DNA of 64,000 bases. It comes from Stegostoma tigrinum (Eukaryota). The notes beneath the pieces were generated by a model. The model worked only from the letters and a program-made list of their open reading frames with translations, was not told where the DNA came from and did not search any database. This document shows, in pieces, positions 1 to 64,000 of the stretch; positions within the stretch are counted from its first letter, which is position 1, and the number at the start of each line of letters is the position of its first letter. The position numbers and the translations under genes are program-made. Where the stretch lies: assembly GCF_030684315.1 (NCBI RefSeq), contig NC_081362.1, positions 96,145,187 through 96,209,186 on the forward strand, in the 5' to 3' direction.

Positions 1-300
1 TTTGTACAGGACTCAGGCTGCTGGCAGGGAGACTTTAAACCCTGGCGGGAGCTTAGAACATTCAGACAACATTCAGACTCCACGCACAAGTTCCCTATGC
101 TATCCCTGATCGGCCCTACCTTCTCCCTGATCATTCTCTTATTCCTCACGTATGAGTAAAATGCCTTTGGGTTCTCCCTAATCCTTCCTGCCAAGCCTTT
201 GTCCTGTACCCTCCTGGCCCTCCTCAGTCCACTTTTGAGCTCCTTCCGAGCAAGCCTGTAATCCTTGATTTTGTTTATTGATTTTGTTTTTATTTTGAAG

Positions 301-645
301 GTGCAAATGCCCCAGTCCTTTTCCAGTCTCCGACCCTGCAATGTGTCACAGAGGGTCACACTGCCCGACTGCAGTGCACCATGAGTAACGCAGCAGTAAC
401 GCACGTCAATGTTCACTGGTACCAAGGACGACCAGGACTTCGGGCGAAGAGGATTTTGACACATGACCAATGGAATCGGGTGTACAGGTATTCAGGACTC
501 GGTGACCGATTCCAGCCTTCCAAAGACCCCTCCAGTAATAGCTTCATTCTGACCATCACAAACGTGCAGCCCAGTGACACTGGGGTCTATTATTGCTCAG
601 TCTGGGGAAGGATTTATGGGAGAGGAAGCCTGCTCAATATCACCA
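301..645 (+). CDS. Gene A exon: Ig V-type (germline VJ) domain D1; upstream exons lie outside the window
   Basis: Acceptor tattttgaag|G at 300/301, donor A|GTGAGT at 645/646; 345 nt, phase 1-1. Encodes ANAPVLFQSP...RLQC...VHWY...DTGVYYCSVWGRIYGRGSLLNIT: canonical B-strand Cys, C-strand Trp, DxGxYYC and J-like GxG. Confidence 0.92.
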
Positions 646-1789
646 GTGAGTAGAGTTTACATGACAATCACTTCGAGCGAATAGCCCTTGCCCGATGAAT
701 GAATTGAAGAGCAGTTTGTAGGTGTCACTGGCTGGGCCTGCATTTATTGCCCATCCTTAACTGCCCTTGAGAAGGTGGTGCTGAGCTGCCTTTTTGAGCC
801 ACTGCAGACACCCATTGGTTACCATTCCGGATTTTAGTTCAGGCTCCGACACGATCTATTCGGATCCTGCGAAACAATTCTTCATAAGCTATGATCGGAA
901 TTAATGGTGAAGCTTTAATTGGACTGTGAATTCCCCAAGTCCTGATATGGACAAACTTGTCTGGTAAAATTTCACATCTTTATATAATTCTGACCAATAT
1001 AAGTGTTTTAATGAATTTAGACTGTGTGTTCCTCATTCATAAATAATCAGCCATTGGAATTTCATGAGCTAATTTGTAAAATTTCATTCTGATCCTCAGA
1101 TGGAGTGACCAACCGATGGACCACTGTCCATTCCTCATGGCATGGTACTTTGGGCAGACTCTATTTCCTCATTAGCACTTTGTCTTTCAAGCAATAACAC
1201 TCAGGGATTGATTCTGATTCCATTTCTGAGGAGGCTTTTTGGTAAAACTCTCTCAATTCCACATCCATTCATTGCATTTCTGTTTGAGTAGATTTTCTGA
1301 ACGCACCAGACACATTATCTGTACCTTCATTCTTTTCTGTTGTGTTTTTGAAAATTGATTCTGATTGCAGAAACTCCAACCCAAATCAATGTCCGATAGA
1401 TTCCCTGTTCTATGTGTCTAACCCCGTGAACCTGTGATCTAGTCACAACACAGTCAGAAATCATTTGTGGATATTTCTCCCATTTTTCAATCTCTGTTAA
1501 TATCTCCAATGAATATTTTCCCTCCATTAATCCTGCAGAAAATCAAAGAGGACCATCTGGCAGCATCAGTGATTGACTTTTTGATAGTCTCTCTAAATCT
1601 TTATTGCTTTACCTGCTTGATTTGAGGCTGAAGGAAATGGCTTTCCTTTTGAGACTGAATTCTCAGAACCTCACATGTTCTGAATTGACTAAAACTATTT
1701 TTTCACTGATTGTCCAGCCCTTTACTTCTACAAATTGGCTCAAAGGCTGGAAGTGCTGGTGTTGTGGTGGGGGTCGGGGGTTCAAAGTA

Positions 1790-2175
1790 GGTTAACATTA
1801 AGGATCCCGGGGATGAAGGGCTGTCACTTGAGGAGCAGTTGATGCCTCTGGCTCTGTACTTGATGGAGTTTAGAAGGATGACGGGGAATCTGATTGAAAC
1901 AGACTGAGTACTGAGTGGCCTTGATTGAGTGGTCATGGAGAGGATGTTTCCACTAATAGGAGAGACTAGGACCTGAGGGCACAGCCTTGGAGTGAAGGCA
2001 TGACCATTTAGAACTGAGATGAGGAGGAATTTGATCAGTTTCAGGGAGGTGAATCTGTGGAAGACGTTGTGCAGAGACCTGCAGAGTCCAATTCAGTGAG
2101 TGTATTTGAAAGTGATGGTTGCGCTCGATGGGTAAGGATTTCAGGCAAAAAGCAGGAGAATGGGATTGAGAAACT
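1790..2175 (+). mobile_element. CR1 3' fragment
   Basis: ggagtttagaaggatgacggggaatctgattgaaac, typical of the CR1 ORF2 end. Confidence 0.8.
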
Positions 2176-2354
2176 GGTGTAAATTTATTCATCAAGTCCA
2201 AAAGGACTGCGGATGCTGGGTATCAGAAACAAAAACAGAAATTGCTGGAAAAACTCAGCAGATCTGGCAGTATCTGTGGAGAGAAATTAGAGTTAATGTT
2301 TCAGGCCCAGTCACCTTCCTCAGAATTGATTCATTCAACATCTTTCTCTTAAAG

Positions 2355-2696
2355 GTGTAAATGCCCCAGTCCTTCTCCAGTCACCAAGCCTGGAACGTGT
2401 CACCGAGGGTCACACTGCCCGGTTACAGTGTACCATGAGGAACGCCGCAGTGACACATACTGATGTTCACTGGCACCGGGACCAACCAAGGAAAAGCACG
2501 GAGTGGATTTTAACACATGACGTGAGGAACATCACACGGAGCCCACAATTTATGGAGCGATTCCAGTCTTCCAGAGTCTCCAACAATAACAGCTTCATTC
2601 TGACCATCAGAAACGTGCTGCCCATTGACAGTGGGGTCTATTACTGTAAAGTGTGGGGAGATATCAGTGGGAATGGAACCCAACTGACTGTAATGG
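2355..2696 (+). CDS. Gene A exon: Ig V-type (germline VJ) domain D2
   Basis: Acceptor ctcttaaag|G, donor G|GTAAGA; 342 nt, phase 1-1. Encodes VNAPVLLQSP...RLQC...VHWH...DSGVYYCKVWGDISGNGTQLTVM; clear paralog of D1. Confidence 0.92.
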
Positions 2697-3224
2697 GTAA
2701 GACATGTTTATCTTTAATAATCCGACAAAACAACCCCTTCTACATGGATTTATTGGACAGGAGAATGCGTTAAATTTCTTGGTTAAAGAGAAAGCCGAGA
2801 GCTTAATGTAAACATAAAATAGCTTCCTTCTCTTGTTTTACTCACAGGTAGAATAAACGGTTTCTCCTCTTGGATAGTTCCTCAATCTCAATTTTTTTCT
2901 CTTCTCTCAGTCTCTTTACTTCTCCATCTCGTTTGTTCTCAGTGTTGTATTTAACATTCTCCAGTCTCTGTCTGGTTTGGTTCTACTCACTCTTGGGATG
3001 TGGCAACCCCTGGCCGGGCTCGCAATTGTTGTTCATCTCAAATGGCCCTTGAAAGGAAATGTCTTCACCCAGAGAGTGGGGAGTTTGTGGAATGCTGTGC
3101 CACAAGAATCAGATGAGGCTAAAACATTATATGTTTTCAAGAAAGAGTTAGATTTAGTTCTGAGGGTGAAAAGGGGTGAAAGGGTTTGGTGAGAAATGGG
3201 GAACTGGAGACAGAGTTGGATGGT

Positions 3225-3546
3225 CAGTGGCACTGTGACTCAATGTTTAGAATGGCTACCTCCTCGTACCAGAGACCTGGGTTCAAATCCACCCTTGGGT
3301 GACTGTCTGTGTGGAGTTTGCACATTCTCCTTGTATCTCCATGGATTTCCTTCCACAGCCCACAGATGTGCATGTAAGTTGGATTGGCCATGCTAAATTG
3401 TACATAGTTTCCATGGATGTGTAGGCTTGGCAGATTAGCCATGGGAATTGCAGGGAGAGGGTAGTATGAGTCTTGGTGGGGTGCTCTTCAGAGAGCCAGC
3501 ATAGACTTATTGGGTTGAATGACCTGTTTGCAGTGTAGGGATTCTA
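3225..3546 (+). mobile_element. V-SINE (HE1-like), diverged
   Basis: Same head, core and tail as 15374-15693. Confidence 0.85.
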
Positions 3547-4493
3547 TGAGTATGTTGAGTGATGATGCAGGCTGCATGGCCTGCTCCTGGTGCTACTTTC
3601 TATGTTTTGAGAAGGCGGTGGTGATGTGCCTTCATGAGTAGCTATGGTCCCCTTGGCGTTGGGACATTTGATCCAGTAACAGTGAAGGAACAATGCTGAT
3701 ATATTCCCATGTTCGGATGGTGAGTGCCTTTTAGGGGAACCTGAAGGAGGTGTTGCCACATGTACCTACTCTCATTGTCCTTTCAGAGATGAGAGTCTGT
3801 GGGTTCAGAAGATACTTTTGGAGGAGCCTTGATGAGTTACTGAAGGGCATCTTGTCGATGGTACACATTGTGTTCCGGTTTTGAATGTTGAATGCGTTAG
3901 GTATGGTACCAGCCAAGTGGGATGCTTAGTCCTGGATGATGTGGTACTTTTTGAATGCTGTTGGAGCTGTGCCCATCCAGGCACGTGTAGAAGGAGGCAG
4001 TTCAACCCATCTTGTCTGCACTGACTCTTCACATGATCATCATTCCCAACTGCCAATGTCCTGCTTTCTCCCCACAGCCTTGCACTTGTGAGAATACAGA
4101 ATAAGATGTAGCAAAATCGAATCAGAGAGGACGTAGTCAGGGGGCATCAAAAGCTGTTTGAAACTTTCAACCTTTTCCTTCTGGTTTTCGATGAGAATGA
4201 AACTTTTCAGATGGCTGCTCAATCTCTTCCAATTACTCAGTTGTGAACATTGTGAAATTACCTTCTCAATAGTTTATTCTGTGACAGGATCCTGCACAGA
4301 ATGAATCAAAGCAGCAAATTGGAAAGCATTCAGCTGGTGGATATTTTTCAAATCATTTCCTCTCAAATCACAAACATCAATAACCACACAGGACGCTTCA
4401 TTTGATCTTCTACAAATCATCAGCTAACCTGAAGGAGATTTTATAAAATGCTACAATTCAAGTTAACCTATTTTTCCTCTTTGAAATGAACAG

Positions 4494-4841
4494 ATCCATT
4501 GGCTGATCCAGTCCTCATTCAGTATCCAGTGGCCAGCAAGGTACCAGAGGGTGAAACTGTCGAGTTCCAGTGTGTCATGTACCATGCCAGTGTGAATGAC
4601 ACTGATGTCCACTGGCACTACAAGCGACCTGGCAGCAACAGGGAGTGGGTGATAAGCCAGTTTGTGAATGGCACCTTCACCAAGGCCCAGGGTTTCCATG
4701 ATCATGTTCATGTTTCCAGGAATGTCAGCAGGAACAGTTACATTCTGCGCCTTGTGAATGTGACTCTCAATGATAGTGCTGTGTACCGCTGCAGTGTGTG
4801 GAGCTACATCGATGGAGCAGGGAGCCAGCTCAATGTAACTG
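4494..4841 (+). CDS. Gene A exon: membrane-proximal Ig V-type (germline VJ) domain D3
   Basis: Acceptor gaacag|AT after a pyrimidine tract, donor G|GTAAGA; 348 nt, phase 1-1. Encodes PLADPVLIQYP...EFQC...VHWH...DSAVYRCSVWSYIDGAGSQLNVT. Confidence 0.92.
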
Positions 4842-5380
4842 GTAAGACAATGGGAGGGAACGCTGGTGTGAACAGGGAAGGGAGCACACAGCTGCTGTGC
4901 TTCATCAGTGGAGGGGCAGAATGGTCATCGAGGCCAGGTATTCCCAAGGCAGGATGGGGAGAGGCGTGGAGGGGAGGTTGTAGCCAGTGGGGTCCCTTGT
5001 AGCTGCAGCACTTGTCCTTCAGAATGGAGGAGAATGAGGGTTTGTGAGGTGCTATCTGAGGAACTTTGCTGAATTTCAGCAGCGTATCTTGTAGTTAATA
5101 CAAAGTAGAGTGTCAGTGGTGGAGTGATTGGATGCTTGTGGCCACGGTGCCAGTCACCTGCGCTACATTTTCCTGGATTGTATCAATCTTCTTAAGGGTT
5201 GCTGGAGCAGCACTAACCAGGCAAGTGGGGAATATTACATCCCACTCCTGACTTGTACCTTCTGAACAGTCAATAGGCTTTGGGGAGTGTGGAGGGTATT
5301 TTTGTCCCTGAGGATCTCAAAAATAATATCAACATTAGTGATTGACGTGACTGAGTGTGTAACAATCTGATATTTTACAG

Positions 5381-5531
5381 AAAAATCTTCCCATGGCGTT
5401 CCCTGGATTTCAGACCCCAGTTTAATCATTGGCACCATTCTGAGCTTCATTGTCTTGATCTGCATTGTCCTGCTCACAGTCTTCCTTCATAAACAAAAGC
5501 TGTGTTTATCAGTAAAGGACTCCACTCAATG
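5381..5531 (+). CDS. Gene A transmembrane exon (no charged TM residue)
   Basis: Acceptor tattttacag|AA, donor TG|GTAAAT; phase 1-2. Encodes EKSSHGVPWISDPS-LIIGTILSFIVLICIVLLTVFL-HKQKLCLSVKDSTQ: 22-aa hydrophobic span plus a basic stop-transfer signal. Confidence 0.88.
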
Positions 5532-6479
5532 GTAAATCTCAGTTCATCTTGGGTTTGATTCTGTCACTGCACAGTTATTGTTTTCAGTAAGTGCTGATAT
5601 TCCCACTGCAGCTTACAGAACCATTGAGATTGGGGGATCAGTGACTGTTGAGACCATCCCACACGTCCAGATGCCCAATCACTTCCAATTTGCTCCATTT
5701 CTGGTAACACACACCCTCCAGCGCCAGGCCACAGGCACCTGCTGGAAACAGTAAGAAATCTTTGAATGGACCAAGCATTAGACATCACCAGCAGGGATCC
5801 CCTGTACCTATTGGATTATTACCCACCAAGCCCAGTTTCAGGGTCCGCCTTTGTGCTGGTCGCTCACTGGCAGTGCAGCACCTCCTGATGGGAATACCAT
5901 GCGAATACCAGACCACTCGGCCCAGAATGCTGTGATGGCCTTTTACTTCCACATCAGCCGAAAATGCAAATCACATTTCCCTGATAATAAGAACTGCCGA
6001 CGGTCCATTTCTGAAGAAGGGTCCTGACCGGAAACGACAGCTTTCCTGCTCCTCTGATGCTGCTTGGACTGCTGTGTTCATCCAGCTCTACACCTTGTTA
6101 TCTCACATTTCCCTGCCCTGTTTCCTGACTCTTCACAATCCTCTCCAATGGAATCCTGAATGTTGACATTGATTCTCCACCTGCCATTAATCTGTCATGG
6201 CTCACAGAGCCTCCCCATCCTCTGGGTGAAGTGGTTTCTGGAACTTATGGACTTGATCTTTTTTGCTGTGTTTTGTATCCATGATCCCTCATTCTTCACC
6301 ACCTCAATAGCCTGTTTCATCTTGTTCATTGGCCCTTGAAAGGGTTTTGAATCCATTGATCATCGTCCTGCAAACTGGCTACTTACAAAGACACAAAGAC
6401 AGTCTGAAGTTTTTCCTTGTTTCTGTGTTTGCTTCTCCCAGGAAGCATCCCACTGAGCTGGTGACTATGACACAGGAGA

Positions 6480-7010
6480 AACAGTGACAGGAGTTGGCCA
6501 TTCGGCCCCTCAAGTCTTCTTTGCAATTCAATATGCTCATGACTGATTCAACATTCCTCACGTCCACTTTCCTGCCTTCCTCTGTAGCCCTCGATTTCCC
6601 AATTGACCAAGAACCTGTTGACATTTGCCTTTCAATCTGAAGGGCTCTGTCCCATAGCTCTCTGTGGCAAGGAGTTCCAACAGCTCACATTCCCTTGAGA
6701 GAAGAAATTCCTCCTCATTTCAGACTTAAATCACATTCCTTTTTTCCTGTGACGATGGCCTCTAACCCCAGACTCTCCCATGATCCTCTCCCAGTTTGCC
6801 CTGTCAAAGCCCCTTAAGAATCCTGTTTGTTGCAATGAGATCACAACTCATTCTTCTAAACTCCTGGGAGTAGAGTCCCAACTTGTTTAGCCTTTGCTCA
6901 AAAGACAATCGCTCTGCACCAGAGACCACCCCAGTGAGCCTTCTTTGAACTGTCTCTGTTAAATCATAGCTTTTAATAAGCAGGAACAAAAACAGCTGTC
7001 CGCACTGCAC
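6480..7010 (-). mobile_element. CR1 3' fragment
   Basis: ORF 6804-7010: VQRRLTG...LGLYSQEFRRM. Confidence 0.8.
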
Positions 7011-7926
7011 ATGTGCAGTTGCCTCCTTCAGTCTTCACAGCGACGTAACCTTGAAGAGGAGAGCCCTCTCAGTGTCTGGAGAGATGATGGAATGTTCATT
7101 CTGAGCAAAGGACTCATAGGCCCAGAATATCTTAACTAACATTCAAAAGATAAAGACTATTGCTTCCTCCTGATGCTGTAATTGTTACCTTTGACTTTGT
7201 GAAGATTGTTTGAATCTAGCAGTGAGTGTAAATCCAACGAGAAGTTGAAGCATTGTCTGAGCATAGGGAGCCCACCGGAACCCCGTATCCAGCTGAGTCT
7301 AGCTACTATTCTCCATGACCCTCCAGCACAGGATGCAGTACCGTTTTACTAGAGAGACACTCAAACAGAATTGAAATGTTTCTGATTCACCATGAGCTCT
7401 GTGTTCTTGTGACACCCATATCAATCTGTCTTCTGTCTCCAAACGTGAGTTAGTTTCATGTTGTGTGTGGGATATGGGCATCAGTGGCTGGGCCCAGCAA
7501 TTATTATCTATCCCTAGTTGCCCTGGAGATGCTGCCGGTGAGCTACCTTCTTGAACCTCTGCAGTCCAGTGCACATGCTGTGTTTATTGAGTTGGGATGG
7601 AAAGAGTGAATTTCTCAAATCATCAGCTCCTAATATGAGCTGCAGAACGGGGTCTCGATTGGGAACCAGAGACTCGTGATTTCTCCTTGTCCCAAAAACA
7701 AACCACTTTCTCCCAGTGCTCCCGGCTGGGACATCCTTTCTGAATCTGTGGGATAAGACAGATAAAACTGATTCAACCTGTAAATACTTTTCTAAATAAT
7801 TGGTTTATTGATGTTAAAACATGTGACATTTACAGATTAGTACAGTTTGAAACTTATGTAAATCAGAAGCTGAAGTCAGCTCTCTTTCTGAAAGACAGAG
7901 GGTTAATCCTTCATTACTCTTAAACA

Positions 7927-8173
7927 AGGCACAGTGGCTCAGTGGTTCGCACTGCTGGTTCACAGTGCCAGAGACCTGGATTTGATTCCATCCTTTGGCA
8001 ACTGTCTGTGTGGAACTTGCATGTTCTCCCCGTGTCTGCATAGGCTTCCTCCCACAGTCCAAAGGTGTGCAGGCTAGGTGGCTTGCCTGTAGTGTCTGGG
8101 GGTGGGATACTCTGAGGGTCGGTGTGGACATGTTGGGACAAAGGGCCTCTTTCTATTCTGTCAGGATTCTATG
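7927..8173 (+). mobile_element. V-SINE (HE1-like), internally deleted
   Basis: Head ggcacagtggctcagtgg plus V core. Confidence 0.85.
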
Positions 8174-8422
8174 ACACTCTCTGTTGTGGTCAAGTTGCTG
8201 GGAAATGTTTGGATTCATTGTTATTTTTAAATCGACTTGTTCTGATGCACCCTTTGCGGCAGCTGGGATTTGAATCCAGACAATCATTCTTTTCATCTTT
8301 AAGCATGGTTGAAAAGATCGTAGTGAATGTTGTAAAACCCATGAGCACTGAGAGTGTGAAAAACTCAGTCTTATTGTTGTGTGGTAAATGTGTAAAATGT
8401 CTAATGTGTGGCATTTATTTAG

Positions 8423-8466
8423 GAGCCCTGTTGAAGATCAGGATGCTGTGTATGCAACAGTAAATG
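8423..8466 (+). CDS. Gene A cytoplasmic exon 1 with ITIM-like AVYATV
   Basis: Acceptor tttatttag|G, donor G|GTAAGC; 44 nt, phase 2-1, matching the TM exon. Encodes (W)SPVEDQDAVYATVN. Confidence 0.75.
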
Positions 8467-8846
8467 GTAAGCAAGTTAGCTTATGTTTAGAGCATGTCAT
8501 TTTCTGGTTAACGCAATTTATATTCGCACATATTCACTGGAGATATATTCTTTAACAATGGAACTTGCGTATACAACACAACAATCAGAAAGCAAACCAA
8601 AACATGCTACGTCTCCATATTTATTACAGTGAGAAGAACCTTAACACACTCATTAATACAATGTTTTATCCACATTCCCATCACTCTCCATCACAGAGAC
8701 AAAAGTCTACAGAAATTACACTCCACTCTAAATCTTTCATTCTTCCAATGAACTGACACCTGCTCATTTCTTTGTTTGAACAATCAAAACCATTCCACGA
8801 CTTTTCTCTGAATCCAGTTGCATGGATCTATCACTATTCCAATGGC

Positions 8847-9190
8847 AGGTGTTTCTGGAATAAATAGGGAGAGAGGAGGAGGCGGACTGAAGATGGAGAG
8901 AAAAGAAGATAGGTGGAGAGGAGAGTATAGGTGGGGAGGTAGGGAGGGGATAGGTCAGTCCAGGGAAGACAGACAGGTCAAGGATGTGGGATGAGGTTAG
9001 TAGGTAGGAAATGGAGGTGCGGCTTGGGGTGGGAGGAAGGGATGGGTGAGAGGAAGAACAGGTTAGGGAGGCAGAGACAGGCTGGGCTGGTTTTGGGATA
9101 CAGTGGGTGGAGGGGAAGAGCTGGGCTAGTTGTGTGATGCAGTGGGGGGAGGGGATGAAATGGGCTGGTTTTGGGATGTGGTGGGGGCTG
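8847..9190 (-). mobile_element. Penelope-like fragment in a gene A intron
   Basis: Matches 36447-36780; flanked by the direct repeat TTCCAATGGC (8837-8846, 9191-9200). Confidence 0.85.
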
Positions 9191-9588
9191 TTCCAATGGC
9201 TTAGCTTTTTCTCAATTTGAACAACCTGAAGATTCCTGTCTCAAATTTACCCTGCTCGGAAAACTTCGCAAACATTGCTGTTGTGGAGGTTGGATTCCGC
9301 TCCACTGAAAATTCCAGATGGCAAAGAAGTTCAAACTTCATCCTGAATTCAACTCTTAATTATTTTCAACTTAACCATATTAGATCTTTGAAATTGCGGT
9401 GCTCTCCATGTGATAAGTTTGTCTGATTGATGTGATAGACGTTATAATAGAGGAGTACCCAGAATTCACATTCCGCTAGACCAGACCAAAGTGATTCTGG
9501 CATTTTGACCTCACTACCCTTCCCAGTTCAAAGATCTCACTTGTGACTTGGCTCCATTCTGAAGAGGTGTCATTGCATTTTCTTGCAG

Positions 9589-9632
9589 ATCGAACACACA
9601 GCAGTGACCAAGCAGCTGTTCCTCCTGTTGTG
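9589..9632 (+). CDS. Gene A cytoplasmic exon 2
   Basis: Acceptor ttttcttgcag|AT, donor GTG|GTAAGG; 44 nt, phase 1-0. Encodes DRTHSSDQAAVPPVV and bridges the phases of the neighbouring exons. Confidence 0.75.
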
Positions 9633-10339
9633 GTAAGGAAATGGGACATCACTGTGGGTTTTTGCTGCATTTTTAACACCAGGGCTTTGAGAAACATGAG
9701 CCACATCTGGGATGAACTTCAGAATCACCAGAATAATTACAAAGCATAAATCATAACAAACAGAAATTCTCTGTTCCACAACAGGCTCTGAATGAAAATA
9801 ATCAAAGAGAGATCGATCGCTTGCTTCTTTTGAAACTTGCAACAAGTTGCAAGGACAGAAATGTCCCCAAACTTCTAGTGCCTGGGAAATGCTCCTACAC
9901 TTTGTGGGATTGTGATCACAGACAGTATGCCCGAGGGATGGGCGTTCCTCCTAATGGTTTGTTCAATTTCAGGGGATCCTCCGAGGTCTGAGATTAAGAA
10001 GGGAAAATGAACCACAGCCTGCTCCTGACTCAGGCAATATGGCTGCAGTTTAATCTCAGCCCCTTCCTTCACTATCCCCAATGTTCTTCATTCCCTCAGT
10101 ATCCAAGCAATTCCTTTTTGGAGTCTTTGAGGAGCTGAAACCCTCAACATGCCCTGGGTCAGGAAGATTCAATCTTTGCTTTGCTCCAAATGAGCTGTCT
10201 GCAGCTGGGGGAGAGAGGAGCTTGGCTTCATCGACCTTAACACCCAAGATGATGAAGGGAGAATGAGCCAGAATTGCAGCTTTTCCCTAGTGGATCATGA
10301 TCCAGGCATCCTTTGATACCAGGCAGGAGTCAGTAACGA

Positions 10340-10660
10340 CCCTCTTGCTGCTCAATCGGATGAGTGGTAATTCTAGCCTCACTGCATAGATTTGAGCACA
10401 GATTTTAGGCTGAATATCCAGTGCAGTACTGAGTGTGTGCTGCAGTGTAAAAGCTGCCACTCTTTTGGATGAAGAATGAAATCCTGATCCTCTCTGCTGC
10501 CTTGGATGGATGTAGCACATCCCAGGGCATTGCTTTGGCAGAGAGCCGAGAGATTCTACTGAACTCTCTGAGTGATGTGTGTCTCTTCCCCAACAATCAT
10601 CAGAATGGAGCATCTGCTCAGTGCTGCTGCTGGGATCTTGCTGTGTATAAATGAACAACT
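10340..10660 (+). mobile_element. Ancient Deu-domain SINE (SacSINE/AmnSINE-like)
   Basis: ttgagcacag...taggctga...ccagtgcagtactgagtgtgtgctgcagtgt...ttttggatga resembles the Deu-domain consensus as recalled. Confidence 0.65.
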
Positions 10661-10709
10661 CCTGGTATTTCTGAGAAAAATAATGAGTGATGTTTCTGTT
10701 TGATTCCAG

Positions 10710-10832
10710 CTGGCTGAAGGGGAATGTCATTATGCTGAGGTTCACTTTCACCCACAAGGAGCCAACCGGCCGACAGTGACAGCTGCTGAAAGTAACTCGG
10801 AGTACGCAGTTGTAAAACGGGCAAGAAACTGA
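10710..10832 (+). CDS. Gene A terminal coding exon with tandem ITIM-like motifs (CHYAEV, SEYAVV)
   Basis: Acceptor tgtttgattccag|C, phase 0. Encodes LAEGECHYAEVHFHPQGANRPTVTAAESNSEYAVVKRARN followed by TGA at 10830-10832. Confidence 0.82.
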   Translation: MAEGECHYAEVHFHPQGANRPTVTAAESNSEYAVVKRARN

Positions 10833-10965
10833 AGTTCGACAAGACCCTTTCAGTCTGCAGCAAAGAGCAGTCAACAGCAACTCACTTGAACAGAACCATC
10901 TCGGCTTCTTCGCATTCACCCAGATTCAGGCTTCCTCACCAACAACTGTCCCATGTCCATATATT

Positions 10966-11168
10966 CCCAGACCCTGAGATTACTGAGTACTCAGGCCCTC
11001 CCAGACCCTGAGATTACTGGGCACTCAGACCCTCCCAGGCCCTGAGATTACTGGGCACTCAGACCCTCCCAGACCCTGAGATTATTGGGCACTCAGGCTC
11101 TCCCAGACCCTGAGATTACTGGGCACTCAGACCCTCCCAGACCCTGAGATTACTGGGCACTCAGACCC
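10966..11168 (+). repeat. 34-bp tandem repeat, six copies, in the presumed 3'UTR of gene A
   Basis: Unit CCCAGACCCTGAGATTACTGGGCACTCAGACCCT starting at 10966, 11000, 11034, 11068, 11102 and 11136. Confidence 0.95.
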
Positions 11169-11479
11169 ACTCAGACAGTGTGCAGCTCAGCATGGGAGTG
11201 GAAGGTGCAGACTCTGACTGAGATTATTTGGATCACACTGACCTCTGCTGCTACCTCTAGCATTGTGCAGATCAACAACAGGGTCATTGTGGGAACTGCT
11301 TGAATTCCGAGTTTCCTCCAGGCCAGCCCATCCTGATTCGGAATTTCAGCCTTTCCTTCGTAAGCACTGGGTCTGGATTTAGGAATTCCTCAGTAAAAAG
11401 CCAGCTCTGGGCCAATGGACAAAGCTGACCTTGATTGGGATGAAGGGAATGGGGGTAGTTTACTGATTTGGACAGAGAA

Positions 11480-13065
11480 CATCTGAACAGACAGGAAACG
11501 AAGTGTAGAAATGAATGAGGTCTTTTTCTGAAAGGCAGCCAGTGACTAGTCAGAAACTGTAGGGATCAGTGCTAGGACCCGAGCTATTTACAATATCAAC
11601 TAATGATTTAGGTGATGGAACTGAATGTAATATTCTGAGTTTGCAGATGACTCAAAGCTGGATGGGAAGGTGAGCTGTGAGGAGGATGCAGAGATGCTTC
11701 AATATGAACTGGACAGGTTGATTGAGTGGGGAAATGCATGGCAAATGCAGGATAATGTGGATAAATGTGAGGTTATCCGCTTTGCTACAAAAACAGGAAG
11801 GCAGATTATAATCTGAAGAGTGATAGATTGGAGATGCAATGCGACCTGGGGAGTTCTTGCAAACCAGTCACTAAAGGAGAAGAGAGGGCAGTGGATGTTA
11901 TCTATATGGACTTTGGTAAGGCCTTTGACAAGGTCACACATGGCAGGCTGGTCATGAAAGTTAGGTTAAAATGGGATCCAGGGAGAGCTAGCAAACTGGA
12001 TTCAAAATTGGGTCTATTGTAGGAAGCAGAGGTTGATGGTTGAAGGTTGTCTCTTGAATTGGAGGCCTGTGACTAGTGGTGTGCTACAGGGGTCGGTGCT
12101 TGGACCTTTGTTATTTGTTATTTAGAGAAATGATCTGGATGTGAATGCACAAGGCATGGTTAGTAAGTTTGCAGATGATACAAAATTAGGAGGTATAGTT
12201 GATAGCAAAGAAGGTTATTAAACATTACAGAGAGGCCTTGGTCAGTTAGAGAAGGGGCCTGAGGATTGGCAAATACAATTCAATACAGCTAAGTGTGAGG
12301 CAGTGCATTTAGGAAAGCCAAACCAAGGTAGGACTTCTACAGTAAGTGGTCAGTTCCTGAGGAGTGCTGTGGAACAGAGGGACCGAGGAGTACAAGTACA
12401 TAGTTCATAGAAAATGGCATCACAAGTAGACAGGGTGGTGAAGAATGCATTTAGCATGCTGCCTTCATCCATCGAGGAACTGAGTATAGGAGTTGGGACA
12501 TTATGTTACAGTTGTATTCGTGAGGCCACACTTTGGAGAATTCTATGCAGTTTTGGTCCCCTGGTTACAGGAAACACACAGTTAAACTGGAAAGTGTGCA
12601 AATAAGATTTATGAGTAAGTTGCCAGGACGAGTAGTCCTGAGTAATCGGCAGAGGTTGGCCAGGTTAGAACTTTATTCCTTGGAATGTAGGAAAACAATG
12701 AGTGACCTTAGTGAGGTAAATAAAATCATGAGGGGCGTCGATAAGTTGAACGCATACAGTCTTTTTCCCACGGATGGGGAATTGAAAACTAGAGGGCATA
12801 GGTTTAAGGTGCGAGAGGGTAGATTAAGAAGCACCTGAGGGGCAGCTTCTTCATTAGAGACTGATGTGTATATGGAAAGGGCTGCCGGATAACGTGAGAC
12901 AGGTACAACAGCAACATTTAAAACACATTTGGATAGATACATGGATGAAACGTGTTTGGAGGGATATGGACCAAATGCGGGCAATTGAAAGTAGCTGAGG
13001 GGGCACCATGGTCAGCATGGACCAGTTTGGGCTGAAGGGCCTGTTTCTGTGCTGTATTACTCTGT
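11480..13065 (+). mobile_element. Two adjacent degenerate CR1 LINE fragments
   Basis: RT motifs (DVIYMDFGKAFDKVTH) and a CR1 3'UTR ending gggcctgtttctgtgctgta. Confidence 0.9.
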
Positions 13066-13589
13066 GAATCAATGACTGTATGGCTCCTCTGTTCTGAGGA
13101 AGGATATTACTGGCTGGATATTCCGAATGAGGCTTGGTGAGACTCATTTCAGGAGAGACATTAATTATTTATTTGGGGCAAGTTCCTCACAATCAGTGAC
13201 TTAAACATCAAGAACTCACATGTTTGCTCCAACTCAGTAAATGTTCAAATATTTATTTAAAAATCGCTGGGCCAAAACCCCTCCTCTTTCTAACAACAAC
13301 TGGAAATTTGAGATTAGTGTATATTCAGTAAAGTGACAGCAAAATTTTTCTCAAGTGAGGAAATGAACAAATTTTATCACCAAATGAGGAATGCAACATC
13401 AAAATAAAAATTCCAAAAATCTGATCAAAAAACAGAAATTGCTGGAGAAACTAAGCAGGTCTGGCAGCATTTGCAGAGAGAAACAGAGTTAATGTTTCCG
13501 AGACCAGTGTGACTCTGTTTCAGAAATTAAATGATTAGGTCTGAAGCAGAGACTGAAAGGGTAGGTGACGATGGAGAAATGGGATGGGT

Positions 13590-14690
13590 TGGGGGGCAGT
13601 GGGCAGTGAGACCGCAGCAGGCGAGGGGGCAGTGGGTGATGAGAGCAGAAATGATGACAGGGCAGTGGGTGGTGAGAATGTGGCCAGTGAGAGGGCAGTG
13701 GGCAGTTAGAGTGGGGTCGGTGAGGTGGCAGTAGGTGGTGAGAACAGGTCTGGTGAGGGGCCAGTGGTTGATAAGAGTGGGGATGGTGAGTGGGCAGTGG
13801 ACAGTGAAAGCAGGGCTGGTGAGGGGGCTGTAGGTGATGAGAGCGGGGCAGGTGAGGCAGCAGCAGTGGGCAGTGAAAGCAGGGTTGGTGAGGGGGCTGT
13901 AGGTGATGAGAGCGGGGCAGGTGAGGCAGCAGCAGTGGGCAGTGAAAGCAGGGTTGGTGAGGGGACAGTGGGTGGTGACAGTGGGGCTGGTCAGGGGGGC
14001 AGCTGTTGGCAGTGAGTGCCGGTTGGTGAGGTGGTGAAGGCGGTGAGAATGGGACCAGTGAGACAGTGCGGCGGTGAGTGTGGGGTTGGTGAGGCGGTGA
14101 CGGTGGTGAGAGTGGGGCCGGTGAGGCGGTGATGGCGGTGAGTGCGGGGCCGGTGAGGCGGTGACGGCGGTGAGTGTGGGGCCGGTGAGGTGGTGACGGC
14201 GGTGAGTGCGGGGCCGGTGAGGCGGTGACGGCAGTGAGTGCAGGGCCGGTGAGGCGGTGACAGCGGTGAGCGTGGGACCGGTGAGGTGGTGACGGCGGTG
14301 AGTGCAGGGCTGGTGAGGCGGTGACGGTGGTGAGAGCGGGGCCGGTGAGGCAGTGACGGCGGTGAGACTGGGACTAGTGAGGCAGTGACGACGGTGAGTG
14401 CCAGATGATGAGGCGGTGACGGCAGGGCTGATGAGGCAGTGACGGTGGTGAGAGCAGGGCCGGTGAGGCAGTGACGGTGGTGAGAGCGGGGCCGGTGAGG
14501 CAGTGACGACGGTGAGACTGGGACTAGTGAGGCAGTGACGACGGTGAGTGCCAGATGATGAGGCGGTGACGGCAGGGCTGATGAGGCAGTGACGGCAGTG
14601 AGTGCGGGGCCGGTGAGGCGATGACGGTGGTGACAGCGGGGCCGTTGAAGTGGTGAGAGTGGGCCTTTCACATGGTGGCGGTGATGGCCT
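13590..14690 (+). repeat. G-rich minisatellite (~32-bp unit with higher-order repeats)
   Basis: Unit ~GGTGAGGCGGTGACGGCGGTGAGTGCGGGGCC; 69-bp period at 13803/13872/13941 and 150-bp period at 14341/14491. Confidence 0.92.
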
Positions 14691-15373
14691 CCTGTGTGTC
14701 CGAGAGATTGTGGCAGCCCCTGTACCGTGGTGGAGATGTGACTCTGAGAATCTGAGATCTGGACTTTTCTTTTTTTTCTTGCTTACCTTTTGGCTCTATT
14801 AAAACATTTAATTGTTGTTTTTGTAACCATGTGGGTGCCAGTCATTGGCAACTTTGTGCACTTTTCACTGTACTTATGTATTCCTATACTTAGTACATGT
14901 GACAATTAGATCAATCTAAATCTTAATGAAATTTTAATAGCAACCTGTGGGTGTGTGTTGTACCAGAGGCTGGGCCTTGATCCTGGACCTTGTGGTCTAC
15001 AGTTAGGGACACTGCCAGTGAGTCACAGCACCTCATCCTGACATTGTTTATATGTCTCACGGGCAGCAGCTTCTCTAAAACAAGTGGCTCGAACCATTGT
15101 TCATTTCAGTTGCTGTTTGTTACAATAACACATGAACACACAGTGAGCTACGGTGATGTTGTAGGTGAAAATTTTGTCACTTCAAATATGCACAAGCTGG
15201 CAGAAGCTCCTGGCAATAGTTTTAAATTAATTAGCTCAATAACAGAGACACACAGTTTATTGGTCAGATAAATAGATTTTTATTCAGCAAATTGTTATGT
15301 CAGTGAAATCAAGCATAGATTAAAATACCCAGATTAAAAATACCACAGATTAAAATACACAGAATAAAATTTG

Positions 15374-15693
15374 GGGCAGCACGGTAGCTCGGTGGTTAGC
15401 AGGGCTGCCTCACTGCACCAGGGATCCGGGTCCGATTCCAGCTTCAGGTGACTGTCTGTGTGGAGTTTGCACATTCTCCGCGTGTCTGCGTGGGTTTCCT
15501 CTGGGTGCTCTGGTTTCCTCCACAATCCAAAGATGTGCAGGCTAGGTGGATTGGCCATGCTAAATTGCCCGTAGTGTCCAGGGATGTGTAGATTAGATGG
15601 GTTATGAGGGGATGGGTCTGGGTGGGATGCTCCGAGGTTTGGTGTGGACTTGTTGGGATGAATGGCCTGTTTCCACACTGTAGGGATTCTATG
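15374..15693 (+). mobile_element. tRNA-derived V-SINE (HE1-like)
   Basis: tRNA-like head with A/B boxes, core ctgtctgtgtggagtttgcacattctcc, CR1-derived 3' tail. Confidence 0.9.
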
Positions 15694-15879
15694 ATCTGTG
15701 AGAAAACCAGTAGAACCAACTCTTAAAAATAATTGACAAAGAAAAAAAAATTGATAAACAAGAAGAAAACAGGCCCAAACCACAGGCAGCAACTGTTGTT
15801 CTCTGTTGTCGATGGCGTCATTTGCCAGTCTCTATCTGTAACATTATGCTGATATGTGGGAGAGATTGTTGTCTTCACA

Positions 15880-17580
15880 GCACGCTACCAAACCCCCTGT
15901 CTCTTTCCTATACTCTGTCTCGTTGTTGTTTAAGATCCAAACATCCATGGTGGTGCCAACAGCAAACTTGTAAATGGAGTTGGAGCAGAAATTGGGCACA
16001 TAGTAATAATTGTATAAGGATTACAGTAAGGGTCTGAGTACACAGCCTTGTGGGCTATCAGTGTTGAGGATTATTGTGGAGAAGGTGTTGTTGCTTATCC
16101 TTGCTGATTGCAATGCCTGGGTCAGGAAGTCAAGGATCCAGTTACAGAGGTGGGGATCAGAGTCCTGGGTCTCAGGGTTTGTAGATGAATTTGGTTGGAA
16201 TTATGATGTTGAAGGCAGGGCTAAAGTCAATAAAGAGAAGGTTTTGTTGTTCACCTATTCCAGGGATAATTGTAGGGCCAGGGAGATGGGTCTGCTGTGG
16301 CTGTTTTGTGACAGTAGCTGAATTGTAGTGGACCAAAGCAGTCTGAGAGGCGGGAGCTGATGTGTGCTATTACTGACTTCTCAAAGCAATTTATACCGAT
16401 GGATGTCAGATCCACTAGGGGGGCAGACAACATCAGGCACACTGTATGATAAGTTTCCTTGGCACTGGGATGAAAGTGGTCTTCTTGGAGCAGTTAGGAA
16501 CCACACAAAGAGTAAGGAGAAGTTAAAGATGTTAGCGAACAGTCCTGCCAGCTGGTCCATGCAGGATCTGAGTGCACGACCTGGGGTTCCATCTGGGCTA
16601 GTCACTACCCGTGGATTTACCCTCAGGAAGACCAAACTGACATCTGTGGCTATAGGTGTACTCGAGGCTCTCGGGGCACATGACATCATTTTGCTGACCT
16701 TCTGTTCAAAATCAGCATAGAATGCATTGAGCTGACTGGGAAGGAATGCATAATGTTTCATAGAATCCCTACAGTGTGGAAACAGGCCCTTTGGCCCAAC
16801 AAGTCCACAGTGAACCTCAGACCATCCCACCCAGACCCATCCCCCTGTAACCCACCTAGTCTACACATCCCTGAACACCACAGGCAATTCACCGAAACAG
16901 CACATCTTTGGACTGTGGGAGGAAACCGGAGCACCCAGAGGAAACCCACCCAGGCAAAGGGGCAATGTGTAAACTCCATACAGACAGTTGCCGGAGGGTG
17001 GAATTGAACTTGGGTCCCTGGCACTGTGAGGCGGCAGGGCTAATCACTGATTCTACTCAACTTTGCTTTGTAGCCCGTTATAACATGTAAGCCTTACCAC
17101 AATCAATGTATGTTTCTATGGCTAGTTTGTGACTGTAGCTGGTCCTGTCTCTTGGCATCCTGATGACTTCACGAAGGTCAGATCTAGATTTTCTGCAATG
17201 TTCAGGGTAACCCAACTTGAATTGCTCAGTTCTGGACTCTTGGAGGGAGTGGATCTCTCGTTTCATCCATGGTTTCCGGTTAAGAAACACTTGCATTAAA
17301 CCCTTTGTCACACAGTCCTCTGCACACTTACTGATGATAACTTTGATGTGGTGGCAGACTTATTTAGGTTAGCTGCTGATTTTTGAAAATGGACCAGTCC
17401 AGTGACTCCAAGCAATCACATAGGAGCTCGTCTGTTCTCTCAGACTGGCTCTGTCTGGCTTTCTATACTGGATCCTCACATTTAAGTTTCTGCTAAAGCA
17501 GCGCAGCAGTATCGTCAGATTTTCCCAAATGTGGTAAATGGTAGAGGTGCTGATGAGGTAATTTGCATCAGTTTTCACGG
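15880..17580 (-). mobile_element. Rex1/Babar-like LINE fragments, interrupted by a SINE
   Basis: - strand DQLAGLFANIFNFSL, CFEK...FGPLQFSY, NRKPWMKREIHSL. Confidence 0.75.
16757..17050 (-). mobile_element. V-SINE (HE1-like)
   Basis: Reverse complement of the same family. Confidence 0.85.
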
Positions 17581-19944
17581 TGGAAGACACCAGCAGCAGT
17601 TCACAACTTCAAGAGAGTCAAGAGGGCAAAGAAAGAAGACTCAGAGATAGCAAGAATTGCAGATGCTGGAGTCAGTGATAACAGTGTGGAAGTGGAAGAT
17701 CACAGCAGGCCAGGCAGCATCAGAGGAGCAGGAAAATTGATGTTTCATGTCAGGACCCTTTTTCAAAAATAATTTCTGAAGAAATTTCTCGACATTCTGC
17801 ACCAATGTACAACCTCCAACGCCTTGGGTTGTCTTAAAATTTTGTGAGCTCCCTTTTTGAACACCATGTGGAAGCCCAAAAACATCACATTGCCAGGTTC
17901 CTCTCTATCCACTCTGGTCAACAGTCCTTCACAAAACTCCCATAAATTAGTCAGACAGGATTTCGCTGTCATGAAGCCACACTGGCTGTGTTTGATTAGA
18001 TTATGATTTTCTAAATGCATGCTTTTCTAACAATAGATGTAAGACAAATTAACCTTTGGTAACCCACCTTTTATTCGAGACTCATAGGAACAGTTCAGTT
18101 TAGGATACCTGGTCAGCATAGATGAATTGGACTGAAGGGTCTGTTTCTGTGCTGTATGACTCTATGAATCTGTTTGCCTGTGTTTGGCCCATATCATTTT
18201 GAGCCTTTCCCATTCATGGGAACATCTAAATGTCTTTTAAGAGACATAAGTATACCGGCCTCTAGAATTTCTTCTGGCAGTTTGTTCCACACAGGTAGTT
18301 CTGTTTTTTATTTCCCTTTATTCATTCACAGGATGAGGGTATTGCTTTTTGCAGCATTCATTGTCTATCCTAGTTGCCCAGAGGGCAGTGAAGAGTCAAC
18401 CACATTGATGTGGGTTTGGAGTCACATACAGGCAAGACCAGGTAAGGATGGCAGTTTCCTTTCATGAAGGACATTTGTGAACCAGATGGATTTTTCCCAA
18501 CAATTGGCAAGGAATTCAATGTTATTACTAGAATTCCTAATTCCAGGTTTTTATAAAATGATTTTAAATTCCATCATCTGTCATGGCAGGATTGGAAACC
18601 CAGAATAGAACATATAGCACATAATAATACAGCACAGAATAGGCCCTTCGGCCCTCGGTGTTGCGCCGACCTGTGAACTAATGTTATGGCCTCTGAATTC
18701 ACAGTCCAGTGATAACACCACAAGGCCGTTGCCTCAACCCTGGTATAAGTGTGACAGTTGTGTTCCTGTGTGACTGTGCACGATAGACAATAGAAAATCG
18801 TGCTATAGAAGATTGCTATAGAAAACCGCTATAGTTGTTGGGCAGAAAGCTCACTTTTTCCCAACAGCATTCACTAATCTGAGAATTGCATTAGAACCGA
18901 TTCATGTTGAAAAGACACATGCAGTAACAGTACTACATGTACACACAACATCCTCTGTGTAAAGAAATTGCCCTCAGGTCCCCTTTCATTTTTTTCCCAT
19001 CTCAGTTCAAACTACAGCCTCAACTTTTGGATTCTCCTACCCTGGGGAGAAGACCTTGGCCATTCACCTTACGTGTGCCCATCATGATTTCATACCGCCC
19101 TGCAAAATCATGCCTCAGCCTCTTACATCCCAGGGAAAAACTCCCAGACCTATCCAGCTTCCCCTATTACCTCAAATCCTGTAGTCCCGCCAAATCCTGG
19201 TAAATATTTTCTGTGCTCTTTCCTGTTTAACAAAATCTTTCCAATGGCACAGTGATCCGGATTGTATGCAGTATTTGTAAAGGAAGGAAAGGGACTTGTC
19301 CTGATTGGAGTTTCAGATGAAAAGAAAATTTGAAACATCTCAATTTCTTTGGGCTTTGGCAGGGTGAATACAGAGAAGAAGTGGTTTCCCCTTGAGGAAG
19401 AGTCTGAGACGAGAGGCTAAAATCTCAGAGGAATAGGTCATTTTCTTTAATTCAGTTGTGGGACTTGGACATCGCTGGTTGGCCAGGATTTATTGCCTGT
19501 CCTGAACTGCCCTTGAACTGAGTGGCTTGCTGGGCCATTTCAGAAGGCAGGTGGGAGTCAACCCTATTTCTGTGAATATGTAATCACATGTAGGCCAGAC
19601 CAGGTGAGGATGGCAGATTTCTTTCCCTGAAAAGCATCAGTTAGCCAGGTGATTTTTTTTCCCAACAATCAACAATGTTTTCATAATTATCATTAGATTC
19701 TGGATTTGAGATTGTTTTTTCTCTAAATTGTGTTCAAATTCCACCATCTGCCCTGGCAGGATTCGTACCAGGACCTCGGAGTATTAGCTGAGTTTCTGGA
19801 TTGATAGTCTCACGATTGTATCAATAGGCCAGTACCTCTCTGATTTAAAATGAGGATAAGGAGATATTTCTTCTCTCAGAGGAAGTGAATCTGTGGAATT
19901 CTTTACTGTCAAGGACTGTCATGGCCTACTTATGAAGTAGAAAC

Positions 19945-22210
19945 ACAGGAACATAGAAGACAGGAGGAAGAAGAGGCCATTCGACCTTTGAGCCTTCTCC
20001 ATCATTCTTCATGATCATGGCTGATCATCCAACTCGATAGTCTAATCCCACTTTCTCCCCTTAACCTTTGATCCCATTTGCCCTAAGTGCTATACCTTAT
20101 CGTCTTTTGAATACATTCAATGTTTTGGCATCATCTATCTCAGGTGGTGGTGAATTCCACAGATCACCACTCCTTGGGCGAAGAAATGCCTCCTCATCTC
20201 CGCTCCTAAATCGTCCACTCCAAATCCGCACACCATTACCTCTGGTTCTGGACATGCCCACCATCAGGACTATCCTCTCTGCATCTACCTTGTCTAGCCC
20301 TGTTAGAATTTTATAAGTGCCTATGATATCCCTCCTTGTTTATCTGAACTCCAGCAAAATCAATCCCAACCTAGTCATTCTCTCTTCATATGCCAGACAT
20401 GTTAACTTCACTGCACTCTGTTGAGATCTCCTCTGAAAAGGATACCAAAAGTGCGTACAATATTCTAGGTGTGGCCTCACCAAGGCCCTGTGTAACTGCA
20501 AAAATACATCCCTGTTCTTGTACTTGAAACCTCTCGCAATGAAGTTCAACAACATACAATTTACCATCTTCACCGCCTACCGCACCTGCATACTCACCTT
20601 CAGTGATTCATACATAAGGATGCCCAGGTCCTACTGTACATACCCTTCTCCCAATTTACAGCCATTCAGATAGTAACCTGCCTTCTTGTTTTCGCTTCCA
20701 AAGTGAATAACCTCACATTTATCCAAATTATACTGCATCTGTCATTGATTTGCCTAGTCAGCCAACCTGTTGAGATCATGCTGAAGGATCTCTGCATCGT
20801 CATCACAGTTCACCCTGTCACCCAGCTTGATATCATCTGAAAACTTGGAGATGTTATATTTTGTTCCCTCATCCAAATCATGAATATATATTGTGAATAG
20901 TCAGGGTCCCAGCACCAATGCCTGTGCCACCCCACCAGTTAATGTCTGCCAATTTGAGAAGGACCCACTAATTCCTACAGTGTGAAGCTGGAGGAGCACA
21001 GCTGGTCAGGCAGCATAAGAGGAGCAGGAAAGCTGGCGTTTCAGTTTGGGACCCTTCTTCACAAAATGAAGAAGGATCCCGACCCGAAATGTCAGCTTTC
21101 CTGCTCCCCTGATGCTGCCTGACCAGCTGTGCTCCTGCAGCTTCACACTGTGTTATCTCAGACTCCAGCGTCGGTAGTTCTTACTGTCTCATTAATTCCT
21201 CCTCTTTGTTTCCTCTCTGCCAGCCAGTTTCCTATCCATCTCAGTACACTTTCCACAGTCCCATGCACTTTAACCTTGCACATTACCCTCTTACATGGGA
21301 CTTTGTCAAATGCTTTCTGAAAGTCCAAGACACGACATTGTTTGGATTCCCCCTTGTCAATTCTACCAGTTACACCTTCATAGAATTCCAACAGATTTGT
21401 CAGGCATGATTTCCCCTTCATAAATCCATGCTCTCTCTGTTTGATCCAGCCACTGCTTTTTAAATGCTCTGCTATAAAATCCTTGACAATGAATTTAAAA
21501 ATTTTCCTCACTGCTGATGTTAGGCTGACCGATGTATAATTCCCTATTTTTCTCTACTTCCCATTTCGAGTATTGGAGAGACAGTACCTACCCTCCAATC
21601 TGCAGGGACTCTTCCAGAGTCGATAGAATCCAGGAATATGACCACCAATGCATCCACTATTTCTAGAGCTACTTCCTTAAATACTCTAGGATATAGATTA
21701 TCAGACCTTGAAAATTTATTGACCTTCAATTCCAACAATTTCCCCAGCACCATTTCTCTACTAATATTGGTCACTCTCAGCTTTTCCCTCGCACTAAATT
21801 TTGCATCCTCAAACAATCTGGTATATGCTTTGTGATCTCTTTTGTGAAGACAGACCAAAGTATGTGTTCAGTTCCACAGCCATTTATTTGTTCCCTATTA
21901 TATACTTCCTGATCTATCAAGGCCAACTCATATCTCATGTCCTTGCAGTTTCCCATATAAGGTTCAGCATCCTAGTCTCTGAATCAACAACCTCACTCTC
22001 CACCTCGATAAAAAATGTTATTGTGTTATAGTTGCTGTTCCCCAAGGGGTCATGCACAGCTGGATTGGCAATGATTCTCTTCTCATTACACAGTACGCGG
22101 TTTAAAATGACCTGCTCTGTTGTTGGTTTCTCCACATATTGGTCAAGAAATCCATCCTGCACACATTCCAGAAATTTCTCCTCGATGGCATTGTGGCTAA
22201 TTTGAATGCT
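19945..22210 (-). mobile_element. Degenerate CR1 LINE with a Penelope mini-element inserted at ~20978-21190
   Basis: - strand ORFs containing HGFMKGKSCLTNLLEF, DFQKAFDKVP, RPHLEYC. Confidence 0.9.
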
Positions 22211-22869
22211 TATATTTCAGTTTGAACGAGAGTGATTTTAAATCACTACTTCACACTGTAGGAAATAATGGGTCTTTTTCAAATTGGCAGGCAGTAACTG
22301 GTGGGTTGCCACAAGGATTTATGCTGGGATCCTGACTATTCACAATATATATTCATGATTTTGATGAGGGAACAAAATGGCCATGGGGAAAAGGCAGTAA
22401 AGTGGAGCTGGGGATTATCAAAGCCGATTTGATACCATTGAATAGTGGACCAGGCACAATCGTCCAAATAACTGAATTCTCCTTCTATGTCTTTGGTCTT
22501 AAGGTCCAATTGAGACATTTAACACGGGGCTATTGGGTGGTTATTTAAACAGAGACAATACACAGAATGAAGGGGAAAAGGCAAACAATTGTACGAAGTA
22601 AAGTGCTCAGAGAGCCAGTGCAAACACAATGTACCCAATGGCTTCATTCTTTATCGGATCATTTCTGTGATTGTGGGAATGGTGAAATTCCACTTTGTGC
22701 CGCAAACAGTGCTTCCACTTTTATGTCTCCTGAGTTCAGTTTGCAGCTGTTGTTCAGAAAGGCAACCTCCATCTCAGTCTCAATGTCAAAATCACAATTC
22801 CCGCAGGCAGTCTGCCTCTTTGGTCTGTAGATGGTGAAATCCCCACAATATTCCCTGTCCATTGAACAG

Positions 22870-23226
22870 CTGGGAAATGGTGGAAGCGCAGTGGGACATG
22901 ACTGTCTCAGTGAGTCTGAGGGGGCAGCTTGGCTCATTGGTCACTCTCCCGTGTGGAGGGCAGGAAGCTGCGTCTGTCAAAACTATTTCAGGAGCATGGT
23001 TCAAAGCTGAGGTTCTGGTGGACCAGGCAGATGTCACAGAGCGGTTTCAGACGAGCTACATTGTGCGTGTGAGGCTGGTACAAGACAGACGAGTCTGGCA
23101 CCATGGCAACAGATCACCTGGCAGGAGTGGCTACAAGCAGTAGCAGCAGAGAGAAGATTGAACTTTGTCGATGATCCTGTCAGCTGTGGCGTGGACCGCT
23201 CAGTCGTCCAATTCAAAGATTTGTAG
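22870..23226 (+). pseudogene. Decayed Ig V-set-like exon of a different subfamily (frameshifted)
   Basis: Encodes QWDMTVSVSLRGQLGSLVTLPC...GAWFKAEVL...YIVRVRLV, then an 8-nt insertion relative to the paralog, then QITWQEWLQ...RRLNFVDDPVSCGVD...*. Confidence 0.45.
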
Positions 23227-24080
23227 ATCACAAAGCACGAAAAAGAATGAGAGATGTTCTCAGTCTCCTGGCTATCAACATCCCTCCTTCAATTAACACC
23301 ATCACATAAAACATGAATTGTCATTCAGCACAGTGTTCTTTGGAAATGTTCCCAGTTTGGAATGGGCCCAGGGTTCGGAGCTGTCACAGATACAGAACTT
23401 CAAACTGACCTGTGAAATCCTGGAGATGTTTTAATGGAACAAATGAAATACTATTGATTGTAGAGAATTGATATGAATGCTAGCATGGCTCCAGTGGTGA
23501 AACTCATTCTGAATCACAAAGCTGTAAATTCACCAAGTTTGTAAAAGCAGGTGGTTGTATTTTACAGAGACAATGGGAACTGCAGATGCTGGAGAATTCC
23601 AAGATAATAAAATGTGAGGCTGGATGAACACAGCAGGCCAAGCAGCATCTCAGGAGCACAAAAGCTGACGTTTCGGGCCTAGAAGGGTCTAGGCCCGAAA
23701 CGTCAGCCTTTGTGCTCCAGGTTGTATTTTACATCTACCCCAACGAGACCCAATGAGCACACAGGCTAATCCTATCCACCCCAAATGCACACCTTAATAT
23801 GCAGCCAGTCCCTCAATCCCATTCTCCCATTCAATGAATGGCAGAATAGGATGGGAGGAACATTCTGTTTTCTGGTCTGTGTTCCCAGCTTTGTGTCAGC
23901 TGCACCAATCTGCAGACAGTAATACATTTTCCTTGTGACATTCTCCTCCAGTTCTGAATGTTCAAACATGTAGAATTCACACGAACTCCACAGCAGCACA
24001 GACCATGGAAAGGTCTTTGTAACAAGTTAAACTATCCAAAGCAAACACTTACCCAAAGCAACACAGAGGGTCAGGGTCAC
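22959..24080 (+). repeat. Low-copy segment with an inverted paralog at ~60322-61285
   Basis: For example ccatggaaaggtctttgtaacaagttaaact (24003) matches the reverse complement of agtttaacttgttataaaagacctttccatgg (60372); collinear across ~1 kb. Confidence 0.85.
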
Positions 24081-24394
24081 AGTGGTGTTCCACTGATCAT
24101 CTCAACAGAGCGACAACACTGTTCATTAACACAGCTTGTTGTACATTCAGTTAAGAGATTGAAACATGAAGTATTGCAGCCAACTGCAGCTGCTTTAAAG
24201 TCTCATTTCTCAGGAGTGAAAGAAGTTACAGCGTCAATAAAGAGGAAGTTTAACACAGTTCTCTGGTTTCCGATTAGGGGTGCAGTTTGAACATGTTCCT
24301 TGTTCCAATGCTTGATTTTTAATGGTTCTCTCTAACCTCTTTTTAACCCTCTGGTGAACAAACATTATTGAGTGGGCTTTCCGTGAAATGAATC

Positions 24395-25105
24395 TGGTTC
24401 ACCTGCACATCTGCCAATGTGGTATACTGCATCCAATATACCAGTTATGGCCTCCTCTACATCAGGGAAACCAAGTGGAGGCTTGGGGCCCGCTTTGCAG
24501 AACACTGACGCTCGGTTGGCAATAAACAGCTGCACCTCCCAATCGCGAACCACTTCAACTCCCCCTCCCATTCTTCAGACGACATGCCTATCCTGGGCCT
24601 CCTGCAGTGCCACAATGATGCCGCCCATAGGTTGCAGGAACAGCAACTCATATTCCGCTTGGGAACCCTGCAGCCCAATGGTATCAATGTGGATTTCACG
24701 AGCTTCAAAATCTCCCCTCCCCCCACTGCATCCCAAAACCAGCCCAACTCATCCCTGTCTCCCTAACCTCTCCTTGATTTCACCTATCCACTCCTCCCAC
24801 CTCAAGCCGCACCCCCATTTCCTACCTCCTAACCTCATCCCGCCCCCTTGACCTGTCCATCCTCACTGGGCTGACCTATCTCGTCCCTACCTCCCCACCT
24901 ACACTCACCTTTACTAGGTCCATCCCCGCCCCTTTAACTTGTCTGTCTCCACTCCACTTATCTTCTCCTCTACACATCTTTGATTACCCCCCCCTTCCCA
25001 TTTATTTCAGAACCCTCTTCCCCCTCCCCTGTTTCTGATGAAGGGTCTAGGCCTGAAATATCTTTGGCCTGCTGTGTTCATCCATCTCCACACCTTGTTA
25101 TCTCT
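24395..25105 (+). mobile_element. Penelope-like 3' fragment
   Basis: Homologous to 38830-39600 (HRLQEQQLIFRLGTLQPNGINVDF). Confidence 0.85.
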
Positions 25106-25629
25106 GCTATCCCTGGTTTGTGTGTGTTCATGGGCTGATGTGCTGGTGTGGATTCCAGTCCAGCAAAGGTCACAGCTTGGGAATAGCAATTAGACACACC
25201 TCAGCAACAGGTAAGGAGAACACAGTAGTTCTTACACTCTGGGAGCCGGAAGCCCAGCAAACCAGGAGATCATCATTTATCTGATAGCTGAATAGGCAGA
25301 GAATGGAGGGTTACAAAGCATTAGAGGGGAAAGGTTTTTAATTTAGAAAAGCATCATTTGCCAATGCAGTCATGGTAGGCCTAAGGGCCTGTTCCTGTGC
25401 TGCACTGTTATTTGTTTTCTTGTTTAAACAGCCGCAATGTTTCACCATCGAATCTGCAAAAGTGGGATAGTGCAGGGGCTGGGGGCTGGTTCGCTTAGCT
25501 TTACGACATGCAGCAATATCAACAGTGCAGTTTCAATTCCCACACTGCCTGAGGTTACCAGGCAGCTCCAATCTCCTCAACCTCTACCTTCGCCTGAGGC
25601 ATGGTGACGCACAGTTAAACCCCCACCAG

Positions 25630-25632
<3 letters not shown>

Positions 25633-25663
<31 letters not shown>
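25633..25663 (+). repeat. (TC)n microsatellite within an unclassified SINE-like repeat (~25480-25690; related copy on - at ~55735-55910)
   Basis: About 15 TC units seen directly. Confidence 0.85.
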
Positions 25664-25664
<1 letters not shown>

Positions 25665-25876
25665 AAGAGAGCAGCCCTCTGGAACTGTGGTCCTCTGAGA
25701 ATCGGACAACTTTACATTGACCTTACTCTTCACAAACCCAAAGGCTGGTCCAGATATCTGCGACTAGTTTCACCATCTTTTCAAATGCTTAGTTGCTAAT
25801 GAAGAAACCCAGATTAATTTGGGTTCTTTTCAAACAGAAATACATTTGGACTGAGAAAGGTCATCAATGAGGGAAG

Positions 25877-25998
25877 AGAGATAACAAAGTTTGGAGCTGG
25901 ATAAACACAGCAGGCCAGGGGTCTAGGCCTGAAACGTCAGCTTTTGTGTTCCTAAGATGCTGCTTGGCCTGCTGTGTTCATCCAGCTCCACACTTTGT
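25877..25998. mobile_element. Palindromic Penelope-derived mini-element
   Basis: Inverted arms; TSD ATCAATGAGGGAAG at 25863-25876 and 25999-26012. Confidence 0.8.
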
Positions 25999-26389
25999 TA
26001 TCAATGAGGGAAGGCATCCTTTTAAAGTTAATTTTGTTGTGACCAACCGAGAGAGGAATTGAATTTGGAAGAGGAATCAGTTCATCCTTTCTCACCTGGG
26101 ACACAAACCGTTTGGGGCTATCACACCGAGAATTGAAACTAACTGGGGTCCGGTCTGAACACAATGTAAGCTGTGCAAACGGCATTGATGGATAAACAGG
26201 TGAACATGGGGCTGTAACCTCTGCAGGGGATTAAAACGTGGGAATGGAATGCAAGTTATGTGGGAAACTGCTGAAAATAATCATCACAGTAATTTGGAAC
26301 AAAAGTGAACATTGCTGAAAAAGCATTAAATCCTCTGTTATTTCACTGTTGTGCAACTTTCTGACTGTGGTTCAGAGCTGTTTGTGCAG

Positions 26390-26750
26390 CCCAAGCAGTG
26401 TATCCAAAAATGCCAGTACTTAGTGAGGTGCTGGGGGAGGGCGTCACTGTCAGAGGGCTGCCTGTCGAAGGCAATGTTTCCCCAGGCCATGGCTGTCCTT
26501 TCAGGTGGGCAGAGTAGATTCCTAGTGGGCACTATTTTTGAAGAAAAGCAAGGGAGATCTCCCCAGTGCCTTGACTATTATTGATCCTCAATCAATAGAT
26601 GATCTGGACATTGTGTCTTTGTTGTTGTGGAAGCTGACTATTTGTGAACTATCTGCATCATTCCTTGCATGGCCACAGTGACTGCACTTTTAAAGATATC
26701 CTTCATTGGTTATAAAGCGCCTTGACATTGCTGAGGATAGGAAGAGTGCA
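26390..26750 (+). mobile_element. Ancient Deu-domain SINE, diverged
   Basis: tcaggtgg...ggcactatttttgaagaaaagcaagggagatctccccagtg...taaagcgccttg. Confidence 0.6.
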
Positions 26751-27175
26751 ACTGAAGAAGAGTCTAGGCCCAAAAGATCAGTGTTCCTGCTCCTGCCTGG
26801 CCTGCTGAGTTCATCCAGCTCCACACCTTGTTATCTTAAGCTAAATAAAAGATCCTTTTTAGATCTTGTCTTGTTGAAGGGTGTGAGACTGGCGCATTGA
26901 ACGTCTGCTCTCTCTATGGGTGAATGTTTCAGAATCTCCCAGCTCTGTAGTTTTCAGCAAGTTTCAAGACTCTTAAACTGTGTAATCCATCTCCTCTGGT
27001 TCTGGACAAAAGGTTGTGATTCAGTGAGCCACTGACTCATTGCAACAAACTGAGTTTCCAATGATTGAATTATATTTCACTTTGGCGAAAGGATAAGCAG
27101 CTTTGCTCTGCTACTTGCTGTGTTGGCTCCTGTGCAACAACTGCTCCAAATTTCACCCTGTGAAGATGAAATCTT

Positions 27176-27300
27176 TGTGGTTGATGTGTAAACCTCACTT
27201 TGCACTTAGGTTCTTGGTTAGGGCCCCGATTGGAGGGATTGTATTTCCTTTCCAGTTCAGAGTGACTGCCTGAATCAGAAAGAAACTCTGTCACTTCCTC
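27176..27300 (+). promoter_or_regulatory. Putative haematopoietic promoter of gene B (RUNX site, inverted CCAAT, PU.1/ETS box)
   Basis: TGTGGTT at 27176-27182, GATTGG at ~27228 and CACTTCCTC (GAGGAAGTG on the - strand) at 27292-27300, 77-200 bp upstream of the leader ATG. Confidence 0.4.
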
Positions 27301-27376
27301 TTTGACACATTGCACGCTGGACACATCACACAGTGTGGGAAAACTGCATTGTCATTTCATAGAATAGTCATCCAAG

Positions 27377-27428
27377 ATGCTCCTTATTATTCTCCTTGTG
27401 ACCACATTGACTCTCTCTGCTGATGCTG
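27377..27428 (+). CDS. Gene B leader (signal peptide) exon
   Basis: ATG in ccaagATGc context; encodes MLLIILLVTTLTLSADA; donor G|GTGAGT, phase 1, compatible with the V exon at 33742. Confidence 0.8.
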
Positions 27429-28149
27429 GTGAGTATGGGTTCTGTTTGATTTGACCTGACTGGAGGGCTGCTGTGGTTTGTGTTTCTGATAGTATCTTAT
27501 TTGTGGGTATTTCTGTGCCTTGCAGGAGCTCAGGCTCATCGTTAAATTTTGAATAGTCCATTCCCTGTGATTTGTGTTTCAGCTTCTTGTACGTCCTCGT
27601 GTGTATTCCTCAGACAGATGAGACATTGTTCACTCAGATTTCAGGAATGGAATTGTTCTCTTTGGTGCTTTGTTGTGTTTAGATGGAACACATTCTGTGG
27701 TTGTCAGCTGGCACTGGGAATACTGGGATGAGGTTAATCAATAAAATGAGCTTGGAAGTGTGCAAATGAGGAAAGAAATCTCCAGGTGGAGAAAGAGAAG
27801 CTGTTTTCACTAGAAGTCAACCCAGAAAAACAAGAGGGACCATGAATACAAAGAAATCCAAAGAGATCAAATGAAGAACGTAGGAGGAATGTGTTTCTGT
27901 GGGAAGTGGTGAGAATGTCGAGCCCCATGTTAAAGCTGGTGGGGACTGCCCTGACCACCACATGTCATTGATCGCTCAATGAATATCTCTCATGTGGCCA
28001 CCTTTGTAATTGATGAGGATTCAAGAACAAATTACTGAATCTGAGAAAAACTGCAGAAAGTTGCAACACAAAGAAAGGTCAGGGAACTTGTGCACGAACC
28101 ACAGAAAACTAGTACACACGGACAGCAGGTAATCAGAAGGGCAAATGGA

Positions 28150-28790
28150 ATGAGACAGCAAGAACCACAGATGCCGGAGTCAGAGACAGCGCAATGTGGA
28201 GCTGGAGGACCACAGCTGGCCAGGCAGCATCAGGCCAGTAAGAAAGTTCATGTGTCAGGTCTGGCCGCTTCTTCAGAAATGGGGGAGGGGGAAGGGGGCT
28301 CAGAAATAAGTAGAGAGAGGAGGGATGGGGCTGGGAAAAGGTAAGTGGGATAGTGATAGTTGAGTGCTGGCAGGGAGAGGTGGGGATTGGTCAGTGGGAT
28401 GGGTGGGGTAGATAGTTGGGAGAGAAGATGGACAGGTTGTATCAGGTCATGGAGGCGGAGATGAGAGGAAGGGTTGGTTTTGGGATGAGACTAGGTGTCG
28501 TGAGATTTTAAAACTGGTGAATTCTATGTTTAAGCCATCAGGCTAAAGGCTCCCTGGGTGGAATATGAAGTGTTGCTCCTCCAGTTTGCGGGTGATGTCA
28601 TTGTGACACTGGAGGAGACCCAGGATGGACATGTCACCCAGGGAGTGGGACGGGCAGTTAAAATGTTCGGCAATCAGAAGGTGTTGTCGTTTGTTGTGAA
28701 CATAGTGCAGGTACTCTACGAAATGCTCTCTGACTCTACGCTTGTTCTCACCAATGTAGAGGAAGCCATATTGGGTGCAGCAGATACAGT
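28150..28790 (-). mobile_element. Older Penelope-like 3' fragment inserted in a CR1
   Basis: Diverged similarity to 36335-37070. Confidence 0.7.
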
Positions 28791-28794
28791 GGAC

Positions 28795-29710
28795 AGTGGC
28801 TCTTATTTTAAGTGGGGGACGGGAGAATAAGAGTTGGGAAGTTTTACTGCAACTATACGATGTGCCAAAACTGTCAGTAATTTTGGTTCCTTTATTTAAG
28901 AAAATATATCATTTCATTGGAACTAGTTCAAAGAAAGATCACCAGGATGATTCCTGGCATGGAGGAATTGGCATATGACCAAAAGCTAAACAAGTCGGGA
29001 CTCTACTCACTGGAATTTAGAAGAATGGGAGATAATGGGCAGCACGGTGGCTCAGTGGTTAGCACTGCAGCCTCAGAGGGTCAGGGACCTGGGTTCGTTT
29101 CCAGCCTCGGGCGACTGTCTGTGTGGAGTTTGCACATTCTCCCCGTGTCTGTGTGGGTTTTCTCCGGGTGCTCCGGTTTCCTCCCACAGTCCAAAGATCT
29201 GCAGGTTAGGTGGATTGGCCATGCTAAATTGCCCGTAGTGTTCAGGGGTGTGTGGGTTATGGGGAGATGGGTCTGGGTGGGATGCTTCAAGGGACAGTGT
29301 GGACTTGTTGGGCTGAAGGGCCTGTTTCCACACTGTAGGGAATCTAATCTAATCTCATTGAAACAAGTAGAACTTTTAAGGACATAACAGGGTAAGTGCA
29401 GAGAGGATGTTTCTCCTCATGGGAGTGTATAAGACCAGAGGGCATTATCTCAGAATAAAGGAGAACCAATTTAAGACTGAAATGAAGAGGAGTTTCTTCT
29501 CTCAGAGAGTTATGAGTCTTTGGAACTCCTTGCCACAGAGAGCTATGGGGAAAAGTTCTTGTGTATATTTAAGGCAGCAATCAATATATTTTTGAGCGTT
29601 AAGTAAATCAAGGGTTATGGACAAAGGGCAGGGAAGTGAATGTGAGGAATATCAGATCAGCCATGATCCTATTGAATGGCAGTGTCTGGCTCGAGGGGCC
29701 GAATGGTCTA
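28795..29710 (+). mobile_element. CR1 3' fragment interrupted by a SINE
   Basis: ELVQRKITRMIPGM...YSLEFRRM resumes after the SINE at 29037-29351. Confidence 0.85.
29037..29351 (+). mobile_element. V-SINE (HE1-like)
   Basis: gggcagcacggtggctcagtggttagc head, V core, (aatct)n tail. Confidence 0.9.
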
Positions 29711-30007
29711 CTCAACCTGTCCATCTTCACCCATCCCACTGACCAATCCCCACCACTCCCTACCGGCATTCACCTATCATCTTCCCACCTACCTTTTATC
29801 AGCCCCACCCCTCCTCCCACTTTTTATTTCCCAGATCCCTATCCCCTCCCCATTTCTGAAGAGGAGTCCCAACCCAAAACGTCAGCTTTCCTGCTCCTCT
29901 GATGCTGCCTGACCTGCTGTGTTCACCCAGCTCCACACTGTGTGGTCTACTCCTGTTCCTATTTCTTCTGGTGTTATGGTCTTAGGGCAGACTGACAGTC
30001 AGACATA

Positions 30008-30540
30008 AGATGTGAGGCTGGATGAACACAGCAGGCCAAGCAGCATCTCAGGAGCACAAAAGCTGACGTTTCGGGCCTAGACCCTTCATCAGAGAGGGGG
30101 ATGGGGGGAGGGAACTGGAATAAATAGGGAGAGAGGGGGAGGCGGACCGAAGATGGAGAGTAAAGAAGATAGGTGGAGAGAGTGTAGGTGGGGAGGTAGG
30201 GAGGGGATAGGTCAGTCCAGGGAAGATGGACAGGTCAAGGAGGCCACCCGAAGGTTGCAGGAACAGCAACTCATATTCCGCCTGGGAACCCTGCAGCCAT
30301 ATGGTATCAATGTGGACTTCACCAGTTTCAAAATCTCCCCTTCCCCTACTGCATCCCTCAACCAGCCCAGTTCGTCCCCTCCCCCCACTGCACCACACAA
30401 CCAGCCCAGCCCTTCCCCCTCACCCACTGCATCCCAAAACCAGTCCAACCTGTCTCTGCCTCCCTAACCGGTTCTTCCTCTCACCCATCCCTTCCTCCCA
30501 CCCCAAGCCGCACCCCCCGCTACCTACTAACCTCACCCCA
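30008..30540. mobile_element. Short Penelope-like insertion with internal inversion
   Basis: 30008-30243 matches the - orientation and 30244-30540 the + orientation of the 36331-39637 element. Confidence 0.85.
30065..30092 (-). ncRNA. Minimal hammerhead-ribozyme-like core in a Penelope terminus
   Basis: The - strand reads CTGATGA-A-GGG-TCTAGG-CCC-GAAAC-GTC: CUGAnGA and GAAA cores, short stem II, palindromic ACGT stem III, GUC cleavage triplet. Confidence 0.65.
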
Positions 30541-31069
30541 ACTCAGGCAAAAGCTAACTGTCATGTTCACAAGCTCAAAACATACCAGGGCAACAACTGA
30601 GTGTTTTAACAAATACACCACTGTTGTTCCAAACAGGGGAAAGACATAAATCAAGGAATTTCAAACTAATTGAGTGAATATCAAAATTGAGACTGAAGGA
30701 ATGTGAATGAGGGAACATTATTGAAGTGATGTAGAAGCAAGATGAATAACAATGCAATTATTATCTTTGCAAACATGTTGGGAAAGACCAATATGGGCTG
30801 AAGAGTTCTGAAGGAAGGTCACTCGAGTTAAAATGTTAACTCTGATTTCTCTCCCCAGACACTGTCAGACCTGCTGACCTCTTCCAGCAATTTCTGATTT
30901 TGTAATCAACATAGACTGGTTGATTGTGAGGTAGATCGGTGGGATGAGTGAAGATGGACAGGTTGAGTAGGCCATTTAGGATCAGTAGGATCATGACCAG
31001 TCTGATATGCCTCACATTCACTTCAACCAGTTTATTTTGCAGAAGGTCTTTTTTTAATATTTATTATAT

Positions 31070-31364
31070 TCCCTCCAGTGTAGAAACAGGCCCTTCGGCC
31101 CAACAAGTCCTCACCACCCCTTGAAGCATCCCACCCAGACTCATCCCCCTATAACCCACACACCCCTGAACACTACGGGCAATTTAGCATGAGCGATCCA
31201 CCGAGCCTGCACATCTTTGGACTGTGGAAGGAAATCGGAGCACCCAGAGGAAACCCACGCAGACACGGGGAGAACATGCAAACTCCACAGAGTCACCCAA
31301 GGCTGGAATTGAACCTGGGTCCCTGACGCTGTGAGGCTGCAGTGCCAACCACTGAGCCACCACG
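31070..31364 (-). mobile_element. V-SINE (HE1-like)
   Basis: Reverse complement of the same family. Confidence 0.88.
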
Positions 31365-31879
31365 TGGCCTGTTGTTTAGCTTCTGTGCATTTCTCCTTTG
31401 CCAGGACCTGAATGACTAATATACAGAAAGCTTCTAGTCACACGACAATTTATAACAAGGTAATTCGAGAAGGGACCTGGTGTGAAAGCAGAACTCTATG
31501 TATAGAGGTGGATTAAGATTCATTGCGCTCTTGAGAGTCAGTAACTCTGAAAAAAACCAAAAGTGTTTGAAATGAGACTGAGCTGAACTGTTTTTTTACA
31601 AAGCTGTATATATCTCTCTGGCAAAACCTGGCAATGTTTTCAAAGCTTAAACAGACCACAGTAGCCTTACAGTGCAGAAAGGGCAAGAGTTAGACGAAGA
31701 AGCATGTCATGACCATGTCATGGCAAAAACATAAACCAGAAAGTAAAAACAATTCCTTTACTTTACATTTTATAGTCACTAAGTCATAGCAAAAATTCTC
31801 TGGCCAAAATCACCAACTCAAAAAGCTAAAGTGCATGAAAACATAATGAGCAGTGATGATGAAAAGATAGCAAAAAGTA

Positions 31880-32450
31880 CAAGGCATTAGTGAGATCGCA
31901 TCTGGAGTAGTGTGTACAATTTCAGTCCCTTATTTGAGGAGGAATGTTGTTGATTTGGAGACAGGTCAGAGGAGGTTCACAAGACTGATTCCAAGGATGA
32001 AAAGATTGCCTTATGAAGAAAGGTTGAGCAGTTTAGGTTGGTACTCACTGGAGTTCAGAAGAATCAGAGAAGATCAAATGGAGTTGTATAAGATGCTGAA
32101 GGGATTGGCAAAGGAGATGCAAGGTAAATGGTTCCCCTTGTGGAGCAATCTAGTGCTAAAAGGCATCATTTTAGGACAAGGGGCAGAAAATTTAAAATGG
32201 AAATATGGAGAAATCACTTTTCTCAGAGGCTCATGAATCTGTGAGATCATTCCCCCAGAGTGCTTTGGACACTAGGACACAGAGGAAATTTAAGGAGAAA
32301 ATAGATTTTTGATTACCAATTGGTTGAAGAGTTATGAAGAATGTCCAGGAAGGTGGCTGTGTGTCTGAGATGAGACCAGCCATGATCATATTAAATGGTG
32401 GAGCAGGCTTGAGGGGCTGAATGGCCTTCTCTTGCTTCTCGATCTTACAT
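31880..32450 (+). mobile_element. CR1 3' fragment
   Basis: ORF 31910: QRRFTRLIPRM...YSLEFRR. Confidence 0.85.
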
Positions 32451-33363
32451 TGTTTCGGCTGTGATTCTGAGAGGGAATGTGTAAGTGCTAGAGATAAGAA
32501 ACTTCATTTCTAAGGAATTCTTTCTTTACCAGAAAGTAAAACTTTAAAAAAAAATGTTAACATATATTTGTGAAACTTGCTGGAAGACTCTCCACTTGCC
32601 TGGATGAGTGCACCTTTCACAGCTCTCAAGAAGATTGAGAACATTTAAGAGTAAGCAGTCTACATGATTAGCTGAGATAACAAAGTGTAGAGCTGGATGA
32701 ACACAGCAGGCCAAGCAGCATCTCAGGAGCACAAAAGCTGACGTTTCAGGCCTAGACATTTCTTTTGGTTGATTGTTTGATTGCTTGATTTATTGTCAAT
32801 TGAACTGAAATACAGTGAAAAACCTTTGTTTACGAGCAGGAGAGGCAGATCATAGTAAACGAGGATGTACAGATCCAAAAGAATTAGAGAGAAGTATACA
32901 GGTTACTTGCACAGGGCATGTGCAAGGCGAGATCAATAACAGGATCAACATTATTTGAAACGAGAGAGTCTATTCATCATGGAGAAGGTGTAGTTTTGTA
33001 AATCTTTATGGATTACAGTCGACAGATCAGAAAGCTGAGGATTCAGTTGCAATGGGCATTGAAGAAGTATTTAGATGTACATTTGTGATGCCGAAGTGAT
33101 GGGCCAACTACTAGAAAGTGGAATTATAATTGGTCGAAGAGAGCAGGAACTGCAGATGCTGGAGAATCTGAGATAACAAGGTGTAGAGCTGGATGGACAC
33201 AGCAGGCCAAGCAGCATCAGAGGAGCAGGAAGGCTGATGTTTTGGGCCTAGACCCATCATAGAAGGTAGTTGTTGACTGGTACGGATTCAATGGGCAAAG
33301 CTCCTTTCTCTATCCATCTTTGTGACTCTTTGGTTCTAAGATATCCACTCATAATGAATTGTT

Positions 33364-33632
33364 AGAACATAGAACATAGAACAGTACAGAACAGAACAGG
33401 CCCTTCAGCCCACAATGTTGTGCCGACCATTGATCCTCAGGTATGCACCCTCAAATTTCTGTGACCATATGCATGTCCAGCAGTCTCTTAAATGACCCCA
33501 ATGACCTTGCTTCCACAACTGCTGCTGGCAATGCATTCCATGCTCTCACAACTCTCTGTGTAAAGAACCCGCCTCTGACATCCCCTCTATACTTTCCTCC
33601 AACCAGCTTAAAACTATGACCCCTCGTGTTCT
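33364..33632 (-). mobile_element. CR1 3' end with (AGAACAT)n tail
   Basis: agaacatagaacatagaacagtac... is the reverse complement of the CR1 tail. Confidence 0.8.
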
Positions 33633-33741
33633 ATTTTGAATTCTTGTTCTTCTGTATACAAGAAGTTTTATGAAATGTCGAGATTTCACTTTTTACGTTG
33701 CATTTGATAATTTATACGTGATGTTTCTTTGCCCCTGACAG

Positions 33742-34077
33742 CAGAGAGACCCATCCTGCTCCAGTCTCCAGAAGTGCACAGTGTGATGGAAGGCGACTCT
33801 GTCAGATTTCAGTGTAAACTGGAGAATGCTAATGTCAGCAAACTCATTGTTACTTGGTACAAGAATAGATCCAGCAAACAGGAGCTGATAACATACGATG
33901 CACAGGGCCATGTCTACCGTCACCCTGGAGTGACAGCACGTTTCCAACCTTCCAGGGATATCTCCAATAACAGCTACATCCTAACCATCACAAATGTGGA
34001 AGCTAGTGACAATGCTGTCTATGTCTGTAGTGTGCGGGGATCGAGCTACGGGGCAGGAACCCAGCTGAACATAACCG
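33742..34077 (+). CDS. Gene B Ig V-type (germline VJ) domain exon
   Basis: Acceptor cccctgacag|CAG (NAGNAG), donor G|GTAAGT; 336 nt, phase 1-1. Encodes AERPILLQSP...RFQC...VTWY...DNAVYVCSVRGSSYGAGTQLNIT; paralog of the gene A domains. Confidence 0.92.
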
Positions 34078-35041
34078 GTAAGTAAATATTAGCTCCCACT
34101 GACAGGCTCACAGGGACAACATCATCACCAGCCAGGTTAATGAACAGGGGAAGGGTGTAGTGTGGGTGAGTGGGGAGGTGGTGGTGAAACGGGGAGATGA
34201 GAAACCCTGGAAGGAACTGCTTCACGCTTTGGGGATTTGTCAGAAGAGCAGGAAATGAAACTGTTGTGCTAATGTTCAAGCTCTCTCCAACCTTGTTGGG
34301 TGGCAATACAGTTCGTAACTTGGCTGAAGACTGCTCTTCAACAGAGAAACGTGAGTCAGTGTGTGATCTGAAAATACATCACGGACTTCCACTTGTATAT
34401 GGAAGCTGCTTGGAGGCACATCCACTGATTTGTGAGGGGCGGCTCATCTGTGAATGAGAAAAGGGATACTGGTCTCTGCGGAGTTAGTTCACAGGGAATG
34501 TGTGTATTCTTTTGTTCCAGTCTTTGTGATTTTGTATTGATGATTTAATGGAATGTTCAACAGAGAAAATGGGGAAGTTTGTTCAGGCTGTGTTTTCTTG
34601 ATGGGTAGATGTTTAAGTCGTGGGGAATAGGGGCTGTCTCATTTTAACTGCATTTACTAACTTCTTTTCAGTAGATACACTCTTCCATTTCTTTCCAAGT
34701 GTATTACTTTACTTGTGTGCATATTTGATGTACGTTCTGATGATTTTCAGGGTAGTAGGTAATGAAATTCAATTTTCTTACAATCATGTAATAAAATTCA
34801 ATTTTCTTTCAATCATCAAAGAAAACTTGTGAATAAATTCATACAGTGTGGGAAAAGGCTATTTGGCCCATCAAATCTGCACTGGCCTTCTGAAGAGCAT
34901 TCCACCCAAACCCAGGCCCCATTTTTTTCCCCATAGATGTGACAGAGTGAGAAGGGAATTAAAAGAGAAGCATTGTTACGGAGGGGAAAATGCCGATCCC
35001 CTTAGATAATTGAACTAAAACACAAGCCCTAATCTGATATG

Positions 35042-36233
35042 AGATGTGAGTAAACCGGTTGATGTGGTGTACATGGATTTCAGCAAGGCATTCGATAAGG
35101 TTCCCCACAGTAGGCTATTGTACAAAAAGCGGAGGAATGGAATTGTGGGAGATACAGCAGTTTGGATCGGAAATTGGCTTGCTGAAAGAAGACAGAGGGT
35201 GGTAGTTGATGGGAATTGTTCATCTTGGAGACCAGTTACTAGTGGTGTACCGCAAGGGTCGGTGTTGGGTCCACTGCTGTTTGTCATTTTTATAAATGAC
35301 CTGGATGAGGGCGTAGAAGGATGGGTTCATAAACTTGCAGATGACACTAAGGTCGGTGGAGTTGTGGAGAGTGACGAAGGATGCTGTAGGTTGCAGAGAG
35401 ACATAGATAAGCTGCAGAGCTGGGCTGAGAGGTGGCAAATGGAGTTTAATGCAGACAAGTGTGAGGTGATGCACTTTGGTAGGAGTAACTGGAGGGAAAA
35501 GTACAGGGCTAATGATAAGACTCTTAGTAGTGTAGATGAGCAGAGAGATCTCGGTGTCCATGTACACAGATCCTTGAAAGTTGCCACCCAGGTTAACAGG
35601 GCTCTTAAGAAGACATATAGTGTTTTAGCTTTTATTAATAGTGGGATCGAGTTCCGGAACCAAAAGGTTATGGTGAAGCTGTGCAAAACTCTGGTGCGGC
35701 CGCACTTGGAGTATTGTGTACAGTTCTGGTCACCGCATTATAAGAAGGATGTGGAAGCTTTGGAAAGGGTGCAGAGGAGATTTACTAGGATGTTGCCTGG
35801 TAAGGAGGGAAGGTCTTACGAGGAAAGGCTGAGGGACTTGAGGCTGTTTTCATTAGAGAGAAGAAGGTTGAGAGGTGACTTAATTGAAACATATAAAATA
35901 ATCAGAGGGTTAGATAAGGTGGATAGGGAGAGCCTTTTTCCTAGTATAGTAACGGCGAGCACGAGGGGGCATAGATTTAAACTGAGGGATGAAAGATATA
36001 GAACAGATGTCAGAGGTAGTTTCTTTACTCAGAAAGTAGTAAGGGAATGAAACGCTTTGCCTACAAACGGTGGTAGATTCGCCAACTTTCGATACATTTA
36101 AGTCGTCATTGGATAAGCATATGGACGTACATGGAATAGTGTAGGTTAGATGGGCTTGAGATCGGTATGACAGGTCGGCACAACATTGAGGGCCAAAGGG
36201 CCTGTACTGTGCTGTAATGTTCTATGTTCTATG
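35042..36233 (+). mobile_element. Young 5'-truncated CR1 (HER1-like) LINE with open RT C-terminal half and 3' tail
   Basis: ORF 35046-36050 (YMDFSKAFDKVPH, SGVPQGSVLGPLLF, LADDTK, RPHLEYCVQFWSP); tail TTCTATGTTCTATG. Confidence 0.95.
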
Positions 36234-36330
36234 ACAGGAGTAGGTGTTCTCCTCTAACAATTACCCCCAAAATACTCAGAAAAATTCACCTTTCCTGTCC
36301 TAATCTATGAAAAGAAAACAAATCTCTGAT

Positions 36331-39300
36331 ACAAGATAATAAAATGTGAGGCTGGATGAACACAGCAGCCCCAGCAGCATCTCAGGAGCACAAAAGCTGA
36401 CGTTTTGGGCCGAGACCCTTCATCAGAGAGGGGGATGGGGTGAGGGTTCTGGAATAAATAGGGACAGAAGGGGAGGCGGACCGAAAATGGAGAGAAAAGA
36501 AGATAGGTGGAGAGGAGAGTATAGGTGGGGAGGTAGGGAGGGGATAGGTCCGTCCAGCGCAGATGGACAGGTCAAGGAGGTGGGATGAGGTTAGTAGGTA
36601 GGAGATGGAGGTGCGGCTTGGTGTGGAAGGAAGGGATGGGTGAGGGGAAGAACAGATTAGGGAGGCAGAGACAGGTTGGACTGGTTTTGGGATGCAGTGG
36701 GTGGAGGGGAAGAGCTGGGCTGGTTGTGTGGTGCAGTGGGGGGAGGGGACGAACTGGGCTGGTTTTGGGGTGCGGTGGGGGAAGGGGAGATTTTGAAGCT
36801 GGTGAAGTCCACATTGATAACATTGGGCTGCAGGGTTCCCAAGCGGAATATGAGTTGCTGTTCCTGCAACCTTTGGGTGGCATCATTGTGGCACTGCAGG
36901 AGGCCCATGATGGACATGTCGTCTAAAGAATGGGAGGGGGACTGGAAATGGTTTGCGACTGGGAGGTGCAGTTCTTTATTGCGAACCGAGCGGAGGTGTT
37001 CTGCAAAGCGGTCCCCAAGCCTCCGCTTGGTTTCCCCAATGTAGATGAAGCCGCACCGGGTACAATGGATGCAGTATGCCACATTGGCAGATGTGCAGGT
37101 GAACCTCTGCTCAATATGGAGAGTCATCTTGGGGCCTGGGATAGGGGTGAGGGAGGAGGTGTGGGGGCAAGTGTAGCATTTCCTGCGGTTGTAGGGGAAG
37201 GTGCTGGGTGTGGTGGGGTTGGAGGGCAGTGTGGAGCAAACAAGGGAGTCACGGAGAGAGTGGTCTCTCCGGAAAGCAGACAGGGGTGGGGATGGAAAAA
37301 TGTCTTGGGTGTTGGGGTCGGATTGTAGATGGCGGAAGTGTCGGAGGATGATGCGTTGTATCCGGAGGTTGGTGGGGTGGTGTGTGAGAACGAGGAGGAT
37401 CCTCTTTGGGCGGTTGTGGTGAGGGTGGGGTGTGAGGGATGTGTTGCGGGAAATGCGGGAGACGCGGTCAAGGGCGTTCTCGACCACTGTGGGGGGAAAG
37501 TTGCGGTCCTTGAAGAACGTGGACATCTGGGATGTGCGGGAGTGGCATGCCTCATCATGGGAGCAGATGCGGCGGAGGCGGAGGAATTGGGAATAGGGGA
37601 TGGAATTTTTGCAGGAGGGTGGGTGGGCGGAGGTGTATTCTAGGTAGCTGTGGGAGTCGGTGGGCTTGAAATGGACATCAGTTACAAGCCCTTTGGTCCT
37701 GGAACTCCCTACCTACGTCCGTGACACCACCCACACCCTGCACTTCCTCCAGGACTTCCAATTCCCTGGCCCCCAACACCTCATTTTCACCATGAACGTC
37801 CAGTCCCTATACACCTGTATTCCGCATGCAGATGGCCTCAAGGCCCTCCGCTTTTCCCTGTCCTGCAGGCCCAACCAGTCCCCCTCCACTGACACCCCCA
37901 TCCGCAGAGCCGAACCCGTCCTCACCCTCAACAACTTCTCTTTCGATTCCTCCCACTTCCTACAGACAAAGGGGGTGACCATGGGCACCAGCATGGGCCC
38001 CAGCTATGCCTGCCTCTTTGTAGGTTACGTGGAACATTCCCTCTTCCGCACCTACACAGGCCCCAAACCCCACCTCTTCCTCCGTTACATTGATGAATGT
38101 ATCGGCGCCGCCTCTTGCTCCCCAGAGGAGCTCGAACAGTTCATTCACTTCACCAACACCTTCCACCCCAACCTTCAGTTCACCTGGGCCATGTCCAGCA
38201 CATCCCTCACCTTCCTGGACCTCTCAGTCACCATCTCAGGCAACCAGCTTGTAACTGATGTCCATTTCAAGCCCACCGACTCCCACAGCTCCCTAGGATA
38301 CACCTCCTCCCACCCACCCTCCTGCAAAAATTCCATCCTCTATTCCTAATTCCTCCGCCTCCGCCGCATCTGCTCCCACAATGAGGCATTCCACTCCCGC
38401 ACATTCCAGATGTCCACGTTCTTCAAGGACCGCAACTTTCCCCCCACAGTGGTCGAGAACACCCTTGACCGCGTCTCCCGCATTTCCCACAACACATCCC
38501 TCACACCCCGCCCCCACCACAACCGCACAAAGAGGATCCTCCTCGTTCTCACACACCACCCCACCAACCTCCGGATACAACGCATCATCCTCCGACACTT
38601 CTGCCATCTACAATCTGACCCCACCACCCAAGACATTTTTCCATCCACTCCCGTGTCTGCTTTCCAGAGAGACCACTCTCTCCGTGTTTCCCTTGTTTGC
38701 TCCACACTGCCCTCCAACCCCACCACACCCGACATCTTCCCCTGCAACCGCAGGAAATGCTACACTTGCCCCCACACCTCCTCCCTCACCCCTATCCCAG
38801 GCACCAAGATGACTTTCCATATTAAGCAGAGGTTCACCTGCACATCTGCCAATGTGGTGTACTGTATCCATTGTACCCGGTGTGGCTTCCACATTGGGGA
38901 AACCAAGCGGCAGCTTGGGGACCGCTTTGCAGAACACCTCCGCTCGGTTCGCAATAAACAACTGCACCTCCCAGTCGCAAACCATTTCCAGTCCCCCTCC
39001 CATTCTTTAGATGACATGTCCATCATGGGCCTCCTGCAGTGCCACAATGATGCCACCCAAAGGTTGCAGGAACAGCAACTCATATTCCACTTGGGAACCC
39101 TGCAGCCCAATGTTATCAATGTGGACTTCACCAGCTCCAAAATCTCCCCTTCCCCCACCGCACCCCAAAACCAGCCCAGTTCGTCCCCTCCCCCCACTGC
39201 ACCACACAACCAGCCCAGCTCTTCCCCTCCACCCACTGCATCCCAAAACCAGTCCAACCTGTCTCTGCCTCCCTAATCTGTTCTTCCCCTCACCCATCCC

Positions 39301-39637
39301 TTCCTCCCACCCCAAGCCGCACCTCCATCTCCTACCTACTAACCTCATCCCACCTCCTTGACCTGTCCATCTGCGCTGGACGGACCTATCCCCTCCCTAC
39401 CTCCCCACCTATATTCTCCTCTCCACCTATCTTCTTTTCTCTCCATCTTCGGTCCGCCTCCCCCTCTCTCCCTATTTATTCCAGAACCCTCACCCCATCC
39501 CCCTCTCTGATGAAGGGTCTAGGCCCGACACGTCAGCTTTTGTGCTTCTGAGATGCTGCTGGGGCTGCTGTGTTCATCCAGCCTCACATTTTATTATCTT
39601 GGATTCTCCAGCATCTGCAGTTCCCATTATCACTGAT
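36331..39637. mobile_element. Penelope-like retroelement (RT + GIY-YIG endonuclease), 5'-truncated, with an inverted 3' duplication
   Basis: + strand ORFs 37660-38349 (RT: GVTMGTSMGPSYA, FLRYIDE) and 38410-39276 (NVVYCIHCTRCGFHIGETKR); inverted copy in ORF 36657-37526 (IYIGETKRRLGDRFAEH). 13-bp TSD ACAAATCTCTGAT at 36318-36330 and 39638-39650. Confidence 0.93.
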
Positions 39638-39989
39638 ACAAATCTCTGATCCACCTTATAGATAACAAGAAGCAATTTATTTATTAAATCGTAACAATGA
39701 ATAAATTATCAGAATTATTAACAAACAGGCATTTCCCCCTTAGATGAGTAACTACTTCCTAACTCGTCTGAATTCTACTGGAATAAAGTTCAAATAAACA
39801 GAAGTACCACCCCAGAAGTGCTCACGTACCACCCCACCAACCTCCGGATTCAGCGCATCATCCTCTGTCACTCCCACCACCTGCAATTCGACCCCACTAT
39901 CAAGGACATTTTTCCCTCCCCACCCTTATCAGCCTTCCAGAGGGACCACTGTCTCCGAGGCTCCCTTGTCTTCTCCCACCTATCTGCTC

Positions 39990-40740
39990 CTTTATCCAGA
40001 TGAAATAAACTTGCTATGAACAGATATCCCGCAACTTCATCCACAGTTGTCTGCTAAACAGATGACAACAGGTGGAAACAGTACACCCTAACACACTGGG
40101 CACACTTCCCTACCCTCAAGAACATATCAGAACTGACAACCAGACTCATAAGACGACTAGGAACCATAGCAGCACGCAAGCCAACAGCCACACTACGTCA
40201 AACACACACAAGGATTAAAGACCCCATTCCTACAACATGCAGAAATAACTCAGTTTACAGAATACCATGCAATGACTGCCACAAACATTACATCAGGCAG
40301 ACATGAAGGAAACTCGCCATCAGAATACATGAACATCATCTAGCAGCAAAACAGCACAACAAATTCTCCTCAATATCGGTACATGCAGACAATGAAGGCT
40401 ATCAGTTTAGCTGGGACAACATAATCGTAGAAGCCCAAGCCAAACATAGACACACATGGAAATTCCTAGAGGCATAGTTCTCAACCACACAGCAATCGAT
40501 AAACATGTAGAATTGGACCCCATATACACAGCCATTTAGAACAAAACCTGAAATGACACTATTCACCATAACGGACCAGACGGTGGAAATTCCAAGTGGA
40601 CTGGAACAATATCGCTTCATCGGAGGCCTCAATGATGATGTTTCCTCACAGGGTGATGAAATGGCTGAATGAAAATGAGCCAGATCAGCGAGAAAGTCAA
40701 CAACCTCTGGAAGGGACCACAACAATCTTTTCCCCACAGT
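39990..40740 (+). mobile_element. Second, older Penelope-like family fragment (GIY-YIG region)
   Basis: Degenerate translation ...KPTATLRQ...NSVYRIPCNDCHKHYIRQT*RKLAIRIHEH. Confidence 0.75.
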
Positions 40741-41029
40741 CAATTCTATCTCCCTGCATTCAATTCATGAATTCACTACACAACTTTGTAACAGACAACG
40801 ATTGCCCAACCTCACCTCTAAGACCCAAAAGAAAGACGGTTGTACTTGTTGTAGGGCAGTCATCTCCACCCCAGGACATCTTTGCAGGAGTTCCGCAGGA
40901 CAGTGTAGTTGGGCCAACCATCTTCACTGCTTCATCTTCCCTCCACCATAAGATCAGATGTCCCATCAGTGAGTGATCAGGGTTGGTTTAGATCTTTTTC
41001 CTGTGGTTGACCTGTTTCTGTGTTTCCAG

Positions 41030-41164
41030 TCCCTGCAGTGGGAATGAACAGAGAGCTGTGGATAGTCTGGATCAGCGTGGGAGCTGCCCTGGGAGCTACT
41101 CTCATCGCTGGAGCTGCTCTTCTCTTCTGTATCAGATGCACTCGGTCTGGAAAACAGTCATCTT
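41030..41164 (+). CDS. Gene B transmembrane exon with GxxxG and juxtamembrane CxxC
   Basis: Acceptor tgtgtttccag|TC, donor T|GTAGGT; 135 nt, phase 1-1. Encodes VPAVGMNRE-LWIVWISVGAALGATLIAGAALLF-CIRCTRSGKQSS. Confidence 0.82.
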
Positions 41165-42304
41165 GTAGGTGGAAATCAATCTTTCACTGAAACGGCCACA
41201 TTAGGAAGAGTTTTCCTCATGATTGAAGGTTGGGGTGGGCAAAGAGAGGAATGTTCAAAATACTCAGAGCAGCCTTTGTGGAGAAAGAGAGTTCAAATCA
41301 GTTTTTCATCAAAAATGTGAGGCATTAGAGATGGAGAGTTTTTCACAGAAGTACATTACCCAGGGGAAAGACTGAAGCTGTCTTGTCTGCTCAATTTCCA
41401 GCTGCATTTTCTGATTTTGTTTCAGATTTCCCAAATCTACAGCATTTTAACATCCACTCTCTCAACCACTGATGCCCAAAACCAACAGTGTGTCCCTTCT
41501 ATAAGACACACCACACAAATTCACCAAAGATCTTCACACAGCATCTTCTAAACACATGGCCACTTCCACCTGGAAGGACAAGAGCAGCAGATACATGGGA
41601 ACACTACACCCTGCAATTCCCCTTCAAGCCAGTCACCATCCTGACTCAGAAATATTTCATTGTTCCTTCAGAGTCACTGGGTCAAAATCCTGGAATTCCC
41701 TCCCTAAGGGCATTGAGGATGAACCCACAGCACATGGGCTGCAGCAGTTCAAGAAGGCAGCTCATTACCACCTTCAAGGTGTAGCTAAGGACAGGCAACA
41801 AACGATGGCCTTGCCAGTAACAGCTACTTCCCATGAGTGAATGAAAAAAGTGTTAATTTTAATTATTTGGTGCCAATTGCCCTCAATAGACAAGGTCTCT
41901 TTTCCTAGGGAGTTGGATTTCAGGACTAGGGGGTATAACTGTCAGGTGAGAGAAGAAAGATTTTAAAAAGACACGGGGGCAATTTCTTTGGCACAGAGAA
42001 TGGTTTGTGTGTGGAATGAACTCCCAGAGGAAGTGGCAGATGTGAATACAATTGCAACGTTTAAAAGACATCCAAAAAAGTACATGAATAAGAAGTGTCT
42101 GGAGGGATATGGGTCAGGTGCTGGCAGGTGGGACCGGTTTAGGTTGGAATTATATTTGGCAAGGACTGGTTGGACCAAAAGGGCTGTTTCCATGCTGTAC
42201 GACTCGATGGCTAATTGAGTTTGACAGTCTTTCCAGAAGGTTGTTATTTCTGTCCTTCTGTGTAGCCTCAGTCTTGGTGACATTTGATCTTTTTTTACTT
42301 CCAG

Positions 42305-42378
42305 CTTCACCTGTCTGTCCTGCTGATAATTTGCCAGCCCCAGATAATGAACCCGTCTCTTTCTCTGGAGACACACAG
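42305..42378 (+). CDS. Gene B cytoplasmic linker exon
   Basis: Acceptor ctttttttacttccag|CT, donor CAG|GTTGGT; 74 nt, phase 1-0. Encodes SSPVCPADNLPAPDNEPVSFSGDTQ. Confidence 0.68.
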
Positions 42379-45324
42379 GTTGGTTGAGTTGTTTTGTGCA
42401 AGGTGTTTCTCAGCTCATTTGGCTCAATGTTTCAGATGGGAAGAAGGACAATGCCAATGGTGTTCGTACTCGGTGGACCAGCTTTTGGCATTTTCCAGAG
42501 GCTATTCTTCCTGTCTTGCCCATGCTTGAAGAATGGTGTTCCTCACACTGTGTTGAACTGATTGCCTCCCTATAATGGAGGCAGACACAGTTATATGACT
42601 TTGAAAGAAGCAGGATTTGATCTGTGGGGAGACATTCACTCTCATGTTGCAATGTTGCGCTGAGCCACAAGGTCACACAGTCCAGGCCACTGGACAAATA
42701 GACAGCTTCAGCAAGTGCACCCAACAGAGTTGCAGCATTTTTCCAAAAGCAGAATGACTTCTGGCTGTGGGATGTCGGGTGACAGAACAGGAGTGTAATC
42801 AAACCAAGAAGTGCAGACGCTGTCAATCTGAAACAAAAACAGTAACTGTTGGAGAAACTCACAGGCCTGGCAGCAGCTGTGGAAAGAAGAACAGAGTTCT
42901 CTGATGACATGCTCTCAGAAGGGGTCACTGGACCCAAAATGTTAACACTGTTTTCACTCCAAAGATGCTGCCAGACCTGTGAGTTTCACCAACTCTCTGT
43001 TTTTGGTTGTTAAAGCAGATGTGTTGGGGAGTATTTCTAAATATTCAAACATCATGCAGCCTTTGTTTTCCAATTGTGGGAAGATAATGGCTACTGATAA
43101 ACGAGGAGGCCGACTCAACGATACAGAGTTTCAGGCAGCATGTAGACTATTCTAATCATGTGATAATGTCAATGCTGCCCACAGCAATGCTGAAAAAACT
43201 GCAGATGCTGCAAATCAAGAAGTTTCTGGAAAAGCTCAGCATCTGTGAAGAAAAAAAGATCAGAGTTAGCATGTTGGGCCTGGTGACTGTTCCTCAGAAC
43301 ATGTTGCCCAATGTTGTAGTGAGGCAAGCAGGTCCCGGAGAGGCAATGTCTTTGGTCTGGTAATCCAGAGCTGCTGGTGACATCTAAATGTTATTCATAA
43401 AATCACAAAGAGAAAATTAGTCTCAGTGATGGTAATAATTGTTATCAAATTTTGTAAAAACCCATCTGTTTACTAATGCCCTTCAGGGAAGAAAATCTGC
43501 TGTCCTTACCCAGTCTGGCTCACATGTGACCCCAGGTCATATCGATGGGGTTAGCTTTTAATGGCCCTATGAAATGGCCAAGTGAGACTCTCAGTTCGAA
43601 GTTACTTTGAGAGTGGGAAACAAATGCTGGTCATTTCAGTGATTCCCTCATAACATGCAGGAAAATATTTTTTAAAAAGATCATCTGCGCATAGAATTTA
43701 CGGCAAGACTTAAGCATCAAATGAGGCATTGAGATAACCAAGTTAAGGCAAATCTTTCTCCGGTTGCACCTCTCCATGAGTCACAGAATAAATGTTAGTG
43801 CTTTATCTGGTTTGTGATATTATGTTGGGTTTAAAACAGAAAGTTCCATCAATCAGGTTCTTTGATAAACAACAATGTTATTGAATAATTATGAAACATG
43901 ATATATTTGGCAAAGATGAAATGATTTTCTCACACAGTTAAAAATATGAAAGTATAAACATTTACTTCTCTATATACACCAAAACACACAACCATTTTCA
44001 GGAAGAAAAGGGAGCAAAATTCACTTCTCTGTCTGAAGAGATTCATGTGAGCAAAAATAAACAAGCATTTCAGGCTGATATGGCTCATTGTTGAAGATAT
44101 GTATATTTTTTAATTCATAAATGGGATGGGGGCGTTACTGACAGGTCCCAGTCAATACCCAAAGAACAACATCAGCTGTGGGTCTAGAGTCACATCAATA
44201 CCAGACCAAGATTCCTTCTCTTAAGGAATTTAGTGAACCAGACAATTTTCTCCCACAAAAATCAATTCGTTTCTTAATTCCTGTTTTATTTTTCTTTATT
44301 CATTCAAGGGATGAGGGTGTTGCTCTCCAAGCAACATTTATTGCCCATCCCGAATTGCCCAGTTGGCAATTCAAAGTCAACCACATTGCTGTGGGTCTGG
44401 AATCACATGTCGGCCAGACCAGGTAAAGATGGCAGTTTCCTTCCCTAAAGGACATCAGTGAACCAGGTGGGTTTTTCTGACAATCGACAATGGATTCATT
44501 AGATTGTCAATTCCAGATATTTATTGAACTCAAATTCCACTATCTGCCGTTGTGAAATTCAAACTCGGGTCCCCAGAACATTATCTGGGTCTCTGGATTA
44601 ACAGTCCAGCAATAATACTATGAGGACTTTGCCTTCCCCACGAAAGTGTCTGGCCTTCTGTCTTATGTAGACAGCTGTCCTCAAATAGAGGCAGTTGTCT
44701 GTGGGATTTTTGCAAAGCCCAGTTTGCTGAGGAAAGGCAGCATTGAGGATTCCTCCAGTCATTTTACAAGGGAGTAATGAAGATTCACAACAAGAAGGTC
44801 TACTAAAATCCAGTGAGCTGATCTGAGCTCTCCTTCCCTTCAGACAGCTGAGCAGTAGTTACTCTGGATGCAAACGTGACCCAGAAAGCAGGCCAAGGGG
44901 ATAGTAGGGTCTTCCGTCAAGAAACAATGGGATTCACAGGATGCTTTGTTGAAAAGAATGTCACTGTTTTTTTCATTGACCCCTTTAAAACAAAACACTG
45001 CCCAATGGTGCCGCCTCAATTTCACAAGAACTATTATACAGGAAGCTCCCAGTGGGAAAAAGTCTTTGGTCTTGTGCACCATGAGTAAACGACTCAGCAG
45101 GTTCAGGGGAATTGAGTGGAGTTGAGCACATCAAAGACCAGCCCAAGCAAAGCTAGTTTCTCTGAGAGGGAATGCTACATTCCATCACTAAAAAGGACAA
45201 ATTTGAAAACAAAACCTTCTTTCAATATGGAGTCAGCTGCTACAGGAATGTCTCTGCTTTCAACCCCAATTCCCTGAACTGAACACCGGGTACTCAGAGA
45301 TACCCTGCTTTGAGAGACCTGCTG

Positions 45325-46480
45325 AACATAGAAACATCAAAAATAGGAGCAGGAGTAGGCCATTCAGCCCTTCGAGTCTGCTCTACCATTCAGTATAATC
45401 ATGGCTGATCATCCAATCTAGTGCCCTGCTCCTTCATTCTCCTCATACACTTTGATCCCTTTAGTTCGAAGAACTATATCCAACTCTTTCTTGAAAACAT
45501 ACAATGCTTTAGCTTCAGTTACTTTCTGTGGCGAAGAATTCCACAGGCTTCCCAGTCTCTGGGTGAAGACATTTCTCCTCATCTCCATCCAAAACGGCAA
45601 ACTGTTTAACCTTAAAATTTGACCTGCGGCCCCAGACTTTGTCATCAGGAACATCCTTCATGTATTTACCCGATCTATTCCTGTGGCTTTTATAGGCTTC
45701 TATGAGATCTCCCATCCTTCTTCTAAACTCCAGTGAATATAATCCCAACTGATGCAGCGCTTGCTGCACATCAGTTCTGCCACCCCAGGAATTAGTCCAG
45801 TAATCCTTTGCTGCTCTCCCTCATTACCAGAACATCCTTCCTCAGATAAAGAGATGAAAGCTATTCTCAATATTGCAGGTATGATCTTACTAAGGCCCTG
45901 TAAAGTTTCAGCAAGACATTCCTGCTCCTGCACTCAAACTCTCTCGCTATGGCGGCCAACATCCCATTTCCCTTCTTCACAGCCTGCTCCTCTGACGTGC
46001 TTCATTTCAGTGTCTGATGTACAAGGACCCCCCAGGACTTGTTGCACCTCCCCCTTTCCCAATCTATCGCCATTCACATCATAACATCTTCTTGTTTATG
46101 ATTCCAAAATAACTTCACATTGATTCACGTGAAACTGTATCTGCTATGCATTTGCCCATTTTCTTAACTTGGCCAAATCACACTGAAGTCATTTGCCCAC
46201 TTTATAGATCTTTCCCTATCTCTACACAAAATATTTGTGTCTTTCTCACTGCCTTTCCATCGCTTTTTTTCCGTTGTCTGCAAATTTGGCTGCAGTAGGT
46301 TCACCTCCTTCCTCTCAGCCATAGGTCCCCAACCTGAAAAAGAATCCCTTACTCCCTCTCGCTATTTTTGGTCCATTTGCCAGTTCTATATTCACACCAA
46401 CACACTATCTCCAACATGGCGGGCTCTTATCTTATGACTTAACCTTTTACTGGGTACCTTGTTGATCATGCTCTGGAAGT
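45325..46480 (-). mobile_element. CR1 fragment (duplicated at ~50595-51730)
   Basis: - strand LGLYSLEFRR and DFQSMINKVP; CR1 3'UTR at the left end. Confidence 0.8.
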
Positions 46481-46572
46481 CCAACACCTGATATTTGATT
46501 AGAGCGAGGTTAAAATATTGAGTATTACGCTCCTCAACATCACCTTGCTGATTTCTTCCCTTTTTTTCGAAG

Positions 46573-46956
46573 GTTCCCCAAAAGGCTAAGAAGTTGATAA
46601 AAACCCAACCAGACACCTGTAATTCACCAAATGATGGAAACATATTCATTTCAAGCCAAAACCCGACATACCACAGCATAGAGGCAAAGTCTTACAGCAA
46701 CAGCCAAATGCAGGGGACTGAAACGGTTCCAGGAGAATGCAGGAATCACAGAGAACTGAAGAAACAGCAACGGAAATTTGCAAAACACAATCCCCAGGGT
46801 CAGTCGGCACCAAAGTCTCGCCGGAAATCGACACTGAGGCGGTTCTTGGCCTTTGAGAATCAAACACCAGGAATGAGCAACCAGATCACACTGACACCAA
46901 CTGATGAAGGAATCTATGCAAATCGCAGTCAGATTAGCCACACTCTCCACAAAAAG
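46573..46956 (+). CDS. Gene B large cytoplasmic exon, copy 1 (PTYHSI, SYSN, IYAN motifs)
   Basis: Acceptor ttccctttttttcgaag|G, donor AAG|GTGATG; 384 nt, phase 0-0. Open, hydrophilic, non-repeat sequence sitting between LINE fragments. Confidence 0.68.
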
Positions 46957-47029
46957 GTGATGGTTTTGTGTTGATACAGCTTTCTCCATGGCACTGTATT
47001 GCCGCTTCGTATGGAATCATGTGATTGCA

Positions 47030-48285
47030 CAATAGAATCGGGTGGAGTCAGCACAGCTTCATCAAGAGGAGATCATGCCTGAAAAATCTCACAGGAAGTA
47101 ATGAGCAAGTTAGACTAAGGAGAACTAGTGGACGCAATATATTTGCATTTGCAGAAGGCCTTTGAAGAGGTGCCGCAAAAGAGGCTGCAAAATAAGATAA
47201 GAGACCATGGTGTTAGTGGCAAGGAACTGACATGGAGAAGGGATTGGCTGACTGGAAGAAGGCAGAGAGAGGTGACAAAAAGGTCTTTTCAGGTTGCCAT
47301 CCAGACACTAGTGGAGTTCTGCAGGCGTCAATGTTGGAATCACAGCTATTCATGTTATACGTTAATAATCTGAACAATGGATCTGCGGACATTTTTGCTA
47401 CGTTTGCCAATGACACAAAGCTAGCTGGGAGGAGAGGTAGTGTTGAGGAAGTGAGGAGATTGCAGAAGGACCTGGACAGCTTGGGGAGTAGGCAAAGACA
47501 TGTAAGATGGGAAATAATGTGAGTGAGAGTGAAGTTGTGCACTTTGATAATAAGAATAAAGGAGTGAAATATTTTTTAAATAGGAAAGGTTTCAGAAATC
47601 TGAGGTACAAGGGGACATTGAGGGCTACATTAGGATTCCATGAAGGTTAACATAATTTTAGTTGGAGTTGAGGAAAAAAAATACACTGCGAGCTTCCATT
47701 TCAAGTGGGCTGGAATACAAGAGCCCAGATGTAATACTGAGGATATATAAAGCTCCTCATATGGAATGTTGTGAGAAGTTTTGGACCCTGTATTCAGGGA
47801 AGGATGCTTTAGCCTTGGAGGGAGTCCAGGGGGCATTTACAAAAATGATCTGGGAGATACAGAGCCTGTCATATGAGGAGCAGTTAAAGGCTTCAGGTCT
47901 CTAGTTGATGGAGTTTTGAAGGATGAGGGAGACTTGAGTAATACTTGCAGAAAACTGACAGGCCTGGATAGAGTGGATATGGGAAAGACGTTTCCGCTAG
48001 GAGGACAGAGTCGGAACTGAGGACACCGCCTCAGATTGAAGTGTCGAGCCTTGAGAACTGAGATGTGGAGGAACATCTTCAGCCACAGGGTGGTAAATCT
48101 ATGGGATTTATTGTCACAAAGAGCTATGAAGGTAAAATCACTGAGTGCATTTAAGGGGGAGATAGATAAGTTATTGGATCAATGATTACAGGGAGAAGAA
48201 TGGAGTTGAAAAATATTTCTGCCATGATTGAATGGTAGAATGGATTTGATGGGCCAAACGGCCCAATTCTGTTCTTATATCTTAT
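47030..48285 (+). mobile_element. CR1 fragment (duplicated at ~52280-53190)
   Basis: DAIYLHLQKAFEEVP, FANDTKLAG; CR1 3'UTR at the right end. Confidence 0.85.
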
Positions 48286-48440
48286 GTTCCTCTTTCCTCA
48301 CGATATTATTAATATCTTCATCCTCATTAAATGACAGTCATTATCAGCCCAGTCGTTTCGGGCTCCATTCATGCAGAGCAGGACTCTGCATCCTATCGGC
48401 GCCCATCATCTGGCTCCAACCATTTGTTTGTAAAATACAG

Positions 48441-48482
48441 GAATCCAGTGATCTAGAAGCAGACTCCAACTCCACATCTGTG
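48441..48482 (+). CDS. Gene B small cytoplasmic exon, copy 1 (ESSDLEADSNSTSV)
   Basis: Acceptor aaatacag|G, donor GTG|GTAATT; 42 nt. Only phase 0 is open in this copy. Confidence 0.6.
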
Positions 48483-48643
48483 GTAATTATTTCATTGATC
48501 ATGGTATTTCAAACCAAATCACTGATTGGTATCAAGATATTAATTACACTCAATGTAATGACTAAAACCAAAACAATGCCTCATCAAACCTAATTACTCT
48601 ATCAAAGTGGAATCTTAATCTATACATTGACCTTTTGTTTCAG

Positions 48644-48658
48644 AATTTTGAGCCATGA
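48644..48658 (+). CDS. Gene B candidate stop-containing exon, copy 1 (NFEP*)
   Basis: Acceptor ttttgtttcag|A; phase 0 reads AAT TTT GAG CCA TGA. A donor AAG|GTATGT follows at 48679/48680. Confidence 0.45.
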   Translation, partial: NFEP

Positions 48659-51600
48659 TATTAAGTCAGTGAACAAAAGGTATGTTGCCACTAAACCCTA
48701 CCTGCTAAGAGTTAGCCTTTATCCCTGAGTCATGGAGTTTAATGATCTGCAGCCAGCGCCCTGAGAAATTCACAGAATTTTTGTTTGCTTTATGTGAGGG
48801 AGAAGGTTTATGAAGATTACTTTGATGACAAAGCTCAGGAAGAGTTTTGAAAGGAGCTTCCGGACCAGCATGGACTGTTGGGGCTGAATTTCCTGTTTCG
48901 ATGCTATATTTCCCCTCCAATATGCAATGTAACATCCCCACAGTGGGGACAAATAACTTTCTCATGATGACATGGTCTGAGCTCTGCTTGGCCACAATCA
49001 AACACATCTCAAGCCTCGAATTCCAGGGCTTCTCATAGTAAATGGTTGCAATTTAATTATTGAGACAACATGACTATAAAGAGACCTATTCACTCCAATG
49101 GAATAGTTACTTGCTGAATAGCTGGAGTGAAGATGTTTAGAGTTATGTTTTGAGGCTGTGGTTCACCTGTGGTACTCATTTTCACAGAGGGCTGTGGAGG
49201 ATAAGTCATAGAGTGTCTTAATCACAGAGATTGACAGGTTCTTGATTAGAAAGGGAATCAACAGTTACATGGAGAAGGCAGGAGAATGAGGTTGAGAAAC
49301 ACATCAGTCGTGATCGACTGGGAAAGCAGTCTCGATTGGCTGAATGGCTTAATTATTCTCATTTATCTGATGGGAATGTGGAAATATCGGTGTAATTAGG
49401 GACCCCCGCAGGTGACTATTAGCAGAAACCTCATTGTTGAATGAATAAGAATAACAGTCTCTGCTGCTGACACATGGGAACACAACATACACCACCCTCA
49501 CTCACCAATCATTGTACCCAGTGAAGATGCCGCATCAACAATGAATCGTCCCCTCTCCTTTCGGCTGACATTTGTTTTCCATCCCTCATTAGCCTTGAAC
49601 TGAAGGTCTCACTTGACCATTTCAGGCGATAGTTGAGAAGCACCCACATTCTTGTGGGTGTGGAGTTATCTTTAGGCCAGATCATCTCAGGACAGCTGAA
49701 TCTCTTCATTAGTAAACCTGATGGGATAGCAAGAACTGCAGATGCTGGAGTCAGAGACAACACAGTGTAGAGCTGGAGGAACACAGCAGGTCAGGCAGCA
49801 TCAGAAGAGCAGGTAAGTTGAGGTTTCGCGTCAGGACCTTTTTCAAAAATGAGGAGGGTGAAGAGAGCTGGGAAATAAATAGAGAGGATGCGTAGAGTTG
49901 GGAAAGACCGGTGGAATGGTCATTGGTGAATGCAGGTCAGGAGTGGTGGGGATTGGCCAGTGGGATGGGTGGGGTGGTAGGTGGGAGAAAAGATGGACAG
50001 TTTGTGTCAGGTCAAAGATGTGGGGATGAGAGGGAGGATTGAACATTGGTTAAGTATGTTGTCGAAGTGTTTCATGGCACATGAGATTACCAGAGGGTTG
50101 CAGTGGAAGAGAGATCAATTGAGGTGTTTCCTGAGGGGGCAAAACAACTTTTTCAAGATGGCCATCCTTAGATGAGGCTTCATTGTGGAGTTATAACTTA
50201 CTCAGGGATAGTAAGAACTGCAGATGTTGGAAACAGAGAACACACAGTGTGGAGCTAGAGGAACACGGCAGGCCAGGCAGGATCAGAGGAGTAGATAAGT
50301 TGTCTCTGACTCTAGCCCTCCAGTTCCACACTGTGTTTGGTCTTGTGGACCATGAATAAGAGGTATCACAGCTTCAGAGAAATTGATTGGGATAGAGCAC
50401 AGCAGATCAAGACCAAGGAAAGCTAATTTCTCTCAGAGAGAATGCAGCATTCCATCACCAAAACGGACAAGTTTGAAAACAAAATCTTCTTTCAATGTGG
50501 AGTCAGCTGCTACAGAATGTCTCTCAGTCCAAACCCCATTCCCTTGACTGTCTACTGGCCTCTCAGACTGACACTGCCCTGTGAGAACTATTTGACATGG
50601 AAACATCAAAAATAGGAGGAGGACTAGGCCATTCAGCCCTTCGAGTCTGCTCAGCCATTCAATATAATCATGGCTGATCATCTAACCCAGTCCCTCCTCC
50701 TTCATTCTCCCCATTCCCTTGATCCTTTTAGCCTGAAGGACTGTATCTAACTCTTTCTTGAAAACTTACAATACTTTAGCTTCAACTGCTTTCAGTGGCA
50801 GAGAATTCCACAGAGTCCTCATTTTCTGAGTGAAGACAGTTCTCACCCCCTAAATGGCAGACTGCTTATCCTTCATCTTTGACCTGTGGTTCTGGACTTT
50901 GTCATCAGGAACATCCTTCATGTATTTATCCTGTCTATTCCCGTAGGTTTTATAGATTTCTATGAGATCCCCCGTCCTTCTTCCAAACTCCAGTGAATAT
51001 AATCTTAACTAATGCAATTGCTTCCTGCACGTCAGTTCTGCCATCCCAAGAATTAGTTCGGTAATCTTTTGCTGCACTCCCTCATTACCAGAACATCCTT
51101 CCAGTGTTAAGGAGACCAAAACTCGTCTCAATATTGCAGATGTAGTCTTAATAAGATACTGTAAAATTTCTGAAATATATCCCTGCTGCGGTACTCGAGC
51201 TGTCTCACGATGACGACCAACATCCCACTTATTTTCCACGCTGACTGCTGCCTACGTGCTTTCTTTCAGTGTTTGGTGTGCAAGGATCCCCAGGTCTTGT
51301 TGCACCTTCCCCTTTCCCAATCGATCAGCATTCAGATAATAATCTGTCTCCTTGGTTTGGTTAACCTCAACTTGATCCACATGAAACTGTATTTATCACG
51401 TACTTGTCCATTTTCTTAACTTGTCCAAATCACACTGAAGGCATCTGCCCACTTTATTGATCTTTCTGTATCTCTCTGTAAACTACTTCTGTCCTTCTCA
51501 CAACCTGCCTTTCCATCCCTTTTAATGTTGTCTGCAAAATTTGGCTGCAGTAGGTTCACATCCTTCCTCTCAGCCATCAGTCCCCAACCTGAAAAAGAAC

Positions 51601-51822
51601 CCCTTACTCCCTCTCGCTATTTTTGGTCCATTTGCCAGTTCACTAGCCACATCAATGTACTAGCTTCGACACGGTGGTCTCTTATGACTTAACTTTTTAC
51701 TGGGTACCTTGTTGATCACGCTCTGGAAGTCCAACACCTGATATTTGATTAGAGCGAGGTTAAAATATTGAGTATTACGCTCCTCAACATGACCTTGCTG
51801 ATTTCTTCCCTTTTTTTCGAAG

Positions 51823-52206
51823 GTTCCCCAAAAGGCTAAGAAGTTGAAAAAAACCCAACCAGACACCTGTAATTCACCAAATGATGGAAACACATTCATT
51901 TCAAGCCAAAACCCGACATACCACCGCATAGAGGCAAAGTCTTACAGCAACAGCCAAATGCAGGGGACTGAAACGGTTCCAGGAGAATGCAGGAATCACA
52001 GAGAACTGAAGAAACAGCAACGGAAAATTGCAAAACACAATCCCCAGGGTCAGTTGGCACCAAAGTCTCGCCGGCAATCGACACTGAGACGGTTCTTGGC
52101 CTTTGAGAATCAAACACCAGGAATGAGCAACCAGAGCACACTGACACCAACTGATGAAGGAATCTATGCAAATCGCAGTCAGATTAGCCACACTCTCCAC
52201 AAAAAG
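51823..52206 (+). CDS. Gene B large cytoplasmic exon, copy 2 (PTYHRI, SYSN, IYAN)
   Basis: Same splice sites and length as 46573-46956, offset by 5250 bp; 8 nt differences. Confidence 0.68.
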
Positions 52207-53341
52207 GTGATGGATTTGTGTTGATACAGCTTTCTCCATGGCACTGTATTGCCGCTTCGTATGGAATCATGTGATGGCACAATAGAATCAGGCAGAGTCA
52301 GGCCTGCTTCATCAAGAGGAGATCATGCTTGACGAAGGTGGAAGGCCAGGTAGTGTTGAGGAAGTGGGGAGGGATCAGAAGGACCTGGACAGTGAGGGGA
52401 GTAGACAAAGGTGTGTAAGATTGAAAATAATGTGAGAGTGAGTGAAGTTATGCACTTTGATAATCAGACTAAAGGAGTGAACTATTTTCAAAAGGGAAAG
52501 GTTTCAGAAATCTGAAGCACAAAGTGATATGTGAGGGCTATATTAGGATTCTCTTCAGTTTAACATAATTTTCATTGTGTTTTAAGACAAATATAATGTT
52601 AACTTCCATTTCAAGAGGGCTTGAATACAAGAGCCCTGATGTTAAATTGAGGTTCAATAAAGCTCTAGTGAGACCTCGTTTTGAACGTTGTGAGCAGTTT
52701 TGGTCCCTGTATTCAGGGAAGGATGTTCTGGCCTTGGACGGAGTCCAGGGAAGGCTTAAAAAATAGTCTGGGAGATATGGAGCTTGTCTATGAGGAGGAA
52801 CTGAAGCCTCTGGGTCTGTTGTTGATGGAGGCTCGAAGGGTGAGGGAGGAATTTGACTGAAACTTGCAGGACACTGACAGGTCTTGATAGTGTTGAGAAA
52901 GGGAAGATGTTTCCTTGAAGAGACTAGACTCAGAACTGTGGTCACGACCCTTTATAACTGAGATGTGGAGGAACATCTTCAGCCAGAGGTTGGTAACTAT
53001 ATGTGGCGCTTTGTTACAAAGGGCGAAAAAGGCAAAGTCACTGAGTGGGTTGTAGAGAGAGAGATTGATAAGTCTTGAGGCAAAGTTTAGAGAGAGAGAA
53101 ATGGGGTTGAAAAACATATCAGCCATGATTGAATGGGAGAACTGACCAGATAGGCAGAATGTCCTAATTCTGCTCCGATATCTAATGCTCCTGCTTCCTT
53201 ATGGTCTTATTCACACCTTCATCCTTGCTACACAACAGTCATTATCAGTCCAGTCATTTCTGGCTCCCTTCATGTAGAGCAGGACTCTGAATCCTAAAGG
53301 CATCCATTATCTGGTTTTAACTGTTTGTTTTTAAATTACAG

Positions 53342-53383
53342 GAATCCAGTGACCTACAAACAGACTCCAACTCAACATATGTG
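53342..53383 (+). CDS. Gene B small cytoplasmic exon, copy 2 (ESSDLQTDSNSTYV)
   Basis: Acceptor aaattacag|G, donor GTG|GTAATT; 42 nt, phase 0-0. Confidence 0.62.
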
Positions 53384-53543
53384 GTAATTATTTCATTGAT
53401 CATGATATTTCAAACTAAATCACTGTTTAGTGCCAAGACAGTAATTACACTCAACATAATGCTAAAACCAAGACAATGCCTTTTTAAGTCTAACTCCCCA
53501 ATCAAAGTGAAATCTTAATCTATGCATTGACCTATTGTTTCAG

Positions 53544-53564
53544 AATTTGGATCCACGACATTAA
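53544..53564 (+). CDS. Gene B candidate stop-containing exon, copy 2 (NLDPRH*), completing STYV|NL
   Basis: Acceptor ttgtttcag|A; reads AAT TTG GAT CCA CGA CAT TAA. A donor AAG|GTACTT follows at 53579/53580. Confidence 0.55.
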   Translation, partial: NLDPRH

Positions 53565-54604
53565 GTCAGTGAACAAAAGGTACTTTGCTGTGGAACACTA
53601 TCTACTAAGAGTGAACCTTGATCACTGAGTCATGGAGTTTAATGATCTGCAGCCGGCGCTCTGAGAAATTCACAGAACTTCTGTTTGCTTCATGTGAGGG
53701 AGAAGGCTTATGAAGATTATGTTGATGAACCAACTTGGGAGTAGTTTTGAAAGGAACTTCCAGACCAGCATGGACTGGTGGGGCTGAATGGCCTGTTTCT
53801 GTGCCATATTTTCCTGCAATATGCAATGTAACATTCCCATGTGACTTTCTCCTGATTACATTGCCTGAGCTCTGCATATTCACAATCAATCACACCTGAA
53901 GCTTCGAATTCCAGGGCTTCTCATAGTAAATGGTTCCAATTTACCAAACTAGGCATTTAGTTATTGAGACAATATGACTCTAAAGAGACATACTCATTTC
54001 AATAGAACAGTTACTTGCTGAACAACTGGAGTGAATTTGTTTAGAATTCTGTTTGGAAACTGTGTTTCATCCCTGGGACTCATTTCCACTGAGGGCTGTA
54101 AAGGCCAACTCATAGATTGTCTTAAAGACAGAGATTGACAGGTTCTTGATTAGAAAGGGAATCAACAGTTACATGGAGAAGGCAGGAGAATGGTGTTGAG
54201 AAACATATCAGCTATGATCAAATTGTGGAACAGTCTCCATTGGCCGAATGGCCTAATTCTGTTCGTTTATCTTATGGGAATGTGGAACCCCCTCAAGTGA
54301 CTATCAGCAGAAGCCTCATTGTTGAACAGATAAAAATATACACAACATACTCCCCCTCCTCACCTCAGCCAATCATTGTATCATTGTACCTAGTGATGCA
54401 GCATCAAAGGTGAATCTTCCCCTCTCCTCTCAGGCTGACATTTGTTGTCCATCCCTCATTCGCCTTGAACTGAGTATCTCACATGACCATTTCAGAAGGT
54501 GGTTGAGAGGCAAACACATTGTTGTGGGTCTGGAGTCACATTTACATCAGATTATCTCAGGACAGCTGGGTCTCTTCCCTGAAGCGCGCTCGTAAACCAG
54601 ATGG

Positions 54605-55675
54605 GATAGCAGGAACTGCAGATGCTGGAGCCAGAGACAACACAGTGTAGAGCAGAAGGGACACAGCAGGTCAGGGAGCAGCAGACAAGCTGGTAAGTTA
54701 ATGCTTGGTGTCAAGACCCTTTTTCAAAAATGGGAAGGGTGGAAGTACCTTGAAATAAATAGAGAGGAGGGATGGGGCTGGGGAAGTGAAGTGTGATAGT
54801 GATAGGTGAGTGCAGGTTGGGAGTGGTGGGTTGGTCAGTGGGATGGGTGGGATGGATAGGAGGGAGACAAGTTGAACGACTTGTGTCAGGTCAAAGATGT
54901 GCGGATGAGAGGGAGGGTTGAACGTGGGTTAAGTATGTGGTTCAAGATTTTCAGGGAGAGGAGATTACCAGAGGGTTGCAGTGGGAGGCAAATTCACTGA
55001 GTTCTTTCTTCAGGCAGGTGGAGAACTTCTTCAGGGTGAATATCTTTGGAAGAGGCTTCACTGTGGGGTTGTAACTCACTCAGAGATAGTAAGAACTGCA
55101 GATGCTGGAGACAGAGACAACATAGTGTAGAGCTGGAGCAGCACAGATGCCAGGCAAGATCAGAGGATCAGGGCTGTTTTCTCTAACTCCAGCCGTCCAG
55201 GTTAACACTGTTGTCTCTGACTCCAGCATCTGCAGTTCTTACTATCTCTGAGTAAGGTATAACACCACTGCGAAGCCTCTTCCAAAATTGACGACCCTGA
55301 AGAAATTGTCCTCCTTCTGGCAAGATTTCTAGATCTCTCTTCCACTTCAAGCCTCTGGTAATCTCTTTGACCATATATTTAACCCATGACCAACCCTCCC
55401 TCTCATCCCTGCCTCCATGACCTGACACAACCTGTCCATCTTCTCTCCCACCTATCTGCCCCATCCAGCCCACTGACCAACCCACACCACTCCCTAACTG
55501 CTCTCACCTAGCACTATCCCACCTACCTACCCCAGCCCATTCCACCCCTCTCTATTTATTTCCCTGCTCCCTTCCCCCTCCCCATTTCTGAACAAGGTTC
55601 CTGACCTGAAGTGTCCACTTTCCTGCTCTTCTGATGCTGTCTGGTCTGCTGTGCTCCTCCGGTTCCACACTGTTA
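54605..55675. mobile_element. Cluster of older Penelope-like 3' ends in both orientations
   Basis: Repeated gaactgcagatgctggag terminal motif and its reverse complement; paralogous cluster at 49725-50335. Confidence 0.65.
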
Positions 55676-56389
55676 GCAAACCTCATGGTTTTTTGTGACA
55701 ATTTGTGTTTTCATGAACGAAATGTAAAGTTACTACAGGCTGTTCTCTCAGCAGAGAGCGAGAGGACTGATGGTGGTTTAACCTGAGGTCACCATGCCTC
55801 AGGTGAGGGGAGAGGTTGGAAAGGCAAGCCCTTCAGGGTATCCTCAGCTGGTAAAGGAACTGAAACCACGCTACTCTTGTCACCCTGCATCACAAACCAG
55901 CCATCCAGATAACATGCCTGCTAGAATTTTACAATCCCCATTACTGAAACTGGCACTTTTTATTTTGAAAATGTTTTTATGAATTGTGGTTAAATTCCCT
56001 CAGCTCCCATGTTGAGACATGATCACAACCCCTTAAGTTTTAAGATAGCAATGAATAAGGGTAAGTCAGGAAATTGTAGCAAGTTACTGAATGACTGTGG
56101 GGAAATTAAGTGTCAGGCAGGAGCTAGGGAGTGTTAACTTTTATCAGATGCTTTTATCAGGCAAGTCCACATTTGACATGTAGGAATTTTTAACATTTTC
56201 GTTGATGAGGGTTCAGGAACGTCATATTCCATTAATTAGGAAAGACAAGGAGGGCAAGGTAAGGGATCCTTAGATATCAGGGAGGTTATGAAGTTAGTCA
56301 AAAAGAAGGAGGGAAAAAACACATGTAAGATTTAGGAAGCTAAAATCTGACAGGACCCGGGGGAATATAAAGAAAGCAGGAAAAAGCTC

Positions 56390-56574
56390 AAGATAATAAA
56401 ATGTGAGGCTGGATGAACACAGCAGGCCAAGCAGCATCTCAGGAGCACAAAAGCTGACGTTTCGGGCCTAGACCGAGCTTTTGTGCTCCTGAGATGCTGC
56501 TTGGCCTGCTGCGTTCATCCAGCCTCACATTTTATTATCTTGGAATCTCCAGCATCTGCAGTTCCCATTATCTC
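56390..56574. mobile_element. Palindromic mini-element made of two Penelope 3' ends
   Basis: Inverted arms gataataaaatgtgaggctgg... and ...ccagcctcacattttattatc; flanking direct repeat CAGGAAAAAGCTCAAG. Confidence 0.85.
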
Positions 56575-56796
56575 AGGAAAAAGCTCAAGTAGGGAATTAG
56601 GAGAACAAGAAGGGGCGATGGAATTATTTTGGCAAGTCGAGTTGAACAGAATCCCGAGAGTTCTATACATAGGTTAAAAACAAGAGAAAGTAGGACCGCT
56701 GAAGGATAAAGGAGGGAGCTTGTGCTTGGACACAGAGGAAGTGGGCAAGACCCGGAATAAATACTTTGTGTCAGTATTCACCCAAGAGAACAAAAT

Positions 56797-57080
56797 CATG
56801 GAATCCCTCACAGTGCGGAAACAGCTGATTTGGCCCAATAAGTCCACACCAACCCCCTGAAGAGCATACCTCCCAGACCCATTCAAATCCCCCTATCCTA
56901 ACATCCTGCATTTCCTGTGGCTAATGCACCTAACCTACACATCCCTGAACATGATGGTCAATTTAGCATGGTCAACCCATCTAACTTGCACATCTTTGGA
57001 CTGTGGGAGGAGACTTGAGCACCTGGCAGAAACCCACTCAAACATGGGGAGAAATGCAAATTCCACACAGACAGTCGCCT
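56797..57080 (-). mobile_element. V-SINE (HE1-like), 5'-truncated
   Basis: Reverse complement of the V core and tail. Confidence 0.82.
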
Positions 57081-60000
57081 GAGTTTTGAATCGAGCAAAA
57101 GAGTCCAGCAGAATTCCCCCACAGTCAGAAGAAAGCAATAGTGCAAATAAACCTCACAATACTGAGAAACCTGCAAGGGTTACTCAAAGCAGAGAAAAGT
57201 CTAAGGCCTCAGTTGTGTGAGCAGTCAAGAAAGAAATATCTCATGGTACAAAGAACCAAAGCAAAAGATTGAAAATTACAGGCCAATTAGCCTAACCTCA
57301 GTTGTGGGAAAGATTTTGGAGTCCATTGTAAAAGGTGAGATTTCTGAATATTTGGAAGTGCATTTGGAAGTGACAAGTGGAGTTCTAAAAGGGCCAGTGC
57401 TGGGAAGACAACATTTCACATTAATGATCTAGATGAAGGAACCATGGGCATTCTGGCTTAGTTTGCAGATGATCCAAAGATTGGTGGAGGAATACGTAGT
57501 CTTGAGGAGGTTGGGAGGCAGCGGAAGGACTTGGACAGGCTAGCAGAGTGAGCAAAAAAGTGGCAGATGGAGTACAACATGCAAAAATGTGAGGTCATGT
57601 ACTTTGCTTAGAGGAATTAAAGCATGGACTATTTTCTAAATAGATAGGAGAGACCTTTAATGAATACTGTTCTTCGGTATTCACAACTGAGACGGTCCTA
57701 GTTGTAGAGGAGGACATTGTGAAACAGGTTGATAGTCTAGAGGAGATGGATATTAGTAAGGAAGGTGCACTAGGAATTTTGAGGAACTTGAAGATAGGTA
57801 AATCCCCCGGGGCTGATGGGATTTATTCAAGATTCTATGGGAAGCGAGGGATAAGTTGAGAGAGCTCAGGCTTTTCTCTTCAGAAAGACGAAGGATGAGA
57901 GGTGACTTGATAGAGGTGTACAAAATGATCAGGGGTATAGATAGAGTGGATAGCCAGAGATTTTTTTCCTAGGGTGGAGGTAGCTATTACGAGGGGCATA
58001 GTTTTAAAGTGAGTGGAGGTAGATATATGGGAGATATCAGAGGTAGGTTCTTAATTCTGAGAGTGGTCGGGGCTTGGAATACATTGCCAGAGAAGATAGT
58101 GGAGTCAGCCTCATTAGGGGCATTTAAGCTGCAGTTAGATGGATATATGGATGATAGTATAAGGTAGGGGTGGAGGTTAGCTAGACCTTAGATTCAGGTT
58201 AAAAGTTCAGCACAACATCATGGGCTGAAGGCCCTGTACCTTTCTAATCTTCTAATTGACTGGGAGAGGAGCCTAGCAGGAAAGACAGTTGAACAGTAAT
58301 GGCAGGAGTTTCTGGAAATAATTCAGGAGATGCAGCAAAAATTCATCCTTCGGAAAAAGAAGAATAGTACAGGGATAATGAGGCAACCTTGGCTGACTAG
58401 GGAAGCCAGGGATAGCATTGAAGCAAAAGAGAAAGCATATAATGTGGTGAAGGACAATGGGAAATCAGAGGATTGGGAAGCTTACAAAGACCAACACAGG
58501 GCAAAATAAAAGAAATAAGGAGGGAGAAGATTAAATATGAGGGGGAGCTAGCCAATGATATAAAGACTGTAAGAGTTTCTTTAGATATATAAAGGGCAAA
58601 AGAGAGGCATTGTTGACATTGGATGACTAGAAAGTGCAGCTAGACATAGTAGACGGGAACAAGGAAATGGCTGAGGAATTGAACAATTACTTTGCGTCAG
58701 TCTTCACAGTGAAAGACATGAGTAATATCCAAAAAAAAATTGAGGAACAATGAAGCTGAGTATGTGGCCATCAAAAAGGAGAAGATGTTAGACAAACTGA
58801 ATGGCTTGAAGGTGGATAAGCCAATAAGACCAAAAGGACTGCACCCCAGAGTTCGCAAGGAGGTAACTGAAGAGATAGTGGAGGCGTTAGTGGTGATCTT
58901 TCAGGAATCACTAGACTCAGAGAGGGTCCCAGAGGACTGGAAAATTGTTAACGTGACACCCTTGTTTAAAAAGGGAGGAAGGCAAAAGACTGAAAATTAC
59001 AGGCCGATTAGCCCAACCTCGGTCATGGGTAAGATTTTGGAGTCCATTATGAACAATGAGATTTCTGAATATTTGAAAGTGTGTGATAAAATAGGGCAAA
59101 GTCAGTTCGGCTTAATCAATGGGAGGTCATGCCTGACAAAACTGTTAAAACTTTGAGGAAATAATGAGCAGTTTAGGCTGAAGAGAGCCTGTGGATGTCA
59201 GCGAACTGAATTTCAAGAAGGCCTTTGACAAGGTGCCACACAGGAAGCTGCTGAGTAAGATAAGGGCCATGGTGTTAGAGGCAAGGTACTAACATCGATA
59301 GAAGATTGACTCTGGCAGAAAGAAGGGAATGGGGATAAAAGGGTCTTTCTCAGGATGACAGCCGTGATGAGTAATGTTTCACAAGGGTCAGTGTTGGGAC
59401 CACAACTTTTCACTTTATACATTAATGATCTCAATGAAGGAACCCACGGCAATCTAGCTAAGTTTGTAGACAAAACAGAGATAGGTGGAGGGAAAGGTAG
59501 TATTGAGGATGTGGGAAGGCTACAGAGGATTTAGACAGCTTAGGAGCGAGGGCAAAGAAATGGCAGATGGAGTACAACATGAAAAAATGTGAGGTCATGC
59601 GCTTTGGTAAAAAATAATAAAAGCATGGGCTCTTTTATAAATGGGGAGAAAGTTCAGAATTCTGAAGTGCAGAGAGACTTGGGAGTTCTAGTCCAGGATT
59701 TTCTTAAAGCAAACTTGCAGATTCAGTCAATAGTTCGGAAGGCAAATGAAACTTTGGCATTTATTTTGAGAGAACTTGAATATAAAAGCAGGGATGTACT
59801 TCTGAGGCTCTATAACACACTGTTCAGGCATATTTGGAGTATTGTGTGCAGTTTTGGGCCCATATCTCAGCAAGTCTGGAATGAGTTCAGAGGAGGTTCA
59901 TGAGACTACACTCATTGGAGTTTAGAAGGATGAGGGGGAATCTAATTGAAACTTACAGAATACCAAATGGCCTGGACTGAGTGATTGATGGGAACATATT

Positions 60001-60321
60001 TACACGGGTAGGTGAGACTAGGACCGAAGACATAGCCTTCGAGAAAAGGGAACATCTTTTAGAACAGAGATAAAGAAAACTTCTTCAGCCAGAGAGTGGT
60101 GAATCTATGGAATTCACTGCCACAGAAGGCTGTGGAGACCAGGTCATTGAGTACGTTTAAGACAGAGACAGATAGGTTCTTGATTATCAAGGGGATCAAG
60201 AGTTACAGGGAGAAAGTGGGAGAATGAAGTTGAGAAACTTATCAACCATTATTGAATGGTAGAGCAAACTCAATGGGCTAATTTCTGCTTCTATGTCTTA
60301 TGGCCTCATTGACAAGGTGTT

Positions 60322-61285
60322 GTGTGACCCTATCCCTCTCTGTTGATTTGATGAAATGTTTGCTTTGGAGAAGTTTAACTTGTTATAAAAGACCTTTCCA
60401 TGGTTTGTGCTGTTGTGGAGTCTGTGTGAATTCTATAAGTTTGAACACTGAGAACTGGAGGGGGAGTGTCACAGGGAGAAGTTATCACTGGAGATTGTTT
60501 GGTGCAGCTAACACAGAGCTCCACAGGCTTGGAACACAGACCAGAAAAGTGATTAATCCTCACATTGTTTTCTTTCATTCATTGAATGGGAGAAAGGGAT
60601 TGGGGGACAGGCAGCAAATTAAAGTGTGTATTGGGGTGGTTTGGATTAGCCTGTGTGCTCACTGGGTCTCATTGGGGTGGATTTGAAAGACAGTCAACTG
60701 ATTTTACAAAATTGGTGAATTTGCAACTTTGTGATTCAGAATGAGTTTCACCAATCAGCCCATGCAAATGCTCACATCAATTCTCTATAATCCATAACAT
60801 TTCATTTGTTTCATTAAAACATCTCCAGGACTTCAGAAACTGTGAATCAGTTTGAAGTTCTGTATCTGTGATGGCCCCAAACCTTGGATGTGTTCCACAC
60901 TGGGAACATTTCCAAAGATAAAAGTGCTGAATGTCACTTCATGTTTTGAGTCATGATTTTGAAGGAAGGATGTTGATAGTCAGGAGACTGAGGGCATGTC
61001 CTGTTCTTTTTCAAATTGTGCTTTGCGATATTTAAGTCTTCGAATTAAATGACTGAGCACTCCATGCGAAATCTGAGAGAAACAACAGCAGAGTGCAACC
61101 TTCTCCCTGTGGCTGCTGATTGGAGCCAATCCTGCAAGGTGATCTGTTGCCACACTCTTCCATCTTGTACCAGCCTCACTCACCCACTGTAGTTCGACTG
61201 ACACCGCTCTGTGGGATCTGCCCAGTCGACCGGAATATTAGCTTTGAGCCAAGCTCCCGAAATGGACAGCCACAGCTTGCTGCCC
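60322..61285 (-). repeat. Inverted paralog of 22959-24080
   Basis: Collinear reverse-complement similarity; lacks the mini-element inserted at ~23567-23719 in the other copy. Confidence 0.85.
61045..61285 (-). pseudogene. Second, 5'-truncated decayed copy of the same V-set-like exon
   Basis: The reverse complement reads SGAWLKANIPVDWADPTERCQSNYSG*VRLVQDGRVWQQITLQDWLQ...LRFRMECSVI*, collinear with 22959-23226. Confidence 0.42.
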
Positions 61286-61374
61286 TACTTATTACAGAGT
61301 CACAAACTGAGGTCCCCTCTTATTCTTCCATGTTCTGATGGTTGCAGGCCCTGTATTGTTGGGATGGCGTGTTG

Positions 61375-62240
61375 TGCCTGTATAACACATTGGTGAAGCC
61401 TCTTTTGGAGTACTGCATACAGTTCTTTTCATTCTGCTGTAGGAAAGATTTTATTAAATTTGAAAGGGTGTAGAAAAGATTTATCAGGATGTTCCTGGGA
61501 CTGGAGTGTTTGAGTTATCAAGAGAAGGCGGGTATGAGGAGACTTCTTTCCCTGCAATGTAGACTGCCGAGGAGTGACCTTATAGAGGATTCTAAACTCA
61601 TGAGGGCCTTTGACAAGGTGAATAGCGAGTATCTTTTAATCAGGGTAGGGGAGTTAAAAAGGCATGGGTTTAAGGTGACAAGGGAAATTACTAAAAGTGA
61701 CCTGAGAAGGCATAGATAGAGTGGAAATGGCTATTATGAGGGCACAAAATCTTAATATGATTGGAGGAGAGTATAGGGGAGATGTCAGATGTAGGTTCTT
61801 TACACAGAGAGTAGTGGGTCCTTCCCTCTTCTTCCTGTCAAAATATACAGTCTGACATTTCTTCACATTATATTCCATCTGACAAGTTTTTTCCCTTTCA
61901 CTTACCGTGTCAATATCCCTCTGCAGACTTTTTGTTGCTACTTTCCTTCCCACTTATTTCTGTGTTGTCCACAGACTCAGAGGCGGTACGTTTACTTTCC
62001 TAATCCAAGTCATTCATATGTATCGTTAATAATTATGGCCCCAGCACTGACCCCGTGACACGCCAATAGCTTCAGGGTGCCATCCTGAAAATGCCCTCTT
62101 TGTCATCACTCTCTGTCTTCTATTAGTTAGCCAATTCTCTTTCCATACTCATACACTACCTTCAACACCATGGGTCTCTTATGGAGTAGCCTAATGTGTG
62201 GGACATGATCAAATGTGATCTGAAAACACCCAGATATTAC
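61375..62240. mobile_element. CR1 fragments (+ 61375-61820; - 61820-62240)
   Basis: Degenerate RT and 3' sequence similar to the 35042-36233 element. Confidence 0.75.
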
Positions 62241-62529
62241 ATCCACGGCTTAATCTTTTACTAAAGGTAAAATGCTGCAGCTGATGGAAACCTGAAGCAA
62301 ACACAGAATGCAGTAGAAAGTCAACAGTTCTGGCAATATCTATAGAAAGAGAAACAGAGTGAACATTTCATTTTCGATCTGACTCTTCTTCAATCTCTTT
62401 GTTAAGTTGTAATAGTGCCATTACTTTGTTCTGAATATGATGCACGTTCAAGTAAAGAGTCATTAACTTAGCCTTTTTCACATTATTTCCCCCGGTGACC
62501 GTGTATACTGTAGTTTTTCTGTGCGGTAT

Positions 62530-63470
62530 CCTCTGCCCTTTCCTGTCCCTCTCTGGGTATTCTTATCCAAATAGCTGCCTGTAATGCTGCTGTGTCCTTT
62601 TGTTTTGTCAGCCTCCAGACCCTTTCTCCCAAACCCTGCTTCCTTTAATTAGTTTACAGCCCTCTCTACAGCCCTAGTTATTCAATTGACCAGGACACTG
62701 GTCCCAGCACGGTTCAAGTGAAACCTATCCCAAAAGAACAGCTCCCTTTTAACACAGTACTAGTGCCACTCCCATATGAATCAAAACCCATTCCACCCAG
62801 ACCGAACTGAGCCACGTATTTCAGAGATAATGGGAACTGCAGATGCTGGAGAATCCAAGATAACAAAGTGTGAAGCTGAATGAATACATCAGGCCAAGCA
62901 GCATCTCAGGAGCACAAAAGCTGACGTTTCGGGCCTAGACCTTTTATCAGACCCCGAAACGTCAGCTTTTGTGCTCCTGAGATGCTGCTTGGCCTGACGT
63001 GTTCATCCAGCTCCACACTTTGTTATCTGAGCCACGTATTTAACTGCTGGACTGTTTTTTACTTAATGCCAGTTTGCTTGTGGCTAAGGAAGTAATCCAA
63101 AGATTCTTATTCTGGAGATTCTGTTTTAAAATTTATCTCTGAACTTTCAAAGTCTTTCAATGAAACATCCTTTCTTGTACTCGCAATGTCATTGGCCCCA
63201 AGGTGGGCCATTATGATTGGATTCTTCTCCTCCCTCTCCGAGTTCTTCTCCAGGCCCGAGGAGATATCCTTTACCCTGGCACTGGGCAGGCAGCACATGT
63301 CTTTAGACAGCAGGATCTATCCCCCTCATTTTACTGTGCCCTCCCACAATGATGTTCTTCATTATTGTCCCGACCTGACTCACTCTCTTTCCCATGGTGT
63401 CATGGACAATTTGCTCATTCTCCCTACACTCTGACTCAGAAGAACCTTATAACTGCTGGATAACTGCAGG
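62530..63470 (-). mobile_element. CR1 ORF1 (esterase-like) fragment
   Basis: ORF 63107-63298: CCLPSARVKDIS...IMAHLGANDI, the SGNH-type block typical of CR1 ORF1. Confidence 0.7.
62822..63026. mobile_element. Palindromic Penelope-derived mini-element
   Basis: Inverted arms; 15-bp TSD CTGAGCCACGTATTT at 62807-62821 and 63027-63041. Confidence 0.85.
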
Positions 63471-64000
63471 AGCTGAGGCTTATTGTCCTCAGACTTGAGG
63501 TGTTCTGGAACAGCCAGGTTTTAACGTGTGTCAGTCCTGTTCGTCCTTCAGCACCATCTCACTCCTGTCATCACTTGTCCAGCAGCATCACCTTTGGAGG
63601 TCTCTCTGCTGATTGAAATGATACTTCTTGAGCATTCTTCATTTACGATCTCTCCATCATCATTCATTGTGATGGATTGGCTGTGACCCAGGGACATTAA
63701 CCAGTGTTTCTCATCAGCTCATCTACAGTGACAAAATAGTGGTACATTGGAGTTAGGAGGTGCACGTTTGTATGATTTTACCCTGTGAATAAAGATAAGG
63801 TTCATTAAAAATTATCTCCGGTGTTTCTGGATATGCGGATTAAAATACTCTAGTTCTACCTTCTTTGGCCTGATCACTGCACTCTGAAAATGAACCTCTC
63901 ATCCTTTGTATCTCTTGTCTGCCCTTTCATTCCTTAAGAAGCTCCTTACAATCTAATTAATGGTCAGTTCATTGATTTTAGTGACAGTGTTTGAAGGACA

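Follow-up and report, generated by a model that had tools for sequence, protein, structure and literature searches.

The zebra shark (Stegostoma tigrinum) gene LOC125454654, here called gene B, consists of a leader, one joined VJ exon, a transmembrane (TM) exon, a linker and a long tail carrying several YxN tyrosine motifs. On its sequence features we judge it about an even chance that this gene encodes a Grb2-family-recruiting, DNAM-1/CD28H-like and probably co-stimulatory member of an elasmobranch paired-receptor cluster. The observed part of this reading comprises the exon structure, the V fold, an uncharged TM helix, conserved IYAN and terminal YxN motifs, and siblings with ITIM/ITSM or ITAM tails. 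A preliminary description of the window (the whole stretch of 64,000 nucleotides that was analysed) had proposed a VJ receptor fused to a LAT-style adaptor tail. The receptor with several YxN sites is borne out, as the V-set exon is in frame with the TM exon and both motifs are conserved, but we found no sign of LAT ancestry.

Exon organization of gene B

The features below are numbered from the first letter of the window, and all lie on the + strand.

27377..27428, +, leader exon (split leader, 17 codons plus 1 nt), matching the N-terminus of predicted protein P0001
33742..34077, +, single joined VJ exon, phase 1-1, with a 6-residue CDR3 and J-like YGAGTQLNIT (V-set E=1.5e-15)
41030..41164, +, TM exon with GxxxG and juxtamembrane CIRC (41128-41139), from the sequence
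42305..42378, +, linker exon, 74 nt, phase 1-0, required for the frame (frame test and NCBI predicted model)
45062..55211, +, tandem duplication with a unit of ~5.27 kb, 45062-50334 versus 50333-55211, ~81% identical (self-comparison)
46430..47040, +, likely gene-conversion tract that includes exon A together with its splice sites (copy comparison, 13 differences over ~610 nt)
46573..46956, +, tail exon A1, 384 nt, with NPTY, SYSN and IYAN (open frame)
48441..48482, +, tail exon B1, Tyr lost (TAT>TCT; comparison with copy 2 and outgroups)
48644..48658, +, terminal exon C1, early stop (CGA>TGA; copy comparison)
51823..52206, +, tail exon A2, 384 nt (copy comparison)
53342..53383, +, tail exon B2, 42 nt, last residues TYV (sequence; Tyr aligned to the first Tyr of the sibling ITAMs)
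53544..53564, +, terminal coding exon C2, NLDPRH-stop, supplying the NL of the junction-spanning YVNL (sequence)

The NCBI-predicted protein XP_048391606.1 corresponds exactly to V-TM-linker-A1-A2-B2-C2 and has five YxN motifs. All motifs named in the preliminary description are present: PTYHSI (46663), SYSN (46690), IYAN (46912), PTYHRI (51913), SYSN (51940) and IYAN (52162) share the + frame of AALLF-CIRC-TRSGK (41113-41154), while TYVNL is contiguous in no frame, being split by an intron such that TYV closes 53342-53383 and NL opens the exon at 53544. Exons A1 and A2 are both open, in phase 0-0, with AG/GT ends. Direct splicing of the TM exon to exon A is out of frame from either GT donor and meets a stop within ~20 residues, so the linker exon is required; the 384-nt exons are thus joined to the TM exon in the NCBI model, but by way of the linker. 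Depending on the splice route the tail has 5, 3 or 2 YxN motifs, one copy of exon A giving 3. The five-YxN tail that had been claimed exists in the predicted model, but only through a duplication seen in the zebra shark and a predicted A1-to-A2 double splice. Exon B1 is likely skipped or minor.

The V-domain model of the VJ exon (pLDDT 94.6) has an antibody V domain as its best fold match (Z 19.5, rmsd 1.4, 110 aligned), and solely antibody and TCR V domains appear among the 50 matches listed; an ESM Atlas search returned generic V-set, BTLA and TIGIT-like clusters. The CDR3 reads CSVRGSSYGAGT. Given a V region with a GxG J-like G strand in one exon and the modelled antigen-receptor fold, gene B fits the description of a non-rearranging joined-VJ receptor. 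Its V exon splices to the TM exon, with no CL exon arrangement and no C1 exon, and the TM helix core has no charged residue.

Duplication and probable conversion of the tail exons

Both 384-nt exons stem from the tandem duplication, which was seen in the zebra shark; exon A has only two matches in the zebra shark genome. The duplication also includes both terminal exons, copy 1 ending in STSV|NFEP-stop without a Tyr. As most of the unit is merely ~81% identical, an assembly artefact is an unlikely source. A1 and A2 differ at 8 of 384 positions (7 non-synonymous, 1 synonymous), and the flanking intron within the conversion tract diverges at a similar rate (5 differences in ~226 nt). The equal divergence of exon and intron means that no constraint is visible since the conversion.

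A cluster of non-rearranging VJ receptors

Gene B is one of a cluster of non-rearranging VJ receptors that extends over 1.7 Mb (G000:C11:96.06-97.78 Mb); relatives are present in six orders of sharks and in a ray. Family tails are of ITIM/ITSM, ITAM or YxN type, and many cluster V exons carry stops. This clustering of related ectodomains with predicted inhibitory and activating tails is that of a paired-receptor family, of which our literature search found no description. NITR and SIRP likewise form clusters of activating and inhibitory members, and together with NKp30, PRARP and UrIg they share the non-rearranging VJ exon. The shark family differs from the joined-VJ paired families in its V-only ectodomains of 1-6 domains, in activating members that bear an ITAM or YxN themselves (none of those examined showing a charged TM), and in its surroundings, being bordered by GULO and a nicotinic alpha subunit at one end and by an adenylyl cyclase at the other. 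SIRP combines V and C1 ectodomains and is located beside NSFL1C/PDYN. SEP-domain genes were found on C5 and C23 and not on C11, no V exon was found in the 200 kb that flank the C23 gene on one side, and an opioid-peptide search had no match anywhere; these searches lend no support to a SIRP origin through synteny.

The nearest named V relatives are Ig light chain sigma-2 (type I / NS5; 40-44% identical), and one germline-joined zebra shark sigma-2 copy has a 6-residue CDR3, EVWGYI, resembling the family's KVWGDI. Unlike sigma-2, the family has no C domain, bears a TM segment and signalling tail, and shows no RSS heptamer after any of the 15 family V exons extracted, versus 2/4 sigma-2 V. In a V tree of 97 columns, with bootstrap not settled and no SIRP or NITR sequence included, the family lies outside shark sigma-2 (97/91), and shares a single branch with sigma-2 of sharks and tetrapods and with VJ-C genes (87/85, unstarred). 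A recent origin from the germline-joined zebra copy was rejected, since the tree places that copy inside shark sigma-2, away from the family.

We tentatively propose, at well under even probability, an undescribed shark/ray paired family built on a VJ exon of antibody light-chain type. It would go back to a sigma-2 gene that was joined in the germline long ago and became innate, or else would be a sister, still surviving, of the VJ ancestor before that was split. In this view gene B would be the family's multivalent Grb2-scaffold member, converted from ITAM to YxN, with site number (2, 3, 5) tuned by splicing of the duplicated tail exons. Single-exon VJ genes are being actively sought for their bearing on antigen-receptor origins (PMC12227049). 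The sigma-2-closest cluster, with its inhibitory, ITAM and YxN tails, offers candidate NK-like or co-stimulatory receptors of cartilaginous fish.

Conservation and origin of the tail

Three orthologs were found, in the bamboo sharks C. punctatum and C. plagiosum and in white shark, and none in a ray; their V domains group at 94/95 in the V-domain tree, and several isoforms are annotated in both bamboo sharks. Conservation of the tyrosines across species, a check named in the preliminary description, holds for IYAN and the terminal YxN (3/3 each) and fails for YSN (1/3). Conservation of CxxC was not found: CIRC recurs in C. punctatum, and CxxC is absent from C. plagiosum, white shark and the whale, white and basking shark paralogs. 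A zebra shark paralog also has CIRC, though not independently, as its TM exon (G000:C11:97305904) is 93% identical to that of gene B. A juxtamembrane Cys is present in 8/8 orthologs and paralogs, and the TM GxxxG in 7/7. Two further ortholog searches give only weak evidence of absence: exon A had one match, the gene itself, among 93 candidate longer proteins, and white shark TM plus tail had three among 703 (self and two paralogs), missing known orthologs.

Asn occupies the +2 position after 3/4 Tyr in the one-copy zebra tail (p=0.0007, 20000 shuffles), 4/8 in white shark (p=0.002) and 2/6 in each of the two bamboo shark tails (p=0.04 and 0.06), all tests being post hoc and on related sequences. 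White shark, which has one exon A, carries four YxN, and the bamboo sharks two. The linker exon has a YxN in white shark and paralogs that is lost in zebra shark gene B. Two features had escaped the preliminary description: PTYHSI/PTYHRI belong to an NPxY (both bamboo sharks retain NPTY, and the white shark tail has no NPxY), and STYVNL also matches the ITIM consensus. The terminal motif is YANF/YMNF in the orthologs, with Phe at +3 in 3/3. After IYAN the +3 residue is R, Y or Q, while Asn+2 and upstream acidic residues are conserved.

Among 11 ITIM/ITSM-type siblings, none of 35 tail Tyr lies in a YxN, versus 19/30 in gene-B and short-paralog types (13/24 in four gene-B-type tails, zebra duplicates included, and 6/6 in three short paralogs); YxN marks this tail class. 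ITAM-spaced tails occur in nine sibling records (several of them isoforms), including whale shark, two bamboo sharks and a stingray. In protein alignment only, the first Tyr of the sibling ITAM aligns with the last Tyr of gene B, and DSNATY is identical in a bamboo shark ortholog and its ITAM sibling; the ITAM-sibling copy examined in the zebra genome looks degraded, with no B-type exon found. This alignment, the basic tail (pI 9.6) and the absence of any Pfam family at E<=1 for exons A1 and A2 make it likely that the tail derived from the family's own tail and not from LAT. A YEN+ITAM tail of the family probably lost its second ITAM half and gained exon A, and the later tandem duplication provides another exon A, so that YxN would number 5 in place of 3 if both copies are spliced in. 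Gene B would offer a traceable case of tail evolution, with a Grb2 motif gained and valency increased by exon duplication.

Predicted function and alternatives

In the co-stimulatory reading, ligand would cluster the V domain and the GxxxG helix would promote dimerization; the acid-flanked IYAN and the terminal YVNL would then become substrates of a Src-family kinase; and Grb2 or Gads would bind these sites and couple them to the Vav, PI3K and Erk pathways. Membrane sorting could be helped by one palmitoylated Cys, CxxC not being needed. DNAM-1 is reported to signal by pYxNx-Grb2 (PMC4647266), the CD28H YxN is conserved from sharks to mammals (PMC11599192), and TIGIT recruits Grb2 yet inhibits (bioRxiv 2025.05.08.652881). 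The TIGIT case implies that YxN alone does not fix the sign of the signal. Other observations also count against a co-stimulatory role: the zebra ITIM fit and the bamboo shark NPTY; the endocytosis supported by teleost CTLA4 YxNF, given the YANF/YMNF ends of the ortholog tails; the sample of three orthologs without a ray; and the lack of visible constraint on A1/A2.

An inhibitory or modulatory receptor of TIGIT or CD200R type, working through YxN-Grb2 with SHIP-1, NPxY-Dok PTB and SxYxxL-SHP, is improbable. CD200R uses the NPxY-Dok route, zebra shark and the two bamboo sharks have NPTY, STYVNL matches the ITIM consensus, and TIGIT is reported to recruit Grb2 through inhibitory motifs. However, the white shark tail lacks NPxY, the ITIM fit is zebra-specific because of the +3 Phe in all orthologs, the true inhibitory siblings use a separate tail devoid of YxN, and the last Tyr of gene B derives from an ITAM position. 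The full preliminary claim, a raft-targeted scaffold in which CxxC and five working Grb2 sites replace a separate adaptor, we regard as quite unlikely. CIRC with five YxN in the predicted protein, CIRC in C. punctatum, the four YxN of white shark despite its single exon A and a conversion tract keeping both exon A copies intact are all consistent with it. They are set against the loss of CxxC in most relatives, the dependent CIRC of the zebra paralog, the mere two YxN of bamboo sharks, a predicted-only A1-to-A2 splice, and no evident PLC-gamma-type consensus site. Moreover, the LAT tail is acidic, whereas tail pI here ranges over 8.2-10.1.

Slightly less probable still is an endocytic, ligand-clearing receptor whose tyrosines are mostly NPxY and Yxx-hydrophobic sorting signals: NPTY-x-x-I/F and the terminal YxNL/F match sorting consensuses, and the clathrin uptake supported by teleost CTLA4 YxNF offers a parallel, but the variable +3 residue of IYAN gives no consistent sorting motif despite conserved Asn+2 and upstream acidic residues. 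Least probable is that the duplicated exons are neutral leftovers in a weakly expressed or decaying gene. The lost B1 Tyr, the C1 stop, the 7:1 ratio between A1 and A2 and the stops in many cluster V exons would suit such drift; the open frame, intact splice sites, motifs common to white shark and annotated bamboo shark isoforms argue against it.

Comparison with known receptors and adaptors

DNAM-1 (CD226), CD28H/TMIGD2 and TIGIT, Ig receptors whose YxN motifs are ITT-like, share with gene B an Ig V ectodomain, an uncharged TM and cytoplasmic YxN (predicted Grb2 binding). Gene B differs in combining 2-5 YxN with an NPxY, in its antigen-receptor-like V domain with a J-like G strand, and in its location in a multigene cluster. 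It likewise departs from the CD28 family, whose PPP or EIP CDR3 motifs (PMC11599192) and YxxxxT TM dimer motif it lacks, having GxxxG and no TM Tyr. LAT, NTAL, PAG and LIME share with zebra shark gene B a juxtamembrane CxxC and several tyrosine motifs in a long tail, these including YxN (2 to 5 by species and splice route). In contrast to LAT/NTAL, gene B has a V ectodomain in frame with the TM, an unconserved CxxC, a basic tail, an exon A with no Pfam match and a terminal motif aligned to sibling ITAMs. The raft location of LAT is itself dispensable in normal activation. LAT/NTAL-type transmembrane adaptors have a short ectodomain and no folded ligand-binding domain (PMC2803307). The LAT-fusion idea adds little, and the receptor family is of more interest than the analogy. 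Nor is the combination as unusual as had been suggested, since CD4 is an Ig receptor with two S-acylated juxtamembrane Cys, and YxN motifs are used for signalling by, or at least present in, DNAM-1 and CD28H. Like zebra shark gene B, CD4 has two Cys at the TM-cytoplasm junction, a likeness for which we claim no homology; CD4 signals via bound Lck and not YxN.

Gene structure and predicted protein

The window holds two receptor genes, both on the + strand, and one of these, gene B (LOC125454654), is a real gene with real motifs: every motif listed for it in the preliminary description was found in the window, with TYVNL split across an intron. Its exons are:

from 27377, + strand: leader
33742-34077, + strand: V exon
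41030-41164, + strand: TM exon
42305-42378, + strand: linker exon
ending at 53564, + strand: tail exons

A protein search with exon A yielded one match among 93 candidates, XP_048391606.1, a predicted model recorded as uncharacterized LOC125454654 of Stegostoma tigrinum and matching V-TM-linker-A1-A2-B2-C2 exactly. The V-TM intron contains a retroelement-like 1.36-kb inverted repeat, 96% identical (window 36332-39601). The TM exon is skipped in annotated isoforms of both Chiloscyllium species (P0021 and P0028); that of gene B (135 nt, phase 1-1) could also be skipped in frame, possibly giving a secreted form.

The V domain and the receptor family

The modelled V domain (pLDDT 94.6) finds its best structural matches in antibody V domains (Z 19.5, rmsd 1.4, 110 aligned); by sequence, its closest named relatives beyond the family itself are sigma-2 light chains. 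In the V tree (59 rows, 97 columns; bootstrap not settled), which as far as known is without NITR, SIRP, CD8 and NKp30, a weak branch (65/62) separates the family from the other rows. The family falls outside shark sigma-2 (97/91) and groups at 87/85 with sigma-2 and some VJ-C genes, in a branch separate from kappa, lambda, sigma, IgH and TCR. Two other joined loci, the first having a six-residue CDR3 similar to the family's, are:

G000:C60:3633697-3634023: germline-joined zebra shark sigma-2 light-chain V (L009), CDR3 EVWGYI, close to the family KVWGDI
G000:C282:118192-118527: joined VJ exon (L021), grouping with a VJ-C protein at 99/96 in the V tree; possibly PRARP-like

Split sigma-2 genes with heptamers lie near L009.

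A genome search with gene B's V gave 94 matches among 150 scored candidates, the best of them clustered at C11:96.06-97.78 Mb. Relatives span six orders of sharks and include a stingray. Among 104 ORFs scanned on one side of the cluster are matches to GULO-type domains and to a nicotinic receptor alpha subunit, and among 57 scanned on the other a match to adenylyl cyclase; the latter two genes may be CHRNA2 and ADCY3, and by its synteny the region may be paralogous to the SIRP neighbourhood.

G000:C11:95.86-97.98 Mb: cluster together with these flanking genes
window 300-10832, + strand: gene A, with three or more V exons, a TM at 5381-5531 and tail motifs AVYATV, CHYAEV and SEYAVV

Gene A is an inhibitory-type sibling immediately upstream of gene B. 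Another family V exon (L035, G000:C11:97363331) lies within a 1546-codon open frame, and a similar protein, P0073, runs on into Asn-rich repeats, which suggests a mucin-like or secreted member.

Full-text searches on the family or its V type, on shark SIRP and on germline-joined light chains gave no paper describing the family, most subscription journals lying outside coverage, so that an earlier description is possible; the comparison took in parts of PMC12227049, PMC10751288, PMC11599192 and PMC2193156. Neither the text supplements of PMC11599192 (9 files) nor those of PMC12227049 (2 files) contain the gene identifiers, image tables being outside this scope. Gene B is a variant of known YxN receptors within a VJ paired-receptor family that is apparently undescribed.

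Tail classes and tail duplication

Family tails comprise an ITIM/ITSM type (gene A and others), YEN plus ITAM, a short double-YxN type and gene B's long YxN tail. With classes assigned by eye, sequences related, and TM-less or tail-less records excluded, YxN occurs at 0/35 Tyr in 11 inhibitory-type tails, 13/24 in four gene-B-type tails and 6/6 in three short paralogs. In the protein alignment, gene B's last Tyr falls on the first ITAM Tyr of the siblings, and DSNATY is identical between the bamboo shark ortholog and its ITAM sibling, which suggests that the tail descended from the family's own. The zebra shark ITAM-type copy examined for exon boundaries looks degraded, and these boundaries give no confirmation of ITAM homology. 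One YEN+ITAM-type gene is present as two near-identical copies in opposite orientation (G000:C11:96601559 and 96339928), with the second ITAM Tyr replaced in the copy examined.

Exons A, B and C are each present twice through a 5.27-kb tandem duplication. The copies are ~81% identical over most of their length, whereas the tract 46430-47040 has 13 differences in ~610 bases, which points to later gene conversion over exon A. Compared with orthologs, copy 1 of B-C lacks its Tyr and has acquired a stop, whereas the motif survives in copy 2, making B2-C2 the likely working end. Among nine translated splice routes, A1+A2 gives five YxN, a single exon A with B2-C2 three, and A1-B1-C1 two; the five sites proposed earlier would hold for the predicted A1+A2 model, other predicted routes giving three or two. 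Splicing directly from TM to exon A is contradicted, as linker-less routes reach a stop within ~20 residues.

Conservation of motifs

A search with residues 1-200 recovered 22 proteins among 2974 candidates. Orthologs were found in three species, Chiloscyllium punctatum, C. plagiosum and white shark, each with one exon-A-like segment; the two included in the V tree cluster with the V of gene B (94/95). Tyrosine conservation across sharks was borne out for IYAN and the terminal YxN (each 3/3) and not for YSN (1/3); NPxY is kept in 2/3. The white shark ortholog has an extra YxN in the linker, totalling four. CxxC occurs in 1/3. A paralog 1.1 Mb away also reads CIRC:

G000:C11:97303632-97313560: two-V paralog (L005, L006), its TM exon sharing 93% identity with that of gene B, short tail with YEN and a second Tyr at an exon end

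In whale shark the counterpart of this paralog has CIRI, and in white shark the two genes have a near-identical TM that lacks CxxC. These comparisons indicate that CxxC is labile and that the TM exon appears homogenised within species, as between the paralogs of zebra shark and of white shark. At least one juxtamembrane Cys is retained in 8/8 sequences, and GxxxG in 7/7 tested.

Signaling

Two sites are conserved, the acid-flanked IYAN and the terminal YxN-hydrophobic, both of the pYxNx type that DNAM-1 uses to bind Grb2 and activate Vav, PI3K and PLC-gamma (PMC4647266). IYAN and the terminal YxN would act likewise, and by this analogy we give even chances to gene B being a co-stimulatory receptor. 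TIGIT shows that the same motif can be used for inhibition (bioRxiv 2025.05.08.652881). NPxY and the ITIM-like STYVNL in the tail favour two other readings, an inhibitory gene B, which is rather unlikely, and tyrosines acting as sorting signals, which is very unlikely.

The preliminary description was right as to a VJ receptor with YxN sites, but its full LAT-style receptor is very unlikely. LAT-class adaptors have short ectodomains, and raft targeting is dispensable to LAT in normal activation (PMC2803307), whereas gene B has a V ectodomain and a basic tail. The combination of an Ig ectodomain and two acylated Cys next to the membrane is already known from CD4 (PMC9709458).

Follow-up and report, generated by a model that had tools for sequence, protein, structure and literature searches.

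The stretch of DNA analyzed here, a window of 64,000 nt from the zebra shark genome, contains the gene LOC125454654, which codes for a single-V receptor of the Ig superfamily. The one isoform found for this gene is the predicted NCBI model XP_048391606.1 (P0001), which was itself predicted on a contig equal in length to the present one and is therefore not independent of the sequence analyzed. We located the exons by tblastn with P0001, and their chain on the window reproduced this protein exactly. The first four exons of the chain are as follows:

27377..27428, + strand: leader (signal peptide) exon of 52 nt, located by tblastn of P0001
33742..34077, + strand: single Ig V-set exon (Pfam V-set, E 1.5e-15) with a joined, J-like GxGT end
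41030..41164, + strand: transmembrane exon, the membrane stretch being without a charged residue
42305..42378, + strand: juxtamembrane exon of 74 nt, present in a single copy

A charged transmembrane residue, the criterion for coupling to adaptors of the DAP12/FcRgamma type, was found in none of the five sequences checked (5/5 without). The Y-x-N-I motif present in the juxtamembrane exon of Carcharodon, Cetorhinus and Pristiophorus is absent from that of the zebra shark. A Pfam hint of an upstream FAD-binding exon stayed below the cut-off and was without a PDB match.

The gene is part of a receptor cluster, as 34 of the genome's 40 V matches lie on its contig at 96.06-97.36 Mb, flanked by MCM3 and a gene for a neuronal nicotinic receptor alpha subunit. 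Tails with ITIM/ITSM motifs occur beside YxN tails among the paralogues of the cluster. With its 34 or more V exons, the cluster resembles a family of paired receptors, for which our searches yielded no description in print: the locus and protein identifiers and the shark cluster are unnamed in the literature found, and the supplements of PMC11599192 and PMC12227049 could list them. A family name could not be derived from PDB sequence and fold searches, which returned only antibody V domains and VpreB for a weak model (mean pLDDT 51). All 31 MHC class I matches (31/31) fall on contig C44 and the gene on C11, indicating no linkage to the MHC. A whale-shark orthologue was absent from the 29 matches of one search and the 4 of another; the whale-shark match P0022 was rejected as the orthologue because it corresponds to the paralogue at C11:97.3 Mb.

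The cytoplasmic tail is encoded in a unit of approximately 5.25 kb (45062-50334 and 50335-55211), which is duplicated in tandem and holds exons of 384, 42 and 36 nt:

45062..50334, + strand: duplicated unit, copy 1 (self-BLAST and alignment)
46430..47039, + strand: high-identity tract with 13 differences in 610 nt to its partner at about 51680-52289, a probable product of gene conversion
46573..46956, + strand: 384-nt tail exon of copy 1, coding for 128 aa with NPTY, YSN and IYAN motifs, contained in the NCBI model P0001
48441..48482, + strand: 42-nt tail exon of copy 1 with a Tyr codon changed to Ser and intact splice sites, skipped in the NCBI model
48644..48679, + strand: 36-nt exon of copy 1 with an early TGA at 48656 and a donor-like site after it, skipped in the NCBI model
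50335..55211, + strand: duplicated unit, copy 2 (self-BLAST and alignment)
51823..52206, + strand: 384-nt tail exon of copy 2, contained in the NCBI model P0001
53342..53383, + strand: 42-nt tail exon of copy 2, conserved Tyr kept
53544..53579, + strand: 36-nt last coding exon of copy 2, stop at 53562-53564

An earlier note on this DNA had proposed a tandem duplication carrying three tail exons, and both the alignment and self-BLAST (blocks 45062-47082 vs. 50333-52332 and 47423-50334 vs. 52336-55211) bore this out. The breakpoint, given there as 50337/50338, was found at about 50334-50337, i.e., no more than 3 nt off. The copies differ in 816 of 4812 aligned columns, and the right end of copy 2 lies within the loop of a palindromic dispersed repeat. 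The assembly contains exactly two copies of the cassette, and no third one was detected by genome searches or in the 20 kb downstream.

The earlier note had judged an assembly artefact to be unlikely, and we agree that such an origin of the duplication, or of the high-identity tract, is very improbable. One assembly was examined, and none of the short-read contigs listed spans the junction between the copies, as might be expected from an artefact. However, the copies differ by 19% outside of the tract, 13 copy-specific differences persist inside it, and each copy is matched by its own contigs among the short-read DNA contigs of two samples (one study, four runs). Copy 1 was represented at 47243-49045 with 0 differences in three of the four runs, the fourth yielding shorter pieces, and copy 2 at about 53110-53800 with 0-1 differences in 4/4 runs, while the contig depth at both copies resembled that of single-copy flanks.

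Divergence between the copies is distributed very unevenly, amounting to 2.1% in the tract (13/610) vs. 19.1% elsewhere (803/4202). It corresponds to an estimated age of about 90-180 My, which is likely an overestimate and predicts that the duplication also exists in the whale shark. The tract is supported by an lnLR of 77.8, compared to 12.2 as the largest value of 40 permutations. It covers the 384-nt exon, which is the largest of the three tail exons and 98% identical between the copies, together with both of its splice sites. Because acceptor and donor are included, the splice signals of both 384-nt exons are identical. The intron parts of the tract (3/143 and 2/83 differences) are as similar as its exon part, and seven of the eight differences within the exon are non-synonymous (pN 0.023, pS 0.012), which, from these small counts, gives no sign of purifying selection on either copy since the conversion. 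Because the tract is sharp, runs into the introns and is unexplained by protein constraint, the aligned sequences indicate that it likely arose by ectopic gene conversion. If a tract of 610 nt were placed at random, the chance of spanning both the exon and its splice sites would be about 4%, which is suggestive only. The uneven identity, like the tyrosine motifs of both 384-nt exons, had not been mentioned in the earlier note.

All six tail exons are bordered by AG..GT, and the exons of 384 and 42 nt are of phase 0-0, so that, as proposed earlier, chaining or skipping them preserves the reading frame. The NCBI model chains both 384-nt exons via junction 46956>51823, which is absent from the junctions listed in the earlier note, and skips the small exons of copy 1. 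A search for RNA runs covering 45500-55200 returned none in its listing, a result that carries no information on expression. Alternatively, the duplicate may be nearly neutral, with transcripts using one 384-nt exon of either copy together with the copy-2 end, so that the protein would resemble its single-tail orthologues and the tract would cover the exon by chance. The absence of a purifying-selection sign in the exon differences, the lack of significant conservation of the small exons and the occurrence of a doubled exon in 0/10 orthologous proteins are all consistent with this. We still consider it rather unlikely, since the two 384-nt exons lie 4.9 kb apart and share the same splice signals, with no obvious feature excluding one of them, both are present in the NCBI model, and the tract is positioned over the exon. 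No match was obtained when the 384-nt exon was used as query in a near-length search. The sawshark may have a similar duplicate, as it contains a second, tail-only model which is 92% identical and starts at the same exon boundary. In a comparison bearing on a possible LINE origin, the N-terminus of sawshark protein P0046 matched in only 6/7 residues (E 0.15).

The small exons differ between the copies as described in the earlier note, with TCT vs. TAT at 48477/53378 and TGA vs. CGA at 48656/53556. Thus, both tyrosines were lost from the copy-1 end by two separate changes, the TGA being located one codon ahead of the ancestral last Tyr. The frame of the last exon, regarded as uncertain before, is largely settled by models of Chiloscyllium, Carcharodon and Cetorhinus, which use phase 0. 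Compared to the orthologue consensus, four residues deviate in the copy-1 end and three in the copy-2 end, and conservation of the small exons does not significantly exceed that of the background (P about 0.16 for each); therefore, the state of copy 1 is accounted for equally well by decay and by design. Poly(A)-like hexamers are present in both copies (AGTAAA at 49037/53925, AATAAA at 49874/54754), the AATAAA being part of a dispersed repeat, and a donor-like site follows the 36-nt exon. Using the C-terminal extensions of sawshark proteins as queries for a 3' UTR exon located none, the best scores of 36-37 being below the shuffled maximum of 45.

These features bear on the possibility that the two ends serve as alternative last exons, with splicing and poly(A) choice setting the number of Grb2-type sites and thereby a graded output. 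The copy-1 ending would provide a cassette of 146 aa with two YxN sites and no terminal Tyr, and the copy-2 ending three or five sites. Such a function would be in line with the four canonical splice sites on the small exons of copy 1, the hexamers common to both copies, the removal of both tyrosines by independent changes and the somewhat lower divergence of 15.4% at 48330-48830 (Fisher P 0.025; one of seven windows tried). Against it, drift alone would leave the splice dinucleotides intact with P about 0.45, the AATAAA belongs to the repeat, the NCBI model, as the single isoform found, omits the small exons of copy 1, and the stop of copy 1 arose by a CpG mutation of a common type (CGA>TGA). 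We regard this explanation as rather unlikely overall. From the earlier proposal of a short or doubled tail selected by the last exon, the graded part is plausible and the opposing switch is not supported; the model skips the copy-1 end. A possible short copy-1 isoform would change the dose of the signal, not its sign.

P0001 contains five YxN sites, two of them in each 384-nt exon, compared to two to four in the five orthologue tails counted. With two YxN in each 384-nt exon, such sites are kept in every isoform. In the IYAN motif, Y, A and N are the same in 8/8 aligned rows, whose identity to the first row ranges from 38 to 95%. Nine of the ten orthologous shark proteins, from five species, end in Y-x-N-F, and the tenth (P0031) has another last exon. 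The copy-2 end of the zebra shark, assembled across junction 53383>53544, fits the sequence (S/I/V/L)xYxx(I/V/L) by which ITIMs are defined in PMC12151841. Its 36-nt exon provides the conserved Asn at Y+2 and a Leu at Y+3, and I, V or L follows the terminal Y-x-N in none of the ten orthologous proteins. Because nine of them have Phe at this position, the Leu on which the ITIM match is based is derived. Judged by this alignment, it is a change of the zebra shark, and the conserved feature is the Grb2-type YxN, the consensus of the Grb2 SH2 domain being pYxNx with an irrelevant +3 residue in DNAM-1, as given in PMC4647266. The earlier reading of the copy-2 end as both an ITIM and a Grb2 site thus holds for the conserved YxN, whereas the literal ITIM match is single and unconserved.

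The earlier note had inferred opposing or graded outputs. In an opposing switch, the copy-2 end would act as an ITIM recruiting SHP-1/2 or SHIP, and the choice of the last exon would flip between inhibitory and non-inhibitory forms. Besides the literal consensus match, a new gain by the Phe-to-Leu change is conceivable, and an ITIM-matching YxN site is present in the juxtamembrane exon of Carcharodon and Cetorhinus. However, only one of the seven tail tyrosines of P0001 matches an ITIM, with no tandem ITIM or ITIM+ITSM pair, the Leu is derived while orthologues conserve the Asn at +2, the short copy-1 form would keep two YxN sites, and ITIM + ITSM tails are already available from cluster paralogues. 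Therefore, we consider an opposing switch highly unlikely.

The explanation we favor, with moderate confidence, is that the duplicated cassette and the subsequent conversion created one long tail with five YxN sites as predicted Grb2 docks, the copy-1 end being skipped and decaying. An old tandem duplication copied the three tail exons of the receptor gene, and a later event, probably gene conversion, re-homogenized the exon of 384 nt along with its acceptor and donor. The duplication, the tract and the motifs with their conservation are seen directly in the sequences. If both 384-nt exons are included, as we suppose, the result would be a long tail with five YxN sites, compared to three without the doubling, whereas the small end exons of copy 1 are likely skipped and decaying. 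Src-family kinases may phosphorylate the YxN tyrosines, allowing Grb2 to bind, and more sites would favor Grb2-SOS bridging and a stronger co-stimulatory or adaptor-like output. If spliced on to copy 2, the copy-1 stop would lie 405 nt ahead of the next junction downstream, and such a transcript is a predicted target of nonsense-mediated decay. The non-synonymous nature of 7/8 exon differences, the intact splice sites of copy 1 and the shared poly(A)-like hexamers count against this explanation. A more speculative and doubtful extension is that signal strength is tuned by isoforms whose Grb2-type sites number two, three or five, their usability being kept by conversion, and that the sawshark would have acquired such a duplication independently.

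Both tandem duplication of exons and gene conversion are familiar processes, which in immune receptors affect mostly the outer, ligand-binding domains. In the zebra shark, the two processes appear to act on the signaling tail instead of the ectodomain, and use of both 384-nt exons would mean that docking sites for adaptors were gained in a single step. Isoforms with two, three and five sites, if true, would represent a natural valency series for clustering thresholds of Grb2-SOS. The case also illustrates how a match to the ITIM consensus can be misleading when it is seen in a single species, as the orthologues reveal a conserved Grb2-type site. Our literature search gave no match for duplicated cytoplasmic exons.

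Among known systems, CEACAM1 with its long and short tails and other ITIM on/off splice forms use conserved tandem ITIMs. The shark gene resembles CEACAM1 in its terminal tyrosine motif and in tail exons open to inclusion or skipping, but it has only one ITIM match, which is specific to the lineage, and the alternative stems from a duplicated, partly degenerate cassette. The NITR, NILT, SIRP and XMIV/NKp30 receptors likewise form tandem clusters of V-only genes with mixed tails; NKp30/XMIV are MHC-linked VJ genes, whereas the zebra-shark gene lies off the contig with the MHC class I matches. CD28 and TIGIT are, in addition to DNAM-1, ITT-like (pYxNx) co-stimulatory receptors. The CDR3-region proline motifs of CD28/CTLA4 (PPP, EIP; described in PMC11599192) are absent from the shark receptor, which has a single V domain and no proline between the second Cys and GxG.

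DNAM-1/CD226, as presented in PMC4647266, shares the Ig V ectodomain, the uncharged transmembrane helix and an ITT-like pYxNx motif, its D/EIYV/MN corresponding to EDIYAN/EEIYAN of the orthologues, where an acidic-I-Y-x-N element is conserved in a divergent tail. Unlike DNAM-1, the shark receptor carries a duplicated tail block, and its multiple YxN sites are distributed along a lengthy tail for which disorder is predicted (pLDDT <50 for residues 170-311 of the bamboo-shark orthologue); we claim no orthology. Several Grb2-type sites per tail are also found in the adaptors LAT/LAB/LAX, for which Grb2-SOS1 bridging and aggregation are governed by the site number in a model described in PMC3291652. 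Compared to these adaptors as described there, the shark receptor has a full V ectodomain, and the number of its exons, not phosphorylation alone, would determine its valency. Finally, PMC12227049 reports that duplicated exons of the shark Ig gene UrIg2 have undergone gene conversion. UrIg2 resembles our case as a shark gene with a joined VJ exon and adjacent duplicated exons homogenized by conversion; its repeats, according to the same text, are extracellular C1 domains, whereas those of the zebra shark are cytoplasmic and belong to a gene without a C domain.

Self-BLAST and alignment placed two tandem units at 45062-50334 and 50335-55211, each containing three tail exons with AG..GT borders throughout. 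This bears out the tandem duplication described in the earlier note, and the codon differences it named between the copies are present in the sequence.

Tail exons of the tandem units (window positions)
46573-46956 and 51823-52206, 384-nt exon ('big' exon) of copy 1 and copy 2
48441-48482 and 53342-53383, 42-nt exon of copy 1 and copy 2
48644-48679 and 53544-53579, 36-nt exon of copy 1 and copy 2

The copies are unlike at 816 of 4812 aligned columns, and a LINE fragment is shorter by about 337 nt in copy 2. Genome searches returned these two copies of the tail cassette and no third one. Both copies' own sequences were recovered in short-read DNA contigs (two samples, one study) at about the depth of the single-copy flanks, while no contig among those listed spans the copy-1/copy-2 junction; we regard an assembly artefact as extremely improbable. 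A palindromic dispersed repeat contains the right end of copy 2 in its loop; 2 nt at the junction are common to both unit ends. Possibly, the duplication arose from a hairpin-related break followed by repair with microhomology. The repeat itself covers about 1 kb (54600-55673), and many of its genomic copies are inverted pairs about 50 nt apart.

Searching with the 384-nt exon yielded one protein at 100% identity, XP_048391606.1 (P0001; LOC125454654, Stegostoma tigrinum), which we rebuilt exactly from eight window exons: leader, V, transmembrane, 74-nt, both 384-nt exons and the 42-nt and 36-nt exons of copy 2. The model uses junction 46956>51823 and leaves out the small exons of copy 1, being a prediction that is not independent of the contig under study. 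Because the transmembrane helix carries no charged residue, the receptor probably signals through its own tail. The transmembrane exon (41015-41193) and its counterpart in a two-V paralogue (L004, G000:C11:97305887-97306065), 1.1 Mb apart, are 93% identical, with the V exons of the two genes sharing less than 50% protein identity; the genes may have exchanged exons.

The identity of the copies is uneven, a feature missed in the earlier note. In a 610-nt tract (46430-47039), there are 13 differences (2.1%), compared to 803 of 4202 positions (19.1%) outside (lnLR 77.8; permutation maximum 12.2, n=40). At unchanged identity the tract continues into both introns, for 143 nt upstream and 83 nt downstream, and seven of the eight differences between the 384-nt exons alter an amino acid; protein constraint does not account for this pattern. 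Gene conversion is the likely explanation. Because the tract covers the splice signals, these are the same for both 384-nt exons. A random 610-nt tract would cover the exon and its splice sites about 4% of the time, weakly hinting that conversion was sustained by the similarity of the exon itself. Applying the whale versus zebra shark dS of 0.061-0.111 per ~50 My, from the available part of PMC13100897, the duplication would be roughly 90-180 My and the tract 10-18 My old. These ages tend to be overestimates, since 3 Mb separate the locus from the contig end and the same paper reports faster rates there.

Five species (two bamboo sharks, white shark, basking shark and sawshark) yielded ten proteins that have the tail, all ten with a single big exon. 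Nine end in Y-x-N-F-D-P, and the tenth, P0031, keeps the Tyr with another last exon. The 36-nt exon is thus read in phase 0 in the orthologue models, position +2 holds a conserved Asn, and the Leu is a zebra-shark change. The ITIM match claimed for copy 2's end (consensus as in the available part of PMC12151841) exists, but its Leu stands where nine of the ten orthologous proteins have Phe. Compared with the orthologues, four changes mark the end of copy 1, among them Tyr loss and an early stop; three mark that of copy 2, and these include Phe-to-Leu and the disappearance of its last Tyr. Conservation does not significantly exceed background for either small exon. In the IYAN motif of the big exon, Y, A and N are invariant in 8/8 aligned rows, and its second YxN also occurs in white and basking shark. 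The juxtamembrane exon (42305-42378) has lost a Y-x-N-I motif, as in bamboo sharks; the motif is present in the paralogues and in white shark, basking shark and sawshark. In sawshark, there are two partial models, P0045 and P0046, which agree at 132/143 residues from the big-exon boundary, P0046 being without a transmembrane part. P0046 may be an additional tail cassette within one gene or belong to a second gene that was badly modelled; a parallel duplication of the same cassette is possible.

A copy-1-only tail would contain two YxN motifs, a copy-2-only tail three and the doubled tail five. Because Grb2-type sites remain in every form, any switch would change dose rather than sign; in a model of LAT-family adaptors, aggregation is governed by the number of Grb2 sites (PMC3291652, seen in part). 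The opposing outputs proposed from last-exon choice are therefore unsupported, and with the ITIM Leu specific to zebra shark we consider an opposing ITIM switch very unlikely. The doubled tail ranks first, with evenly balanced probability: chaining both 384-nt exons would yield five predicted Grb2 docking sites. Against it, the differences between these exons (pN 0.023, pS 0.012) bear no sign of purifying selection, and a near-neutral duplicate is conceivable, if unlikely.

Stops upstream of a splice junction by more than the usual 50-55 nt mark transcripts for decay. Were the stop exon of copy 1 joined to copy 2, 405 nt would separate its stop from the next junction downstream, likely making the transcript a decay target; a stable short form would need its own poly(A) site. 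Candidate poly(A) hexamers occur in both copies, and a donor follows the 36-nt exon. A graded switch by last-exon choice is, like the near-neutral duplicate, conceivable, if unlikely. In its favour, though not strongly, the splice sites of copy 1 have remained intact, its end lost each of its two tyrosines through a separate change, and divergence across 48330-48830 is slightly lower than elsewhere (P 0.025, one of seven windows).

Several further elements surround the gene.

Exons of the upstream neighbour gene (window positions unless stated)
282-650
2330-2770
4490-4999
5371-5532
8424-8467
10709-10831
L007:9111-9164 (genomic stretch), leader

In this neighbour, three V exons are accompanied by an uncharged transmembrane exon and by tail exons with AVYATV, CHYAEV and SEYAVV, the last fitting the ITIM consensus; it looks like an inhibitory partner of the receptor gene. 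Downstream, a paralogue (L009:6657-6941, L009:9338-9698, L010:5200-6099) has a transmembrane exon, but its V exons are broken by stops and a frameshift; it is likely a pseudogene. The intron after the V exon holds an element (36329-39604) whose inverted terminal repeats measure 1.36 kb and are 96% alike; it contains frames like those of reverse transcriptase and nuclease, and we take it to resemble a Penelope-type retroelement. At 13530-14700 there is a degenerate, GC-rich tandem repeat in which both strands have long open frames, and at 10965-11176 a short tandem array. Of 40 V-exon matches in the genome, 34 fall on the gene's contig (C11) at 96.06-97.36 Mb, near MCM3 (L042:82-327), a neuronal nicotinic receptor alpha gene (L027, L028) and an NDK-domain exon (L015). 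The V exons of this cluster number at least 34 and have joined J-like ends, and stops occur in several; six further matches lie on contig C60. C11 is not the contig of MHC class I.

Our literature searches found no publication naming the cluster and, supplements aside, none on the locus identifiers or duplicated cytoplasmic exons. The V motif is without match in the available part of a CD28-family survey (PMC11599192); bioRxiv 2022.10.17.512540, PMC8529718 and PMC4079198, likewise seen in part, provide divergence background only. The tail duplication is real and, as a variant of known processes, modestly unusual. The conserved IYAN, a predicted Grb2 site, resembles the conserved D/E-I-Y-V/M-N motif with which DNAM-1 binds Grb2, where a +3 change is tolerated (PMC4647266, in part). 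Exon duplication with gene conversion is likewise described for shark UrIg2 in the accessible part of PMC12227049; in the zebra-shark receptor, it is the tail exons that are affected.
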